In this document: positions 1 to 42,921 of the stretch, in pieces
How the letters are laid out: each line of letters opens with the position of its first letter
How positions within the stretch are numbered: the first letter of the stretch is position 1
IMG/VR virus record: IMGVR_UViG_3300033463_000305
Span: 1-42,921 of that record
Reading direction: 5' to 3' (one strand)
DNA from: a virus
DNA length: 42,921 nucleotides
Program-made: the position numbers and the translations under genes
Notes under the pieces: model-generated
Told to the model about the DNA's origin: nothing
The model's input: the letters and a program-made list of their open reading frames with translations, nothing else
Database searches by the model: none

Positions 1-127
1 GGTCGCCGGAAACGGATAGTTCGGAAACGGCATATTTATCCCCTCCTGCTGAAAAAGTATGTCGGTACGGTCTGTCCGGAGTCGAAGGTATCCCACCAAT
101 CGCCGTCTATCACGGCGACGGCGTGCT
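1..127. repeat. Terminal direct repeat, copy 1 (identical to 42795..42921)
   Basis: Read by eye: ggtcgccggaaacggatagttcgg...cacggcgacggcgtgct is identical at both window ends. The - strand ORFs continue across the junction. Confidence 0.95.
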
Positions 128-416
128 CATGAGGCCCCAGGACGTATATTCCCTTCGGATGATCTGCGGCGAAGTCGGACACGGTATAGCACTCAGGGCA
201 CCGATCAATGATCTTCTGCCGGGTGAAGCCGTTCATTCGGAGCATTTCCCACCACACACGGTTTGATGACGGCATATCCGCCATGAGTTTTGCCAGGTCA
301 CACAGTTCCCGGTGAACGTCACTCCATTTTCGGCCCGTCACGGCGCAGATCGCCCGCACGGTACAGTCCCCGACCATCAGTCCCTGCGGGTTCGGGTTCC
401 AATTTTGCCACGCCAT
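36..416 (-). CDS. Conserved phage protein, putative papain-fold cysteine peptidase
   Basis: 126-aa ORF with GGAGGG 7 nt upstream of the ATG at 416. The Cys in GDCTVRAI and the His in HAVAVIDGDWWDTFDSG have the order and spacing typical of papain-like folds. The family is recalled as recurrent in Firmicutes phages. Confidence 0.5.
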   Translation of the reverse strand: MAWQNWNPNPQGLMVGDCTVRAICAVTGRKWSDVHRELCDLAKLMADMPSSNRVWWEMLRMNGFTRQKIIDRCPECYTVSDFAADHPKGIYVLGPHEHAVAVIDGDWWDTFDSGQTVPTYFFSRRG

Positions 417-507
417 GCCTTGCCCTCCTCATGCTCTCGATCTCCCGTCTGTACCGCTCCACGTCGTAGGCGTAGCAGTCCAGGAGCTCCAGGTAGTCGT
501 AGGTCAT
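319..507 (-). CDS. Small hypothetical protein (62 aa)
   Basis: AGGAGGACAGAGAA precedes the ATG at 507 (MTYDYLELLDCYAYDVERYRREIE...). The 3' 98 nt overlap the next gene, so the true end or functionality is uncertain. Confidence 0.35.
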   Translation of the reverse strand: MTYDYLELLDCYAYDVERYRREIESMRRARHGVAKLEPEPAGTDGRGLYRAGDLRRDGPKME

Positions 508-586
508 TTCTCTGTCCTCCTGGCTCAAGGGTACGAAAAAAGACCGGACCGTGCCATAGCACGATCCGGTCACTTTCGTGTCAATT

Positions 587-817
587 TTAGAGCATCAGGA
601 CGAGCTTGTCGTAGTACCTGCGTACGTACCTGCCGATGGTGGAAACGGAGAGCTGTGTCTCCTCTTCGATCTGCTCATAAGTTTTGCCGTCCACCATGTA
701 CAGCTTCAATACCTCGCGGGCTTTCTCGCTTTTGGGTCCAATGAGATATTCGTCAATCAGGCTGCACAGCTTTTCTCTCGCCCGCTGGTCGTCAATGTCC
801 CACGTCGTCCGTCTCAT
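587..817 (-). CDS. Sigma-70 region-4-like HTH DNA-binding protein
   Basis: 76 aa. The pattern ..REVLKLYMVDGKTYEQIEEETQLSVSTIGRYVRRY.. matches the region-4/LuxR-type HTH arrangement. Confidence 0.55.
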   Translation of the reverse strand: MRRTTWDIDDQRAREKLCSLIDEYLIGPKSEKAREVLKLYMVDGKTYEQIEEETQLSVSTIGRYVRRYYDKLVLML

Positions 818-865
818 TTGCCCTTCTTTTTGGTCATTTTTCCTTTGGCCCCGCCATTTTTCTTT

Positions 866-1216
866 TTAATCGCAACCTTCTTCTTCGTCAGTTGCTGGCC
901 CATTATAATCCACCTCATTCCCGTCGCCGATCAGGTTGAGCCCTCTGCCGTCCTGCGTGTAGGTCTCCGTGTAAGCCTCAATATCGTACTGTTCCAGGAA
1001 AGCCAGCCAGCGGTCATTCTGCGCCTGAATCGCCGCCGTGAACAGCCTCTGCTGCGCAGACATTACGGCCAGCAGGATTGCAATGGTGGCACAGACCGTA
1101 ATGATGATCACCACGAGGGCGCGAATGATTCGCTTGTCCCTGGCGTCCGCTCTTGCAATTTCCCTCTGGTAGCAATACCAGGGAACCGGCTGAATGTTGC
1201 GTTCATCGTCCTGCAT
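866..1216 (-). CDS. Small membrane protein (one TM helix, acidic C-terminal tail)
   Basis: 116 aa with hydrophobic stretch IIRALVVIIITVCATIAILLAVM. It lies immediately downstream of the giant ORF in the same operon. Confidence 0.55.
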   Translation of the reverse strand: MQDDERNIQPVPWYCYQREIARADARDKRIIRALVVIIITVCATIAILLAVMSAQQRLFTAAIQAQNDRWLAFLEQYDIEAYTETYTQDGRGLNLIGDGNEVDYNGPATDEEEGCD

Positions 1217-1257
1217 TTTTTTCTCACTTTCCGGGGCCGCCGGAGCGGCCCCTGTTG

Positions 1258-4200
1258 TTATGCCGTTGGCAGATTCAGCGTCGGCACGGACCTGCTCGCC
1301 GTGCCGTCCGGGTTCTGCTTGTTGGCCTTTGCTGCCACATCAGCGGGGATTGCCCCGGATTGCCATTCGTCGTAATACTTGGCGTAGGTCTTGCTGGTAT
1401 ATTCCTCTCCGCGTTCCGTCATGAAGGCCGTTTTGGCCACATAGTTGGCGAAGTTACCGCACCAATTAAGGACCTCAGCCTGCTCGTCTGCGGGTAGGGC
1501 TTTATACCACTTGCTCTTACGCACGGCGTCCGCAAATTGCGTGGTGACTTTGCCCCTGGTCTCCTGGTACTGCGTCCGCTCGTCAGGGGTCAGCGTGTAC
1601 TTCTCCTTGTTGATGGTGATGGAGTAGGGGGCGTTGCGCTCGGGGAGGATTTTTGCCTCTCCCGTTTCGTCATACACCCGCAAAAACTCGTCCGTGACTG
1701 CGGTTGAGTGGTAGACGCTGATATTGCCCGGGCTGAGGAGGGCGTTCAGAGCGTTCAGCGCCGGCGCTTGATAAGCCTTCTCCTCGCCCAGCGGGGTGAG
1801 TTTCGGCGCGAGTTGCTGACGGACGCCGGGGATGGCGTTTGCCACTTTCGCCGCCGTCTGTTCCAGGAGGTTCTGGCTCCGGTACTGGTCCCTGTAAACG
1901 GTGTCCGTTGCCTGGGCGATCTGGCGGATAGGCGCGGGGATGAAGCCGGAAACGGAGGACGCGGCGATCTCCATGGGAATCTGCATATACAGCGGGAGGT
2001 CGTTGGCCTCGTCGTGGTATCTCACCGTGCTGTAGATATTGGACAGTGTTTGCATTGCTGATGTGTCCTCCAGCGCCAGCCAGATTCCTTGCAGGCTCTT
2101 CTCCCCCATTTTCCCCGCCGTCTTGAGGTTGCGGAACATGTCATAGAGATCCATCGCCTTTATCTCCGGGTCGTTTACCGCCAGGGCCGCAATCGTCATG
2201 AGGGAGTCAAGCGGCTCCAGGAATCCGATGTCCGCCAGCACGTCACCCTCCTGCACATCAAGGCTCCCGCCGGAGAGCATCCTGCCCAGGGCGCTTACAT
2301 TGAGCTGGGTGCCGTTGAATCCCTGGGACTGGCGCAGCGCAGCGGCGTTTTTGTCCTTCTCATCGTCCTTGCGGCGCAGGAGCCCGGCTTTGGCCAGGAG
2401 GGCGAACAGGGTAATGAGCCCCGTCCCGGTGGTCGCCCTGCCGATGGAGAGGGCGGCGGCACGCTGCTTCGCCAGAGTGCTTTCCCCTTTGCTTTTGAGG
2501 TTCCCCAGTTGGGCAATGTTATAGATGGCCTTCAGGTATCCCACGGGGGAGAACTCAATGGCCCGGTGAATCAGGGCTCCGGGGACCTGGGTATATTTCA
2601 CCACCAAATCGCCCAGGCCAAAGTCATGCACCGGCAGTCCCTTGATGGTCTTGCCGTTGGTGGTCCCGGTCCCGATGATGTTCAGCACGTCCTTCAGCCC
2701 GCCCAGAATAGACCCTATGACCGTGCTGTCCTGGAAGGACCGATACAAGGCCATGTCTGTGGCGAACTCTGCGGCCTGCTCAACGGTCATGTCGCCACGG
2801 TCCACGAAGCGGGCCAAGCTCTCCATGGTCTCACCGTAGACGCTTCCCTTGTGAAATTCATCCGTGGTGTTGAGTTCATAGCCCAGGATGCGCTCCGCCT
2901 GGGAGAGTATCTTCCCCACCGTTCCGCTACTCGCCATGGCGAAGGTGCGGCGTCCGCCGGTCCCGTACTTAGACTGGTTCCGGTCATTCGGCGCGGCGTC
3001 CAGGGCGATCTCCAGAAGGTTTCTACCGGCTCCTTGCAGAGCGCCCTGCCGCTTCTGCTGGGAAGCCCAAGACTTGTTTAGGCCCACGCTCCGCTGACCC
3101 GTGATTGCCCCCATGATGATATCGGGCAAAAGGCCCACGTTGTTGGCGAGGGAGTCTACCATGTCGAACACCTGGTTGCTGGTCAGGTTCCGCATGGCGG
3201 TTCTGGCGTTCAGGAGGTGGGAGATGATCTGCACCGTGCTGATTTTCTCACCGGCCGTGCGGGGCTTGTAGTCTGCGGCTATAAGGTCGAGCTGCGCCAT
3301 GGCTAGGTTGCGGAGGTATTCCACGTCGGTTTCCCCGCTCAGCACTTTCTCCGCCATGCGGTCAAGCTTGGTGTTCCGCACCGCCGCCTGCTGCCGGATG
3401 AGGGACCGCAGCCCCTCCAGGTCATCGTCCGCCATGGCGTCCAGGGTATCGGCAAAGCTCGCCATGCTGTCCATGATCTGCCGCTGCTCCGCCCGGCTGA
3501 GCTTACCCAGGCCCAGGGCGTCCACCACAGCGTCCTCCACGTTGGCGTTGGTCAGGCCGCCCAGCCGGAAGAGATCGAGCAGCTTGTCCCGCTGTGCGGG
3601 CTTGACCCGCTCGCCCTTCTCCTCGAACATCTTCCGCAGAGCTTTGTCCGCGGCGGCAGCCAGCCGGTCCATGTAGTCCCCGGCGATGTAATCCGCAGCG
3701 ATGGCGGCGTCCGTGCCAGTGATGCCCAGGTCGTTGATGAGGTACTGCGCGATGGCGTTGGCCGCGTCGGTCTTGGTCTTGCGGCTCTCCCGGAGGAGGG
3801 ACTGGAGCTTCTGGTCCAGCTCCCGGGCCGCTTCCTGCTCCATGCGGCCCAGCCGCCCGGCCTGGTCGTCTTCCATGACCAGGTTGGTGATGTGCCTGGC
3901 CACGGCGTCCCGGACCTCGTCAGAGCCCACCTGCTTGGCGAACTCGTCGGCGATGCGGTTGATCGTGCTCTCATTCACTCCGGCGGCGGCCAGGTTCAGG
4001 ATGTCCTTCTTGCTCAGCCCCAGGGTGTCTGCGCTCTCCAGGATGGCCCGGAACATGGTCTGGTCCATGTCTCCGCCGTTGTAGGTGATCGTGGCATTCA
4101 GGAAGCTGTCCAGCGCCGCCAGCCGCTCCTCGTCCTCGGCGTACATGGCCCGCAGGACCTGCTTGGCCTCGTCCCAGGCCTGCGCGTAGGCCTCCCGGTT

Positions 4201-7200
4201 GTTGAGATAGTCCGTGATGCGCTCCACCGCGGTGCGGGGCTTCTGTCCTTCGGGACGGTCCGGGAGGGCATGCTCTTCGGCAAACGCCATGAGGTCGCCC
4301 AGGATGATCTGCATGGTGGTGCGCTCTTTGTTGCTCGGATCGTCAAAGCGCCTGCTGATCCGGTCCGCCAGCTCGTCGCCGGTGAGCTTGACCCACTGAT
4401 CGACGGGGGCACCGTGGTCTCTGGCGTACTTCTGGTTGAAGATGCGGTGGATCTGCCGGATGACGTTCTCCGCGTCCCGGGCTCTCTGCTCGGACCGCTT
4501 TTTCTCCTTGGGCAGCCGGGGCTTCCGCCCGGAAGTGTCCTCCACGGCTCCCTTCGCCGCCCCCTCGACAGCGCCGTCAACGGCCCCCAGGATCCCGCTC
4601 ACGTGGCCCTGGATGCGTTTCTGCTCCGCCGGGGTCAGCTTACCCGCCGTCTCACGGAGGCGCTCAGAGGCCTTCCTGGCTTGCTCAGTGGCGGTCCTGC
4701 TGTACTTGGCGAAGGCCTGCACGAACTGCCCGCCTTTGGTGCCCTTCTCCTGGATAACGTGGGACCACTCATGGAACAGGCTGTAGTCGCCGGTCTCGCG
4801 CCCGATCTGCCGGTACTGATGGAGGATGCCCATGGCGGTGTCCAGGTCGGACCCGCCCCACTGATCTGCGGTGGACAGCTTCTCCACCTCACCGGCGAAG
4901 TCCCTGCGCAGCCGCCCCAGGGCGTTCTGCATGGACTTCTGCTCGCTGATGGGGTCGTAGCTGAACTCTCCGGGCTGGGTCTCTGCCATCTGCGCCTCGA
5001 CCTCGTTGTACAGGCCGCCCAGCTCGAAGGCGTGGGTGCGGACCCGGGAGACCCTCTTCCTGCCCCGCCCGCCGGTGCGCCCGGTGCGGCGCTGTTCGGT
5101 GAGGTATTCCGCCTTGGCGATCTCCTGCGGGTCGATTTCGCGGGAGGTGTTACCAGAGGGCATCTTCGACTGGTAGGCGTAGTAACTCTTCGGGTTCTGC
5201 GGTTCGGAGATGATATCAGGGTCGATTTCCCGCAGCGCCTCGCGCAGGGAGGGCGTCACAGTGTTTGCGGGGATTTTGATTCCTGTGCCCTTCAGGTCGT
5301 GGTTCACAATGCGGTCCGCCACCTCGGCGTCTGAAAGCACACGGGCAACTTTCATCCACCTGGAGAGGAACAACCTACGGGGCTCACCGCCAGCTTTGGC
5401 CAGCGCGGTGGCCACATCTCCGCTCTTCCAGTCCGCCCAGCCCACAGGGTCCTTGGCCATATCCGCGTGGTAGGGGTGGTCCTCCTCGCTTCTCGGCACG
5501 ATGACCTCAACAGTGACCAGGTTGGGGCGCTCATAAGCTCCCTTGAACTGATCATTCAGTACGTAGTTACTGGCGTGATTGTAGGGGTTGTACGCTACGC
5601 CGGTATTATCTCCGCTGACCGGCTTGCCGATGTTGGTGCTCGCCCACTTCGCTCCGGGTTTCATCGTGGCGGTCTCCGGGTGCTCGTCGGCCTTGATCCA
5701 GGACGCGCCGGTCTGCTCCCCATCTACGACATCGTACACATCGCCGTTCTCGTCCACATACCCGAAAGGAGCGGAACGGAAGATGATGTTCCCGGCGGTC
5801 CTCGGGGTCTTTCCTGCATTAGGGTCCCGGCGCACGGTGTCCGCCATGGGGGAGCGGAGAGCTTTGCGTCCATCCTCGTCCTCAACGACTTCCATGGTGC
5901 GGTAGAGGTGAATGACGTCGCCGTTTTTCTCGGCTTCGTTCAGGTCGCGCAGAGTATCAGGGTCAATTTCCCGGCTGAAGCGGATGTCATCGTCCTGGGC
6001 GTTGAACCGCTCAGACAGGGGGATGACGTTGCCCTGGTCGTCGTAGGTCACGGGGTCGGCGGATTTAATCTGATCGGGGTCAAATACCACGTACTGCCCG
6101 GAAGCGGTGTTCCGATATGTCGCGTCGATTGCGTCATAGCCAAGGGATTTCAGCTCGTCCTGAATCTCGGTATTGCTAAAACCCTTATCCTCAGCCAAAT
6201 AGTTTATGAACCGATAGGTGCGGCCCGCGATGAAATTTGCCTCGGCCTTGGACATTCCCATTCTTTGCAGGGCCTCTGCTCCACGGGGGATAGGCTCGTC
6301 CGCATTGATGATATTCCTCTGGGATAGATAAACCGACATAACCTTCGGTTCGGCTTTCCCGGAAAGACCGCTTCTTCCCCGGCGCACCCACTCCCGCGCC
6401 TCGTTTTCGTTCGGCGTGAAGTAGAAGCCGCCGCCAAATTCCAGATAGCCATCATGGTTTCTGCCCTGCTCGCCTCTGGAGAACTTGGTGAAATCATCCG
6501 TCGTGCCGTGGTAAGCCTTGATGGTATATCCAGCCTGCTTTGCCGCCTCGTCCACCATCCGCTGGGCGGTGCCCATGTCCCCGGATTCAACGGCGGCCAG
6601 ATAGTCGCGGTCGAGCTCGCGGCTGAATTTCACGTCCGGGATGCTGTTCAGTTTTGCCAGTCTGTCCGCGTCGTCGCCACTCCGGTATTCCAGAGTGTTC
6701 ACCCCGTTGTCGTCCAGCACCTTCCGCGCCTGGGCGGAGATGTCGCTGGGCACCACCGCCGCCGCGATTTCGTCAAAGCCGACGGCCCGCATGGGCTTGG
6801 CCTCGAAGTATTCCGTGGGAAGCTGCGCGGCGTCACGGTATAGCTGTCTGAGCTCCTGGGCAATATCCTTGCCGATGGTGTACCCGTCCTTGCTCATGGA
6901 CCGGGTGATACTGCTCTCCGTCTTAGCCCCACGCGCCGCGTTGATGATGGCCGCCGCGAGAAGGTCATACTCTTCAAAGCGGTTGTCACTCCAGTGCTTG
7001 GTGGAGCTGTATATCCGCTCCACGGCGTCTGTGATTCTGGCATCCAGGCCCTTTTTCAGTTGCTCAAATTCTTCCTGGTCAATCGCGCCCAGTCTGCCGC
7101 GATCCGCCCTAATTTCCTCAACGTTCCGGTATTCCGGCGTCGTCACGCTTTGCAGGGACCCGGCGGTAACGCCCCAGGTGCTCGCCCCGCGCTGCGGCTC

Positions 7201-10200
7201 CGAAGCCATTGCCCGCACGATGTTCTCCAGCGTGTACGGGTCATAGAGTGAATCCCATTCGCGCCGGTTTCCTGCGGACGTGTAGATGTCCTTCTGGTTG
7301 CGGATTCCCTTCTTAGCAACAAGACCGCTTGCCAGGTCGTTCAGCCATGCGCGGTACTCGGCTTCTGTTCCCTCGGTATTGAACTCCTGCCGGATTGCCG
7401 TCCTCAGTGCTTCCGTATCAACTTCCGCCCTGCTGCTATCGTTCTCCATCTGCAATACGGCGTAAAGGATGCTGTTAAGTTTGGAATACGGCTGCTCCTT
7501 GCTGTATAGCGCATCGGCCACACGCTCGACCGTGGCACGGTCTGCTTTCCCCTTGGCGAGGGTTTTCTGGATGTAGTCCCGTTTGAGCCATTCCCGCAGT
7601 TCGGGCTCGATCTTCATTGTTTCATCGTAACCCGCGCTAAAGAGTTCCTGCACATTATACTTGGCGGCGAGCTCCCGGAGGGATTCGTTGCTCATGTACT
7701 GAGAGTACGCCTTTTCTTTGGTCGGTGCTCTGTCAAGCCTCCCGGCTTCTTTCAGGAAAGCATACTTCAATGCGTCCTCGTTGCCGTAAGCGGTGGCGAA
7801 GTCTCCGTTGTGGCGATTCAGTTTGTCTTTGAGGTTGTCGTCATCAATGTACGTCTTGATGACATCCGCGTCTTCGCCCAGGATGTTCTCAATGCGGCTG
7901 CGCAACGCTTTGGAGGCTTTTTCGTCCAGTTTATAGCCAACCGTCGGGCTGGTCGGCGTCCAGGCGTCGCTGCCGAACACCCGGTTCCTCCGGTCCGCCT
8001 GCGGGTCGATGGTGTCCTTGGTGTACACCAGGGAGATGGGCCCGTACTTGGTGTGCCCGGCATCCGCCTTGACGATGGCGATTGACGGCGCGGGAGCCCC
8101 GCCCAGCTCGCCCATGTCGATAAGGTTGCGTTCTGTCAGATTATGAACAGCAATCAGATCGGCAGTTTCCTCAGCGGGCATCTCCATAGAAAAGCGATTA
8201 CCCGTAATCTCGGTGCTGGCGCTTCCCTGCGTCTGAGCGCCTCTGTTGTTCTTCGCCGGCACGACGCCACGCCGCTCTGCCGCCCGGATGTCCTTCTTGG
8301 CGGTGGCCTTTGTCCGCACGTCCCCGGCCCTGCCTCTGGCAATGTCCAGCATGTCGAAGCCCGCCCGGTAGTCCGCCAGAAGCTCCTCTATGATCTTGTT
8401 CTCGTCGGTGACGCCCAGGGAATTATAGGCCTCCGCATACCTGTCCACAATGCTGGAGAGGTACGGCTGGAGCCTTGCATCGGAAAGCAGCGCGTCCTCC
8501 ACCGCCTGGCGGTATCCGGGGGCACTCTTGATGAGCTTGTGCAGTTCCTCATGGTCAAGGATTTGCTGCCAGGTGAGTTTGCTGTGGTCGGCCTGGATCA
8601 GCATCCGCTTCCTGTCAGCGGAAATCCAGCCACGGAAATTGTAGTCCCCGCTGGAGTCGTTCACACGGCCCTGCCCGATCATGAATTGGAGGTCGATACC
8701 GTTCTTTGCCGCCTCCTGCTGCGCGGTGCGCATAGCGCCGTCCAGCATATCCGTCGGCATGATCTGGAACGTCTGGTCCTCCGTGCCTCCGGGTATGCCC
8801 TGTTCCGCCGCGCTGGTGAAGGTCAGATCCCGAGCTTCCGCTTGATCGCGGAGGCGATTTGCTCTGGCGTTTTGCTGGGCGAATTGGGTTTCTGCGCTTC
8901 GCTGGGCCCGGTTCGCCCGGTACTCCGCGAGGAATCGACCCAAACCGGAACGCCGTTCCGCTCGGTCAAGAATCTCCCGGCTCCGCTGGGTTTCTGCCGC
9001 TGCTCTGGCCCGCTCGCGGAAGGAAGTTTGAGGCTGCTGTTCTCCTGCGGCCTCTGCGGTTGCACGGTCGGAAGTTTCAATGGTTCGGCCATTGCTGACT
9101 ACCTCCTCAGTATTTGTCTCAAGATTACCCTGCGCCTGCGCCTGTGTCAACAGGTTCGTATTCAGGCGGGCATAGCTCTCCACGGCCTGGCGGATCTGCT
9201 GCCGTCCGGCAGAATCGTCCCTCACCGTATCGATCAGCCCGGATTCCCGGAGGGCCTGCATGGAGGCAGCATCGTTGATGATCCGCCGCGCGTCGTTCTG
9301 GGTAAGCTGTTCGCCGGAGCGCAGCTTGTCCAGCGCCTTGGCAAGGGGATTGCTCTCAGAAGGCGTAGGAGGCGCTGTGCGCGTCTCCGGCTCGGTGGGT
9401 GTCTCTGCATGCGCCTGCCCGGATTCTTTCTCGGCGGCTGCCCTGGCGGCAGACGCAGCATCTTCCGCGACACCTCCGGCATAACGGAGCACGTTGCCAC
9501 CCATGCCCATACCTACACCGGAGATAATGCCGCCCATGGCGTCCAGGGCAAGCCCGGTTATCCACTTCCGCAACGCCGGACCCGTTCCCATCTCGTCAAT
9601 GTCCTTCAGCAGCTCGCTCTTGTCACCGTTGATCATCAGGTCGGTGACGGTGTTGGCAAGGGTGGTGAAGGCTTCCTCGCTGCCCTCCACAAGGCCCTGC
9701 TTTCCGGCGTTGATGATCCAGGGCCCAACCTTTTTTGCCAGTTTGGAGACCCACTTTTCGGTGAGTTTTTCCCCGATGGTCTCTCCGGCCTTCGCCTCGA
9801 TGGAGCCCACCAGGTTGTCCAGGCTGATTTTCTCAAAGGCATATTCCGCGATGCCGGCGGCGTACCCGGTGAGAAGTGCCTGACCATCAGACGCGCCACG
9901 CTCCTTGGCGTCGTACACGGCCTGCTGGGCGGCTCCGCCAGACATGAGGGAGAGGGTGACGGGTTCCGGGACGCCGAAGCGATTCAACAGGAGCTGCGTA
10001 CCAGAATCGGCTAGGCTCATGCCGGTCTGGTAAGCGAAGGAGGCCAAATTGACGATCCCGGGGATTTCAGCCTTCGGGAATCGCTCCTCCAGGTTCTTGG
10101 ATACCTCGCTGCGGATCTGCTGCGTGATCTGGCCCGGCGCCTGTAAAGGCGTGTTATAATCAATCGGGCGGTTGTCGCCCATCATCCGCCGGATGTTCTG

Positions 10201-11373
10201 GACCGTGAGGTCTACCACGCCTGCAATGCTGGCCTGATTCAGCAGAGTCGAAACCGCCGACATTCCCGCAGCGGCCAGCGGGGAGCTGTCCACGATCCCT
10301 GCAATATCCTTCTGACGCTGTTGGGCCTTTCTCTCATTGAGCAGATGCTTGATGGAGTTGATATACTCGGTTGCTGCTTTTTGGCCCTCGGTGTTCCACA
10401 GGTAGAAGAAAATCGACCTCTCATCGTCTTGGATGAAATTGTACGGGTCGTTGGAGATGCCCTCCACATTGTCGCCGCCCCGGCTGTATACGTTAGCATA
10501 CATCCGCTTTGCCGGATCAAACGACGCAGCTTTCCAACGCTTGGCGTCTGCCGCGTTTCCGCCGCTGCGCAGAAGGAAATCATCCCTCCCGCGCAGAGAG
10601 GCGTATTTCTGATACTGAAGATCGCTGGCCAGTTTGTTATACTGAGAGGCAGCCTCCTGTTCTGCTGCATGGGCGGCGCTGGACTCTTCCGTAGCCTGCT
10701 GGACCCATGCCTGAATGTCTGCATCATTGTCACTGTAGGGATTGCCGCCCTTTGCTGTGAGCGCAGCGCCCAGACGCAGGCTTGCACTCAGTGCGTTACC
10801 CTTCGCCTGGTCCAGTGCATCAGAGGCAGCTCTTACCTGGTCCTCCGTGGTGCCGGTGCGTGCAAGTCCGCTCGCCCGCTCATACGCGCCGTACATGTTG
10901 CGGTAAATCGGCTGAATAGCCCTCAGCTCCTGCTCGGCACGCCTTGCCGCCCGGGGATCGTCGCCCTGCATAACGTCGTGAAGATGGTTCACACGGCGCT
11001 GCACGGCGTCAAGATCGCCCTGAGCTTTGTCAATCGCGGCCTGCCGCGCTGTGTTCGCAGCGTTCTCGATCCAATTAACGGGCTGAGAAGCAGACCCTAT
11101 GCTCCCGGAAACATGCGAGGACGCAGACGGCCCCACGAAGTCTTCGTTCATCTTCGTGGGCGAAACAAGGAGAGACTGCTGCGCAGGCTGACGCTTGACG
11201 CTGCCCTGAATCTTGGTCTGTACCTGTTCCTGGGCCCGCTTCTCCTGCTTGGCCTGTTCCTTGATGAAGGCCAAGGCATCTGCTTTCCCGGCGTCTGCGG
11301 TGCCTTTAGCCTGGGATTTGATAAACGCGAGGGCGTCTTCCTTGCTGGTGTCAGTACTGGAAGTCTTCAACAC
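1258..11373 (-). CDS. Giant polyvalent virion protein (3,371 aa) with HExxH metallopeptidase-like and ART-PolyVal-like modules; putative ejected/internal protein
   Basis: Uninterrupted 10,116-nt ORF with GTG start at 11373 behind GGAAGGGGG. LDHEELHKL lies at nt 8539-8553. YLAAVESGDM..MVDEAAKQAGYTIKAYHGTTDDFTKF..GGGFYFTP lies at ~6049-6606. It has Gly/Met-rich and hydrophobic segments and sits after the tail genes. Confidence 0.85.
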   Translation of the reverse strand: MLKTSSTDTSKEDALAFIKSQAKGTADAGKADALAFIKEQAKQEKRAQEQVQTKIQGSVKRQPAQQSLLVSPTKMNEDFVGPSASSHVSGSIGSASQPVNWIENAANTARQAAIDKAQGDLDAVQRRVNHLHDVMQGDDPRAARRAEQELRAIQPIYRNMYGAYERASGLARTGTTEDQVRAASDALDQAKGNALSASLRLGAALTAKGGNPYSDNDADIQAWVQQATEESSAAHAAEQEAASQYNKLASDLQYQKYASLRGRDDFLLRSGGNAADAKRWKAASFDPAKRMYANVYSRGGDNVEGISNDPYNFIQDDERSIFFYLWNTEGQKAATEYINSIKHLLNERKAQQRQKDIAGIVDSSPLAAAGMSAVSTLLNQASIAGVVDLTVQNIRRMMGDNRPIDYNTPLQAPGQITQQIRSEVSKNLEERFPKAEIPGIVNLASFAYQTGMSLADSGTQLLLNRFGVPEPVTLSLMSGGAAQQAVYDAKERGASDGQALLTGYAAGIAEYAFEKISLDNLVGSIEAKAGETIGEKLTEKWVSKLAKKVGPWIINAGKQGLVEGSEEAFTTLANTVTDLMINGDKSELLKDIDEMGTGPALRKWITGLALDAMGGIISGVGMGMGGNVLRYAGGVAEDAASAARAAAEKESGQAHAETPTEPETRTAPPTPSESNPLAKALDKLRSGEQLTQNDARRIINDAASMQALRESGLIDTVRDDSAGRQQIRQAVESYARLNTNLLTQAQAQGNLETNTEEVVSNGRTIETSDRATAEAAGEQQPQTSFRERARAAAETQRSREILDRAERRSGLGRFLAEYRANRAQRSAETQFAQQNARANRLRDQAEARDLTFTSAAEQGIPGGTEDQTFQIMPTDMLDGAMRTAQQEAAKNGIDLQFMIGQGRVNDSSGDYNFRGWISADRKRMLIQADHSKLTWQQILDHEELHKLIKSAPGYRQAVEDALLSDARLQPYLSSIVDRYAEAYNSLGVTDENKIIEELLADYRAGFDMLDIARGRAGDVRTKATAKKDIRAAERRGVVPAKNNRGAQTQGSASTEITGNRFSMEMPAEETADLIAVHNLTERNLIDMGELGGAPAPSIAIVKADAGHTKYGPISLVYTKDTIDPQADRRNRVFGSDAWTPTSPTVGYKLDEKASKALRSRIENILGEDADVIKTYIDDDNLKDKLNRHNGDFATAYGNEDALKYAFLKEAGRLDRAPTKEKAYSQYMSNESLRELAAKYNVQELFSAGYDETMKIEPELREWLKRDYIQKTLAKGKADRATVERVADALYSKEQPYSKLNSILYAVLQMENDSSRAEVDTEALRTAIRQEFNTEGTEAEYRAWLNDLASGLVAKKGIRNQKDIYTSAGNRREWDSLYDPYTLENIVRAMASEPQRGASTWGVTAGSLQSVTTPEYRNVEEIRADRGRLGAIDQEEFEQLKKGLDARITDAVERIYSSTKHWSDNRFEEYDLLAAAIINAARGAKTESSITRSMSKDGYTIGKDIAQELRQLYRDAAQLPTEYFEAKPMRAVGFDEIAAAVVPSDISAQARKVLDDNGVNTLEYRSGDDADRLAKLNSIPDVKFSRELDRDYLAAVESGDMGTAQRMVDEAAKQAGYTIKAYHGTTDDFTKFSRGEQGRNHDGYLEFGGGFYFTPNENEAREWVRRGRSGLSGKAEPKVMSVYLSQRNIINADEPIPRGAEALQRMGMSKAEANFIAGRTYRFINYLAEDKGFSNTEIQDELKSLGYDAIDATYRNTASGQYVVFDPDQIKSADPVTYDDQGNVIPLSERFNAQDDDIRFSREIDPDTLRDLNEAEKNGDVIHLYRTMEVVEDEDGRKALRSPMADTVRRDPNAGKTPRTAGNIIFRSAPFGYVDENGDVYDVVDGEQTGASWIKADEHPETATMKPGAKWASTNIGKPVSGDNTGVAYNPYNHASNYVLNDQFKGAYERPNLVTVEVIVPRSEEDHPYHADMAKDPVGWADWKSGDVATALAKAGGEPRRLFLSRWMKVARVLSDAEVADRIVNHDLKGTGIKIPANTVTPSLREALREIDPDIISEPQNPKSYYAYQSKMPSGNTSREIDPQEIAKAEYLTEQRRTGRTGGRGRKRVSRVRTHAFELGGLYNEVEAQMAETQPGEFSYDPISEQKSMQNALGRLRRDFAGEVEKLSTADQWGGSDLDTAMGILHQYRQIGRETGDYSLFHEWSHVIQEKGTKGGQFVQAFAKYSRTATEQARKASERLRETAGKLTPAEQKRIQGHVSGILGAVDGAVEGAAKGAVEDTSGRKPRLPKEKKRSEQRARDAENVIRQIHRIFNQKYARDHGAPVDQWVKLTGDELADRISRRFDDPSNKERTTMQIILGDLMAFAEEHALPDRPEGQKPRTAVERITDYLNNREAYAQAWDEAKQVLRAMYAEDEERLAALDSFLNATITYNGGDMDQTMFRAILESADTLGLSKKDILNLAAAGVNESTINRIADEFAKQVGSDEVRDAVARHITNLVMEDDQAGRLGRMEQEAARELDQKLQSLLRESRKTKTDAANAIAQYLINDLGITGTDAAIAADYIAGDYMDRLAAAADKALRKMFEEKGERVKPAQRDKLLDLFRLGGLTNANVEDAVVDALGLGKLSRAEQRQIMDSMASFADTLDAMADDDLEGLRSLIRQQAAVRNTKLDRMAEKVLSGETDVEYLRNLAMAQLDLIAADYKPRTAGEKISTVQIISHLLNARTAMRNLTSNQVFDMVDSLANNVGLLPDIIMGAITGQRSVGLNKSWASQQKRQGALQGAGRNLLEIALDAAPNDRNQSKYGTGGRRTFAMASSGTVGKILSQAERILGYELNTTDEFHKGSVYGETMESLARFVDRGDMTVEQAAEFATDMALYRSFQDSTVIGSILGGLKDVLNIIGTGTTNGKTIKGLPVHDFGLGDLVVKYTQVPGALIHRAIEFSPVGYLKAIYNIAQLGNLKSKGESTLAKQRAAALSIGRATTGTGLITLFALLAKAGLLRRKDDEKDKNAAALRQSQGFNGTQLNVSALGRMLSGGSLDVQEGDVLADIGFLEPLDSLMTIAALAVNDPEIKAMDLYDMFRNLKTAGKMGEKSLQGIWLALEDTSAMQTLSNIYSTVRYHDEANDLPLYMQIPMEIAASSVSGFIPAPIRQIAQATDTVYRDQYRSQNLLEQTAAKVANAIPGVRQQLAPKLTPLGEEKAYQAPALNALNALLSPGNISVYHSTAVTDEFLRVYDETGEAKILPERNAPYSITINKEKYTLTPDERTQYQETRGKVTTQFADAVRKSKWYKALPADEQAEVLNWCGNFANYVAKTAFMTERGEEYTSKTYAKYYDEWQSGAIPADVAAKANKQNPDGTASRSVPTLNLPTA

Positions 11374-12841
11374 GGACAGTTCCCCCTTCCTTGTTGGGCT
11401 TCTTCACCTTGGTATACGTCCATTTTCCGGTGTGGGAGTTATATGTTGCCTTTACCTCATCTTCCGCCACAGCGCGGGCGAGCTCGTCCCAGGTGTAGCC
11501 GGTTCCATCAACAAATACCCTGCCGCCGGAGATGCTATTCGTCACGCTCTTGGCGGCGTCGGCGGTCCCTGTCTGGGCACCGCCAGTATCTGTGGCGCCG
11601 GGAGCGGTATTCCCAACAGAGTCATAACCAATATCGCCCTGGTCAAACTGCTTGGAAAGCATGATGTCCTCCGGGCTTGCGCCTTCCCGCATGGCGTTGC
11701 GGATATGCACATCCTGGCTTCCGCCATAAGGCGTAGTGACCAGGTCGTTCAAGTAACTGAGATAGTCCGGGCGTGTGTTGCTGCCATACGGCGTTTTTTC
11801 CGTTACTGGGGATTCCGTTTCCTCCGCCGGGGGATTGCTGCCGCCGGGGCCATACCCTCCGGCGGACTGCTGAGACGCGAGCCAAGCGTCCACGTCGATT
11901 CCCAGGGCCCGCAGGCCGGAGTAATCGCCATACTGCGCCCTCCGCTGGGCGTCCTGCCACGCCTGATCCTGCTCGGTGATAGCGTCAAGCCTCGCCTGCC
12001 GCTCCCGGTCAAGCCGGTCCTGCTCCCGGGCATAATTGGTCTCGTCATCATAGATCTTCCGCTGATACGCCGTCTGCTCCGCGTTTTGGGTCCGGGCAAT
12101 GGCGTCCGCGTTCTCGCCCGCTGCCAGATTGTACTGATCCCGGAGTTGGCCGAGCCGGTCCCCGTATACGCCGTACTCGAAGCTCCGGTCCGCGTTCAGG
12201 GCGTCCAGGGCCTGGAGCTGCCGCTGATACTCCTGGAGATACCGCTGGTACGCCTGCTGGTACAACTCGGGGATCTTGTCCGCCATCTGGGCGGAGTAGT
12301 AGTTCCCCGCCTGCTGCGCCGCCGTCATGGCCGCCGTGCTGGGCCTGCCCCCGGTCATGGCGGCATACTGCCCCATGGTGTCCTCGCTGGCCCGCCGCCC
12401 CTCCCGGGCGTAGGTCTTCCGGTAGGAGGAATATACCGGGTCCGTCTCCGGATCATAGGAGAAAGCCCCGTAGTTCAGCACCTTGTCCATGGCCCCCCGG
12501 TAGTCCGGGGCCCGGGAATAATCGAAGGGGCCATACCCGTTCACCGCCTCCCGTGCGGCATTCTGCGCCTGCTGCGTGGGGGAAAGGTCGTACAGGCTGC
12601 CGTCCCCGCCGCCGGTAAAGCCCTTAGTCCGGTTCAGCTCCGTCTGCTGCTGATGGTACACCGCCCTCTGCTCCGGCGTGGCGGCGGCAGCGTATCCCAC
12701 CTTGTTGGACGTGGTCCCCCAGCCGTAATCCGGGTCCGCCTCTGCCAGGGCGAGCTGCTGGGCCGAAAATTGGCCGTACACTCCCGCGGCCTTGGCCCAT
12801 TCGTCCCAGGTCTTGTAATTCGGATTCTGATACCCGTTCAT
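11351..12841 (-). CDS. Q/Y-rich virion protein, putative internal/ejection protein
   Basis: 496 aa with GGGAGGAAAG RBS. The central part is Q/R/D-rich and helical. It lies between the tail genes and the giant protein. Confidence 0.6.
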   Translation of the reverse strand: MNGYQNPNYKTWDEWAKAAGVYGQFSAQQLALAEADPDYGWGTTSNKVGYAAAATPEQRAVYHQQQTELNRTKGFTGGGDGSLYDLSPTQQAQNAAREAVNGYGPFDYSRAPDYRGAMDKVLNYGAFSYDPETDPVYSSYRKTYAREGRRASEDTMGQYAAMTGGRPSTAAMTAAQQAGNYYSAQMADKIPELYQQAYQRYLQEYQRQLQALDALNADRSFEYGVYGDRLGQLRDQYNLAAGENADAIARTQNAEQTAYQRKIYDDETNYAREQDRLDRERQARLDAITEQDQAWQDAQRRAQYGDYSGLRALGIDVDAWLASQQSAGGYGPGGSNPPAEETESPVTEKTPYGSNTRPDYLSYLNDLVTTPYGGSQDVHIRNAMREGASPEDIMLSKQFDQGDIGYDSVGNTAPGATDTGGAQTGTADAAKSVTNSISGGRVFVDGTGYTWDELARAVAEDEVKATYNSHTGKWTYTKVKKPNKEGGTVRVEDFQY

Positions 12842-12859
12842 TCTCGTTTCTTTCCTCCC

Positions 12860-14536
12860 TTATAGCCTGTTCGGGCTGCCCTCATATACTTCCGTGGTGA
12901 TGCTGTGTACGATGCAGGGCCCGGTCCCCTGGAGCTTCAGCCGGAAGTGGTCGCAGCGCCGGGGGATCACCGGCAGATACCAGCTCTGCTTCCGGGCGGA
13001 CTGCTCCGCCGTGATGCTCTGCACCGTGATCCAGTCCCCCCCGCCGTCGTAACGGATCAGGATCCCCGCTGCGCTCCCGGCGGGCAGCTCCAGCCGCACC
13101 AGCACCTTGGAGATGGTCTTCTTGTTGGGGCTGGGCCTGCTTCTCCGGCTGTTCACGTTCTGTCCGTAGTAGTCCCCAAGCTCCGCCCACCAGGAAACCG
13201 CCGCCTCCGCCGTGCCTGCGGCCCCCGTGTCCGTCGTCCAGAGCTTCCCCGGCACGGTCACGGGCTCGCCTCCCGGCGTCTCTGAGGGCGTTGTGGAGGC
13301 TGCTGTGAGGCATTCCACGCTCCCCGGGCTCCCCGGGGCGAAGAAGGCCCCCTGCGTGGCGTCCTGGATGTGCCATACCTGCCGCATGGCATCGAATACA
13401 TACAGCAGCCAGCCCCCGTTTTCATCCTGCGCCGACAGGTAGTATTTCAGGCCGTCGCTCCCGCCGACGCCGCCGGACAGCTTCCGCCCGATAGACTCCC
13501 CGATGGACTGCGGTATCCCGCCCGCGTACACCACAGGCCCCACCCGGGAGAGGTAATACAGGCTTTCGTTGGCTATCGCCAGGCTCCGCCCGCAGCCCTC
13601 CATCACCCCGAAATCCGGGGCGCTCTGGGGCTCAAAGTTGGCGGGCCGGGACCCGTACACCTTGAAGATATGCCGCTCCTTGAAGAAGCAGGGATACCCC
13701 AGAAAGCTGATGCATCCGGTGAAGTCCCCCTCCGTGCCGCTCTCCCAGCTCCAGGAGTCCGTGCTGAGCCCGTCGAACACGTTCCAGTTGTACGGGTCCC
13801 CCAGTTTGGAGCAGCGGATGGTGTCCCCCTTGCAGCCCCATACCCGGTTCTCGTTCACGCAGATCCAGTCCAGGTCCGGCACGGTCCGGGCCACGGTGAT
13901 GCCTGCCGCCGTGCTGTCGTCAGTGAAGCTGTTCTCATAGAAGCGCAGCTCGTCCCCCTCCACCTCCCGGACGATGATGGTCTGATTGTTCTCCGCCTGG
14001 GCGGAGCCGGAGATCGTCACGGCGTCCCCCGCCCGGAAATACGTCCCCCAGTCGAAGGAGGAGGACGCCGCCTTGATGGTGTTTCCCTCCGCCGCCTCTC
14101 CGGCATAGGTGCCGTCGGTGAAGGTCGCGGATACGGTGACGCTCGCCTCCAGGCTCCCCACCGTCCAGGCCGTGGCCGGGGCCACGGGGGGCGTGAGCAC
14201 CTTCTTGTCCGGCCACAGGAGCACCCGCTCCCCCAGAGCGGCGAACACCTTGGGCCCGTCCGTCACCGCGGCGGCGCTCGCCCCGTCGATGTACAGGGCC
14301 GTCCCGTCCACGGTAAACCGGCTCCCCCCGGCCCGAAACAGGCCGTTGGGCTTGGTCACGCTCCCCAGGTTCACCCGCCCCGGGCGCACGCTGAGCCGGG
14401 GAAAGTCCCCGCTCCACAGGTTCCGCATATCGAAAAGGTCCCCGTCCTCCGCCCCGGCGGTGTGGTTCAGCCCCCCGAAGGCGGTCTGGGGAAACTGCCG
14501 GATCCGGTCTCCCCCGGGCAATGTGGGCAGTTTCAT
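12860..14536 (-). CDS. Putative tail structural protein (558 aa)
   Basis: TAGGAGGACACAGC precedes the ATG. The composition is beta-rich and the gene lies in the tail module. No specific family was recognised. Confidence 0.6.
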   Translation of the reverse strand: MKLPTLPGGDRIRQFPQTAFGGLNHTAGAEDGDLFDMRNLWSGDFPRLSVRPGRVNLGSVTKPNGLFRAGGSRFTVDGTALYIDGASAAAVTDGPKVFAALGERVLLWPDKKVLTPPVAPATAWTVGSLEASVTVSATFTDGTYAGEAAEGNTIKAASSSFDWGTYFRAGDAVTISGSAQAENNQTIIVREVEGDELRFYENSFTDDSTAAGITVARTVPDLDWICVNENRVWGCKGDTIRCSKLGDPYNWNVFDGLSTDSWSWESGTEGDFTGCISFLGYPCFFKERHIFKVYGSRPANFEPQSAPDFGVMEGCGRSLAIANESLYYLSRVGPVVYAGGIPQSIGESIGRKLSGGVGGSDGLKYYLSAQDENGGWLLYVFDAMRQVWHIQDATQGAFFAPGSPGSVECLTAASTTPSETPGGEPVTVPGKLWTTDTGAAGTAEAAVSWWAELGDYYGQNVNSRRSRPSPNKKTISKVLVRLELPAGSAAGILIRYDGGGDWITVQSITAEQSARKQSWYLPVIPRRCDHFRLKLQGTGPCIVHSITTEVYEGSPNRL

Positions 14537-14560
14537 GCTGTGTCCTCCTAAATCTAGTAG

Positions 14561-15241
14561 TCATGAATCGCTTCCGTAGATCAGGGATCCGCTTCCCGCA
14601 TTATAATAATACCGGTCTTCCATGATCTCGTGCAGACAGGCGGTTTGATTTTCAGCGAGCGCCGGTCGATAATCCCGCACCAATTCCGACCCTTCGTAAA
14701 TAGTGAAACCGTATATTTTGCCGGTTATTGCACAGCCGCTCCCCCATCCGTAGAGCGTGCCTATGGCCAAAGGATATAGAGAGTTTGTCGGATGTGCGTT
14801 TTCCAACGTAATTTGCCCTGTAAGAGTGCCGTCCATGGCTTCCCAGGCAGCATTATATCGGGTCACATCGAAACGCATTTTGGTGTCATATACATCCCGC
14901 CCAGGAGCAGCCTCGCCGTGAACGCCTCCGGATTGCAGCCCAAAATACCCCAAACTATCGCCGCCGACAGAAAAGGAAAAATTGTCGGTAGAATAAGCGC
15001 CCGAACGGCTTCCGAACAGAAACGAGCCGCTATATGCCATCACGGGCCTGATAGTTGCGACAATCTGAATCCTTGTATACGGCGTTGCCAGATAATCGCT
15101 GTCGATCCACTCCTGCCCGAAAAACTGTAAATAGTTATTATATACAGGCACTGGCTGCGGCCTCCTTGAGGCCGCTCCCCACCCCTTCAGCTGCCGCCCC
15201 ACAGCCAGTCCGGCAAGGAAGCTGTTCTTGTCGTACTGCAT
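14561..15241 (-). CDS. Putative receptor-binding / lectin-like tail protein
   Basis: 226 aa with AAGGAGGGGCA RBS. N-terminal MQYDKNSFLAGLAVGRQLKGW and C-terminal ..GKIYGFTIYEGSELVRDYRPAL..YYYNAGSGS resemble (from memory) jelly-roll fibre tips of gut phages. G+C is visibly lower than in the flanks. Confidence 0.5.
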   Translation of the reverse strand: MQYDKNSFLAGLAVGRQLKGWGAASRRPQPVPVYNNYLQFFGQEWIDSDYLATPYTRIQIVATIRPVMAYSGSFLFGSRSGAYSTDNFSFSVGGDSLGYFGLQSGGVHGEAAPGRDVYDTKMRFDVTRYNAAWEAMDGTLTGQITLENAHPTNSLYPLAIGTLYGWGSGCAITGKIYGFTIYEGSELVRDYRPALAENQTACLHEIMEDRYYYNAGSGSLIYGSDS

Positions 15242-15250
15242 TGCCCCTCC

Positions 15251-16174
15251 TTACTCCCAGATGATCTCCGTCTCGTGCCCGCTGCCGTCCGTGATCAGCA
15301 CGGGCCGGTCCTGGGAATCGAACTCCACGGCGTAGGAATTGACGATCTCCCCGTCCAGCGTCTCGGTGAAGCTCCCGTTGTCCCAATCGGAGAAGTCTAT
15401 CTCCGTGGTCTTCCGCAGCCCGGTGATGTCCGTATACCCGCCCCCGGCGGGATCCCCGATGAATATGCCCTGCCTTTCCCCGAAGCGGTTCAGGAGCCAG
15501 AGGTCGAAGCTGTTCCGGTTCTTCCGCAGGTAACCCTTCCCCCGGTCCGGGTCCGAGCTTGAGCCGTACCCCGCCCCGAAGACCAGCTCGGGGATCTTCG
15601 TGGTCACGCCCTCCTCGGTCACGTCCTCGAACCGGTAAGTCCCCTTGACCAGTTCATTGTACTGATACACCGTCACGGGCCAGGCCGTGGGCTCCAGGCT
15701 CGTCATCCGGGTATGCTCTGCGTCCGTCCACCAGAAGCACCGGCTTCCGTGGTGCAGCTGCTCCGTCAGGGGCGCGCCGTTTTCCGTCTTCACCGTGCCG
15801 GTGAGGAAGTCGATCTCCTCATCGTGGATGTGCAGGTAGTCCAGCGCTGCCGTGTTCCCCGCCAGATACCGGGCGGCCTTCTGATAGTCCGTCCGCAGCT
15901 CGTCCACCACCAGGTCGGCGATGGCCCCGTACTCCGCGTAAAGCTCATTGGTGATGACCGTGTTGGAGATGACGGTCTCCGTGACGATCTCATTCCCCCA
16001 GTCCTTCATCTCCGCTTCGTTGAAGTTCTCCGGGGAGAGGTTCCGCAGGATGTACCGCAGATTCTCCAGCAGGAGGAAGACGTAGTTGTACAGGGCGTCC
16101 ACCTTCTGCTCCGTGGATTCCCGCCCGGTAAAGGACGGGAACCCGTTGTCCAGCGCCGCAAATTGTGTAGGCAT
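15251..16174 (-). CDS. Putative tail structural protein (307 aa)
   Basis: ORF with GAGGTAACGCC before the ATG. It lies between the lysis cassette and the tail genes. The N-terminal FPSFTGRESTEQKVDALYNYVFLLLENLRYILRNL pattern is recalled from phage tail proteins. Confidence 0.55.
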   Translation of the reverse strand: MPTQFAALDNGFPSFTGRESTEQKVDALYNYVFLLLENLRYILRNLSPENFNEAEMKDWGNEIVTETVISNTVITNELYAEYGAIADLVVDELRTDYQKAARYLAGNTAALDYLHIHDEEIDFLTGTVKTENGAPLTEQLHHGSRCFWWTDAEHTRMTSLEPTAWPVTVYQYNELVKGTYRFEDVTEEGVTTKIPELVFGAGYGSSSDPDRGKGYLRKNRNSFDLWLLNRFGERQGIFIGDPAGGGYTDITGLRKTTEIDFSDWDNGSFTETLDGEIVNSYAVEFDSQDRPVLITDGSGHETEIIWE

Positions 16175-16183
16175 GGCGTTACC

Positions 16184-16456
16184 TCATTTCAGCCCGATCT
16201 TCACCGCGATGTACGCCAGCAGGGCCGTCACCACCCATGTCAGCACCTGCTGGCTGATGCTGTCCCACCTTCGGGCGGGCTTCATCCGCAGCTCCTGGAG
16301 GGTCTGGGACATCTCCCCAAGCTTGGTGTCGATCTGGTCCAGCCGCTGCCGCAGAAGCGCAAGGGCCACGTCCCCGTTGTGCAGCCGCTCCTCCGTGGCG
16401 TCCATCCTGCGCCGCAGCTCCTCGAACTCTCCCCGGGTCACGGTCTGCTCATTCAT
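16184..16456 (-). CDS. XhlA-like lysis-associated membrane protein
   Basis: 90 aa from the internal ATG at 16456, which overlaps the holin stop. It has a coiled-coil N-terminal part and a C-terminal TM helix (VLTWVVTALLAYIAVKIGL), as in PBSX XhlA. Confidence 0.5.
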   Translation of the reverse strand: MNEQTVTRGEFEELRRRMDATEERLHNGDVALALLRQRLDQIDTKLGEMSQTLQELRMKPARRWDSISQQVLTWVVTALLAYIAVKIGLK

Positions 16457-16646
16457 GCCTGTCCACCTCCGGCAGCCCCGTGGCAATGCTGGTGAGGATG
16501 CTCAGCACCCCCGCCAGGGCGGAGGCGGAGGCCACCACGGCCCAATTCACGTCGCTCAGCACGGCGCTGGTGCCGATGGTGGCGATGGCGGTCTGGGCGA
16601 TGGTCCGCAGAGCGCGGATCCCCGCCGCCCGGATAAACTGCTTCAT
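16449..16646 (-). CDS. Holin (two TM helices)
   Basis: 65 aa with an ATGA overlap onto the lysin stop. It has two hydrophobic helices (RTIAQTAIATIGTSAVL and WAVVASASALAGVLSILTSIATGL) and lies directly after the endolysin. Confidence 0.65.
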   Translation of the reverse strand: MKQFIRAAGIRALRTIAQTAIATIGTSAVLSDVNWAVVASASALAGVLSILTSIATGLPEVDRHE

Positions 16647-17314
16647 TTCAGATCCCCCTTTTCCTTCGCTGCGTTGTACCGCTGGAGCATCACGGCCAGC
16701 TCCTCCCGGGTGACGGGCTTTTCAGGCCGGAATGTCCCGTCCGGGTAGCCCTCCATGATCCCCGCGTCAATGGCCCACCGCATGGCCTGCTCAGACCACC
16801 GGCCTTCATAGTCCTTCGGCATAGGCTCATCCTTGTACTGCGGGCGGCACACGCCCACGATCTGCGACGGATAGCGGATCCTCAGCGCCACGCATCCGCC
16901 GTTGTTCTGGCTCCCCTCGTACCCCGTGGCAGTGTTTCCCTCGACGGTGTAGATAACGGTTCTCCCGTTCTGCACAGGCGTATCCTCCACCAGCCCGCAG
17001 TGCTCCGGCTCCGTCCCTCCGCGGAAGTTCAGCAGGAGGATATCCCCCGCCCGCACCTCCTCCGCCGGGACCGTCTGCCCCTGCTCCCTGTACCACCGGT
17101 ACAGCATCCCGCAGGAGGCGGTCTTGGCCCCGCCGAAAAACGCGGACCCTTCCCCCGCCTCCCGGAAGCACCACCAGAGGAAGGCCGCGCACCAGGGCTG
17201 CCCCTGCCACGCCGGATCATACGCTTCCCAGTACTTCGTCCGATTGCTCCCGGGCGGCGATTCCGTATACCCCAGCTCCCCCCGGGCGGTCTCCAGCACC
17301 TTGCTCAGGCTCAT
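16643..17314 (-). CDS. Endolysin: CHAP/NlpC-P60-type amidase/peptidase with C-terminal SLH domain
   Basis: The Cys in QPWCAAFLWWCF and the His in EHCGLVED fit a CHAP fold. The C-terminal AMRWAIDAGIMEGYPDGTFRPEKPVTREELAVML is a textbook S-layer-homology motif. Confidence 0.8.
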   Translation of the reverse strand: MSLSKVLETARGELGYTESPPGSNRTKYWEAYDPAWQGQPWCAAFLWWCFREAGEGSAFFGGAKTASCGMLYRWYREQGQTVPAEEVRAGDILLLNFRGGTEPEHCGLVEDTPVQNGRTVIYTVEGNTATGYEGSQNNGGCVALRIRYPSQIVGVCRPQYKDEPMPKDYEGRWSEQAMRWAIDAGIMEGYPDGTFRPEKPVTREELAVMLQRYNAAKEKGDLK

Positions 17315-18558
17315 TCCCCGGCCTCCTTTCTCCTCATCGAAAGCACCTCCGCTTCCCGCCGGTTCCTCAGCAGCAGGGCGAGCTTCCCCGGCTGCGGATC
17401 AGAGTACTCCACGCTCACCGGCCCCCCGTCCGCCCAGATGTTGTTCCGCCCAAGCAGGGCGCTGACCTGCCGCGGCGTGAGCTGGTAGGTGATCGGATTA
17501 ATTAGGGCAAAATACATCTGTAGAGGATGTTCGGAGAAATACTCGTAAATGCTCTCCCGCGTGGTTCCCACAACGCTGCTGGAAAAGCGCATGTTCCAGG
17601 AGGTACGATACTGGTCTGACACGCGGAACTCATTGATCTGAAGTGCCTCCGTATCCCTTTGCGGATTGTATTTTGCCATATTGCATAACGCTTCGGCTCC
17701 GGTGGCGAACGGAGAGCCGGTGCTATTGTACATCCAAAAAGAGGTGCTGTTGTCTGAGGCCCTGGTCTGCACAGAGGTGATGGAGCTGATTGACTGCGGC
17801 CTGCCCACCACCATATGCGTCGCCGTCAGCACCCCGCTCAGCACATCCAGCGTCCCGCCGTATACCGTGCCCGCCTCGGACTCCCAGGAGATGGGGATAA
17901 CGTCTCCGGCGTATGCTTCGTATGCTGTGGGGGCATAGCCGAGTTCGAGTTGCGGATACAGTTTTATGTCGTAGGTATTTGCGATGTTGTATTCATAACC
18001 AATATCGTACTGATTGTACCATCTAACTCTCTGCCTTGTGCTTGGCTTTGACAAAGTGAACGGTACTCCAGCCAAGAACAAATCACTTGTGTTATCCGAA
18101 TAAACTACTTCTAACTGTATTTTTTTGATTTCGTTCGGAATGTTGCCACCCATCGAAAAAACACACTCAACACCCGGCAACAAGTTTGTCTCAATGAAAA
18201 TATCACCTCCTCCTACGCAATAGGTTGATGTAAATTTCAATGTTGACGTTCCGTAAATGTGAAAACAATTCTGTGTGGGATCATACTCAAATGTAATGCC
18301 GTATACTGTCCTCATAGGATAGTTATGAAGTAAGTTCTTCCCTGCCCTCGTGACCTGCGCCCCCGTCCACCCGCTGATGGGCCGCACGTTCTCCGGGCTG
18401 GGGTCCCCGCTCCCCTCCTGCACGGGCCGGATATCCACCGCCAGGCTCTTCAGCGGAGAGCCGTCCCCCATAAAGCTCACCACGTCGCCGGAGGCGGAGG
18501 AATAGTGCTTCATCCCGGCGGCCAGCAGGGCCAGGGTCTTGTTCGGCTTCACGTTCAT
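17311..18558 (-). CDS. Tail fibre / receptor-binding protein
   Basis: 415 aa from the ATG at 18558 (ATGA overlap). The motif DIRPVQEGSGDPSPENVRPISGWTG is recalled from Firmicutes phage fibre proteins. The central ~400 nt are strikingly AT-rich. Confidence 0.6.
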   Translation of the reverse strand: MNVKPNKTLALLAAGMKHYSSASGDVVSFMGDGSPLKSLAVDIRPVQEGSGDPSPENVRPISGWTGAQVTRAGKNLLHNYPMRTVYGITFEYDPTQNCFHIYGTSTLKFTSTYCVGGGDIFIETNLLPGVECVFSMGGNIPNEIKKIQLEVVYSDNTSDLFLAGVPFTLSKPSTRQRVRWYNQYDIGYEYNIANTYDIKLYPQLELGYAPTAYEAYAGDVIPISWESEAGTVYGGTLDVLSGVLTATHMVVGRPQSISSITSVQTRASDNSTSFWMYNSTGSPFATGAEALCNMAKYNPQRDTEALQINEFRVSDQYRTSWNMRFSSSVVGTTRESIYEYFSEHPLQMYFALINPITYQLTPRQVSALLGRNNIWADGGPVSVEYSDPQPGKLALLLRNRREAEVLSMRRKEAGE

Positions 18559-18908
18559 CCCTCCTGTACCGGGTCGTATCTCTGGCAGTACCACCGCAGG
18601 TATTCCGACCAGGCGTTGTTGAACATCGCCATGGTGTTCTGTGCCCGGTCGTATTCCCCGTTCGCCAGGTCCGCCTGGGCCTGGAGCCACCAGGTATATA
18701 CCCCGGTGTACGGAACCCCTGTCTTCAGCGTTTTCGTCAGGTTTTCCGCCGTGTAGGGCAGCCAGTCCTCCAGGCTCTCCGGCGTCTCCAGCCGGATCTC
18801 CAGGGCGATCTTTCCCTCGATCTCGCTGAGCCAGTTCAGCTTAACCCCCTGGGAGAAGGCGTTGGGCTTTACGCCGTCCAGATAGTCCAGTGCCTGCTGT
18901 ACCGTCAT
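18555..18908 (-). CDS. Putative head-tail adaptor / head completion protein
   Basis: 117 aa with a TGATG overlap. The call rests on its position after the capsid genes and is weak. Confidence 0.4.
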   Translation of the reverse strand: MTVQQALDYLDGVKPNAFSQGVKLNWLSEIEGKIALEIRLETPESLEDWLPYTAENLTKTLKTGVPYTGVYTWWLQAQADLANGEYDRAQNTMAMFNNAWSEYLRWYCQRYDPVQEG

Positions 18909-19321
18909 CACAGCTCCCCCCAGGTCCCGTCCGCGCCCAGGATCAGGGTGCTCCCGCCCCGCACCAGGGCGATGCTCCAGGGGGCGGGGGCGGCGGTCTT
19001 CCCCCCGGTGGACAGGCTCATGCCCTCCGTGGTGGGCAGGTACGCAGCATCATCCGCGCTGTCGCAGCCGTACAGGCAGCGCCGCTTGCCGCTCACCATC
19101 TCCTCCGGCGTGTCCAGATACCCCAGGAAGGTCACCCCCGCGGCGCTCCCGCTCCGCAGCACAGGCGCGTCCCTGGTCCCGCCCAGCACCCAGGCTCCCT
19201 CCCGGAGGGAGCTGTCAGCGGAGCTGACTGAGGGAGCCCGCGTCTCCTCCCCGTCAAGGATCTCCGTATCCCGTTCCGGGTCAAGCTCCTCCCGGATCTG
19301 CTCTCTCTCGTCCATTGTCAT
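18908..19321 (-). CDS. Hypothetical virion-module protein (137 aa)
   Basis: AAAGGAGGACA precedes the ATG at 19321. The N-terminus is acidic. No family was recognised. Confidence 0.5.
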   Translation of the reverse strand: MTMDEREQIREELDPERDTEILDGEETRAPSVSSADSSLREGAWVLGGTRDAPVLRSGSAAGVTFLGYLDTPEEMVSGKRRCLYGCDSADDAAYLPTTEGMSLSTGGKTAAPAPWSIALVRGGSTLILGADGTWGEL

Positions 19322-19380
19322 GTCCTCCTTTTGCGCAGGAGGCCGGGGTTTCCTCCGGCCTCCTCTCCGTTGCTTACTTA

Positions 19381-19596
19381 TCAGGTTGCGGTGGCGATGA
19401 TCCCCGCTGCCCGCAGGGAATCCAGCAGCGCCTTGAACTCTGCCGCTGTGGGCGCGGTGCTCGCCGCGTCAGCCACTGCCGCCCCCTGCTTCACCACCCC
19501 CGCTTTGGTGGTGGTGGCGGCGGGCAGGTCCACCGTGCCGCTGCTTTTCAGGTCCCCCGTGACCTCCAGGTTGGTGAGCTTCGTGTAGTCAGGCAT
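19381..19596 (-). CDS. Head fibre-like small protein
   Basis: 71 aa with GGGAGGG RBS. ..AGVVKQGAAVADAASTAPTAAEFKALLDSLRAAGII.. resembles (from memory) head-fibre proteins encoded right after the major capsid gene. Confidence 0.45.
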   Translation of the reverse strand: MPDYTKLTNLEVTGDLKSSGTVDLPAATTTKAGVVKQGAAVADAASTAPTAAEFKALLDSLRAAGIIATAT

Positions 19597-19611
19597 ATCT
19601 CAGCCCTCCCG

Positions 19612-20616
19612 TCAGCTCAGGTCGGTCGCGCCGGAGACGCCCGCGCAGGCGATCCCCCGCCAGTCGTGGAAGCCGGCGGTGAACCGGGCCCGGCCGCGCC
19701 ATACGTTGGCGTCCGTGTTGTCGTCGATCTTGGAGCTGACCTCCAGGGCCACACGGTCCAGCCAGATCAGGGTGCCGTACTCCTTGTTGTACCGGCTGTC
19801 CAGCAGCAGCCAGGGCGCGGTGCCGGAGCTGATGTACTGGTTCAGGTAGTTCCATACGATCACGTTCCAGCGCCCGAACTGGTAGTTGAAGGCGTTGTTG
19901 GCGGTGGTGGGCTCCTTGTCCGCACCGATGGCGGCGAACACGGCCTTTTTCAGGCTGTGGATGTTGGGGATGAGGATGGTGTCCGGGGCCACGTCCAGGA
20001 TCTCCCCATTGTCCCCCCGGGTGTTCTGCATCTTGGTCTCCAGCATCCCAAGGGCGTCGTCGGAGAAGGCGTCGGACCACAGATTGCACTGGGTTACGCC
20101 CTTCACCTTGCTGGGGTGTGAGGCGTAAAACAGGTTCTGCCCGTCCGCCCCCTTCAGGTCGAACTTGCCCCCCGCGAACTTCACGCTGCCGTTTCCCTGG
20201 ATGGCGTTCCCCAGCAGGGCCGCGCCGAACTTCTCCCGGGTGCGGTAATAGGCGGTGATGAAGGCCAGGGGCTTCTTCTTCAGGTCCATGAGCTGGCTGT
20301 CCTCGATGATCTTCTTGGAGATGGCGAAGGAGTCCTTCCACTCCACGCTCTCCATCACCTTGGAATAGCCCTCCTCCATGCCGTCCCGGGGATAGGCCCC
20401 GTTCTCCCCGGCAACCTGGAACCCGTCCATGGCGGTGAGGCTGGTGAACTTCTCTCCGAAGTGGGTGCTCTTCTCCATGCTGAACAGCTCCTTGATCACG
20501 CTGTTCTGCTCGAAGGACTCCCCCTTCTTCTCGACGAAGGACCGGATGGCGGCCTGGGACTTGCCGAAAATGCTGTCGGTAACGCCGCTGGCCTCAGAAA
20601 ATACGATACCTGCCAT
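19612..20616 (-). CDS. Major capsid protein (HK97-fold inferred)
   Basis: 334 aa with GGAAGGAGGAAG RBS. It follows the scaffold and a small accessory gene, and its size and position are typical of a capsid gene. Confidence 0.7.
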   Translation of the reverse strand: MAGIVFSEASGVTDSIFGKSQAAIRSFVEKKGESFEQNSVIKELFSMEKSTHFGEKFTSLTAMDGFQVAGENGAYPRDGMEEGYSKVMESVEWKDSFAISKKIIEDSQLMDLKKKPLAFITAYYRTREKFGAALLGNAIQGNGSVKFAGGKFDLKGADGQNLFYASHPSKVKGVTQCNLWSDAFSDDALGMLETKMQNTRGDNGEILDVAPDTILIPNIHSLKKAVFAAIGADKEPTTANNAFNYQFGRWNVIVWNYLNQYISSGTAPWLLLDSRYNKEYGTLIWLDRVALEVSSKIDDNTDANVWRGRARFTAGFHDWRGIACAGVSGATDLS

Positions 20617-20634
20617 TGTGCTCTTCCTCCTTCC

Positions 20635-21039
20635 TTACAGAAACTTGACCAGGGTGGGATTGCCGGTGCCGCTGCCGTCCACCTTGTCGATGATGGTGGC
20701 CACGCCGGAGCTGGTGGTGGCCGTGATCTGCATGCCGTCGGAATGGATGGTGACGGCGGTGCCGATGGCCACGTCCGCCAGGCTGGCCTGGTTGGTGGTC
20801 TCGAAGATGATGTCGGGCGCGACGGCGATCACGGGGATCAGGGTGCCCGCAGCCAGGGCGGCGGCCTCTTCGCGCATGCAGATATAGGTAGGCTTGGTGG
20901 TGCCGGTGCACTTGACCAGCTTCCCGCTGGAAAGCACCAGCGCCATGCCGATCTTCGGGGCGTCGCTGCCGGTGCAGGGGAGATACTCCCAGGGCTGCAC
21001 ACGCCCGTCCTCATTGCTATGAGGGATAAAACCTCTCAT
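20635..21039 (-). CDS. Putative capsid accessory/decoration protein
   Basis: 134 aa with AAAGGAG RBS. It lies between the scaffold and major capsid genes. Confidence 0.4.
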   Translation of the reverse strand: MRGFIPHSNEDGRVQPWEYLPCTGSDAPKIGMALVLSSGKLVKCTGTTKPTYICMREEAAALAAGTLIPVIAVAPDIIFETTNQASLADVAIGTAVTIHSDGMQITATTSSGVATIIDKVDGSGTGNPTLVKFL

Positions 21040-21054
21040 GGGTAATTACTCCTT

Positions 21055-21996
21055 TCATCGTTTCATTTTTTTCAGGTCCGCGGCGTACATCCGCTGGATC
21101 TCCGCCGCGGTGGCCTCCGGGAAGAACACCCGGTACTGCGCGGCGATGTCGCCGGGGACGGACTCCGCGCCGGTCCCCTGGGCCTTTGTGGCGGAAAGAT
21201 GGTCTTTGCTGGCGGCCTGGAGCCTGGCGGCCTCCGCCGCCTTATTCTGCCGCAGGGAGGCAAGCCGCTCCTCCGCGGCCAGCTTGTAGGCGTCCAGGAA
21301 GCCCAGGCCCTTGGAGACGTAACCCCGGAACCGCTCCCCCGCCTCGCTGCGGAGGATCGCGCCCAGGTCCGCCATCTCCGGGTCCATCTCCCGGATCTGC
21401 TCCAGCTCCCGCCGGATCCGGGGATCCATGCCTCCGGCGTCCCCGTCCCCCCGCAGGGCCTGGCGCCCCTCGAAGAGGGGAGCTGTCGGCGAAGCCGACT
21501 GAGGGGTCCCCCCCGTCTCCCGCTGCAGCTCCTCCCGGGCCACGGCCCGCACGTCCGCCTCCGTGGGCTTCCCTGCGTCGAAGCGCCCCTTCCGGAGCTT
21601 GGCCTCGTAGGCTTTGAGCTTTTCGGCGGTGTCCACCGCCTCCCCGGTGGCCGGGTCGGTAAAGCCCATGCGGGAAATGACCTCGTTCATCTCCTGCATG
21701 GCGGCCTTCCGGCCCGCCTCCTCAGCCTCACGGCGTCTCCGCCCCCACGCCTGCCGCACCCGCTCCTCGGGCGTCTGTTCCGGCTTTTTCTCCCCAGTGT
21801 CCTTTTCCCGCCCCTCTGCGGGCTGGCTGGCCCCGTCTGTATCCGTGCCCTGCTCCTGCCCGTCCTGTGTCTCCCGGGCGGCTTCCCGCCCCTCCTCGGG
21901 GGCGTTATCGGCGGTCTCCGCGGCGGAGTCTGTATCCTCCGCCGCGTCCTCCCCCGTTTCGATCTCAAAAAGCGCGTTGTAATCGATGTTGTCCAT
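21055..21996 (-). CDS. Scaffolding protein
   Basis: 313 aa. The N-terminus is highly acidic and the rest is helical and charged. It lies between the portal and capsid genes. Confidence 0.6.
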   Translation of the reverse strand: MDNIDYNALFEIETGEDAAEDTDSAAETADNAPEEGREAARETQDGQEQGTDTDGASQPAEGREKDTGEKKPEQTPEERVRQAWGRRRREAEEAGRKAAMQEMNEVISRMGFTDPATGEAVDTAEKLKAYEAKLRKGRFDAGKPTEADVRAVAREELQRETGGTPQSASPTAPLFEGRQALRGDGDAGGMDPRIRRELEQIREMDPEMADLGAILRSEAGERFRGYVSKGLGFLDAYKLAAEERLASLRQNKAAEAARLQAASKDHLSATKAQGTGAESVPGDIAAQYRVFFPEATAAEIQRMYAADLKKMKR

Positions 21997-22100
21997 GATA
22001 TCCTCCCTTTTTGCGCCTGGGCGGCGAACAGATTTTTACGCTGTTCAGTGCGAATTTTGTCATTGCGAGGCCCCGGAGGGGCCGCGGCAATCCGTTCTCC

Positions 22101-22223
22101 TTACTTGCTCCGGAGATCGCTGCCCTTTTTGACGGTGCCTTTGCCCTTCTTGGGGGCGGCCTGGGCCGGGGCCTTCACCACCTGGCTCCCGGTCTGCTGG
22201 ATCTTCCCTTTATAATCGGCCAT
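22101..22223 (-). CDS. Small basic protein (40 aa), not in the ORF track
   Basis: GGAAGGAGGAGAGAGCG precedes the ATG at 22223. Translation: MADYKGKIQQTGSQVVKAPAQAAPKKGKGTVKKGSDLRSK, then stop. Confidence 0.45.
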   Translation of the reverse strand: MADYKGKIQQTGSQVVKAPAQAAPKKGKGTVKKGSDLRSK

Positions 22224-22394
22224 CGCTCTCTCCTCCTTCCTGATGGTTTTTGCCCTAAACGAGGAAAAAGAGCACGTTAAGCGTGATTTTTGCTCATTTC
22301 AGGGGAATTTTTGCGCGTTATCTGCGAAAACCGGCGTTTTTGCGCTGCTGCCCTGCGAAATAGGCCCTTTTCCGCTGGCCGGGCGAATATGGAT

Positions 22395-24374
22395 TCAGGC
22401 CGTCGGCCTGGCTCTCCCCATCATGGCGTCCCGGCGGGCGTCCTCCATGGCGGCCCGCTGGGCCTCCAGCGCGGCCTGCTGTTCCGCCCGGCCCCGGTCA
22501 TAGTCCCGCTGCTCCGCCTCCAGGGCGGCCTGCCGCTGCTGGGCCTCCATGGCCGCCTGCTGCTGGGCGGCCTGCTCCTGCTGCATGGCCCGGATCCGCT
22601 GCTCCATGAATTCCCGGGCGTCGCTGGCGTTGGGATAGTGGAGCTTTTCCATCTCGGTCCAGTACATCAGGAGGGTCTGGGGATCCTGGGGACTCCCGAA
22701 GGCCCCCAGCTGGAGCATCTGCGTCATCTCCTGCCACATCTGGGGCCGGTTCGCCGCCAGGGGGGCGGAGGTGTCGCAGGAGAAGAGGAACCGGTCGTCG
22801 TCCAGGATGCAGTGCCATTTCCCCGCGGCGTCCCGCTCGTAGAAATCATACCGGCTGAACTCCTCGTACTGGGCCGCGCCCCGGTTGTCCTCCGCAACCA
22901 CGGGCCGGGGCTCGTCGGCGTAGGCTACCTTCAGCTGCACGATGCGCTTGAAGAGCTCCGCATACGCCGCCTCCTTCAGCACTCGCTTGCTTTCCAGCCT
23001 GCCCGCGCTCTGCTGGGCGGCAAACTGCTTTGCCACGCCGGACTGCGCAGTGGTGTCCCGCCGCCCCTGGAAGGAGTCCGTGATCCCCAGGGCCTGCCGC
23101 GCCTCCTCGTACACCTGGGCCAGATACGCCATCTCATACTGGAGGTCCCCGGAGAACTGAAACAGGCCGATGGCCGCCTTGTCCGCCGGATTCCCGATGA
23201 ACCACCGCTCCCCGTCCTCGGGATCGTTCCGGAAGTCCGCCCGGTCCGGCAGGGTGATCCGCGTCCCAGCCTTGATGAGCCGGTCGATCATCTTTGTCTC
23301 CATGCGGGAAACCGTGTTCTGCTGGTCCTCGATCTTGTCCACATCCGAATCCCCCAGGAGCTGCCCGAAGAGGGATACGTTCCGCTGGAGGAACACGGGG
23401 AAGCAGTCCGGGTGATAATACGGCAGCTCCGCGGGCTGGATCCGCACCACGGGCCCCGCCGGGGTCTCCTGCATCACCGGCTGCCCGCCGATCTGCTCCC
23501 CCAGGGGCGTGGTGATGGGGGAAATGATCTCCTCCACTTCCTCCGCCCGCTCCGTAAGCCGCCCCCCGCACTCCGGACAGGTTTTTACGCTCCTGTCCGG
23601 CTCGGGCCTGCCGCATTGCTCGCAGCGCCGGAGCTTCCGGGCGGCGTAGTCCTCCAGGTCCTCCAGCACCGTGTCGTTCACCCAGGAGAGCTTGCCGATC
23701 TTCCCGCACTCGCCCCGGTAGTACACCACGTACTGGGTGACCAGGTCTTCCGCCTCGGCGGCCTCGCTGCCCAGGGTCCGGACCTCGGGTTTTTCCTCCC
23801 CCTCGTCCACGTCCTTCCCATACCGGGCCTTGATCCCCGCCCTGGTCTGGGGCAGCCGCAGGGCAATGGCGTCCATATCCTCCACCCGCCCGAATACCCC
23901 GTTCTGGGGGATCACCTGCTTGGGGTGCAGCAGCGTTACCGCCACGTCCCCCACGGTGCTGTGGGTCCTGGCGGAGTTGTCCCATTCCACCAGCCAGAAG
24001 GCCCCGCCCTGGATGGGGATGGTCCGTTCCGCCTGGTCGTTCAGCTCCTCCATGGGCAGCCGGTCCAGCTCGTTCCGGAGCATATCCTCCAGGATCTTCG
24101 CCCGCCCTTCGTCCGCCTTCCGCCGGGCGGTCACCTTGGGCTGCGGAATCACGCTGTTTACCTCGCTCTCGATATTCTCCGCAATGATGTTCCGCAGGTG
24201 GGCGGTCTTGCGATAGCTCCCGTCCTTGGCCCTGTCCTTGGCGGTGAGGGGCTCGATCTCCCGCACCTCTCCCCGGTACAGCGCCTCCCGGTGATCCATC
24301 CGGGAAAGCTGATCCCCATAGGCGCTCTCCTGCCGGGATACCCAGTCCTGCCAGTATGTCAGATCGTGCTTCAT
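22395..24374 (-). CDS. Portal protein with inserted CxxC..CxxC zinc ribbon
   Basis: 659 aa located downstream of the terminase genes, separated from terL by two small ORFs (24718..25071 and 24371..24721). The C-terminal tail is Q/A-rich and helical. CEQCGRPEPDRSVKTCPECGG spans residues 251-270. Confidence 0.75.
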   Translation of the reverse strand: MKHDLTYWQDWVSRQESAYGDQLSRMDHREALYRGEVREIEPLTAKDRAKDGSYRKTAHLRNIIAENIESEVNSVIPQPKVTARRKADEGRAKILEDMLRNELDRLPMEELNDQAERTIPIQGGAFWLVEWDNSARTHSTVGDVAVTLLHPKQVIPQNGVFGRVEDMDAIALRLPQTRAGIKARYGKDVDEGEEKPEVRTLGSEAAEAEDLVTQYVVYYRGECGKIGKLSWVNDTVLEDLEDYAARKLRRCEQCGRPEPDRSVKTCPECGGRLTERAEEVEEIISPITTPLGEQIGGQPVMQETPAGPVVRIQPAELPYYHPDCFPVFLQRNVSLFGQLLGDSDVDKIEDQQNTVSRMETKMIDRLIKAGTRITLPDRADFRNDPEDGERWFIGNPADKAAIGLFQFSGDLQYEMAYLAQVYEEARQALGITDSFQGRRDTTAQSGVAKQFAAQQSAGRLESKRVLKEAAYAELFKRIVQLKVAYADEPRPVVAEDNRGAAQYEEFSRYDFYERDAAGKWHCILDDDRFLFSCDTSAPLAANRPQMWQEMTQMLQLGAFGSPQDPQTLLMYWTEMEKLHYPNASDAREFMEQRIRAMQQEQAAQQQAAMEAQQRQAALEAEQRDYDRGRAEQQAALEAQRAAMEDARRDAMMGRARPTA

Positions 24375-24721
24375 GCTCTCTTTGCCTCCACCAGCGCCCT
24401 GGCCAGATCGTCCAGGATCATATGCGACACCCGCTCCAGCATGGCGTCTCCCTCGAAATACAGTGACATTTTGAGATGCATGAGCTCATGCACCAGGGTC
24501 TTTTCTGCATCGTAGGGAATCACCCGCTCGCCGTAGAATATGGGATCGATCAGCTCAATCCTTGCGGTCTTGGAACTCTCCTGATAATCCACGCACCCGT
24601 CCGCTTCCGGGTCCGCCATATTCTCCGGTCTGCAATTGGTCAGCAGCTTGATCCTCCAGCTTTGCAGGCCCAACCTTTCCTTCCACTCGATCAGCAGCTT
24701 CTGCAGCTCCTCGTCCGTCAT
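24371..24721 (-). CDS. Small HExxH-motif protein (putative zincin-like)
   Basis: 116 aa with ATGA overlaps at both ends. It carries the motif TLVHELMHLK. Confidence 0.55.
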   Translation of the reverse strand: MTDEELQKLLIEWKERLGLQSWRIKLLTNCRPENMADPEADGCVDYQESSKTARIELIDPIFYGERVIPYDAEKTLVHELMHLKMSLYFEGDAMLERVSHMILDDLARALVEAKRA

Positions 24722-25071
24722 GCTCTTTTTGCCTCCCTGCTAAGCAGCCCAATTGCGGCCTCAACATGCCACAGAGCCTCATCATCCTGCTCCCTTGCTC
24801 GGCAGCGCAGTCTGTCCCGGACGATCTCCAGCAGATCAGCGTCGGTCATGCCCAGTCCTGTGCCGTGCTCCATGAGCACCACGACCCCGCCGCCGGTGTC
24901 TCTCTGCTGGACGAGATATCTGTACCAGATACCGTCTTGCCCTGGGGATCGCCAGCGGAAAATATCATTGTGGCTCCTGCTCATTGTTACAAGCTGATCT
25001 CCGCGGAGTTTTTCGATTATTTTTGATTTTTGCTGCTCCGTCTTTTCCCCCGTCAATTCGGCGCCCCCCAT
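24718..25071 (-). CDS. Hypothetical protein (117 aa; start uncertain)
   Basis: The in-frame ATG at 25071 overlaps the terL end. The longer 25140 start would lie deep inside terL. Confidence 0.45.
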   Translation of the reverse strand: MGGAELTGEKTEQQKSKIIEKLRGDQLVTMSRSHNDIFRWRSPGQDGIWYRYLVQQRDTGGGVVVLMEHGTGLGMTDADLLEIVRDRLRCRAREQDDEALWHVEAAIGLLSREAKRA

Positions 25072-26561
25072 TTCTCCGCCATCCGCGCCCGGTCCTCCGG
25101 GCCCGCGGCGTAGTAGTCCTCCAGCATGTCCTCCGTCCATTCCCGCTTCATCGGCGCGGCCTCCGCCTCCACCGTCATCCGCTGCTGCGGCCGGATGTAC
25201 CAGGCGATGGCCAGCGCCATCACGCAGTCGTCGTGCGCCCCCGGCTCCGCCGCCGGCCGCATCTTTTCATCCCGCACAAAGGTGAGCATCTCCTCCAGGG
25301 TCGGGCGGTGGTTTACGCTCCCCAGGGCCTCCCGCATGGCCTCCACCAGCCCGGAGATCATCACGGGCCGGGTCACCGCCGTGGTCCGCACGCCGTAGGC
25401 CTGCCGGATCGCCCCCGTGAAGGTATCCTCCGCCTCCCGGACGTACTGCCGCGGGTACCCCAGCTCCTCCAGCCGCTTTGTGGGGTAGGAGGAGAAGTTG
25501 GCCTCAATGCCGATGAGCGCGTCGTTGTAGTACCGCCCCAGGCAGTACGCCTGCTTGGCGTAGGTGTCCTCGTCGTATTGGTGCCGCAGCACCGCCACCT
25601 GTGCCCCTGTGCGGTTGTCCAGCACCTGGGCAACGAACCAGTCCGACCCGGCCCCCGCGGTGTCCCCGCCGATCACGTAGGGCACACCGTCCTCCGGCTC
25701 CCGGAAGATCTGGATGGGCCCGCCCTCCTCTGTCTGCCACGCCCATTCCGTGATCCGCGCCCGGGGATCCTCCGCCGTCCCCGGGGCCTCCCGGTAGGTG
25801 AAGAACCCCTCCCGCTCCGGCGCGGGGATCTGCTGCAAGCGCTCCCCCACCGCCTGGGCGTTGAAGATCGTCTTCCCCGTGACCCCCCACTCCCCCAGGC
25901 AGTACACCTGGTAATAGTATGGGTCCGTGTCCCGGAATCCCTCCAGGGTGGCGATTGCCTCTGCGTCAAGGAATCGGTTGTCCTTGTATGTGCTCCGGTG
26001 CGTCCGCGCCCGGGGGTCCGGCTCATCGAAGAACCGCCGCTTCAGCCAGTGGGTGATGCTGATGGGGTTAAAGCTGAGAATGATCTGTTTATAGTACCGG
26101 GTCTCCCCCCGGAGGCGGATATCGAGCTGATTGAAATCGGCCTCGGTGAGCTCGGACGCCTCCTCGATCCAGATGCCCGTGATGTTGTAGATACTCTTCA
26201 GCTTCTCCACATCGTCCAGCCCAGCGAAAAGGATGAGGCTGCCGTTGGGAAAGCGTATCTCCAGCTCCCCGGAGAGTATCCGCGCCCCTGCGTCCGGGTA
26301 ATGCTCCGCGATCTGGCCACGGAGCTGGGCAAAGCAGGAGTCCGCCAGGGTCCGGGCCACCTTCCGGCACACCAGCCAGCGGTGCCCGGGCTCACTCGTC
26401 ACACGCTCCAGGACCTTCCGCCCGGCGAAAATGCTCTTGCCGGACCCGCCACCCCCGCAGAGGACCAAATATCGGTGGTCGTCCTCGTATAGTCTCCAAA
26501 ATGCCGTGTTAGTGGACGCCCGCAGAGCCACCCAGCGGCGCATGATCTCCGCATCACTCAT
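25053..26561 (-). CDS. terL: Terminase large subunit
   Basis: 502 aa with Walker A LCGGGGSGKS near the N-terminus and acidic nuclease-half motifs. It follows the small subunit with an 8-nt overlap. Confidence 0.9.
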   Translation of the reverse strand: MSDAEIMRRWVALRASTNTAFWRLYEDDHRYLVLCGGGGSGKSIFAGRKVLERVTSEPGHRWLVCRKVARTLADSCFAQLRGQIAEHYPDAGARILSGELEIRFPNGSLILFAGLDDVEKLKSIYNITGIWIEEASELTEADFNQLDIRLRGETRYYKQIILSFNPISITHWLKRRFFDEPDPRARTHRSTYKDNRFLDAEAIATLEGFRDTDPYYYQVYCLGEWGVTGKTIFNAQAVGERLQQIPAPEREGFFTYREAPGTAEDPRARITEWAWQTEEGGPIQIFREPEDGVPYVIGGDTAGAGSDWFVAQVLDNRTGAQVAVLRHQYDEDTYAKQAYCLGRYYNDALIGIEANFSSYPTKRLEELGYPRQYVREAEDTFTGAIRQAYGVRTTAVTRPVMISGLVEAMREALGSVNHRPTLEEMLTFVRDEKMRPAAEPGAHDDCVMALAIAWYIRPQQRMTVEAEAAPMKREWTEDMLEDYYAAGPEDRARMAEKWGAPN

Positions 26562-26934
26562 CGGTCCCCAGGAGTTCCCGCGCCCTGGCCATCATCTCCG
26601 CTAGAGTGACGGGCTCCTCCTCCTGGTGTACGTCGGCCACAATCGGCTGCGCGGCCTTGCCCAACAGCCTGTCCAGCACAATCTCCGCCGCCCGGAGTTT
26701 GTCCCCTTGTCTGGCATCAGGATCGTCCAGGATTGCTTGGAGGGCGGACACCGCCTTGTCGCCCAGCGGCAGGAGCGCGTCCTTGAGATTGGACGGGAGT
26801 TTCGGCCTCCCGTTTCCCGCGTTGTTGCCCTTTGTAAACCGCCCCGTCTTGGCGTCGCGTTTGCCGTTAAAGGGCCGTTTATTCGGCGCAGGAGCAGAGG
26901 CGGCAACTCCGCCGCTCTTATCGTCCAGCATCAT
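26554..26934 (-). CDS. terS: Terminase small subunit (putative)
   Basis: GGAGG lies 5 nt upstream of the ATG at 26934. The basic motif GRFTKGNNAGNGRPK is typical of small-terminase-like proteins. It is the first gene after the late promoter. Confidence 0.6.
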   Translation of the reverse strand: MMLDDKSGGVAASAPAPNKRPFNGKRDAKTGRFTKGNNAGNGRPKLPSNLKDALLPLGDKAVSALQAILDDPDARQGDKLRAAEIVLDRLLGKAAQPIVADVHQEEEPVTLAEMMARARELLGTDE

Positions 26935-26982
26935 CACCGCCTCCTATCTGTAATGTTACATACGTTCCACTCATCCGATATG

Positions 26983-27011
26983 ATTATATCGAACAGATGT
27001 TCGCTTGTCAA
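26983..27011 (-). promoter_or_regulatory. Consensus sigma-A/sigma-70 promoter for the packaging/virion operon
   Basis: The - strand reads TTGACA (27011-27006), a 17-nt spacer, then TATAAT (26988-26983). It lies ~45 nt upstream of terS in the only sizeable gap between the early and late genes. Confidence 0.7.
26990..27003. promoter_or_regulatory. LexA (Cheo/SOS) box inside the promoter spacer
   Basis: CGAACAGATGTTCG is a perfect CGAAC-N4-GTTCG palindrome. It fits the Bacillus-type consensus CGAACRNRYGTTYC at 13 of 14 positions. Confidence 0.6.
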
Positions 27012-27053
27012 CGGCCGGCAACGTGGTCTGGTCGGCTCCGCATTCCGGGCACC

Positions 27054-27959
27054 TCATGATCTCCTCCTATACTCAGCATATGAGCAGGCCTTAAATACGC
27101 TCTTTCGGTTTACCCACCGCGCAAAGCTGATTTGCTCGGCGCTCGGGTATCCTCCATCATAATCCCGGTATGGCTGTGCAAACGGCTGTACCCCCATTGC
27201 GTCCAGGGCCAAAGCCCGCCGCTCCGCCTCCTCCACGTCCTGGACAAGCATATAGGCCCAAAACCTCGACGGCGCGATGCCTGCCTCTTTCATGTACGCG
27301 GTGGCCTGCTCGATCACGGGGAGCATTTCCTCGGTGTCGCATGACAGGCGGACAAACCTGATCCAATGCAATCTGGACAGGAGCGCCGCGTTTTCCGGGG
27401 TGATGAGGCGGGCGTCCAATCCCTGGTTGAAATCCACCCAGACGGCCTCGCCGCCCATGTCCTCGATCTGCCGAATGCCGTGGTCACAGGCCAGGACGTT
27501 GTTGTCCATGAAAACGATGTTTCGGCTGTCCGGGCGCTTGATGTCCCGCCAGGTGGCCGCCGGCCTGATCTTGCCCTCCTTTTTCGGGACGATGCACCAC
27601 GGGCAGGCCCTGATGCAGCCGCGGGTCAAAAATCCGATGGCGTAATCCACGCCGGGGTATATCGAATAGTCCGGGGGTGTGACCTCAATCTCAGGCGGAA
27701 GGCTGCCGTAGTCCTTGTACCCGGTGCCGCCCCTGATGATTTCGTCGGCATAAATCACGGTGTCGATGTCCGGGGAAAACGTGAAAACCTTGCTCATGTA
27801 GACCCGGTCGTAACGGTTGAAGCCGATCCACCATTCCACGGCGTCTCCCTGGGCCTTGTGCCATGCCGCGATCCGCATGAGGGCCAAATTCGGGAACGTG
27901 TCGCCGCGGCGCCGGTACCTGGCGTGGTAGCCGTCCACGTCAATCAGGCCGATCTTCAT
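27054..27959 (-). CDS. Radical SAM enzyme (phage family, function unknown)
   Basis: 301 aa with the CxxxCxxC cluster motif GCIRACPWC (nt 27594-27617). The N-terminal MKIGLIDVDG...FPNLALMRIAAWHK pattern is recalled from phage radical SAM proteins. Confidence 0.75.
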   Translation of the reverse strand: MKIGLIDVDGYHARYRRRGDTFPNLALMRIAAWHKAQGDAVEWWIGFNRYDRVYMSKVFTFSPDIDTVIYADEIIRGGTGYKDYGSLPPEIEVTPPDYSIYPGVDYAIGFLTRGCIRACPWCIVPKKEGKIRPAATWRDIKRPDSRNIVFMDNNVLACDHGIRQIEDMGGEAVWVDFNQGLDARLITPENAALLSRLHWIRFVRLSCDTEEMLPVIEQATAYMKEAGIAPSRFWAYMLVQDVEEAERRALALDAMGVQPFAQPYRDYDGGYPSAEQISFARWVNRKSVFKACSYAEYRRRS

Positions 27960-28914
27960 TCCGTCCCTCTTTCCTGCCCAAAGTCTTTCCCCATCGTTGC
28001 TTATATTCCTTCGGCGGTGTTCTCCTGGGAAACAGGGTTAGCTGCTCATGCTGGTGTCTCTCCCGGTACCGTGGCCCATCCCAGGATGGCTTGCCGCACT
28101 TGGCGGCCTCCAGTTCCCACCCCGCAGCTTTCAGGCTTGTCCCCGGCTCACTTTCCAGGATGAAGGTGATGATTCTGCTGTACCCTTCCTTTCGCGCTCT
28201 CCTGGCCGCCGCCCCGTAGAGGCATGAGCAAGCGTTCCGTGTCCCGTCGCTGCATAGCCTGGTAATCTCCAGTGTGTGTCCGTCGTCCAATCTCCTGCCT
28301 ACCGGGCGGCCAACGATGCACACGCCACATAGCTCCCCGTTTTTATAGGCTCCCAGGCTCCACTTGTGCCCACGCGCCGCGTCATGGTGCCGGTGGTACT
28401 GGATGACGAAGGCATTAGCCTCATGCAGAGAGATTTCCTGAACCTTCATTTTTCCATTTCCTCCATCGTCATCTGCTCCATTGATCCTCATGGCTCGAAG
28501 CCCTCCATGACGATCTGCAATTACCGTCCGTTGCCCTGCCGGATCATACCTCTCTCCGATGCCCCGACCATACGGGGGATTGCACCACACCACTTCACCC
28601 GCCCAGGGTTGGGCCAGACCATCATCTTCCGGGGAAAAGTATCTGGTGCACTTCGCATTGCTCTCTGTGGCGCAGGCGTCCAGGGAAAAGTGGAATATGG
28701 CGTCCAGCCGGTTGAATAGCTCCGGTGGCGTCTCCCAATCCTGCCGGATGCTCGTCAACATACCTTTGTTCACGGGTAATACCTCCTCCTCCGGCTCCGG
28801 CTTGCCCTCCAGGCGGCACTCCGCAGCACTCGCCGGGGAACAGCAGATTACGATAATCACGATCACGACTAGGCAGATAATCATGAGGCCAGTCCACGGG
28901 TTATCATCCATCAT
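27940..28914 (-). CDS. Composite ORF: TM peptide + N-terminal fragment of Dam-type N6-adenine methyltransferase + GNAT-fold (XF1762/Mom-like) module
   Basis: 324 aa in one frame. Residues 7-25 are hydrophobic. Residues 52-120 (DWETPPELF..SLDACA..NPPYGRGIG) match the front half of phage Dam enzymes only. Residues 156-324 start at their own ATG (28449) behind GGAGGAAATGGAAAA and carry HEANAFVIQYHRHH..GVCIVGRPVGRRLDDGHTLEITRLC..NACSCLYG. Confidence 0.65.
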   Translation of the reverse strand: MMDDNPWTGLMIICLVVIVIIVICCSPASAAECRLEGKPEPEEEVLPVNKGMLTSIRQDWETPPELFNRLDAIFHFSLDACATESNAKCTRYFSPEDDGLAQPWAGEVVWCNPPYGRGIGERYDPAGQRTVIADRHGGLRAMRINGADDDGGNGKMKVQEISLHEANAFVIQYHRHHDAARGHKWSLGAYKNGELCGVCIVGRPVGRRLDDGHTLEITRLCSDGTRNACSCLYGAAARRARKEGYSRIITFILESEPGTSLKAAGWELEAAKCGKPSWDGPRYRERHQHEQLTLFPRRTPPKEYKQRWGKTLGRKEGRNEDRPD

Positions 28915-29095
28915 CGTTTGTGTCGCCTCCGTCAGCGTACATCTTTCTGCCGCCGCATTTTCGCCATATATTCATCATATTGTCCATCCACAGCATACTG
29001 TCCAGATCTGGATTGTCTTTCACGCAGCGGATGAAGCTAAGCTCCAGAAAGTCAAGCAGAGATTCCGCTTCTCCTTCCGTCAGTTCAACTTTCAC
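28904..29095 (-). CDS. Small hypothetical protein (63 aa)
   Basis: The GTG start at 29095 overlaps the upstream stop (GTGA). The protein is acidic and helical. Confidence 0.45.
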   Translation of the reverse strand: MKVELTEGEAESLLDFLELSFIRCVKDNPDLDSMLWMDNMMNIWRKCGGRKMYADGGDTNDDG

Positions 29096-29460
29096 GTCTC
29101 TACCTCCTGCCTCAGCCAGTCGCGGATGCACTCGTTACAGTCACCGTATTGACTGCACCACGCCCCCCCGTCCTCATCTTGGATGGTTACACACAGGCTT
29201 GCGTGTCCAATGTACGCCGCCAGTTCCTCGTCCGTCATGGCCCGGATGTTGTCAGCTCGTGAGATAGCTCTGCGCTTGTGGTCTTTTCCGCTCGGATAAA
29301 CGGTCATTCCCGCCACCGTCATGTCCTTCACTTGGTTGAAATGGAAAGCATCCAGGGCGCGGTCTGCATCCCGGCATCCCAGTTCTCCGTTGATGACGAT
29401 GGAGGTAAACCCGGCGCGGCATCCGTAATCGCCGTATGCCTCACAACTTTTGCACTTCAC
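29092..29460 (-). CDS. Cys-rich hypothetical phage protein (122 aa)
   Basis: The GTG start overlaps the upstream stop. It contains CKSCEAYGDYGC and C-terminal CSQYGDCNEC motifs. Confidence 0.55.
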   Translation of the reverse strand: MKCKSCEAYGDYGCRAGFTSIVINGELGCRDADRALDAFHFNQVKDMTVAGMTVYPSGKDHKRRAISRADNIRAMTDEELAAYIGHASLCVTIQDEDGGAWCSQYGDCNECIRDWLRQEVET

Positions 29461-29786
29461 GCCTCTACCTCCTTTCGGTCAGCGGGGATGATGGTGGGAG
29501 CCATAGCCAGCTCATACGCCGAAATCCACCGTTCGCCGTCGTGCATCATAACCGTTGGTACGCTTTCTTCCATCGGCAATACATCCGCATCTATCAGCCT
29601 ACCATGTGACGGGACGGGGACAAGAGGACACTCGCTATGCAACCTTTTTTCTCTAATAGCATTGGTATATTCTGCCCACAACGCAGGTACACTCGGCAAA
29701 ACTTCACAATGCAAGCTATCACCCAACGGGCAATCCTCACAGCTTGTCGGCATCTCCATGTTTGGTATATAAACTCCCATGCTCAT
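29457..29786 (-). CDS. Hypothetical phage protein (MGVYIPNMEMPTSCEDCPL family)
   Basis: The ATG at 29786 overlaps the Lar-like stop, and an alternative ATG at 29780 has better RBS spacing. The N-terminal motif is recalled as recurrent in phage early regions. Confidence 0.55.
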   Translation of the reverse strand: MSMGVYIPNMEMPTSCEDCPLGDSLHCEVLPSVPALWAEYTNAIREKRLHSECPLVPVPSHGRLIDADVLPMEESVPTVMMHDGERWISAYELAMAPTIIPADRKEVEA

Positions 29787-30007
29787 TCCTCCAAAAACTG
29801 TTTCATCGGCTGATGATTCCATGATCTGATTGCTTTCCACGGTTCTTCATAGGCGTCAGTCCGATGCCCGCACTTTCTACACCAGATGTATGTGCCGAAC
29901 GAATGCCCCGTGGGGATGCCACAAAGGAAGTGCTCAAACCCTTCTCCGATCCGTTCCACGCCTTCGCCTCCGCATTTCTCACACGGCTGCAAATCAAACT
30001 CACTCAT
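29783..30007 (-). CDS. Lar-like zinc-ribbon protein (putative restriction alleviation)
   Basis: 74 aa. LQPCEKCGGEG...WCRKCGHRTDAYEEPWKAIRSWN matches the CxxCG..CxxCG..A..WN layout of Lar-family proteins. Confidence 0.5.
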   Translation of the reverse strand: MSEFDLQPCEKCGGEGVERIGEGFEHFLCGIPTGHSFGTYIWCRKCGHRTDAYEEPWKAIRSWNHQPMKQFLEE

Positions 30008-30294
30008 GCTTCCTCCTTCGGTGGCTTCCTTCTGTATTCGCGCATCTTTTTGGCGAACAATCTGGTCTCCTCCTCCGTCAGGCCGACACAGGTATTCCCC
30101 ACGCCCTTCATGTCAAGGAGATTCTTGTCATAGCTCTGCATGATTGCTGGTCCGTGCTTCTTTTGCAGGATGCACACAGTCTGAACATAGGCAGCGCCTT
30201 TATGCTCCCGCTCATACACGACGGCGTACCGGCTTTCTTCGTTTTTGACGAAGCCCAGCTTCGCCAGCTTTTTGTCTGTCCTTGTGATTTTCAT
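30004..30294 (-). CDS. Hypothetical protein (96 aa)
   Basis: There is a TAATG overlap upstream and an ATGA overlap downstream. No family was recognised. Confidence 0.5.
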   Translation of the reverse strand: MKITRTDKKLAKLGFVKNEESRYAVVYEREHKGAAYVQTVCILQKKHGPAIMQSYDKNLLDMKGVGNTCVGLTEEETRLFAKKMREYRRKPPKEEA

Positions 30295-31082
30295 TATGTT
30301 TCCTCCTTCGGCGGCTCCGCCTGCTTATACGCTGCCTCCAGATGCCGGATCACCTCGCCGCCATACGCATTACGCGTTAGCTCAATAAACTCCTCCACCG
30401 TGCGGGTTTCGGCGTCCACGTTTATCCCGTGGTCTCGCGCAAACTGAGCGCGGCCCATATCACACGATCCCGTGAGCCGATGATGCCAGTCGTACAGATC
30501 TCGGCATGGGTATTTCACCCCAAGCAGATGCGCCTTGAAAAATGCATCAATCCGCTCCTCCTCCGACATATCCTCAAACAGCTTTTCCCGGAGCGCAGAC
30601 ATCGCACCCGCCAAAGTCTCCCCGTGGTCGAAGCACCGATCCTGCTTGACGATAAAACACGGCGTTGTGGTCAGGTCGGAGTTGACGATCTCTCCCTTCG
30701 CCACATTACCCCGGACAGAACGGATGATGGTCTCGATGTCATCAACCCGACAAACGTTTTTACCACAAAAGGATTTTAAGCCGGAGCCGTAGCCGTCGCC
30801 GTAGCCGGAGCCGTCGCCGTCGCCGTAGCCGGAGCCGTCGCCGTAGCCGTCGCCGGAGCCGGAGCCGTCGCCGTCGCCGGAGCCGTAGCCGTAGCCGGAG
30901 CCGTAGCCGTAGCCGTCGCCGTCGCCGTCGCCGTAGCCGTAGCCGGAGCCGTAGCCGTCGCCGTCGCCGTCGCCGTAGCCGTCGCCGTAGCCGTAGCCGT
31001 CGCCGTCGCCGTAGCCGTCGCCGGAGCCGGAGCCGTCGCCGGGATCAAAAAACGCTTTGATCCTCTTGTTCAGGCTCTCCAT
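30294..31082 (-). CDS. Protein with ~90-residue (D/Y/S)-Gly dipeptide repeat N-terminal region and a conserved C-terminal domain
   Basis: 262 aa. Residues ~13-101 read GDGSGSGDGYGDGDGYGYGDGYG.... The C-terminal CGKNVCRVDDIETIIRSVRGNVAKGEIVN.. domain is recalled from other phages with similar Gly-Tyr repeats. Confidence 0.65.
   Translation of the reverse strand: MESLNKRIKAFFDPGDGSGSGDGYGDGDGYGYGDGYGDGDGDGYGSGYGYGDGDGDGYGYGSGYGYGSGDGDGSGSGDGYGDGSGYGDGDGSGYGDGYGSGLKSFCGKNVCRVDDIETIIRSVRGNVAKGEIVNSDLTTTPCFIVKQDRCFDHGETLAGAMSALREKLFEDMSEEERIDAFFKAHLLGVKYPCRDLYDWHHRLTGSCDMGRAQFARDHGINVDAETRTVEEFIELTRNAYGGEVIRHLEAAYKQAEPPKEET
30781..31040. repeat. Hexanucleotide-type coding microsatellite (GCC-GTM / GCC-GGA units)
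   Basis: About 260 nt are built from the units gccgta, gccgtc and gccgga. On the coding strand every second codon is GGC. Confidence 0.9.
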
Positions 31083-31360
31083 TCCATCACCCCCAAGATG
31101 CAGGACGCCGCTTTGTCAGTGCATGGGATGATCTCGATCACGCCCAGGATCGTCATTTCTGGCACGGTGACGGTGAATTTGCAGTCGTGCGGCTTGGAGA
31201 CGCCGTCTACTGCCATCTGAGACAGGCTTGCTGCCCCGGCCCAGTACCACAGGCGGCGAACGTCGGTCATGGTGACCTCGTCGCCTGTGCGTTCATGAAT
31301 GTGGCCGAAAAATACTCCGGCGCGATTTGCCCTCACGATGTAATACTTATTGCAATCCAT
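31070..31360 (-). CDS. Conserved hypothetical phage protein (96 aa)
   Basis: AAGGAGAAAAAACA precedes the ATG. The motif YYIVRANRAGVFFG...RRLWYWAGAASLSQMA is recalled from many phage genomes. Confidence 0.55.
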   Translation of the reverse strand: MDCNKYYIVRANRAGVFFGHIHERTGDEVTMTDVRRLWYWAGAASLSQMAVDGVSKPHDCKFTVTVPEMTILGVIEIIPCTDKAASCILGVMEWRA

Positions 31361-31527
31361 TGTTTTTTCTCCTTTCAGTTATTGTCTTGGTTTTCATCCT
31401 TCGGCGGCTCCGGGGCAATGCCCACCAGCGCCTCGTACATGGCGCTCTTCTCAACGCCACAGTTATAGAGTTCCACAGCTCGGTCAATGCGCTTGCTCAG
31501 CTTCTCAATGGCAGATGTACTCCCCGC

Positions 31528-31677
31528 TCATAGCGCACTCACCACCAGCGCCACCGTCAGCACGATCAGCGCCAGCGGCCCCACGGCGGCCAGGATGTCC
31601 GCCGCGTCCATCCAGGTGTCCGCGTCGTCCCACCACTCGCGCACCTTGGAGTGGCGGCGCTTAAATATCTTTTTCAC
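31528..31677 (-). CDS. Small membrane protein (49 aa)
   Basis: The GTG at 31677 overlaps the upstream stop and lies behind GGGAGG. It has a C-terminal TM helix ILAAVGPLALIVLTVALVVSAL. Confidence 0.4.
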   Translation of the reverse strand: MKKIFKRRHSKVREWWDDADTWMDAADILAAVGPLALIVLTVALVVSAL

Positions 31678-32570
31678 GTCATTTCCTCCCGATATATCAG
31701 TTTCGCGCCGCATTCCGGGCAGTGCGTATCGCTCCCGTCCTCCTCAAGGCCTCTACCGCACTTTCCGCAGTGCCATCCAAGACGGTCCCGGATGGCCTTC
31801 GCGGTCTCCTCCGTACCCATGTTGGCAATCAACCGCTCCATGGCCGCATAGCCCTCCTTGGTTGGACTGCCATAGTCCACGCTTGCGGCGGCCCCCTTCC
31901 CGGCCTGCTGGATGCTCTTGGGCGGCTTGGCCTGCGTCCACGCCCGGTTCTGGATCCATTTTGCGGCCGATGGGATATACCGCCCGCCCTGATCCAGCCA
32001 GGTATCCTGGTTTTTCTGCCAGTCCAGAGCGTCCAGCATCTGCTGCAGCGTGGCCCCTGCGTCTATGGCCTCCAGATAGAGGCGGCACGCCTCCCGGATA
32101 TCCCCGGATTTCTTGGGATACGCCGCCCAAAAGAGTTCAAAGCCGTCATCCCCTGATAGGGCCTCAAGGTGCAGCCTCCCCGTGGGCTTCGGAGTCTCAC
32201 TCGCAAGAGGGGGGAGAGGGGGAGATATATAAGATTCCTTCTCATACTCTACCTCTACCTCTTTCTCTACCTCTACCTCTTTCTCCCTCTCCTTCTCGCT
32301 TTCGGTTTGCTTCGCGCTTGCTTCCGCTTTGCTTTCGGTTTGCTTCGCTTTGCTTCCTCCGCGTTTCCCGTTTGCCGCCTTTCGTGCAGCGGTGTCAAGT
32401 GTAGGCTTTATGAGTACAAAAACGGTCTTACTCGCGCCGGTCAATTTGGGGCTCTGCCCCTCGAAAACATATTCGCAGACTGCACGGGTGACTTCGGCCA
32501 GGATTTTAGGGGGCAGCTCTTTGAATGCGTCCCAAAAACTCCTATAAAATGTGAATTGATTCCGCTCCAT
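31674..32570 (-). CDS. Replisome organiser / DnaD-like replication initiation protein with C-terminal zinc ribbon
   Basis: The ATG at 32570 lies behind GGGAGGTAGAGACG. The N-terminal NQFTFYRSFWDAFKELP motif is typical of phage replisome organisers. It also has a central charged repeat and C-terminal CGKCG..CPECG. Confidence 0.6.
   Translation of the reverse strand: MERNQFTFYRSFWDAFKELPPKILAEVTRAVCEYVFEGQSPKLTGASKTVFVLIKPTLDTAARKAANGKRGGSKAKQTESKAEASAKQTESEKEREKEVEVEKEVEVEYEKESYISPPLPPLASETPKPTGRLHLEALSGDDGFELFWAAYPKKSGDIREACRLYLEAIDAGATLQQMLDALDWQKNQDTWLDQGGRYIPSAAKWIQNRAWTQAKPPKSIQQAGKGAAASVDYGSPTKEGYAAMERLIANMGTEETAKAIRDRLGWHCGKCGRGLEEDGSDTHCPECGAKLIYREEMT
32249..32348. repeat. Tandem direct repeats inside the organiser gene (18-nt unit x2; 18-nt motif repeated at 33-nt spacing)
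   Basis: ctacctctacctctttct occurs at 32249-32266 and 32267-32284. gctttcggtttgcttcgc occurs at 32298-32315 and 32331-32348. Confidence 0.85.
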
Positions 32571-32575
32571 CGTCT

Positions 32576-32776
32576 CTACCTCCCAGCCCGGCAGTCCTGC
32601 CCGGTCCCTATCCTGACACTGTGGCCGCATTTTCGGCAGCAGTACATGCATACCGCCGGGTGAGCGTCCCTGTCCGGGCAAGCCCGGATCAGGGATGAAT
32701 ACCATTCTCGCCCGCAGCGTGAGCACCGAAAAATGTGGTTGCCTTGGTGTCTCGCCATGTTATAATCGGTTCTCAC
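32576..32776 (-). CDS. Small zinc-ribbon protein (66 aa)
   Basis: The GTG at 32776 overlaps the upstream stop. It contains CSRCG...CCRKCGH. Confidence 0.45.
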   Translation of the reverse strand: MRTDYNMARHQGNHIFRCSRCGREWYSSLIRACPDRDAHPAVCMYCCRKCGHSVRIGTGQDCRAGR

Positions 32777-33489
32777 AGCATCACAGTCACGCCGTCACAG
32801 TCCTTAAGTTTGTCCTCAAGCCAGGCCTTGACGGTGTTCCGGGCGGTGAGCCTCCACATGCCTCCGTCTGCCTCAATAAAGGCTATCCCACGCTCGCGGA
32901 CGCGGATAAGGAAGATTCCTTCCGGCTGCTCTACCTCCTGGAACGTCCGATAGGGCCGGAGCCGGACCAGCGGCTTAATGGTCATGTTCTCGGCCAGGGC
33001 GGCCCCCTTCTGCGTCACGATTGTGGACGCAACGCCGTTATCGGCGTAGGTCACTTTCGCGCCGGTAGTGATCTGGCTCAGGAGACGGATACAGTATTCC
33101 TTATCGCCCCCGTCCTGGAACCGCGTCATGAGGGCAACGGTGGCCTCATCAAAGGGCATGGTTACTTCCTTGTCCCACCCGGGAATATCCGTTGCCAGCG
33201 CACAATACAAGGAAACTCGCCGGTATCGGTTTTCCGGCTCGAGGCAACCGTAAACAATGACCTCCGTTGCTGCATCGACGGACACAAAAAGAGTCTGCTC
33301 ATAACTGTCCTCCTGGATGATGTGGACCAGAGCGTCCAGGCTGTTCACCGTCAGCGGTTCCGGCGCATCCAGCTTCGAGCGGACTTCCAGCGTGGAGCCG
33401 TCACTCGTCATAACATAGGTATGCCCGTCAACGACAAAGGGCTGCGGTTTGCTCATGGCTTCGATTTTCTCAATGGCTTCTTTCAACAC
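32773..33489 (-). CDS. Conserved hypothetical early protein (238 aa)
   Basis: The GTG start is 10 nt after AAGGAGG. It may be DUF2303/YfdQ-like (weak recollection). Confidence 0.5.
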   Translation of the reverse strand: MLKEAIEKIEAMSKPQPFVVDGHTYVMTSDGSTLEVRSKLDAPEPLTVNSLDALVHIIQEDSYEQTLFVSVDAATEVIVYGCLEPENRYRRVSLYCALATDIPGWDKEVTMPFDEATVALMTRFQDGGDKEYCIRLLSQITTGAKVTYADNGVASTIVTQKGAALAENMTIKPLVRLRPYRTFQEVEQPEGIFLIRVRERGIAFIEADGGMWRLTARNTVKAWLEDKLKDCDGVTVML

Positions 33490-33504
33490 GACTGTATATC
33501 CTCC

Positions 33505-33855
33505 TTATTTTGCAATTCTCAGGACCGGCGCGGACTCCTGCTCATCTCCACCGAATCCGATTTGGCCGGGAATCTGAGGCGTCATTTCGACTGCCCGGAA
33601 CTCGCCGTAAGCGTCCGTGTTGGCATACAGTGCGGTCTTGATGGGCGTGGTGGCAGCCAAGGCGCTCTTGGCCGTAACGCTGACGGAGATAGTGCTCCGA
33701 TCATCGTCCGGCGTGAACTCAATGGTAAGAGTGATCTTCCGCTTCTCCGTGGCCTTGGTATTGGGGTCTTGGATGTTGGCAAGCACCCGGCCCATTTCGT
33801 AGTCCACCCGTTCCGTGACGGCCCCACGTGCCATTTCAAGGATACTTTTTTCCAT
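33505..33855 (-). CDS. Conserved hypothetical early protein (116 aa)
   Basis: TAGGAGGAAATACCAAG precedes the ATG. The pattern ..ANIQDPNTKATEKRKITLTIEFTPDDDR.. resembles a small phage family sometimes labelled replication-terminator-like (from memory). Confidence 0.5.
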   Translation of the reverse strand: MEKSILEMARGAVTERVDYEMGRVLANIQDPNTKATEKRKITLTIEFTPDDDRSTISVSVTAKSALAATTPIKTALYANTDAYGEFRAVEMTPQIPGQIGFGGDEQESAPVLRIAK

Positions 33856-33875
33856 CTTGGTATTTCCTCCTATTG

Positions 33876-34190
33876 TTATCTCTGCGCCCAGGCCCTGCGC
33901 TCTTGCCGCAGGACGGGGCAGGAATAATAATGTGGCAGTCTGCCCTGCTTGATCTCTCCGACCAGGCCTCGCCGGTAAACTCGCCCATGAATAGCTTCCC
34001 GATGCTGGATGATCCGCACCTTGCTCTGCGAGTCCGGGACGAAGAGGACCGGGACTTCATCACATGGGGACCAATCGCCGTCCCAAAGCCTGATCCACTT
34101 AATCGAAGCCCCGCACAGAGGGCATATCACCCACGGGGCCCTGCGGCTGTGCGTTGGCCAGCACCGATCCCGCTCCTGCGCTGTCGGCAT
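33876..34190 (-). CDS. Hypothetical Cys-containing protein (104 aa)
   Basis: The ATG at 34190 lies behind GGGAGGGAAGAGGAAT. It contains CPLCG...SPCD. It overlaps the exonuclease 3' end by 92 nt, so the call is uncertain. Confidence 0.35.
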   Translation of the reverse strand: MPTAQERDRCWPTHSRRAPWVICPLCGASIKWIRLWDGDWSPCDEVPVLFVPDSQSKVRIIQHREAIHGRVYRRGLVGEIKQGRLPHYYSCPVLRQERRAWAQR

Positions 34191-35037
34191 ATTCCTCTTC
34201 CCTCCCTTCGCGGAACTCCGGCATGAGGACGTAGTATGGCCTGATTTCCTGAAGCTGTTTTGTCGCTCGGCAGTAGTCGCACCGCCCGCACCGCCTGGGC
34301 CTGAGCCGTCCGGTCTTGACGGCCTGGATATCCGGCAGCCGATCCTTGATCTGCTCCAGCTCATAGTCATACCGTTGCCGGTGATTCAGCAGCAGAGCTT
34401 CCTTGTCCGGATAATCCTGCTTGGATATCGCAATGATAACGAAATTCGCATCCTCCGTGCTGCCGGCGGCCTGCTTTTCCAGCTCGGTGTACACAGCGGC
34501 ACGCATCATGTAGCCGTAGGAGTCGATGAACGTGACCTTGGCGCGGAGCTCGTCGCTCCAGCGAAGCTCTGATATGTTGCTCACCGTCTTATAGTCGATG
34601 ATAAGCCGCCCATTCGCCACATATTTATCAAATCGGCCCCGCCAGGGGACACCGAAGAGGGCCCCAGTGATGATCTTCTCATTTTCACCGGGCATATTCA
34701 GCAGGCTGGCGATCAGCGGGTCACGGCGGGCAACCTCAATCATGTTGTCTGCCTGCACATAGGGCGCGTATTTCTCCGGGGGCGCATCCTTTTTCCTTGC
34801 CTTTTTGAAAATATCGTCGTAGTGCTCCTGGATGAAAGCCTCGTGCGCCTCCGGGGACTCCATAGCGGTGTGGAAGTAGTTGCCGACAAGGAACGCCTCC
34901 CGCTTTTCTTCCACCCAGCGGCCTTCCAGCACGGCCATAGCCTTGGCCTCGCACTCGCAAAAGCGCTGGTACTGGGAACAGGACATATACTCCCGGTCCG
35001 CCTCCGGCGTATAATAGTTATCAGCCGTCAATACCAT
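34099..35037 (-). CDS. PD-(D/E)XK exonuclease, Cas4-like (Fe-S cysteines)
   Basis: The second ATG (35037) is 9 nt after AAGGAGG. It has the motif RLIIDYKT and cysteines near the N-terminus (CSQYQRFCEC) plus C-terminal CGRCDYC. It is paired with an annealase. Confidence 0.65.
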   Translation of the reverse strand: MVLTADNYYTPEADREYMSCSQYQRFCECEAKAMAVLEGRWVEEKREAFLVGNYFHTAMESPEAHEAFIQEHYDDIFKKARKKDAPPEKYAPYVQADNMIEVARRDPLIASLLNMPGENEKIITGALFGVPWRGRFDKYVANGRLIIDYKTVSNISELRWSDELRAKVTFIDSYGYMMRAAVYTELEKQAAGSTEDANFVIIAISKQDYPDKEALLLNHRQRYDYELEQIKDRLPDIQAVKTGRLRPRRCGRCDYCRATKQLQEIRPYYVLMPEFREGREEEYADSAGAGSVLANAQPQGPVGDMPSVRGFD

Positions 35038-35941
35038 TCTGCGCATCCTCCTTCACGTCCCAGGGGAGCGGCCCCGCCTCATCTTCGGCGGCGCTTGCCT
35101 TGCCCATCGCGGCGGAAAGGCCGCTGTTGAGGGCATCAAGCCGGGCAGCTTCCTCGTCCCCGGGCAGGCGCGTATCCTTGGCTTCCTCCTCGCCGAATGC
35201 GGCAGAAGGCTTGACAAACCCGTCGTTGATCGCGCTGTAGAGTCGGGAGAGCTTCACCAGGTCCTGCGCGTTCAGCTTGTCCAGCGGCTTCCCCGCCTTG
35301 GCGGCGATCTGCTCACCGGTGATGCCAAAGGTCTCAAACTTTCCGACCATATTCTTCACTCGGCTTTCGATGCTCTGTCCGTCGCCCTTCATGGCGTTCT
35401 CCAGCGTTTTGTTGCAGGTTTCAACGGCGGCATCCACAAACCATCCCGGCAGGACAGCCAGTATGCAGGCCCTTTTCCTGCGGGCACCCTGATTCGCTAC
35501 CGCCTCATAGATATCCCGGGAGTCGGTCAGCTCGTAGGATTGCTTCTTGGTGGTACGGACGTGCGGCACGGTGAAGGTCTTCTCGTCACTCACATTGGTC
35601 TCCAGGTCCCAGCAGTACGCTTTGATCGTCGTGCTGCCGTCCCGGGCTTCGATCTCGTCAACGCCGAAGTCCAGGTTGCCCCATGCCCGCGCCAGGACCT
35701 CAACAAGCCGGATGCTGGGGCCGCGCACCACGCTGTCCCCACGGGGAAATTCGTACTGGGCCTGCTCGGCCAGCTCGCGGCGGTTGCACTCCGTGAGCGC
35801 TCTCTCCAGAGCCAAATCAACAGATCTGGGGAACTGCCGGGCCAGGATCATTTTGCCTTTGATCTCTGAGAGCGCCTTGCTCTCCTGGTACTCTCCCATT
35901 CGGGTGTTGTTGTTTGTCCGCTGCATGTATCCGGTTTCCAT
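35021..35941 (-). CDS. Single-strand annealing recombinase (RecT/Redbeta superfamily)
   Basis: 306 aa with AAGGAGGAAGCG RBS. The pattern RGPSIRLVEVLARAWGNLDFG...RDIYEAVANQGARRKRACILAVLPGWF is typical of phage SSAPs. It lies adjacent to the exonuclease. Confidence 0.55.
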   Translation of the reverse strand: METGYMQRTNNNTRMGEYQESKALSEIKGKMILARQFPRSVDLALERALTECNRRELAEQAQYEFPRGDSVVRGPSIRLVEVLARAWGNLDFGVDEIEARDGSTTIKAYCWDLETNVSDEKTFTVPHVRTTKKQSYELTDSRDIYEAVANQGARRKRACILAVLPGWFVDAAVETCNKTLENAMKGDGQSIESRVKNMVGKFETFGITGEQIAAKAGKPLDKLNAQDLVKLSRLYSAINDGFVKPSAAFGEEEAKDTRLPGDEEAARLDALNSGLSAAMGKASAAEDEAGPLPWDVKEDAQNGIDG

Positions 35942-35943
35942 TA

Positions 35944-36327
35944 TTACGCTTCCTCCTTGACTTTACGCCCGCCCGCACTTATAATTGTGCAGGACGAGTC
36001 TGTGTACTCAATGATTACCTCTTCCTCTTCCTCCGCCCTGGATGCTGCAACATCCGGGGCGGCTTTGCGTTTCTCCATCCAGAAAACCTCCACGCCGTTG
36101 GTGTCGGTGATCGAGCAGCGGCCCCAGCCGTCGGGACTATCGTGCTCCACGCGGTACAAATCATTGCCGATTGCACCGCCCAGCACATCCGTGGGATCCC
36201 CGTCCACGTGCAGTTGCACTGCGGACTGATTGGAGTACACGTCCGCGCTGATGATGTACGGATCTTTGAGCTTTTCAACCGTGTGCCGCAGCGCCATCAA
36301 CTCTCCGATTACCTGCTCGCCAGTCAT
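35944..36327 (-). CDS. Hypothetical protein (127 aa)
   Basis: It has an ATGA overlap with the upstream HTH gene. No family was recognised. Confidence 0.5.
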   Translation of the reverse strand: MTGEQVIGELMALRHTVEKLKDPYIISADVYSNQSAVQLHVDGDPTDVLGGAIGNDLYRVEHDSPDGWGRCSITDTNGVEVFWMEKRKAAPDVAASRAEEEEEVIIEYTDSSCTIISAGGRKVKEEA

Positions 36328-36554
36328 TTTTGCTTTCCCCCTTGTTCGTCCAAAAACGCCTTGATGTGCGGCATGATCGGCGTCCGCCCGCGCTCCATAT
36401 CACTTATGGATTGCTGGGTCACATAAAACCGTTCAGCCAATTTTCCCTGCGTTAGGCCCAGCTTCGCCCGGTACTCCCAAAGCTGATTCCCCGGATGGGA
36501 ATACCTCTGCAACGCCGCCGCGCTGTGCCTGTCCCCGCCGTGTCCGTAGGGCAT
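36324..36554 (-). CDS. XRE-family HTH protein (Cro-like candidate)
   Basis: 76 aa. LWEYRAKLGLTQGKLAERFYVTQQSISDMERGRT is a canonical XRE HTH. Confidence 0.65.
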   Translation of the reverse strand: MPYGHGGDRHSAAALQRYSHPGNQLWEYRAKLGLTQGKLAERFYVTQQSISDMERGRTPIMPHIKAFLDEQGGKQK

Positions 36555-36677
36555 TCATGTCTCCTCCTTGTGTCCGCCGCTGGGCGGGATAATGTCGCAG
36601 GAGTATGCCTCATGCCCACGCGCCCGAAAAGCTTTGCAGACCTCCTGGCTCTCCTCACAGGCGACAAGGACTCGCAT
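36555..36677 (-). pseudogene. 40-codon remnant resembling the N-terminus of phage C5-cytosine-methyltransferase-like proteins
   Basis: GGAGGGAGCCTT precedes the ATG at 36677. MRVLVACEESQEVCKAFRARGHEAYSCDIIPPSGGH is followed by KEET and a stop. From memory, full-length relatives continue ..GGHPEWH.. for >150 aa. Confidence 0.3.
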
Positions 36678-36751
36678 AAGGCTCCCTCCTCTCTGGCATT
36701 GGTATCCTCCTTTTCCTTTCTACAGGGTATTCTGCGTAGATGCTCACTCCC

Positions 36752-36937
36752 TCACCCCCTTATCAGCTCTTTGATCAACGCCGCCTTGCTCACCAGGCTC
36801 CCCGGCGGCAGCGTGTACCGCTTCGCCAGGGTCTTTTTGCTGATCCCCAGCCAGGCTGCGGCCTCCGCCTTGGAGATCAGCTCCCGCCCGGGGAAATCCT
36901 GGTCCAGCCGCATCCGCAGCTCTCCCGCTCCGCTCAT
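36752..36937 (-). CDS. Small HTH DNA-binding protein (excisionase/MerR-type)
   Basis: 61 aa with an ATGA overlap. ISKAEAAAWLGISKKTLAKRY is an HTH_17-like motif. Confidence 0.5.
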   Translation of the reverse strand: MSGAGELRMRLDQDFPGRELISKAEAAAWLGISKKTLAKRYTLPPGSLVSKAALIKELIRG

Positions 36938-37179
36938 TCGGTCTCCTCCTTGGGCAGCCCCCGCATATACCGCAGGAAAGCCCGCTTGGGGATTTTCACC
37001 CGGCTCTCCCCCACCACGATCACAGGAAATCCCAGCAGCCAGGGCTTTTGGATGGCGGTGTCGTGGATGGTGGTGGGGGAGGCCTGCAGCACCCGTGCCA
37101 CGTTGGCACAGCTCAGCACCTCGGTCTCCAGCGCCTCCACCTCCTCCAGGGTCCCCGGCTGATCCTGCCATGCCCTCAT
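36934..37179 (-). CDS. Excisionase-family HTH protein
   Basis: 81 aa from the ATG at 37179 behind GGAGGAG. VLSCANVARVLQASPTTIHDTAIQ...FPVIVVGESRVKIPKRAFLRYM fits the excisionase-type winged HTH. Confidence 0.55.
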   Translation of the reverse strand: MRAWQDQPGTLEEVEALETEVLSCANVARVLQASPTTIHDTAIQKPWLLGFPVIVVGESRVKIPKRAFLRYMRGLPKEETE

Positions 37180-37337
37180 GCCGTCTCCTCCAGTTTGTCC
37201 TGGCTTTTCTTCAGCAGGTCGATGGCCATTGCCGCCCCTTGGGCCTGGTCCAGCAGCTTCTCCCGCAGCGGCTCCGGCAGCTTCTCCATCTTCTCCAGCC
37301 AAGCCTGGTCGATCTGCGTCTTCTCTTTGTCGCTCAC
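37176..37337 (-). CDS. Small helical protein (53 aa, GTG start), not in the ORF track
   Basis: GGGAGGAAGTATC precedes the GTG at 37337. The stop overlaps the next ATG (ATGA). Confidence 0.4.
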   Translation of the reverse strand: MSDKEKTQIDQAWLEKMEKLPEPLREKLLDQAQGAAMAIDLLKKSQDKLEETA

Positions 37338-37368
37338 GATACTTCCTCCCTTCTGTTGTGTGTCGTCA

Positions 37369-37587
37369 TTACCTCGAAGACAGGGGAAGCTTAGTCCCGT
37401 ATCCCGTCATCCAGTCCTCCAGGTCGTCCTCGCAGGCCGGGCACAGGTAGATCTCCGTGAAGTCTCCGGGCTTGCAGATGGAGAACTTCGGCTTCCTGGC
37501 CTCCTCGGCCTTCGGCGCCACGAAAAACGGGATCGTGCTCTTCACCTGCTCCTCCGCGCCGCATCTGTCGCACTTGCGGATGTACAT
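37369..37587 (-). CDS. Zinc-ribbon protein, first gene of the leftward (early) operon
   Basis: 72 aa with GGAGAGGAGGTGAAAAAGG before the ATG. It contains CDRCG...CPACE. Confidence 0.6.
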   Translation of the reverse strand: MYIRKCDRCGAEEQVKSTIPFFVAPKAEEARKPKFSICKPGDFTEIYLCPACEDDLEDWMTGYGTKLPLSSR

Positions 37588-37620
37588 CCTTTTTCACCTC
37601 CTCTCCGTCAAGGGATTATC

Positions 37621-37639
37621 GGTTTGTCAAGGACAAACC
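37621..37639. promoter_or_regulatory. Operator-like palindrome O1
   Basis: GGTTTGTCAAGGACAAACC has 8-bp arms. It shares the core TTTGTCAAGNACAAA with O2 and lies in the leader just upstream of the first early RBS. Confidence 0.55.
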
Positions 37640-37730
37640 GCCCGCCCCCTGCGTCTGTTGTTTTTTGCTGTTCGCTGTTGTTTCCTCCTGGGGAATTGTA
37701 GCAGGGGGCAGGATTGCATTTGCTGTAATC

Positions 37731-37759
37731 AAAATAACAGTTACTAGATATTTTGTCAA
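37731..37759 (-). promoter_or_regulatory. Leftward early promoter (candidate)
   Basis: The - strand reads TTGACA (37759-37754), 17 nt, then TGtTATTTT (extended -10; hexamer at 37736-37731). Confidence 0.5.
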
Positions 37760-37766
37760 GCACAAA
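37752..37766. promoter_or_regulatory. Operator-like palindrome O2
   Basis: TTTGTCAAGCACAAA overlaps the -35 of the leftward promoter. It is bracketed by the 9-bp inverted repeat ACAGTTACT (37737-37745) / AGTAACTGT (37771-37779). Confidence 0.55.
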
Positions 37767-37788
37767 TTCAAGTAACTGTATATTTTCC

Positions 37789-37817
37789 TTGCGTTTTATT
37801 TCCGTCCGTGTTATAGT
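37789..37817 (+). promoter_or_regulatory. Rightward repressor promoter (candidate)
   Basis: TTGCGT (37789-37794), 17 nt, TATAGT (37812-37817). It lies ~10 nt upstream of the AAGGAGG of the repressor gene. Confidence 0.5.
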
Positions 37818-37838
37818 GGCCGCGAAAGGAGGTTTGTG

Positions 37839-38255
37839 ATGCAAAACCGAATCAAGGAGCTTCGCAAGTCCTTGGGCATGAATCAGACGGAGTTTGGGAA
37901 AAAACTTGGCGTTACTACCAGTGCCATTTCCGGCTATGAACTTGGCACCATCGTTCCGTCAACCGCCATCATCCTGTCCATCTGCCGGGAGTTCGGCGTC
38001 TCCGAGACCTGGCTCCGCACTGGGGAGGGGGAGATGTTCCCCTCCCGCTCCAGAGAGGAGGAGCTTGGCCGCCTGGTGGCCGATCTGTTTGCGGATAGCC
38101 CTGCAACATTCCGCTCCGCCCTGATCACCACCCTCCTCCGCTTCGACCCCGCCGGGCCGGAGTGGGCCGTCCTGGAGGCCATCACCAAAAACCTGCTTGC
38201 CGAATGGCAGGCCCAGCGGAAGGATGAGAATGGAGTGGCCGATGATGGGGTATAG
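37839..38255 (+). CDS. XRE-family HTH repressor (CI-like, no S24 peptidase domain)
   Basis: The ATG at 37839 is 6 nt after AAGGAGG. IKELRKSLGMNQTEFGKKLGVTTSAISGYELG is a canonical HTH. The C-terminal 70 aa are helical, with no Ser/Lys peptidase motifs. The gene is divergent from the early operon. Confidence 0.8.
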   Translation: MQNRIKELRKSLGMNQTEFGKKLGVTTSAISGYELGTIVPSTAIILSICREFGVSETWLRTGEGEMFPSRSREEELGRLVADLFADSPATFRSALITTLLRFDPAGPEWAVLEAITKNLLAEWQAQRKDENGVADDGV

Positions 38256-38439
38256 GTGCGTCTGCGACATCTGCGGGCGTGATGCCCGGCGGTGGTACAA
38301 CGTCGCCTTCGTCCCCTGCGCGGCAAAGGGCTGGATGAACGTCGGAGATATGCCGCCATTCCGGCTCGCCGTCTGCGCCGATTGCGGCCAAAGGCTCCGC
38401 GATCCAACCCCCGCAAGCAAAGAGGACCCCGAGCCGTAA
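38242..38439 (+). CDS. Small zinc-ribbon protein (65 aa)
   Basis: The ATG at 38242 overlaps the end of the repressor gene. It contains CDICG...CADCG. Confidence 0.45.
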   Translation: MMGYRCVCDICGRDARRWYNVAFVPCAAKGWMNVGDMPPFRLAVCADCGQRLRDPTPASKEDPEP

Positions 38440-38451
38440 GGCCCGGGGTCC
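38424..38451. terminator. Hairpin between convergent genes (possible bidirectional terminator)
   Basis: GGACCCCG (38424-38431) pairs with CGGGGTCC (38444-38451) across a 12-nt loop. The following T-run is weak. Confidence 0.35.
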
Positions 38452-38464
38452 TCCCCTTTATCCG

Positions 38465-38677
38465 TTATTGTCTCTCACTTACCCAACGCAGGGTCCGCGC
38501 CAGCCCGTCCTCCGTCCCCCGCAGGTCAGGCCCCCTCCGGGAGGGGGCTCCGGCGCAGCCGGTGGGGGAGAATGTGCCGGCCTCCCGCAAAAACGCCGCC
38601 ACGAAAACCAGCGCCCCATACTCCGCCCGCTCCAGCAGTCCCCCGATCTCCTCCATGATTTCCTTCCGGTTTTTCAT
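38465..38677 (-). CDS. Small hypothetical protein (70 aa) divergent from the integrase gene
   Basis: GGAGGACAGAAAAC precedes the ATG at 38677 (MKNRKEIMEEIGGLLERAEYG...). It is the only credible part of the 487-aa antisense ORF 38465..39928. Confidence 0.5.
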   Translation of the reverse strand: MKNRKEIMEEIGGLLERAEYGALVFVAAFLREAGTFSPTGCAGAPSRRGPDLRGTEDGLARTLRWVSERQ

Positions 38678-38761
38678 GTTTTCTGTCCTCCATCGTTGAT
38701 AATTGTTTCTCTCTGTTATATTATGGAGGCAATGAAAAATCTGTCGGAAGGTGGTTACAAT

Positions 38762-39955
38762 ATGGGAACCCAATGCAGAGCGCAGGAGCTGGATGCCATG
38801 ACCTGCCCGAAGTGTTCCCGCCCGCTCCCGGAGCTGGAGGATCTGCTGTACTGCCCCTTCTGCGGTCGGAAGCTGGTGCGGGAGTATGGCCGCCGCCGCC
38901 GCGGCAATGGCCAGGGCACCGCCCGGAAGCGGGGCAGCACATGGACAGGCTATGCCGCCGGGTACTCCTGGGTGGACGAGTCCGGCAAGCGGCACACCGT
39001 CCGTCCCAGCAAAGGCGGTTTTCGAACCAAGTCCGACGCCCTGGCCTGGGCCGCCCAGAACAACCCCGCCGCTCAGGAGGCCCCCATTCCCAGGCTTGTG
39101 GATCTCTGGACCGGGTATCGGGATAACGAGCTTCCCAAGCTCAGCGCGGACAAGCAGACCGCTTACAAGGCCGCCGCCCGCCGGCTGAAGCCCATCATGG
39201 GCCGCACCGTGGACAGTCTCACCGTGGACGACCTCCAGGCGGTGATCAACACCGTCAGCACCTATTACCCCGCCCGGGATATCAAGACGGTGCTCTCCCA
39301 TTGCTATCTCCGGGCCATGGCCAGCAATGCCAACCGGGGCCGGATCACCCAGAATCTGAGCGAGTTCGTCACTCTCCCGAAGCTGGAGGAGAGGGAGGCC
39401 GCCGTCTTTACCTCCCAGGAGGTCAAGCAGCTCTGGACCCTGTATGAGGCCGGGGACGTGTTCACCGGGTACATCTTGCTCATGATCTATACCGGCATGA
39501 TGCCCGCGGAGCTCCTGTCCTGCCGGAGGGACCAGATCGACCTGGACCGCTGCGAGATCCGAGGTGCCGGCGCAAAGACGGCAGCCCGCAAGGCCGCCGT
39601 GATCGTCTTCCCGCCTTATATCCGCCCCGTCCTGGAGGATCTGCTTGCCGTTGAGGTCAAAAATTGCCGCAGCACCGGGGAAAAATTGCTCAGCATGAAT
39701 AAATGGACTTTTTACGACCGCTTCCGGGAGACCTTGTCCAAGGCAGGGATCGAAAATGAAAAGGGCGAGAACGGCAAATACCGCCTCACCCCATACGCCT
39801 GCCGCCACACCTTCGGCACCGAGGCTGTCCGCCAGGAGCTGCACCCGGAGATGATCAAGCGTCTCCTGCGCCACAGCTCCACCCGGACCCAAGAGAAGTA
39901 TACCCACCTGGGAGCCAAGGACCTCCACGCCGCCGCCGACGCCCTCCCGAAATAG
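38762..39955 (+). CDS. int: Tyrosine integrase with N-terminal zinc ribbon and AP2-like arm-binding domain
   Basis: The ATG at 38762 is 7 nt after GAAGGTGG. It contains CPKCS..CPFCG, then GSTWTGYAAGYSWVDESGKRHTV..FRTKSDALAW. Catalytic-type residues are seen in ..PAELLSCRRDQID.., ..CRHTFGT.. and ..LLRHSSTRTQEKYTH. Confidence 0.85.
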   Translation: MGTQCRAQELDAMTCPKCSRPLPELEDLLYCPFCGRKLVREYGRRRRGNGQGTARKRGSTWTGYAAGYSWVDESGKRHTVRPSKGGFRTKSDALAWAAQNNPAAQEAPIPRLVDLWTGYRDNELPKLSADKQTAYKAAARRLKPIMGRTVDSLTVDDLQAVINTVSTYYPARDIKTVLSHCYLRAMASNANRGRITQNLSEFVTLPKLEEREAAVFTSQEVKQLWTLYEAGDVFTGYILLMIYTGMMPAELLSCRRDQIDLDRCEIRGAGAKTAARKAAVIVFPPYIRPVLEDLLAVEVKNCRSTGEKLLSMNKWTFYDRFRETLSKAGIENEKGENGKYRLTPYACRHTFGTEAVRQELHPEMIKRLLRHSSTRTQEKYTHLGAKDLHAAADALPK

Positions 39956-39964
39956 TCCACCCTA

Positions 39965-39985
39965 TTGTGTACAATATGTGTACAA
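39965..39985 (+). repeat. Pair of direct TGTGTACAA repeats (candidate integrase arm sites, int-proximal)
   Basis: TTGTGTACAA at 39965-39974 and ATGTGTACAA at 39976-39985, spaced 11 nt apart and 37 nt from the tRNA fragment. Confidence 0.6.
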
Positions 39986-40021
39986 GCATCAGGCTCCGCC
40001 GCATGGTTGACACACTCAGCC

Positions 40022-40086
40022 TTCCCCTGCTAAGGGAGTAGGCGGTGTTGAGCCGCGCCCGGGTTCAAATCCCGGCTTCTCCGCCA
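40022..40086 (+). tRNA. Partial tRNA-Ser(GCU): anticodon arm to CCA end only (probable attP core)
   Basis: The anticodon arm is ttccc-CTGCTAA-gggag (anticodon GCT at 40029-40031). A long variable arm (gcgg..ccgc) follows, then the T-arm ccggg-TTCAAAT-cccgg and the acceptor 3' strand cttctcc-G-CCA. No matching 5' strand (GGAGAAG) or D-arm lies upstream. Confidence 0.65.
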
Positions 40087-40090
40087 TATT

Positions 40091-40138
40091 CCCCGGAAAC
40101 TGCATGATAGTGTGGTTTCCGGGGAGCTTTTATTTTTT
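40091..40138 (+). terminator. Rho-independent terminator after the tRNA fragment / int
   Basis: CCCCGGAAAC (40091-40100) pairs with GTTTCCGGGG (40115-40124) and is followed by AGCTTTTATTTTTT. Confidence 0.7.
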
Positions 40139-40195
40139 CGTTTTATCACGTATAAGCCCGCATGAAACAATGGAAAACACTGTGCTATATCTGTA

Positions 40196-40216
40196 TTGTG
40201 TACAGCGTTGTGTACA
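40196..40216 (+). repeat. Pair of direct TTGTGTACA repeats (candidate integrase arm sites, distal arm)
   Basis: TTGTGTACA at 40196-40204 and 40208-40216, in the same orientation as the 39965-39985 pair. Confidence 0.6.
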
Positions 40217-40219
40217 TCC

Positions 40220-40250
40220 AATCAAGAAGGGGGCCGGTTTCCCGGTCCCC
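40220..40250 (-). terminator. Candidate terminator of the long - strand operon
   Basis: A 9-bp G+C-rich stem (40229-40237 with 40242-40250, one G-U pair) has a 4-nt loop. On the - strand it is followed by TTCTTGATT. It lies 8 nt after the last stop codon. Confidence 0.4.
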
Positions 40251-40257
40251 TCCTCTG

Positions 40258-40740
40258 TTACATCCTCTCAAGCATCTGCTTGACGCGCTTCCGCTCCGGC
40301 TCCGGCATATCCCGGAGATCATCCATGATGTCCTCCACGCTGCCGTGGCCGGCGTAGCCGCCGCCGTCGCGGCTGGTATACCGCCCCATGCTGTCTCGCC
40401 CACGGCGGTTGGACATTCCGTCGGCATAGCTGCCGCCTTCGTAGCTCCCGCCGCCATCGTAGCTGCGCCGCATAGATGCCCCGCCGTCGTAGGCATAGCC
40501 GGGATACCACCGGCCAGAGTTTCCGCCTTCGTAGGACCGGCGGGATTCGCCGCCCTCGTCCTCCGCCTCCATCATGGCGATGGTGGTCTTGAGGCTCTTG
40601 GCTGTGTGGGTGAGCTTGTCCAGGATATCAATGTCCAGCACGCTCATGGTTCCGGTGGCACGGAGATTGCTGTCGCATTCCTCCAGCTTCTCCATGACCT
40701 TTTTGCAGAGGCCTTTGAGCATATTTATGTTTTCGTCCAC
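40258..40740 (-). CDS. Hypothetical protein with helical ends and a central G/S/Y/R-rich repeat region (160 aa)
   Basis: The GTG at 40740 is 7 nt after GGAAGGAGG. The central region reads RRSYEGGNSGRWYPGYAYDGGASMRRSYDGGGSYEGGSYADGMSNRRGRDSMGRY. Confidence 0.6.
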   Translation of the reverse strand: MDENINMLKGLCKKVMEKLEECDSNLRATGTMSVLDIDILDKLTHTAKSLKTTIAMMEAEDEGGESRRSYEGGNSGRWYPGYAYDGGASMRRSYDGGGSYEGGSYADGMSNRRGRDSMGRYTSRDGGGYAGHGSVEDIMDDLRDMPEPERKRVKQMLERM

Positions 40741-40758
40741 GTTGTTTCCTCCTTCCCG

Positions 40759-41202
40759 TCAGGCTACGCGTTTGATCCGCAGAGCTCCGCTCAGTCCGGT
40801 GATCACAGGCGCAGGGGTTTCCTCCGCGTCCGCTGCCACATATCGCAGAGATACCGTCAGGCAACAGCCGTTTGGCACGTCCACGGTGGCACGGCTGGTG
40901 ACGTTGCCCGCGTCCTCCGCTGCCGCAGGGGTATAAATGGCCACACTGGAGGGGATGGTTTCCCCGTTCTCCGCAATGGCCACGGCAATGGGTGCCGCGG
41001 TCCCGCCCGCGGGGATCTCTACGTTCCCCACGAAACTGATCTCATACCGGGCAAAGCATTTGTCCCTGGGGCCGCGCAGAGTAAAAATCCCGTAGCCGTT
41101 GGAATGCTGAATATAGCCAGCCCGGCAGGGGATAGATGCGACGAACCGAAAAGGCTGATTCAAAAGCACCGCCTGATCGGTCACGACAAGATACTCCGCC
41201 AT
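40759..41202 (-). CDS. Beta-rich protein, possible C1q/TNF-like (BclA C-terminal-like) jelly roll
   Basis: 147 aa with TAAGGAGGGGCTGCA before the ATG. The pattern GIFTLRG..YEISFVGNVEIPAGGTAAPIAVAIAENGETIPSS..VDVPNGCCLTVSLRYV resembles BclA-C/C1q-type domains (from memory). Confidence 0.55.
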   Translation of the reverse strand: MAEYLVVTDQAVLLNQPFRFVASIPCRAGYIQHSNGYGIFTLRGPRDKCFARYEISFVGNVEIPAGGTAAPIAVAIAENGETIPSSVAIYTPAAAEDAGNVTSRATVDVPNGCCLTVSLRYVAADAEETPAPVITGLSGALRIKRVA

Positions 41203-41214
41203 TGCAGCCCCTCC

Positions 41215-42162
41215 TTACGCGGCGCAGCCGCACCCGCCCATGGAGTAGGACTGCGGGCAGGTAAAAATGGGCTGGTTGCCGTACACGGGCTGCGCCGGAA
41301 TCGGGCAGGAACGCAGCTCAGAGACAAGCTGATTGGCAACCGTAGCTTGATTGGCGCGGAGCTGAGCGGTCTGGTCTACCTGGCTGGCCTGCATGTTGGC
41401 GAACTGGAGCTGACTGCGGAGCTGGCCGATCTGGTCATTCTTGGCCTCGACCTGCTGCTTGTAGCCGTCCAGCTCAAGCTGGCAGAGCTTGTCCAGGATA
41501 GACTGGCCCACCCGGTTCTGATTGTCGATGATGTCCCTGGTGTTCTGGTAGGCCGCCGTGCGGTCCGCGCAGTTCTCGGTGGCGACGGTGTACTTGAGAT
41601 CGGCGATGCCCGCCCGGTTCTCGCAGCAGCAGTCCTGGAGGGCAGACTGCACCCCAAACACCTGCTGCATGTTCGCCATCTGCCGCTGATTGGCGGAGAT
41701 TTCCGCGCCGTAGAAGCCGTCGCGCACCGCGCCGGTAATGGCATTGCCGGTCTGACACAGGTTCTGGTTCACACCGGCAAGGCCGAGCTGCACATCACCG
41801 AAGCCCCGGTTCAGGTCTGTGCGGATATCCCCAAGCTGGGAGTTGATCTGCTGGTCGCGGAAACCGTCACTGATGTGCTGGGAGTTGTTGAGCCAGGGGT
41901 ACAGGTAATCCAGGCCGAAGCCGCCCATGCCCATGCCGCCCATCATCATGGGCCACATCATGCCGCCCATGCCGCCGAAGCCCCAGCCGCCAAAGCCACC
42001 GAAGCCGCCGTTGAGAAGCGCAATCAGCAGGAGGATCCCCCACCAATCACCACCAGCGCCGAAGCCGCCCATTCCGCCGCCGTACATCGGCATACCGCCG
42101 TACCCAGTGGGTCCGACAAGCATGGTCGCGCCGATGCCGTTGCGTTCATCTGTAAGTGCCAT
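41215..42162 (-). CDS. Gly/Met/Phe-rich membrane-associated protein with Q/N-rich, Cys-rich C-terminal region (315 aa)
   Basis: The ATG at 42162 is 8 nt after AAGGA. The N-terminus reads GYGGMPMYGGGMGGFGAGGDWWGILLLIALLNGGFGGFGGWGFGGMGGMMWPMMMGGMGMGGFG. All 10 Cys lie in the C-terminal part, including CCC and the terminal GGCGCAA. Confidence 0.6.
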   Translation of the reverse strand: MALTDERNGIGATMLVGPTGYGGMPMYGGGMGGFGAGGDWWGILLLIALLNGGFGGFGGWGFGGMGGMMWPMMMGGMGMGGFGLDYLYPWLNNSQHISDGFRDQQINSQLGDIRTDLNRGFGDVQLGLAGVNQNLCQTGNAITGAVRDGFYGAEISANQRQMANMQQVFGVQSALQDCCCENRAGIADLKYTVATENCADRTAAYQNTRDIIDNQNRVGQSILDKLCQLELDGYKQQVEAKNDQIGQLRSQLQFANMQASQVDQTAQLRANQATVANQLVSELRSCPIPAQPVYGNQPIFTCPQSYSMGGCGCAA

Positions 42163-42220
42163 TGTCATTTTCCTTTCATGAATTATTATCAAGCCCGCTT
42201 ATGCGCACTCGCGGGGTTGA

Positions 42221-42436
42221 TTACTTGATCTTGCGCAGATTTCGCCCAATCTGGCCGGACCGGAACAGATAGCTGACCATCTGCTGCGGATCGTTAACTC
42301 CATCGGGTATGTTAAGCCCGCACCTGGACAGCACGGTCCTGGGATCGGCCTGGATCTGCTGCATGGCCTGCTCCCGTGTTAGTGGCGGCTGCTTCTGCTG
42401 TTGCTGCTTACAGCCGAGTGACTCAAACAGGCTCAT
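42221..42436 (-). CDS. Small hypothetical protein (71 aa)
   Basis: GAAGGGAGAAGATC precedes the ATG at 42436. It overlaps the upstream gene by 14 nt. Confidence 0.5.
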   Translation of the reverse strand: MSLFESLGCKQQQQKQPPLTREQAMQQIQADPRTVLSRCGLNIPDGVNDPQQMVSYLFRSGQIGRNLRKIK

Positions 42437-42827
42437 GATCTTCTCCCTTCTTCAGCATTGCCGAGATCAGGGCCTCCAGTTCGTCCTTCCGCACGTACTC
42501 TGCCGGGTTCAGCGTCGGCGCGGGCGGGGCCGGATGGCGCTTGTCGTAGTATTCCAGGTCGTATTTTCCGTCCTGGTGCTGGGTTTTGACGATAATGTGC
42601 TGCTCGTCCCGGGTGATGAACATCTGAGACGCGCCCGCCGCCAGGGGATACCTGGCCACTTCGTCCTCACCTCCCGCCTGGATGATCTCCGCGTGGATCG
42701 TGGGCGGCGTCATGGGCTGCTGCTGGGGCTGCTGTTGATACTGCTGGGCCGTATACTGCGGATACTGCTGCATGTACGGGTTATATCCCCCGTAGGTCGC
42801 CGGAAACGGATAGTTCGGAAACGGCAT
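42423..42827 (-). CDS. Hypothetical protein with Q/P/Y-rich N-terminus (134 aa)
   Basis: The internal ATG at 42827 lies behind CAGGAGGGGATAAAT. The start falls inside the terminal repeat, immediately after the stop of the 36..416 gene in the circular map. The globular part IIQAGGEDEVARYPLAAGASQMFITRDEQHIIVK is recalled from Firmicutes prophages. Confidence 0.55.
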   Translation of the reverse strand: MPFPNYPFPATYGGYNPYMQQYPQYTAQQYQQQPQQQPMTPPTIHAEIIQAGGEDEVARYPLAAGASQMFITRDEQHIIVKTQHQDGKYDLEYYDKRHPAPPAPTLNPAEYVRKDELEALISAMLKKGEDHEPV

Positions 42828-42921
42828 ATTTATCCCCTCCTGCTGAAAAAGTATGTCGGTACGGTCTGTCCGGAGTCGAAGGTATCCCACCAATCGCCGT
42901 CTATCACGGCGACGGCGTGCT
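42795..42921. repeat. Terminal direct repeat, copy 2 (identical to 1..127)
   Basis: Same 127-nt string as nt 1-127. This length equals a common assembler k-mer, so it is most simply a circular-contig overlap. Confidence 0.95.

Follow-up and report, generated by a model that had tools for sequence, protein, structure and literature searches.

The locus raises the question of which function a protein of 3,371 amino acids may have as the last product of a phage structural operon. The window, that is, the whole analysed stretch of 42,921 nucleotides (IMG/VR record IMGVR_UViG_3300033463_000305), terminates in an exact direct repeat of 127 bp, and the genome is therefore a complete circle of 42,794 bp. 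Positions refer to the window and residue numbers to the giant protein. The ORF (1258..11373, minus strand) is uninterrupted and covers 23.6% of the circle, in agreement with the original prediction of a single unbroken frame on about 24% of the genome. It encodes a protein of 370.6 kDa with a pI of 5.4 and one cysteine. The start codon is GTG, with a Shine-Dalgarno-like run, AAGGAAGGGGGA, 7 nt upstream. This start is supported by a relative of 3,715 aa, P0042, whose residue 1 aligns to residue 1 of the giant. An assembly artefact was considered and dismissed: about 50 related contigs keep an ORF of 1,800 to 2,900 or more amino acids in the same slot, and P0042 is 82%–84% identical at both ends.

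The composition of the giant is less extreme than had been expected. A hydrophobic N-terminal third and a hydrophobic C-terminal quarter were overstatements: the content of ILVFMW varies between 15% and 32% throughout the protein, the N-terminal third has no TM-like segment, and the C-terminal quarter has a single weak one, the only one in the giant (aa 2981–2999, mean KD 1.45). The Gly/Met-rich character of the N-terminal third shrinks to a patch of about 17 residues (610–626). All named motifs were found: HExxH at 941–945, VHNLTERN/GGAPAPSIAI at 1075–1100 within a PBECR5 domain, an ART-PolyVal module at 1615–1773, LYRTM at 1823 and YNPYNH at 1928.

The late structural operon holds terminase, portal, capsid and an internal virion protein, and the giant is its final gene. 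Tail genes are not present downstream of it. The internal virion protein is encoded by a 558-aa gene (12860..14536, minus strand), a homologue of PHROG 511 (E 3e-50). It served as marker for the phage family and was found at 167 loci in IMG/VR and at 32 in GTDB genomes. Between this gene and the giant lies a 496-aa gene (11351..12841, minus strand), which overlaps the start of the giant by 23 nt and is kept at this place in relatives. It does precede the giant as described, but with 8.3% glutamine it is hardly the Q-rich protein of the description. A separate CHAP-SLH lysin gene is located within the structural block. From portal to giant, the larger ORFs (137–558 aa) had no PHROGs or Pfam match to tape-measure, tube or sheath proteins. 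The predicted lack of a tape measure is thus confirmed for these ORFs and in part only, the 134-aa ORF at 20635–21039 and the gap at 16174–16643 being outside the scan. Read from this gene content alone, the phage is probably a short-tailed podovirus. Pfam found no integrase in the remaining large ORFs of the window; the evidence for a temperate lifestyle comes only from relatives that lie within MAG contigs of 94–320 kb. Family members are present in Oscillibacter sp. ER4 and Intestinimonas, among others. The slot with a giant ORF also occurs in prophages of Oscillospiraceae MAGs, and the host is probably a gut member of this family.

The final gene of many short-tailed phage structural modules encodes a receptor-binding, tail-fibre or adhesion protein. 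The giant is terminal in the late operon, and none of the 307-, 226- and 496-aa proteins was recognised as a clear receptor-binding protein. Still, such a function is very improbable for the giant. Beta-helix, collagen, Ig-like or carbohydrate-binding families were not detected, and the substrates of the domains that could be identified are found inside the cell. Receptor-binding domains vary at the C-terminus; in the giant this is the most conserved part, and it is the centre that varies. The synteny, with the giant after the PHROG 511 homologue at the end of the late operon, supports the predicted ejection-protein slot, as does the fold of the C-terminal module described below.

The giant begins with a low-complexity helical region (aa 1–254; 10612..11373, minus strand) with a duplicated DALAFIK motif. 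An iterated HMM search found no homologues of this region among 63 giants of the family; in the close relative P0042 it is 82% identical. A conserved N-domain follows (aa 255–640; 9454..10611, minus strand), with the motifs FFYLWNT and VEGSEEA and the Gly/Met patch LDAMGGIISGVGMGMGG. It has no Pfam match. In the family gathered from the IMG/VR loci and the matches of a representative search, it is located close to the N-terminus in 51 further proteins, which have about 770–4,900 aa, the majority more than 2,500 aa. In an index of 5.8 billion proteins, a query with aa 300–1040 gave two matches and one with aa 300–650 gave none, probably because the list of candidates was filled with low-complexity words.

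A linker rich in A, Q, E and R and without homologues (aa 641–850; 8824..9453, minus strand) leads to a predicted zincin-like metallopeptidase (aa 851–1035; 8269..8823, minus strand). Residues His941, Glu942 and His945 of the HExxH motif are invariant in 37 distinct relatives. Glu997 is conserved at every aligned instance (24 of the 37 sequences) and could provide the third zinc ligand. Of the 63 family giants, 52 have the module. The copy at aa 851–1035 matched no Pfam peptidase family, and the assignment comes from the invariant motif; two relatives matched the metallopeptidase DUF6782. The HExxH lies at the site at which the zincin ‘hub’ domain would be expected in polyvalent proteins (Iyer et al. 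2017). Another HExxH, HEWSH at aa 2201, was rejected as a second peptidase. Homologues have FNEWSH, FWRWSK and similar sequences at this site, so the motif arose by chance.

The central region contains the most recognisable modules. A PBECR5 domain, a predicted metal-independent RNase, spans aa 1059–1256 (7606..8199, minus strand; Pfam, 169 bits, E 2e-49). The residues conserved in its family, His1077, Asn1078, His1107, Asp1123, Asp1136, Trp1138 and Thr1139, are all kept. It is followed by an extension (aa 1257–1591; 6601..7605, minus strand; PHROG 22978), which always accompanies PBECR5 and also occurs in Acinetobacter phage Ab9. The next module, ART-PolyVal, is a predicted ADP-ribosyltransferase (aa 1615–1773; 6055..6531, minus strand; Pfam, 62 bits, E 1e-16) with an intact triad of His1622, Tyr1651 and Asp1765. 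Both Pfam matches are well above the cut-offs. The HMM searches thus confirmed PBECR5 and ART-PolyVal in the giant, and they revealed LPD23 and LPD3 in relatives. Pfam searches with eight sub-segments of the giant returned nothing beyond noise at an E threshold of 10, and NCBIfam gave nothing useful.

The last module of the centre was named after its motifs LYRTM and YNPYxH (aa 1795–2075; 5149..5991, minus strand) and was defined by invariant residues and an AF2 model. The invariant polar residues are Tyr1928, Asn1929, His1933, Ser1935, Asn1940, Asp1941, Gln1942, Arg1949, Ser1962, Glu1963, Arg1999 and Arg2005. The model is confident (pLDDT 84.5, pTM 0.83), and the domain has no match in Pfam, in PDB sequences or among PDB folds. 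A Huntingtin match to a profile (A3) in the PDB sequence search was spurious and fell in low-complexity flank columns. The sequence search yielded 820 cluster representatives at E<1e-10, and among the matches listed most match the YNPYxH domain. By this measure the domain is widespread, and it is absent from Pfam. The GC3 of the cassette is 0.70–0.74 versus 0.80–0.90 in the C-terminal frame, a weak hint at a recent acquisition.

The C-terminal frame, aa 2106–3350, is conserved among relatives. Its start (aa 2106–2290; 4504..5058, minus strand; DLDTAMGIL to GTKGGQFVQAFAKYSRT) is followed by a helical segment (aa 2291–2588; 3610..4503, minus strand), which is kept only in the closest giant relatives and is missing from homologues of 1,000–1,200 aa. 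The remainder is an all-alpha module (aa 2589–3350; 1324..3609, minus strand) with an AF2 model of pLDDT 79 and pTM 0.75. The suggested modelling of segments was thus productive for this module and the YNPYxH domain; a match to a PDB fold was obtained for neither. For the C-terminal module, the best Foldseek hit in the PDB, in a library including T7 gp14–16 entries, had an E of 0.34, and PDB sequence searches (phmmer with the giant and two profiles) returned nothing. Among the predicted structures of BFVD, the module had 44 matches at E<1e-3. Polyvalent proteins matched with E 1e-29 to 1e-17 and TMq 0.57–0.68. Proteins labelled ‘internal virion protein’, by annotation and not by experiment, matched with TMq 0.47–0.51 in Pelagibacter phage Eyrgjafa (E 5e-15) and Synechococcus phage S-CBP3 (E 1e-9). 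The S-CBP3 gene sits in a T7-type block after tail tubular protein B; the hhalign comparison of its product with the C-frame profile was insignificant (probability 3.7%). The predicted fold of the module thus matches both viral polyvalent proteins and annotated internal virion proteins of T7-like marine podoviruses. Profile–profile comparison with the two other C-terminal types of family giants detected no homology, a weak test with alignments of Neff about 1. A role of the C-frame as a membrane pore is speculative, since just one weak hydrophobic helix is present.

ART and BECR-fold RNase domains are common to polymorphic toxins. The giant could accordingly be a toxin or anti-defence polyprotein, expressed late and acting outside of the virion, either in the cytoplasm of the producer cell or on neighbours after lysis. 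The evidence on the giant itself comes from sequence and models. Moreover, in two loci (L003 and L004) a C-module protein with ART-PolyVal is located beside an integrase; its four neighbouring ORFs had no Pfam match, and no structural genes were recognised nearby. We nevertheless regard a non-virion toxin as improbable. The N-terminus of the giant has no signal peptide or secretion domain, an adjacent immunity gene is not evident, and its place as the final gene of the structural operon is strictly conserved. The predicted fold, which matches structures annotated as internal virion proteins, points to the particle, and a comparable protein, gp47 of Stx phage phi24B, is physically present in virions (bioRxiv 10.64898/2026.04.10.717836).

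The relatives reveal how the giant is built. P0042 has 82%–84% identity over aa 1–1035 and 1736–3350 and is unrelated in between. Across 26 proteins with both frames, the central regions measure 280–1,445 aa and fall into 12 unrelated clusters. Other polyvalent modules, namely LPD23, LPD3, MuF_C and DUF6782, are found in the proteins that fill this slot in relatives. MuF_C was seen only in one relative and in P0001. By sequence comparison, the giant is a conserved N-frame, made of N-domain and metallopeptidase, and a conserved C-frame around a swappable hypervariable centre. An exchange of cassettes by recombination is suggested by the flanks of more than 80% identity around an unrelated centre in P0042.

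Proteins of this size are the rule in the phage family. An ORF of more than 1,000 aa is present in 61 of 80 IMG/VR loci, and closed ORFs of more than 1,500 aa (n = 35, IMG/VR and MAG loci) have 1,834–2,901 aa with a median of 2,568. Relatives sharing the frames reach 3,820 aa, and homologues with the C-frame only have 1,000–1,200 aa. In three loci (L108–L110), several ORFs of 350–900 aa occupy the slot instead. The cargo had been called unusual for its size; this does not hold within the family, and phi24B gp47, the LM41 prophages phi1/phi4, phage Ab9 and the virion RNA polymerase of N4 provide precedents outside of it.

These lengths also bear on a mainly structural role. The giant might be a conduit or ruler, either an oversized T7 gp15/gp16-like or a tape-measure-like protein, whose length spans the thick Gram-positive wall and S-layer, with the enzymes being secondary. 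Long helical regions and the all-alpha C-module agree with this function, as do the slot after the PHROG 511 gene and SLH-anchored surface layers on the host. A conduit role was proposed for gp47 by the authors of the phi24B study (bioRxiv 10.64898/2026.04.10.717836). The variable length and the replacement of the centre by unrelated sequence argue against a fixed ruler. Tape-measure families in Pfam or PHROGs did not match the giant, and it is the last operon gene, without tail-completion genes after it. An ADP-ribosyltransferase requires cytoplasmic NAD+ and targets. A primarily structural protein is therefore unlikely.

We conclude that the giant is probably a polyvalent effector carrier, packaged into the virion and ejected, of a temperate, likely short-tailed phage of gut Oscillospiraceae. 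It is most likely injected with the DNA. A few copies would be packed within the capsid during assembly; about four would equal the mass of the T7 internal core, roughly 1.5 MDa. At infection, the giant may exit via portal and tail, either ahead of the DNA or together with it, and the C-terminal frame may help to form or cross a conduit through the envelope. The invariant metallopeptidase could release the effectors by cleaving the polyprotein, either within the capsid or inside the cell. Host RNA and proteins would then be attacked by the PBECR5 RNase and the ADP-ribosyltransferase during the first minutes of infection, so as to blunt defence or take over the cell. Exchange of cassettes between the conserved flanks would enable related phages to change their effector set. 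A further proposal is more tentative, possible rather than probable: the frame of N-domain and metallopeptidase together with the C-frame may be a dedicated, previously undescribed ‘effector-delivery chassis’ of a large clade of gut Clostridia phages, with cassettes swapped by recombination at the flanks, and the YNPYxH domain may be a new enzyme family that acts on a target in the host during the first minutes. The latter is suggested by invariant residues (His, Ser, Asp, Glu and Arg), by a confident fold without a relative in the PDB and by the prevalence of the domain, to which most of the listed matches among the 820 cluster representatives belong.

Injected phage proteins act ahead of any phage gene expression and are therefore prime candidates for action against pre-existing host defences. 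To our knowledge, very few have been studied, all of them from model phages. This locus separates the carrier, with its conserved frames, from the payload in a swappable centre, and it does so in an abundant, uncultured lineage of gut phages. The candidate modules are the PBECR5 RNase, the ADP-ribosyltransferase with an H-Y-D triad and a widespread domain with enzyme-like invariant residues. The frame-and-cassette design suggests that anti-defence effectors could be mined from the stretch enclosed by the frames, across thousands of metagenomic relatives, and the frames are a possible scaffold for protein delivery by phage particles.

Among known systems, the internal core proteins gp14, gp15 and gp16 of T7 have a comparable gene position after the tail genes, and the neighbour of the giant matches PHROG 511. 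Unlike the T7 proteins, the giant carries effector enzymes, and it has three times their size. It has no lytic transglycosylase; Pfam detected neither a lysozyme nor a transglycosylase family of the gp16 type. The structure and sequence searches in the PDB described above revealed no homology to gp15 or gp16. The virion RNA polymerase gp50 of phage N4 has about 3,500 aa, is encapsidated in few copies in a short-tailed phage and is ejected. It resembles the giant in size, and it contains a zincin peptidase domain required for encapsidation (Iyer et al. 2017, PMC5512222), to which the predicted zincin-like HExxH of the giant may be a parallel. In contrast to gp50, the giant has no RNA polymerase module (none in Pfam, NCBIfam or PHROGs), and the two share no sequence similarity.

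CDS0016 of Acinetobacter phage Ab9 (2,839 aa, PP763254) has PBECR5 with its extension, with 22% identity to the giant over 540 aa (tblastn) and an HMM E of 3e-42. Its ORF makes up 22% of a 38.7-kb genome and follows directly on genes annotated as tail protein, two internal virion proteins and a 773-aa ‘endolysin’. It differs by a GNAT in place of the ART, by an HExxH after and not before the RNase module, by the absence of the N-domain and C-frame of the giant and by its proteobacterial host. Proteomics detected gp47 of phi24B (vb_24B_48; 2,807 aa) in virions, and it was proposed as an ejection protein carried in the capsid (bioRxiv 10.64898/2026.04.10.717836). Like the giant, it is polyvalent, has HExxH motifs and is encoded by the last late-region gene, in a phage which is short-tailed and temperate. 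Its domains are different (LPD38, LPD5, LPD1 and MuF_C), it covers 14.6% of a 57.7-kb genome versus 23.6% for the giant, and BLASTP, hhalign and the module HMMs of the giant detected no similarity. The prophages phi1/phi4 of Clostridium clostridioforme LM41 are temperate phages of gut Clostridia and have genomes of about 41 kb; TEM showed podovirus-like particles. Their 3′ end holds an ORF of about 8 kb, which occupies about 20% of the genome and resembles LPD3 (PMC11318856). They agree with the phage of the giant in genome size, gut Clostridia host and the giant ORF at the 3′ end. The host family, Lachnospiraceae, is different, a domain dissection of the LM41 ORF is not published, and searches of phage collections found no close sequence relationship.

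The class to which the giant belongs is that of polyvalent proteins: many unrelated domains per polypeptide, a zincin HExxH as a recurring hub, genes among virion genes and a predicted injection with the DNA (Iyer et al. 2017, PMC5512222). The giant combines at least two disparate activities, with the predicted PBECR5 RNase, ART-PolyVal with its H-Y-D triad and the invariant HExxH motif, and it is encoded by a phage beside packaging and virion genes. The predicted polyvalent architecture is thereby borne out by two hallmark Pfam families (169 and 62 bits) and by polyvalent modules in relatives, and the predicted zincin-like HExxH lies at the expected hub site. The giant is a further example of an already described class. 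As the general concept is not new, its value is that of a well-characterised example and a candidate source. Most of its length (N-domain, YNPYxH domain and C-frame) is not covered by a Pfam model from that work. An N-terminal MuF domain (Phage_Mu_F, SPP1 gp7) had no Pfam match in the giant. Its carrier is not MuF, portal or N4-type RNA polymerase and appears to be a two-part frame with a C-terminal fold like that of internal virion proteins.

The giant polyvalent protein is encoded by an unbroken ORF at 1258-11373 (-), that begins with GTG and has 3,371 codons before its stop. A purine-rich stretch, AAGGAAGGGGGA, precedes the start by 7 nt, and the first 23 nt of the ORF overlap the 3' end of the 496-aa gene before it, including the stop of that gene. 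The window ends (1-127 and 42795-42921) form an exact 127-bp direct repeat, indicating a closed, complete genome of 42,794 bp. An exact terminal repeat is typical where an assembler closes a circle. The ORF occupies 23.6% of this genome, confirming the original prediction of about 24%. Its product has a mass of 370.6 kDa and is acidic (pI 5.4). An exhaustive HMMER search retrieved P0042, a 3,715-aa protein that begins at the same residue and shares 82-84% identity with the giant over aa 1-1035 and 1736-3350. An assembly chimera or frameshift artefact is excluded by P0042 and by giant ORFs in the same slot of related loci. The motifs quoted in the original prediction were all present at the expected places. 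The description of the N-terminal third and C-terminal quarter as hydrophobic was too strong: by hydropathy neither is generally hydrophobic, and one marginal transmembrane-like segment was found (aa 2981-2999). The protein has a single cysteine, and a DALAFIK(S/E)QAK motif is duplicated near its N-terminus (aa ~13-23 and ~32-42).

All structural genes lie on the minus strand, in order from terminase to giant. The large terminase (25053-26561) is followed by the portal (22395-24374), a 313-aa protein, the major capsid protein (19612-20616), and 137-aa and 459-aa proteins. Next are a 223-aa lysin with a CHAP peptidase and a C-terminal SLH domain (16643-17314), a 307-aa 'minor tail' protein, a 226-aa protein and a 558-aa protein matching PHROG 511 'internal virion protein' (E 3e-50). 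The 496-aa gene and the giant end the block. Scanning of the larger ORFs from portal to giant (137-558 aa) gave no match to a tube, sheath or tape-measure protein, which suggests a short tail. The lysin gene sits within the structural block, outside any lysis cassette, and could encode a virion-associated wall hydrolase. Its SLH domain suggests that the host is one of the Clostridia with an S-layer. Two adjacent genes (27054-28914, -) immediately upstream of the terminase region encode a radical-SAM protein (PHROG 9298, E 9e-88) and a 324-aa partner matching PHROGs of Mom-like DNA modification, DNA methyltransferase and PAPS reductase; the pair may be a DNA hypermodification (anti-restriction) module. 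A 688-aa ORF (40162-42228, +), the sole long plus-strand gene, and a 487-aa ORF (38465-39928, -) had no Pfam or PHROG match.

Relatives were collected with the 558-aa protein as marker. IMG/VR contained 167, of which 80 were fetched, and species-representative genomes added 32, nearly all in MAGs of Oscillospiraceae or other Clostridia. Several marker relatives lie within contigs of 94-320 kb and are thus prophages. The window has no recognised integrase gene, though relatives are integrated in MAG chromosomes. The MAG hosts, together with the lysin SLH domain, point to Oscillospiraceae as host. GenBank phages included no near relative of the whole genome. In most loci with sufficient downstream DNA, a giant ORF begins 1.2-1.5 kb past the marker, and 61 of the 80 fetched IMG/VR loci have an ORF of >1,000 aa. 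Closed ORFs of >1,500 aa (n=35, IMG/VR and MAG loci pooled) have a median length of 2,568 aa and span 1,834-2,901 aa; these values cover closed ORFs only, as many more extend beyond the fetched flank. Three loci from rabbit-gut Clostridia MAGs (L108, L109, L110; about 13400-21500) have several ORFs of 350-900 aa past the marker and no single giant. BLASTP found no match between these ORFs and the giant, which may have been split or replaced in this sub-lineage.

Two predicted enzyme domains were identified with Pfam. PBECR5, a putative RNase (aa 1059-1256, E 2e-49), includes in its N-terminal part the predicted 'VHNLTERNL..GGAPAPSIAI' module, and the ART-PolyVal-like module is indeed ART-PolyVal (aa 1615-1773, E 1e-16). 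The PBECR5 copy retains every residue that is conserved across 41 distinct relatives (H1077, N1078, H1107, D1123, D1136, W1138 and T1139). An extension of ~330 aa (to aa 1591) always accompanies PBECR5; PHROG 22978 covers this extension too, and Acinetobacter phage Ab9 also has it. The ADP-ribosyltransferase has the H-Y-D configuration (H1622, Y1651, D1765) described for this clade (Iyer et al. 2017, PMC5512222). The HExxH motif (aa 941-945) belongs to a module of ~150 aa that 52 of the 63 family giants share. Across 37 distinct sequences, neither the two histidines nor the glutamate vary, and E997 is conserved in all those aligned at that position. No Pfam peptidase model matches the module; its residues fit a predicted zincin, the 'MPTase' hub of polyvalent proteins. 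A second HExxH (HEWSH, aa 2201-2205; 4759-4773, -) was rejected as a peptidase, being a chance motif that reads FNEWSH, FWRWSK etc. in homologues.

The predicted LYRTM module (aa ~1795-2075) is a genuine and widespread domain, here named YNPYxH. With aa 1790-2600 as query, 820 cluster representatives were retrieved at E<1e-10; among the matches listed, most cover aa ~1890-2054, usually within proteins of 2,000-6,000 aa. The invariant polar set YNPYxHxS...NDQF..R...SE...Y...R..R looks enzymatic. Its AlphaFold model is confident (pLDDT 84.5, pTM 0.83), and the domain had no match in Pfam, PDB sequences or PDB folds.

Conservation among relatives defines two frames around a variable centre. The N-frame consists of an N-domain (aa ~255-640) with FFYLWNT, VEGSEEA and a Gly/Met patch, followed by the metallopeptidase. 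In 51 other proteins, mostly >2,500 aa, this N-domain likewise lies close to the N-terminus. The C-frame comprises aa 2106-2290 and 2589-3350; on its own, it also makes up the C-terminal portion of proteins of 1,000-1,200 aa, whose gene closes the structural block in related phage contigs of ~39 kb. In P0042, ~840 unrelated aa without a Pfam match stand in place of the PBECR5 and ART block, and the flanks are >80% identical. The 26 proteins with both peptidase and C-frame have centres of 280-1,445 aa in 12 unrelated clusters, the giant's own being a singleton. Centres of family members hold other polyvalent modules (LPD23, LPD3, MuF_C, DUF6782). By these alignments, the sequence between the frames is replaceable. 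A pure conduit or ruler is a less likely reading, the ruler being contradicted by the variable length and replaceable centre. A receptor-binding protein or fibre is also less likely, being contradicted by conservation of the C-terminus, variability of the middle and the intracellular substrates of the domains. GC3 is 0.70-0.74 in the PBECR5 and ART cassette (6055-8265) versus 0.80-0.90 in the C-frame (1324-5058), which is weakly consistent with a separate origin of the cassette.

AlphaFold modelled the C-terminal module (aa 2589-3371, 32 sequences) as a confident all-alpha fold (pLDDT 79, pTM 0.75). Foldseek found no match in the PDB (best E 0.34) and 44 matches at E<1e-3 among the predicted viral structures of BFVD. 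The best are gut-virome proteins of 900-1,300 aa (E 1e-29 to 1e-17, TMq 0.57-0.68) with UniProt names from MuF_C, LPD3, ART-PolyVal or 'nuclease' domains. Lower matches include proteins labelled 'internal virion protein', from Pelagibacter phage Eyrgjafa at E 5e-15 (TMq 0.47) and from Synechococcus phage S-CBP3 at E 1e-9 (TMq 0.51). In S-CBP3, the gene follows that of tail tubular protein B within a T7-type block. The modelled fold supports, and does not prove, an internal-virion role, because the sequence-profile similarity to the S-CBP3 protein is not significant and the labels are annotations. Family giants (L016-L018, L049-L051, L057, L060, L063, L065, L073, L074) have at least three C-terminal types; profile comparison detected no similarity among them, a weak test because the alignments are of low diversity. 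The L016-L018 type does not match the HMM of the giant's HExxH module and has two HExxH motifs of its own. Within a 119-kb bacterial contig, a 1,147-aa protein (L003 10001-13444; L004 3718-7161) combines a weak ART-PolyVal match with the giant's C-terminal module and adjoins a tyrosine integrase. The four ORFs neighbouring it are small, on the reverse strand and without family match, and the genes listed include no recognised portal, capsid or terminase. The locus may be a remnant, or else a small hitch-hiking element, that retains the carrier protein alone.

The best-supported reading is a packed, ejected and self-processing effector protein, in line with the predicted polyvalent protein in an ejection slot. 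Anatomy, synteny, conservation pattern and domain identities were observed. The giant would be made late, packed in the head and expelled through the tail upon infection, with the C-frame contributing to envelope passage. The invariant peptidase would process the polyprotein, and the released RNase and ADP-ribosyltransferase, perhaps with the YNPYxH domain, would modify RNA and proteins of the host ahead of phage gene expression. A toxin that is not part of the virion is less likely. The mass of the giant plausibly fits packing in the head. The T7 internal core of ~1.5 MDa corresponds to about four copies of this mass, and the 383-kDa polymerase of N4 is likewise packed in about four copies. 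Packaging, ejection, processing and targets are suggested by analogy with the polyvalent-protein class defined in 2017 (Iyer et al. 2017, PMC5512222) and with precedents.

Giant polyvalent members in short-tailed phages are already on record, and the original view of the cargo as unusual was not supported. Proteomics showed the phi24B protein gp47 (2,807 aa; LPD38, LPD5, LPD1, MuF_C) to be abundant in virions, and gp47 was proposed as an encapsidated ejection protein (bioRxiv 10.64898/2026.04.10.717836). Prophages phi1 and phi4 of C. clostridioforme LM41, about 41 kb with podovirus-like particles, have an ~8-kb ORF making up ~20% of the genome (PMC11318856). The cultured phage Ab9 (38.7 kb) encodes a 2,839-aa GNAT and PBECR5 ORF (22% of the genome), directly 3' of genes annotated as internal virion proteins. 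An explicit two-frame chassis, a near-isogenic cassette swap and the uncharacterised YNPYxH domain appear to have no earlier description. The giant's frames occur in none of phi24B, LM41 and Ab9; the giant is a further case of a known class, because these precedents share its design and not its sequence.

Follow-up and report, generated by a model that had tools for sequence, protein, structure and literature searches.

The DNA that we analyzed, hereafter the window, is a stretch of 42,921 nucleotides (60.9% GC) from a temperate phage whose host is an uncultured bacterium of the gut or rumen. Its first 127 nt are repeated at its end, which indicates that the window is a complete circular assembly of ~42,794 bp and that motif counts within it apply to the whole phage genome. 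The early genes, which provide recombination and replication functions (including an exonuclease, a RecT-like protein and a replication initiator) and then a Dam/Mom fusion, end with a radical SAM (rSAM) gene whose stop lies at 27054. Just beyond, a promoter-like element heads a ~26-kb unit of terS, terL, portal, capsid, tail/internal protein, holin and endolysin genes (Table 1); an internal virion protein and a 3371-aa protein are also encoded on the minus strand after the element. The hairpin at 571..542 probably closes this late unit. For the TerS-like protein of the window itself, no Pfam or PHROG match was found. Some of its homologues carry PF18932/DUF5681, and in a PDB profile search its top matches were small terminases, with weak scores (E = 0.06 and 0.12).

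Table 1. Features of the late-gene junction, the late unit and the lysogeny switch in the window
Feature	Position	Strand	Remarks
Tyrosine integrase	38468..39955	+	
CI-like repressor, 139 aa	37836/37839..38255	+	HTH_3 only; without Peptidase_S24 domain
Palindrome TTTGTC-N3-GACAAA, two copies	37623-37637 and 37752-37766		candidate CI operators
Early (lytic) promoter TTGACA-17-TATTTT with TG	37731..37759	-	divergent from repressor; overlapped by phage-specific operator
Radical SAM gene (phrog_9298)	27054..27959	-	last of early/DNA-modification module; outside promoter module
28-codon ORF MRCPECGADQTTLPAVDKRTSVRYNHIG	26971..27057	-	overlaps rSAM stop (ATGA); AGGAGG ahead; reads through promoter
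-35 hexamer TTGACA	27006..27011	-	consensus match; identical in L094, L095, L236
Candidate LexA (Cheo-type) operator CGAACATCTGTTCG	26990..27003	-	wholly within, and filling part of, the 17-nt spacer
-10 hexamer TATAAT	26983..26988	-	consensus match
Predicted 5' leader	26935..26976	-	start site near 26976 inferred from -10 position
TerS-like gene, 126 aa	26554..26934	-	first of operon; end overlaps TerL start
Terminase large subunit (PBSX/Terminase_3 type)	25053..26561	-	family match
112-aa gene between TerL and portal	24718..25056	-	no family match
116-aa protein, putative small zincin	24371..24721	-	invariant HExxH; weak SprT-like similarity
Portal protein (P22_portal)	22395..24374	-	
Major head protein	19612..20616	-	
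Endolysin	16643..17314	-	same co-directional gene array as terS
Holin	16449..16646	-	same co-directional gene array as terS
Strong terminator-like hairpin	542..571	-	13-bp stem, then T6

On the minus strand, positions 27011..26983 read TTGACA-agCGAACATCTGTTCGa-TATAAT, and the same stretch with its surroundings reads ccgTTGACAagCGAACATCTGTTCGaTATAATcat. Judged by the sigma-A/sigma-70 criterion (-35 and -10 hexamers separated by 17 +/- 1 nt), the hexamers match the consensus at 12/12 positions and the spacer is 17 nt long. A preliminary description had proposed perfect hexamers at 17-nt spacing, enclosing a perfect palindrome, CGAAC-N4-GTTCG, and had placed the element at the early/late boundary, between the rSAM stop at 27054 and the TerS-like start at 26934. 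The coordinates and the 12/12 match bear out the promoter, the palindrome does lie at 26990-27003, and both gene ends are correct. The uniqueness of the palindrome, which the same description had proposed to check over the whole genome, was also upheld: CGAAC-N4-GTTCG occurs once in the window, compared with 0.05 copies expected from shuffles, and the perfect core GAAC-N4-GTTC is likewise single-copy. No second LexA site within one mismatch was found near this box. The element is also the sole 12/12 promoter match within 20-40 kb; no near-consensus minus-strand promoter was found in 1-20 kb, nor was any other such promoter found between terS and the hairpin. Base composition predicts 6.5e-4 perfect 17-nt-spaced promoters per genome; with the box in the same register, the expected number falls to 7.6e-10. 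Chance occurrence of the boxed promoter was rejected on the basis of the shuffles and these expectations.

The leader predicted from the -10 position carries a Shine-Dalgarno sequence, AGGAGG, at 26945..26940 on the minus strand. Folding of the RNA between the rSAM stop and terS, including the leader, was not significant (z = -0.69), and the rSAM-terS leader region had no match to an Rfam family. The early operon and terS are co-directional, and no terminator is predicted between the rSAM gene and terS; read-through is therefore a possible second source of late transcripts in the window. The junction also contains a 28-codon ORF that reads through the promoter and that the preliminary description had missed; it is probably a truncated remnant at a recombination joint.

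The exact architecture, TTGACA-N2-CGAAC-N4-GTTCG-N-TATAAT, was sought in bacterial genomes, one per species, and the first ribosome-site-preceded ORF downstream of each match was clustered, with Pfam run on the cluster representatives. The architecture was present in at least 120 genome contigs, mostly from Clostridia, Anaerolineae and Actinomycetota; Clostridia among the matches listed included Lachnospiraceae, Oscillospiraceae, Acutalibacteraceae and many ruminant and gut MAGs. The first downstream genes among the matches listed coded for small, YneA-like LysM membrane proteins (20), LexA with its LexA_DNA_bind and Peptidase_S24 domains (16), IMS Y-family polymerases (7) and radical SAM plus HHH repair proteins (4), and there were smaller groups of DUF222-HNH, DUF6504, FtsK-like, TetR and WYL proteins. 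A LexA-like gene lay divergent from the motif, at a distance of 89-182 bp, in 16/20 of the listed LysM loci. Such a divergent lexA-yneA pair is the classical arrangement in Firmicutes. Across the matches listed, a LexA-like gene was present on the fetched stretch in 38 loci, mostly beside the motif.

The published LexA consensus of B. subtilis is CGAACATATGTTCG (PMC8270828), and searches for clostridial regulons use GAAC-N4-GTTC/T (PMC4234289). The exact B. subtilis consensus is present in two relatives of the phage, L094 and L095, which are described below. Genuine SOS genes are headed by the same 29-bp pattern, which also agrees with the published consensus, and in these phyla it is therefore the standard form of an SOS promoter. 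For the phage, the match to SOS boxes holds at the level of class or phylum. In a search for the host, none of the genome contigs carrying the motif was related to the phage by tblastx, no tRNA gene was found in the window, and the nearest TerL of a cultured phage is 48% identical over only half its length. The single clue to the host is one TerL relative labelled as coming from a Firmicutes MAG. The 29-bp architecture of the element is identical to that of SOS promoters on the chromosomes of Firmicutes and Chloroflexi (lexA, yneA, dinB/IMS and repair rSAM genes). However, those promoters drive genes for repair, mutagenesis and cell division, whereas the element heads a ~26-kb packaging, virion and lysis operon.

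Among phage relatives, the boxed terS promoter was found in at least four sequence-distinct lineages, in all of which the arms of the box are conserved: that of the window, L094/L095, L236 and L237/L238. The first of these includes three metagenome contigs that are ~99.99% identical to the window and share the same junction. L094 and L095 (TerS 84% identical) carry ccgTTGACAAGCGAACATATGTTCGATATAAT together with the leader of the window, and their DNA upstream of the -35 hexamer is unrelated; the homology between the window and L094 begins 3 nt upstream of this hexamer. Upstream of the element lie an intergenic region and, before it, a methylase gene in L094, and a gene on the opposite strand in L095. 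In L236 (TerL 81% identical), TTGACAATCGAACATTTGTTCGATATAAT is preceded by three opposite-strand genes. In L237 and L238 (TerL 76% identical), the sequence is TAGACA-g-CGAACATATGTTTG-gtg-TATAAT, with the box in a shifted register and inside DNA that is otherwise unalignable with the window. Since the genes upstream of terS in L095 and L236 are on the opposite strand, read-through cannot replace the promoter in these two phages, and it is their only possible source of terS transcripts.

The comparison between the window and L236 provides evidence of selection. The 29-bp core is identical at 27/29 positions, with both changes at unconstrained positions, whereas the adjoining leader is 68.6% identical. 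At the divergence of this leader, the probability of finding no change at the 22 constrained positions is ~2.5e-4. These values suggest that the boxed promoter is held under selection while the leader diverges. The window and L094 are 97.5% identical over promoter and leader and 84.6% identical over terS, and the last 150 nt of terS are 100% identical. Because this terS alignment is mosaic, we discarded the identity between the window and L094 as evidence of selection. Recent mosaic exchange, and not selection, could account for part of the sequence conservation among these phages.

The box is missing from most terS relatives, being absent at terS in L092/93, L225-L229, L239/240 and L216-L224; it is thus dispensable for this virion module. 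Distant metagenome relatives of terS (33-52% identity) did not carry it either, and a pattern scan of IMG/VR for TerS found no relatives. Two of the unboxed phages have promoters of their own at this position, TTGACA-18-TATAAT in L225 and TTGCAA-17-TATAAT with TG in L229. L239 and L240, which have a PBSX-like layout and a homologous TerL (75-77% identity), resemble the window in that a strong sigma-A promoter, directly controlled by a repressor, drives the terS operon. The control there is an adjacent Xre/CI-Cro-type switch, located directly upstream of terS and beside a host gene, and not LexA. To judge from these sequences, a strong promoter that a repressor controls directly is typically dedicated to the terS operon in this clade, and LexA is the predicted repressor in at least four lineages. 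The box was found downstream of the rSAM gene in 0/80 loci of IMG/VR relatives, where the downstream genes vary. These 80 loci are uninformative about the junction, because the early module that contains the rSAM gene is a mosaic. On the explanation that we consider likely, recombination moves the promoter, the leader and terS jointly, as one module.

The phage has a switch of its own. The candidate CI operators, two copies of TTTGTC-N3-GACAAA, are confined to the switch region, where one overlaps the -35 hexamer of the early promoter; by their sequence, they differ from the LexA box and are unrelated to it. The preliminary description had reported that the CI-like repressor has no S24 autopeptidase, and the domain search agreed, returning HTH_3 only. 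No late activator or antirepressor was recognised among the early genes, and no antirepressor or ImmA-type gene elsewhere in the genome. Nor did the gene annotation reveal a link between the element and CI inactivation. Late genes that were fired while CI still repressed excision and replication would be unproductive.

The comparative evidence supports the earlier reading of the element as a sigma-A late promoter with a LexA box in its spacer. The preliminary description had also suggested that host LexA may sense DNA damage for this phage, in place of repressor cleavage or an antirepressor, a proposal that reaches further than the comparative data. We estimate a probability of roughly 0.75 that the 29-bp element is the working sigma-A/sigma-70 promoter of the late unit and is gated by LexA through the single spacer operator. 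In an undamaged lysogen, a LexA dimer bound to CGAACATCTGTTCG would keep RNA polymerase off an otherwise maximal-strength promoter, and the lethal packaging and lysis genes would remain silent. Upon DNA damage, RecA-stimulated self-cleavage of LexA would free the promoter, and the ~26-kb late operon, including the holin and endolysin genes, would be transcribed from a start near 26976 without a phage-encoded activator. The sequences themselves show the anatomy and uniqueness of the element, its identity to the promoter type of genuine SOS genes, its conservation in diverged relatives and its distinctness from the CI operators; binding by LexA, the position of the start, induction by damage and coordination with inactivation of the CI-like repressor are steps that we infer.

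A separate question is whether LexA alone would gate late expression, in place of an activator encoded by the phage, and we regard such a role as doubtful. It could operate in two ways. LexA could serve as an early-to-late timer, if the replication and recombination functions of the phage created the RecA signal that removes it. Alternatively, the SOS response could fire the late genes from the integrated prophage, before or without excision, in which case in-situ headful packaging, with lateral-transduction or GTA/PBSX-like behaviour, would be expected. In L095 and L236, where the promoter is the only route into terS, removal of LexA would be obligatory for any particle production.

Three other readings of the locus were weighed. 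One accepts regulation by LexA and assigns it a different purpose: the boxed promoter would be an induction trigger, in which an early small product (the TerS-like, the 112-aa or the 116-aa HExxH protein) inactivates the S24-less CI-like repressor, with control of the virion genes as a by-product. Such a trigger would fit a phage whose repressor lacks the S24 domain, in whose genome no antirepressor or ImmA-type gene was recognised elsewhere, and whose sole LexA box sits at this promoter; moreover, two small genes, one with the invariant HExxH, are situated between TerL and portal. However, the first gene overlaps that for TerL, and its profile best matches small terminases, if weakly. The family of the 116-aa protein has more than 400 members. 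The structural model of this protein is confident (pLDDT 94), but a Foldseek search with this model found no significant structural neighbour and the best PDB sequence match had E = 0.09. The similarity of this family to SprT is sub-threshold, there is no Peptidase_M78/ImmA signal, and its members are found at unrelated genomic positions in other phages. In L236, the gap between TerL and portal holds an Acb2/Tad1-type gene instead, which suggests a slot for accessory genes. We thus consider the trigger improbable. As a candidate in its own right, an SOS-induced ImmA/IrrE-type repressor protease, the 116-aa protein was unsupported.

Alternatively, the element could be an SOS promoter fragment that hitch-hiked or was captured recently and has little role, with the late genes expressed mainly by read-through from the early promoter. 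The absence of the box from most relatives, the truncated ORF at what would be a recombination joint, and the lack of a predicted terminator between the rSAM gene and terS are all consistent with this idea. Yet a perfect promoter left unrepressed in a 61% GC genome would constitutively drive holin and endolysin. The element has also been kept in four lineages across differing breakpoints, with its constrained positions intact where the leader has diverged, and read-through into terS is impossible in L095 and L236. A role as a mere passenger is therefore, in our judgement, very improbable. A regulator other than LexA, encoded by the phage or elsewhere, might instead use the palindrome as its operator, the resemblance to a Cheo box being fortuitous. 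Several relatives (L095, L236, L225, L227 and L229) do place phage-specific palindromes in the spacers of divergent promoters. Nevertheless, lexA and core SOS genes in many genomes are preceded by the identical architecture, which is also present in unrelated phages that have other repressors, and the CI operators of this phage differ from it in sequence. Phage repressors usually have several operator sites, whereas this palindrome is present once in the genome. Recognition by a regulator other than LexA thus seems extremely unlikely, and a LexA-gated late promoter is the reading that we carry forward.

Control of a late promoter by LexA has a published precedent. At the late promoter P3 of GIL01, a tectivirus of Bacillus thuringiensis, two boxes mediate repression by LexA together with gp7, and gp6 serves as the activator (Fornelos et al. 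2018, PMC6182141). P3 drives the virion-maturation and lysis genes of a temperate phage, holds high-affinity boxes for host LexA within the promoter and is induced by DNA damage; the promoter in the window is predicted to be similar in placing a site for host LexA inside a damage-induced promoter for such genes. The two systems differ in several respects. GIL01 is a linear, non-integrating tectivirus without a CI-type repressor, whereas the phage in the window is tailed and has an integrase and a CI-like repressor. P3 has two tandem boxes downstream of its -35 hexamer, and the window has a single box filling the spacer of a perfect promoter. Furthermore, P3 needs the LexA homologue gp6 as activator and the small corepressor gp7, while the promoter in the window should work without an activator; nothing resembling gp6 or gp7 in function was recognised in the window, and a Pfam scan of a subset of its ORFs gave no match to LexA_DNA_bind. 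As has been argued for P3, a near-consensus operator such as this one should be a high-affinity site that is derepressed late.

Boxed promoters were also found in other phages. With relaxed hexamers, the boxed architecture was present in 13 IMG/VR contigs, in most of them at the lysogeny switch or before early genes. Other uncultured Firmicutes phages (L001-L004, L006-L008, L231, L233 and L235) carry the same boxed promoter at the switch or before early, replication or regulator genes. In one unrelated phage, L005, it is directly upstream of the portal and major head genes. Placement at virion genes was seen only in L005 and the lineage of the window among the phage contigs compared. The preliminary description had considered control of a terminase/virion promoter by LexA to be unusual, and in light of GIL01 P3 (PMC6182141) and L005 it is less so.

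The locus may also be compared with LexA-controlled antirepressors. In coliphage 186, with its p95-tum promoter, and in the Gifsy phages, with their antirepressors, a LexA-boxed promoter links a prophage whose repressor does not cleave itself to the SOS response. The window shares with them a repressor without self-cleavage and, by prediction, a LexA-boxed promoter as the link to SOS. However, the 186 Tum and Gifsy promoters drive one small antirepressor gene, whereas the first genes here code for the TerS-like protein and TerL. An antirepressor module of the 186 Tum type was rejected, as the first gene is TerS-like and overlaps terL and the HExxH protein is not ImmA/M78-like.

Taken together, the comparisons of sequence indicate that the feature is real and is very probably a LexA-repressed promoter of the late operon. 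Its design is a variation on the published control of a late promoter by LexA at GIL01 P3 and not a new principle. If confirmed, it would offer a clear case, amenable to experiment, of a tailed, integrating temperate phage that puts its whole programme of packaging, virion formation and lysis under a host repressor through a single 14-bp site, and would extend the GIL01 paradigm past the tectiviruses. Several lineages of uncultured Bacillota phages from the gut or rumen would have acquired and retained the design, while at the same place their sisters rely on a strong promoter without the box or on a CI/Cro switch. As a query, the 29-bp signature is simple and recovers both SOS regulon promoters and SOS-wired phage promoters in Clostridia, Chloroflexota and Actinomycetota, and the finding, if confirmed, would bear on the prediction of prophage inducibility from sequence alone. 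The finding would also bear on the mobilisation of gut prophages by antibiotics and other SOS inducers, and on the firing of late genes uncoupled from excision, with its consequences for transduction.

Promoters with a predicted LexA box in their spacer, comparable to the element under study with its perfect TTGACA and TATAAT hexamers, were also observed in phages other than the one in the window. In the phage contig L005 from IMG/VR, which has a GC content of 45% and is unrelated to the window phage, the sequence TTGACAATCGAACACATGTTCGTTATAAT was found directly upstream of two small ORFs that are followed by the portal and major head genes (4344-9431). L005 is an independent instance of a predicted LexA-boxed promoter in front of virion genes. 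Five further phages or prophages (L001, L003, L006, L115 and L147) carry the boxed promoter together with a conserved leader of approximately 110-130 nt. The gene behind this promoter encodes a four-cysteine zinc-ribbon protein of 55-56 aa (MHEVHVACPCCKNKRLFD...) and replication genes come next. The zinc-ribbon protein may be an SOS-controlled early regulator.

Among the motif-bearing contigs from the scan of bacterial genomes, five that are labelled Bacteroidota (Muribaculaceae, Bacteroides and Porphyromonadaceae; L154, L158, L164, L171 and L115) contain the Firmicutes-type box. The LexA of Bacteroidetes has been reported as non-canonical (PMC8565304). These contigs may be mis-binned, or they may represent mobile elements.

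The regions upstream of terS in relatives of the window phage were organized in several ways. In L095, L236, L225, L227/L228 and L229, a divergent promoter (TTGACA-17-TATACT/TATAAT) lies on the other strand, with an A6T6 tract in front of it. Its spacer holds a perfect palindrome that differs from phage to phage, for example TGGGGGTGCCCCCA or CACGCA-N-TGCGTG, and these palindromes look like a phage-specific operator system for small genes on the opposite strand. Just upstream of the more distant terS homologues of L216 (~2230-2400) and L217 (~1780-1940), a 15-17-nt motif is repeated five times in the same orientation, as ctgcaaaattWgcagt in L216 and as ccccaaccattgggg in L217; a late activator, or TerS itself (pac), could bind to these repeats. 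In L239 (1192-2514) and L240 (1175-2497), whose TerL proteins are 75-77% identical to that of the window, genes for an HTH repressor and a Cro-like protein are located directly upstream of terS-terL-portal, and a host phosphomutase gene adjoins the locus. This layout is similar to that of PBSX, without an early replication module between the switch genes and terS.

In the window, a 28-codon ORF containing half of a zinc-ribbon signature (CPxCG) occupies the junction between the early module and the terS promoter (see table). This ORF is apparently a gene that was cut short at a recombination joint, where the promoter-terS module meets the early module. Within the latter, the radical SAM gene is directly downstream of the 324-aa Dam/Mom-like ORF, and the two constitute an unusual DNA-modification module. 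At the early promoter, one copy of the TTTGTC-N3-GACAAA palindrome lies over the -35 hexamer, and a second copy is located in the leader; the pair are probably operators of the CI-like repressor that lacks an S24 domain. In the virion module, the 3371-aa ORF is preceded by a homologue of an internal virion protein, and the portal is of the P22 type. Positions 1-127 are repeated exactly at 42795-42921, the mark of a circular assembly, and the window is therefore a complete phage genome of ~42,794 bp.

Additional features of the window
Feature	Coordinates	Strand	Remarks
3371-aa single ORF	1258-11373	-	phrog_22978; in virion module
116-aa protein with invariant HExxH motif	24371-24721	-	Between TerL and portal
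28-codon ORF (MRCPECGADQ...)	26971-27057	-	Start on stop codon of radical SAM gene (ATGA), AGGAGG in front; runs through promoter
324-aa ORF	27940-28914	-	Hydrophobic N-terminus, partial Dam-type methyltransferase region, Mom-like DNA-modification domain
Palindrome TTTGTC-N3-GACAAA, two copies	37623-37637; 37752-37766		

The HExxH protein is one of more than 400 members of a family that carries no annotation and in which this motif is invariant. Its AlphaFold model was confident, and structure comparison found no significant PDB neighbour of this model; matches to SprT-like proteins were weak, and no ImmA/M78 signal was detected. The gap between TerL and portal appears to act as an accessory-gene slot. 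In L236 it contains an Acb2/Tad1-hairpin gene of the anti-defence sponge type (3962-4357), and in the window the same slot (24371-25056) is filled by genes for a 112-aa and the 116-aa protein. A Tad2-like gene was also found in the early region of the relative L092 (3600-3884). The 112-aa and 116-aa genes of the window may be anti-defence candidates.

Follow-up and report, generated by a model that had tools for sequence, protein, structure and literature searches.

Overlapping radical SAM and Mom-like XF1762 genes in a phage early operon are probably independently acquired accessory genes

Two overlapping genes, one for a stand-alone radical SAM protein (here called rSAM) and one for an XF1762-family protein with a GNAT fold, are best read as accessory genes that were acquired independently and occupy a variable DNA-modification slot, with XF1762 acting on DNA in a Mom-like way and rSAM on DNA or another nucleic acid. 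We put the probability of this reading at roughly 0.8. The genes lie in a 42,921-nucleotide stretch of viral DNA (IMG/VR record IMGVR_UViG_3300033463_000305), referred to below as the window. An original prediction, made from the letters of the window, had treated them as the two halves of a split, Elp3-like or Mom-like system for nucleic-acid hypermodification. HMM and structure searches upheld both family assignments, an XF1762/Mom-like GNAT protein and a radical SAM protein, whilst the co-occurrence statistics spoke against the pairing.

Results

Gene arrangement and neighbourhood

Both ORFs are real genes and not chance ORFs. They sit at what is most likely a variable DNA-modification/anti-restriction slot closing the early operon of a phage with a P22 portal and Terminase_3, and the host of this phage is probably a member of the gut or rumen Clostridia. 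The features of the region are collected in Table 1.

Table 1. Features of the rSAM and XF1762 region, with positions in the window.
Feature	Position	Strand	Remarks
Sigma-70 promoter, perfect consensus	26983..27011	(-)	TTGACA-17-TATAAT, 12/12; gap between rSAM gene and gene in the small-terminase position
Stand-alone rSAM gene	27054..27959	(-)	301 aa; phrog_9298 match, CX3CX2C, AlphaFold2 model
Overlap of XF1762 3' end and rSAM 5' end	27940..27959	(-)	20 nt, from ORF coordinates; two mosaic homology blocks also meet here
XF1762-family gene	27940..28449	(-)	169 aa; GNAT fold, distant Mom family member by profile comparison
Shine-Dalgarno-like GAGGG	27965..27969	(-)	5 nt upstream of rSAM ATG, inside XF1762 coding sequence; direct reading
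Shine-Dalgarno-like GGAGG	28460..28464	(-)	10 nt upstream of XF1762 ATG; direct sequence reading
Dam (PF05869) N-terminal fragment, including NPPY	28564..28755	(-)	in frame upstream of XF1762
Lar-like restriction-alleviation ORF, 74 aa	29783..30007	(-)	PF14354 31.7 bits against gathering score 28.6; phrog_599 E 1.9e-5; same early operon

The longest ORF here (27940-28914, 324 aa) runs in frame from the Dam fragment into XF1762. The XF1762 start at 28449, as originally proposed, is supported by the GGAGG upstream of it, by the length of stand-alone homologues (155-170 aa) and by DNA homology to one relative, which starts exactly at this position. The Dam fragment occupies residues 54-117 of the 324-aa ORF and covers positions 6-71 of 169 in PF05869 (E 3.8e-18). 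The C-terminal 60% of the domain is missing, and TIGR01712, which has a cut-off of 97, gave 60.5 bits; the fragment was matched by PADLOC orphan methyltransferase models as well. The other XF1762 loci scanned carried no Dam fragment.

The Dam fragment, the Lar-like ORF and the promoter, which had been called late, were all named in the original prediction and all stood. The first two give the region a DNA-modification/anti-restriction character, in line with the neighbourhood that had been proposed. The C5-methylase remnant assigned to that neighbourhood was not found: tblastn of the window with three C5 methylases gave nothing better than E 0.3, and no Pfam methylase was present in the early ORFs tested. 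The promoter falls within 79 bp (26934-27012) that share 93.7% identity with the related sequence L184; for the flanking genes identity is 69-82%. The window held no tRNA genes or Rfam families, and a blastn comparison with GenBank phages returned no match for the 3-kb region.

The radical SAM protein

The predicted 301-aa radical SAM protein was borne out. It matched phrog_9298, 'radical SAM domain protein', at E 9.2e-88 (residues 1-299, profile positions 1-293 of 305), and its GCIRACPWC motif places the cluster cysteines at C115, C119 and C122, a CX3CX2C pattern that was invariant in an alignment of 50 sequences. Full-length likeness extends to the members of this family and to proteins named 'radical SAM protein' by NCBI, from phages and prophages of Clostridium, Bacteroides, Oscillospiraceae and Methanomassiliicoccales. 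Identity to proteins of LoVEphage, phiCT453B, NatCom_21982, vir215 and vir335 was 26-43%, and rSAM has no feature that distinguishes it from the phrog_9298 family. Its homologues form more than 8000 clusters at 90% identity; 918 clusters at 50% identity matched it at E<=1e-30. Pfam Radical_SAM (PF04055) scored 13.8 bits, below the gathering score of 29.5, and matched the cluster loop only; some homologues carry a precomputed PF04055 match. NCBIfam and PADLOC models gave no match to rSAM.

The AlphaFold2 model (mean pLDDT 87.4) consists of an N-terminal flavodoxin/B12-binding-like domain, a radical SAM core with the CX3CX2C at residues 115-122, and three short helices at the C-terminal end. In a PDB fold search the beta/alpha core matched MiaB, RimO, QueE, LipA and NifB. 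The best folds were MtaB, MiaB and RimO (E 2e-7 to 2e-6, TMq 0.57-0.59), and Elp3 was absent from the 50 best matches, which argues against the Elp3-type partner that had been proposed. MiaB, MtaB and RimO share with rSAM the flavodoxin-like domain followed by the radical SAM core. At the sequence level, single-sequence and profile searches of the PDB found nothing significant: the likeness to these enzymes is marginal, confined to [ST]RGC..xC.xC.VP and a xxDNNV/GQNV strand, and the best match (MiaB, E 0.035) covers the cluster loop only. Unlike these enzymes, which are about 440 aa long, rSAM lacks both the N-terminal three-Cys auxiliary [4Fe-4S] cluster and the TRAM domain. There is no Cys in residues 1-114, and the family conserves neither an N-terminal Cys nor any extra Cys. 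Without an N-terminal Cys, and hence an auxiliary cluster, and without TRAM, sulfur insertion is excluded.

Some likeness to COG1032/class-B-like rSAM enzymes was also seen. Matches in a viral structure library include 'B12-binding_like domain' and 'COG1032' proteins, and the rSAM segment FPNLALMRIAAWHKAQGDxV resembles the PxGLxYLAAxLxxxGxxV pattern of B12-binding-domain rSAM enzymes. Pfam gave no B12-binding match to rSAM, and class B structures were absent from the best PDB matches. The identities that would have spoken against the original prediction, an activase or QueE, do not fit: rSAM has its cluster motif as far in as residue 115, with an additional N-terminal domain before it, and the fold match to QueE is weak and only partial (E 2e-3).

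Neighbourhoods of rSAM homologues

DNA methylases lie within 4 kb of rSAM in about 12-15 of 37 dereplicated loci, leaving about 60% of loci with no methylase in that range. The recurrent neighbours are C5, N6/N4 and D12 methylases, ParB, PAPS-reductase-like genes and DGQHR/DndB-like genes. PAPS-reductase-like genes adjoin rSAM in three of the 37 loci and also on a Trichlorobacter plasmid, whilst distant family members occur in DGQHR (DndB-like)-rSAM-ATPase clusters on alphaproteobacterial plasmids, among them pNL1 and a Mesorhizobium plasmid. The closest relatives (79-90% identical) adjoin a D12 methylase, RusA or a C5 methylase. None of these is a conserved partner: when neighbours were clustered and 141 of them scanned with Pfam, no family lay within two genes of rSAM at more than 4 of the 37 loci, and rSAM homologues have no conserved small ORF downstream. 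One apparent neighbour family proved to consist of N6/N4 methylases and SNF2 helicases that a single fusion protein had linked. Long rSAM 'fusions' (TraG, ERF, ParB, topoisomerase, ABC, YodL/LPD26) were considered as Rosetta-stone evidence; most join partial domains, and they were treated as neighbours or chimeras. Literature searches with phrases for phage-encoded radical SAM proteins found nothing.

We propose that rSAM is a stand-alone enzyme that would use a single [4Fe-4S] cluster to cleave SAM and form a 5'-deoxyadenosyl radical. Its gene neighbourhoods suggest that it most likely acts on DNA, or possibly on another nucleic acid.

XF1762 and the Mom family

The second protein was assigned, as predicted, to the XF1762/Mom-like GNAT group. 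The NCBIfam model XF1762_fam (NF045478) scored 183.8 bits against an equivalog cut-off of 50, over model positions 2-136 of 143; Pfam Mom (PF25680), with a gathering score of 27.1, scored 33.8 bits; and the match to phrog_1384, 'Mom-like DNA modification protein', had E 1.2e-37. It took a profile of eight Mom homologues to bring out the relationship to Mom, hhalign then giving a probability of 97.5% and E 5.7e-12. Against the Mu Mom sequence alone the XF1762 profile scored 1 bit, and hhalign against that single sequence returned a probability of 0.3%. On these profile comparisons, XF1762 is a distant Mom family member. Single-sequence and profile searches of PDB sequences found nothing significant, and a literature search for 'XF1762' found nothing.

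An AlphaFold2 model (pLDDT 76.9) has a GNAT fold. It had 201 PDB matches at E<=1e-3, and the best 50 of these 201 are all GNAT-family acetyltransferases; Mu Mom (8bv8) aligned to the model with a TMq of 0.63-0.66. The GNAT fold and the phrog_1384 match are thus common to XF1762 and Mu Mom (PF25680, PDB 8bv8), a Gly-tRNAGly-dependent N6-carbamoylmethyl-dA synthase. Both are also stand-alone phage genes, with a methylase neighbour in a minority of XF1762 loci. Mu Mom is longer (241 against 169 aa), and its first ~40 residues are without an XF1762 counterpart. No Com-like regulator was seen with XF1762.

Equivalents of Mom H58, E108, R111, N121, S124 and G156 are invariant in XF1762, as is the motif E..R / D..RN..S. 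R111 and S124, which together with R151 are essential in Mom (PMC13219725), align to XF1762 R64 and S75 and were invariant in 17 XF1762 sequences. Other active-site positions differ. Of the residues described as important in the same study (Y59, D149 and Y159), Y59 aligns to R20 and Y159 to L106. R151 aligns to L98, with D149/E150 in a gap, in a loop where the alignment is uncertain; with the same uncertainty, the loop in XF1762 is shorter by two residues and contains no Arg. The acetyl-CoA motif Q/RxxGxG/A, which binds the CoA pyrophosphate, was absent after beta4 on sequence inspection, and a conserved DGTRNACS stands there. Between beta6 and beta7, XF1762 has a conserved basic insertion of ~28 aa (residues 120-147, modelled with pLDDT 44-60) with invariant P121, W123, R127, Q136, F140 and P146. 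It occupies the position of the essential DNA-binding HTH-like insertion of Mom (Mom 175-209) and is shorter, ~28 against 35 aa.

By analogy with Mom, the probable role of XF1762 is a Mom-like modification of DNA. Chemistry of the Mom type cannot be taken for granted, since the protein is without clear equivalents of Y59, D149/R151 and Y159. On the same analogy, XF1762 would most likely modify a base in the double-stranded DNA of the phage after replication, and its acyl donor would be an aminoacyl-tRNA, with no partner protein. Mu Mom acts alone with Gly-tRNAGly as donor and needs neither an rSAM enzyme nor acetyl-CoA (Silva et al. 2026, PMC13219725), contrary to what the split-pair reading assumed of a Mom-like enzyme.

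XF1762 is common in phages and prophages of aerobes, among them Burkholderia, Pseudomonas, Mycobacterium, Streptomyces and Synechococcus. Its setting is a replication/DNA-metabolism module with helicases, RecU and DnaC-like loaders, and its closest relatives (84% and 73% identical) come after a C5 methylase or a DnaC-like gene. Only 4 of 36 loci had a DNA methylase no more than two genes away, and the neighbour search used for rSAM found no conserved partner of XF1762.

Census of the two families and mosaic borders

Locus scans covered the best 80 loci per scan with flanks of 6-10 kb. XF1762 was within 6 kb of rSAM in none of 90 loci among the best matches and at none of the four closest rSAM relatives, giving 0/94 other rSAM loci overall. 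In the opposite direction, rSAM lay within the 6-10 kb flanks of XF1762 at two of 80 viral and two of 80 genomic loci, again among the best matches (4/160). In these four loci it was 0.8-2.8 kb from XF1762, on either side and never adjacent. GenBank phages yielded 16 records with rSAM and 32 with XF1762, with none in common, and rSAM was absent from the GenBank phage records of XF1762 carriers infecting aerobes. Lack of co-occurrence outside this genome is an outcome that the original prediction had itself named as telling against the pair.

The DNA homology pointed the same way. Blocks of homology to rSAM stop at 27954-27961, and the XF1762 block spans 27985-28449. As these blocks end at gene borders, rSAM and XF1762 are separate mosaic cassettes.

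Two observations bear on the independence of the genes. The frequency of 4/160 greatly exceeds what rSAM shows, on a naive count, across viral contigs as a whole (at least 552 of 2.9 million). Both are raw frequencies, and we attribute the excess to a host range and a genomic module that the two families share. The two genes also overlap and are certainly co-expressed here, which counts against independence. We suggest that they are co-transcribed and that the 20-nt overlap would have arisen by mosaic recombination, not from mutual dependence.

Discussion

Elp3 carries a radical SAM and a GNAT domain in one protein and acts in cm5U formation on tRNA, and here neighbouring genes encode a radical SAM and a GNAT-fold module. 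They could be imagined as a split, two-component version in which rSAM makes a radical on a GNAT-bound acyl donor, leaving a carbamoylmethyl-like adduct on phage DNA or host RNA. The overlap within one operon and the few other elements holding both families within 10 kb would fit, and an rSAM partner in trans was once proposed for Mom (PMC7261163). We nevertheless regard this reading as highly improbable. The modules fused in Elp3 are two separate genes here, and they are not co-inherited: the best loci gave 0/94 for rSAM and 4/160 for XF1762, never adjacent, with mosaic breakpoints at the gene borders. XF1762 is widespread in phages of aerobes, and the GenBank records of those phages all lack rSAM. 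In fold, rSAM comes closest to methylthiotransferases, with Elp3 outside the best 50 PDB matches, and XF1762 lacks the GNAT acetyl-CoA motif by inspection of its sequence. The trans partner for Mom was tested negatively in 2020, when 67 E. coli knock-outs were without effect (PMC7261163), and Gly-tRNA alone suffices for Mom activity in vitro (PMC13219725). The authors of that study consider the Elongator and Mom chemistries unrelated, the Mom branch using aminoacyl-tRNA and not radical chemistry (PMC13219725).

The two proteins may also have other targets. It is unlikely that XF1762, instead of modifying DNA, works as an ordinary acyl-CoA-dependent acetyltransferase whose substrate is a protein or small molecule, for instance during host takeover. 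Such a role would suit its top fold matches, which are generic GNAT acetyltransferases, the 'acetyltransferase' annotation of its Mycobacterium prophage homologues, the unconserved equivalents of Y59, R151 and Y159, and the insignificant direct comparison with Mu Mom. It sits poorly with a score above the Pfam Mom gathering threshold, the phrog_1384 match, the E-value of 5.7e-12 against the Mom homologue profile, the invariant equivalents of the essential R111 and S124 together with E..R / D..RN..S, the missing CoA pyrophosphate-binding motif, and a conserved basic insertion where Mom has its essential DNA-binding one. The location in a replication/DNA-metabolism module also favours a DNA target, albeit with so few methylases close by. 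A more serious contender, though still the less probable reading, is that rSAM acts on RNA or protein like MiaB, MtaB or RimO, or has another role in host takeover, and that methylases are near it because this is where accessory genes accumulate in phage genomes. Its best fold matches do modify tRNA or ribosomal protein S12, it has no single conserved partner, and most of its loci have no methylase nearby. Against this, rSAM is without the N-terminal Cys triad and the TRAM RNA-binding domain that define methylthiotransferases, and its recurrent neighbours are DNA-directed. We therefore favour two independent accessory genes, a Mom-like XF1762 on DNA and an rSAM enzyme on DNA or another nucleic acid. 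A bolder version, which we hold as a tentative and rather doubtful idea, is that rSAM by itself could represent a class of DNA-directed radical enzyme not yet described, shared by phages, plasmids and DGQHR-rSAM-ATPase clusters, and that XF1762, keeping R111 and S124 but without R151, Y59 and Y159, could install a different aminoacyl-derived DNA adduct.

A phage rSAM partner for a Mom-like GNAT protein would have been a genetic handle on the synthesis of N6-carbamoylmethyl-adenine by Mom. That puzzle has been solved independently, with Gly-tRNA and no radical enzyme, and with the two genes uncoupled here the present finding does not open the question again. What the locus offers is two families. 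The rSAM family, with ~900 clusters at 50% identity and E<=1e-30, is confined to mobile elements and found repeatedly among DNA-modification genes. XF1762 is a large and widespread sister branch of Mom, present in phages of Burkholderia, Pseudomonas, Mycobacterium, E. coli, Clostridia and archaea, in which the Mom active site is partly changed, and it is a natural next target for work on tRNA-dependent DNA modification.

Gene calls at the end of the early operon

Almost every long ORF of the window that matched a family is on the minus strand (see table). Both modules of the original prediction, a radical SAM protein (rSAM) and a Mom-like GNAT-fold protein (XF1762), are real genes at the tabulated coordinates and were assigned to the right families. 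The ATG at 28449, proposed there as the XF1762 start, is the correct gene call because homologues stand alone at 155-170 aa, a GGAGG is found 10 nt upstream and DNA homology to contig L176 starts exactly at this position. The rSAM gene overlaps the end of XF1762 by 20 nt and has a GAGGG of its own 5 nt ahead of its ATG. Metagenomic contigs of 40-43 kb carry identical copies of the locus, followed immediately by Terminase_3 and P22-type portal genes.

Features of the window discussed in the text
Feature	Position	Strand	Remarks
Structural-region ORF	1258-11373	(-)	single ORF, 3371 aa
Intergenic block	26934-27012	(-)	upstream of small-terminase-position gene
Sigma-70 promoter	27011-26983	(-)	perfect TTGACA-17-TATAAT, 12/12
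28-aa ORF	26971-27057	(-)	MRCPECGADQTT...; contains the promoter
rSAM ORF	27054-27959	(-)	301-aa product
Composite ORF, Dam fragment + XF1762	27940-28914	(-)	324-aa product
XF1762 gene call, 169 aa	ATG at 28449, stop overlapping rSAM start	(-)	homologue length, GGAGG, L176 DNA homology
Dam fragment with N-terminal extension	28450-28914	(-)	in frame with XF1762
Lar-like ORF	29783-30007		above Pfam threshold
Early protein	30294-31082	(-)	262 aa

rSAM and XF1762 do not form a conserved pair

The two proteins had been proposed to act together as a split, Elp3-like or Mom-like base-modifying system. We scanned 6 kb on each side of 90 other rSAM loci (4 GenBank phages, 6 places with a 74%-identical protein and the best 80 IMG/VR contigs, at 45-73% identity) with an XF1762 HMM built from 121 sequences. 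XF1762 was found in none of them; the HMM matched only in the window's own phage, present in four copies. Of the rSAM relatives on usable contigs, the four closest also lacked XF1762. Upstream of the 90% identical rSAM (L181) lies a D12 adenine methylase, and the neighbours of the 86% identical copy (L183) include neither a methylase nor a Mom-like gene. The 82% (L184) and 79% (L185) identical copies share the Terminase_3/P22-portal late module of the window, with RusA upstream in L184; in L185 RusA lies three genes upstream and a C5 methylase directly downstream.

The converse search gave rSAM in 2 of the 80 best viral XF1762 loci (L160, with two genes in between, and L146, a partial copy) and in 2 of the 80 best XF1762 loci drawn from separate GTDB species (2.8 kb downstream in L191, 1.5 kb upstream in L212). 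In these four loci the genes are never adjacent and their order varies. In the two closest XF1762 relatives the gene follows a C5 methylase or a DnaC-like loader. Among 50,697 GenBank phage records, rSAM occurred in 16, XF1762 in 32 and both in none. Phages and prophages of aerobes often carry XF1762 (Burkholderia phi1026b, Pseudomonas, Mycobacterium abscessus, Streptomyces, Synechococcus, Pelagibacter, E. coli Kapi1), which was also found in genomes of Sphingomonadales, Achromobacter and Stenotrophomonas; rSAM was absent from every GenBank XF1762 phage record, those of aerobes included.

As a raw count that ignores kinship, 4 of 160 XF1762 loci with rSAM greatly exceeds the naive global frequency of rSAM in viral contigs. 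We attribute this excess to shared hosts, all four loci being Clostridia-type elements, and to a preference of both genes for one and the same variable module. Near XF1762, rSAM is no commoner than DUF5131, RecU or N6/N4 methylases. A Pfam scan of the two nearest genes per side revealed no conserved partner for rSAM (37 dereplicated loci) or for XF1762 (36 dereplicated loci), and no conserved small ORF was found downstream of rSAM. DUF5131 (phage Gp37/Gp68 family) occurs near both families, in 2 of 37 rSAM and 3 of 36 XF1762 loci (alignments A4 and A5), and is a further accessory gene of the variable slot they use.

Nucleotide homology divides the locus between the two genes. In blastn comparisons the rSAM homology blocks of four relatives (77-91% identity) stop at 27954-27961, and the XF1762 block, 76% identical to L176, spans 27985-28449. 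The blocks end at gene borders, which marks the genes, as judged from these alignments, as separate cassettes joined at the overlap. A functional pairing is therefore unsupported by the rSAM loci, the XF1762 loci and the GenBank records examined; the original prediction itself had named a lack of co-occurrence beyond this genome as its refutation.

XF1762 is a Mom-like protein

Within the 324-aa ORF, residues 158-291 matched NCBIfam XF1762_fam (183.8 bits, cut-off 50) and Pfam Mom (33.8 bits, gathering score 27.1); phrog_1384, 'Mom-like DNA modification protein', also matched the XF1762 part. The structural model (pLDDT 76.9) has a GNAT fold and, among the PDB matches listed, Mu Mom (8bv8) gave the top query TM-scores (0.63-0.66), its 17-18% sequence identity being among the highest. 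Direct sequence searches did not connect XF1762 with Mu Mom; alignment to a profile of eight Mom homologues did (hhalign probability 97.5%, E 5.7e-12, 133 columns). Mom residues H58, E108, R111, N121 and S124 are kept as H19, E61, R64, N72 and S75, all invariant in XF1762, and G156 as the nearly invariant G103 (Val in 1 of 17). By contrast, Y59 and Y159 are replaced by R20 and L106, and the D149-E150-R151 loop is not kept, its XF1762 counterpart being two residues shorter and without Arg in a region where the alignment is uncertain. Where Mom has an essential HTH-like insertion, XF1762 has a shorter, poorly modelled but conserved basic segment of 28 residues (120-147, beta6-beta7). Inspection of the sequence showed no Q/RxxGxG/A acetyl-CoA motif.

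An Elp3-like Mom mechanism with a trans-encoded radical SAM protein was proposed earlier, and none of 67 E. coli Fe-S/radical SAM knock-outs tested proved to be required for Mom (Karambelkar et al. 2020, PMC7261163). The reaction has since been reconstituted (Silva et al., bioRxiv 2023; Nat Commun 2026, PMC13219725): Mom by itself moves glycine from Gly-tRNAGly onto N6 of dA in dsDNA, the adduct, still on the base, rearranges to 6-NcmdA, and R111, S124 and R151 are essential. These findings overtake the premise that Mom-type chemistry needs a radical partner. XF1762, whose active site is altered in part, is probably a Mom-like DNA modifier that acts without a partner.

rSAM belongs to a large family on mobile elements

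The 301-aa protein matched PHROG 9298, 'radical SAM domain protein', over its full length (E 9e-88), whilst the generic Pfam Radical_SAM model scored 13.8 bits on the cluster loop only. Its homologues form more than 8000 90%-identity clusters, and the family comprises 4854 50%-identity clusters at E<=1e-3 and 918 at E<=1e-30. C115-x3-C119-x2-C122 is invariant in alignments of 10 and 50 sequences. The model (pLDDT 87.4) shows an N-terminal beta/alpha domain followed by the radical SAM core. In the PDB it strongly matched only methylthiotransferases, namely MtaB, MiaB and RimO (E 2e-7 to 2e-6), with NifB, QueE and LipA next at E about 1e-3; Elp3 was not among the best 50. A viral structure library agreed, returning methylthiotransferase-like, 'B12-binding_like' and COG1032 proteins. 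Unlike methylthiotransferases, rSAM lacks the conserved N-terminal cysteines, and so the auxiliary cluster, as well as the TRAM domain. No Cys outside CX3CX2C is conserved in the 50-sequence alignment, which excludes sulfur insertion. RlmN/Cfr-type methylation needs a conserved extra Cys, and the same alignment argues against it.

In the phage, plasmid and prophage loci sampled, rSAM lies on mobile elements, with phages or prophages of Clostridium, Clostridioides, Bacteroides, Oscillospiraceae, Marinitoga and Methanomassiliicoccales and 23 plasmids carrying it. Of 37 dereplicated phage loci, about 12-15 have a DNA methylase (C5, N6/N4, D12 or Dam type) and 3 have PAPS-reductase-like genes within 4 kb of rSAM; SNF2 helicases, ParB and RusA are also common. 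On a Trichlorobacter plasmid, rSAM sits between two PAPS-reductase-family genes and a C5 methylase. Two conjugative alphaproteobacterial plasmids, pNL1 (58291-69208) and one from Mesorhizobium, carry distant members (27-29% identity, family HMM E 1e-27 to 1e-29 across both domains) in a conserved cluster of a DGQHR-domain protein, a 537-543-aa radical SAM protein and an ATP-binding protein. A PIN-like protein and an ATPase accompany it on both plasmids, to which the Mesorhizobium plasmid alone adds ParB-N and a DEAD helicase; we found no paper describing this cluster. DGQHR is a DndB-type domain linked to DNA phosphorothioation (PMC3226654). As gene neighbours, the methylases, PAPS-reductase-like genes and DGQHR genes point to a possible DNA-directed role for rSAM. 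In the Bacteroides LoVEphage OY731433.1, a barrnap '5S ribosomal RNA' (3176-3281) is annotated about 700 bp upstream of rSAM; the feature could be a small structured RNA or an artefact of the annotation.

Remnants and control regions around the locus

The predicted promoter and Lar-like ORF were confirmed, whilst no C5-methylase remnant is detectable in the window. The intergenic block is 93.7% identical to L184, its flanking genes only 69-82%. The perfect promoter lies inside this block, probably a conserved control region of the late operon. The 28-aa ORF, with an AGGAGG upstream, starts within the ATGA that also holds the rSAM stop codon. At its place L184 has a 56-aa Zn_ribbon_NrdR gene, with homology lost after ~11 codons, and the ORF looks like a deletion remnant.

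The Dam fragment (residues 54-117 of the 324-aa ORF) covers positions 6-71 of 169 in PF05869, the first 40% of the domain, NPPY included. A hydrophobic 50-residue extension (MMDDNPWTGLMIICLVVIVIIVICC...) precedes it, and a GTG at ~28771, with GGAGGAGGAGG ahead of it, may be where Dam originally began. The N-terminal Dam piece is also matched by PHROG 22740 (profile length 99) and by a 140-position PADLOC orphan-methyltransferase model, which suggests that short Dam-N-terminal ORFs may recur. The 262-aa early protein, without a significant family match, has a ~90-residue N-terminal run of GDGY/GSGY repeats before a globular C-terminal part. The structural-region ORF presumably encodes a giant tail or host-interaction protein.

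Origin of the locus

The best-supported reading is that rSAM and XF1762 are independent accessory genes, which mosaic recombination would have joined at the end of the early operon, beside a decayed Dam gene, with a Lar-like gene nearby. In this reading rSAM is a stand-alone radical enzyme whose function is possibly DNA-directed. Both proteins are new members of already catalogued, uncharacterised families.
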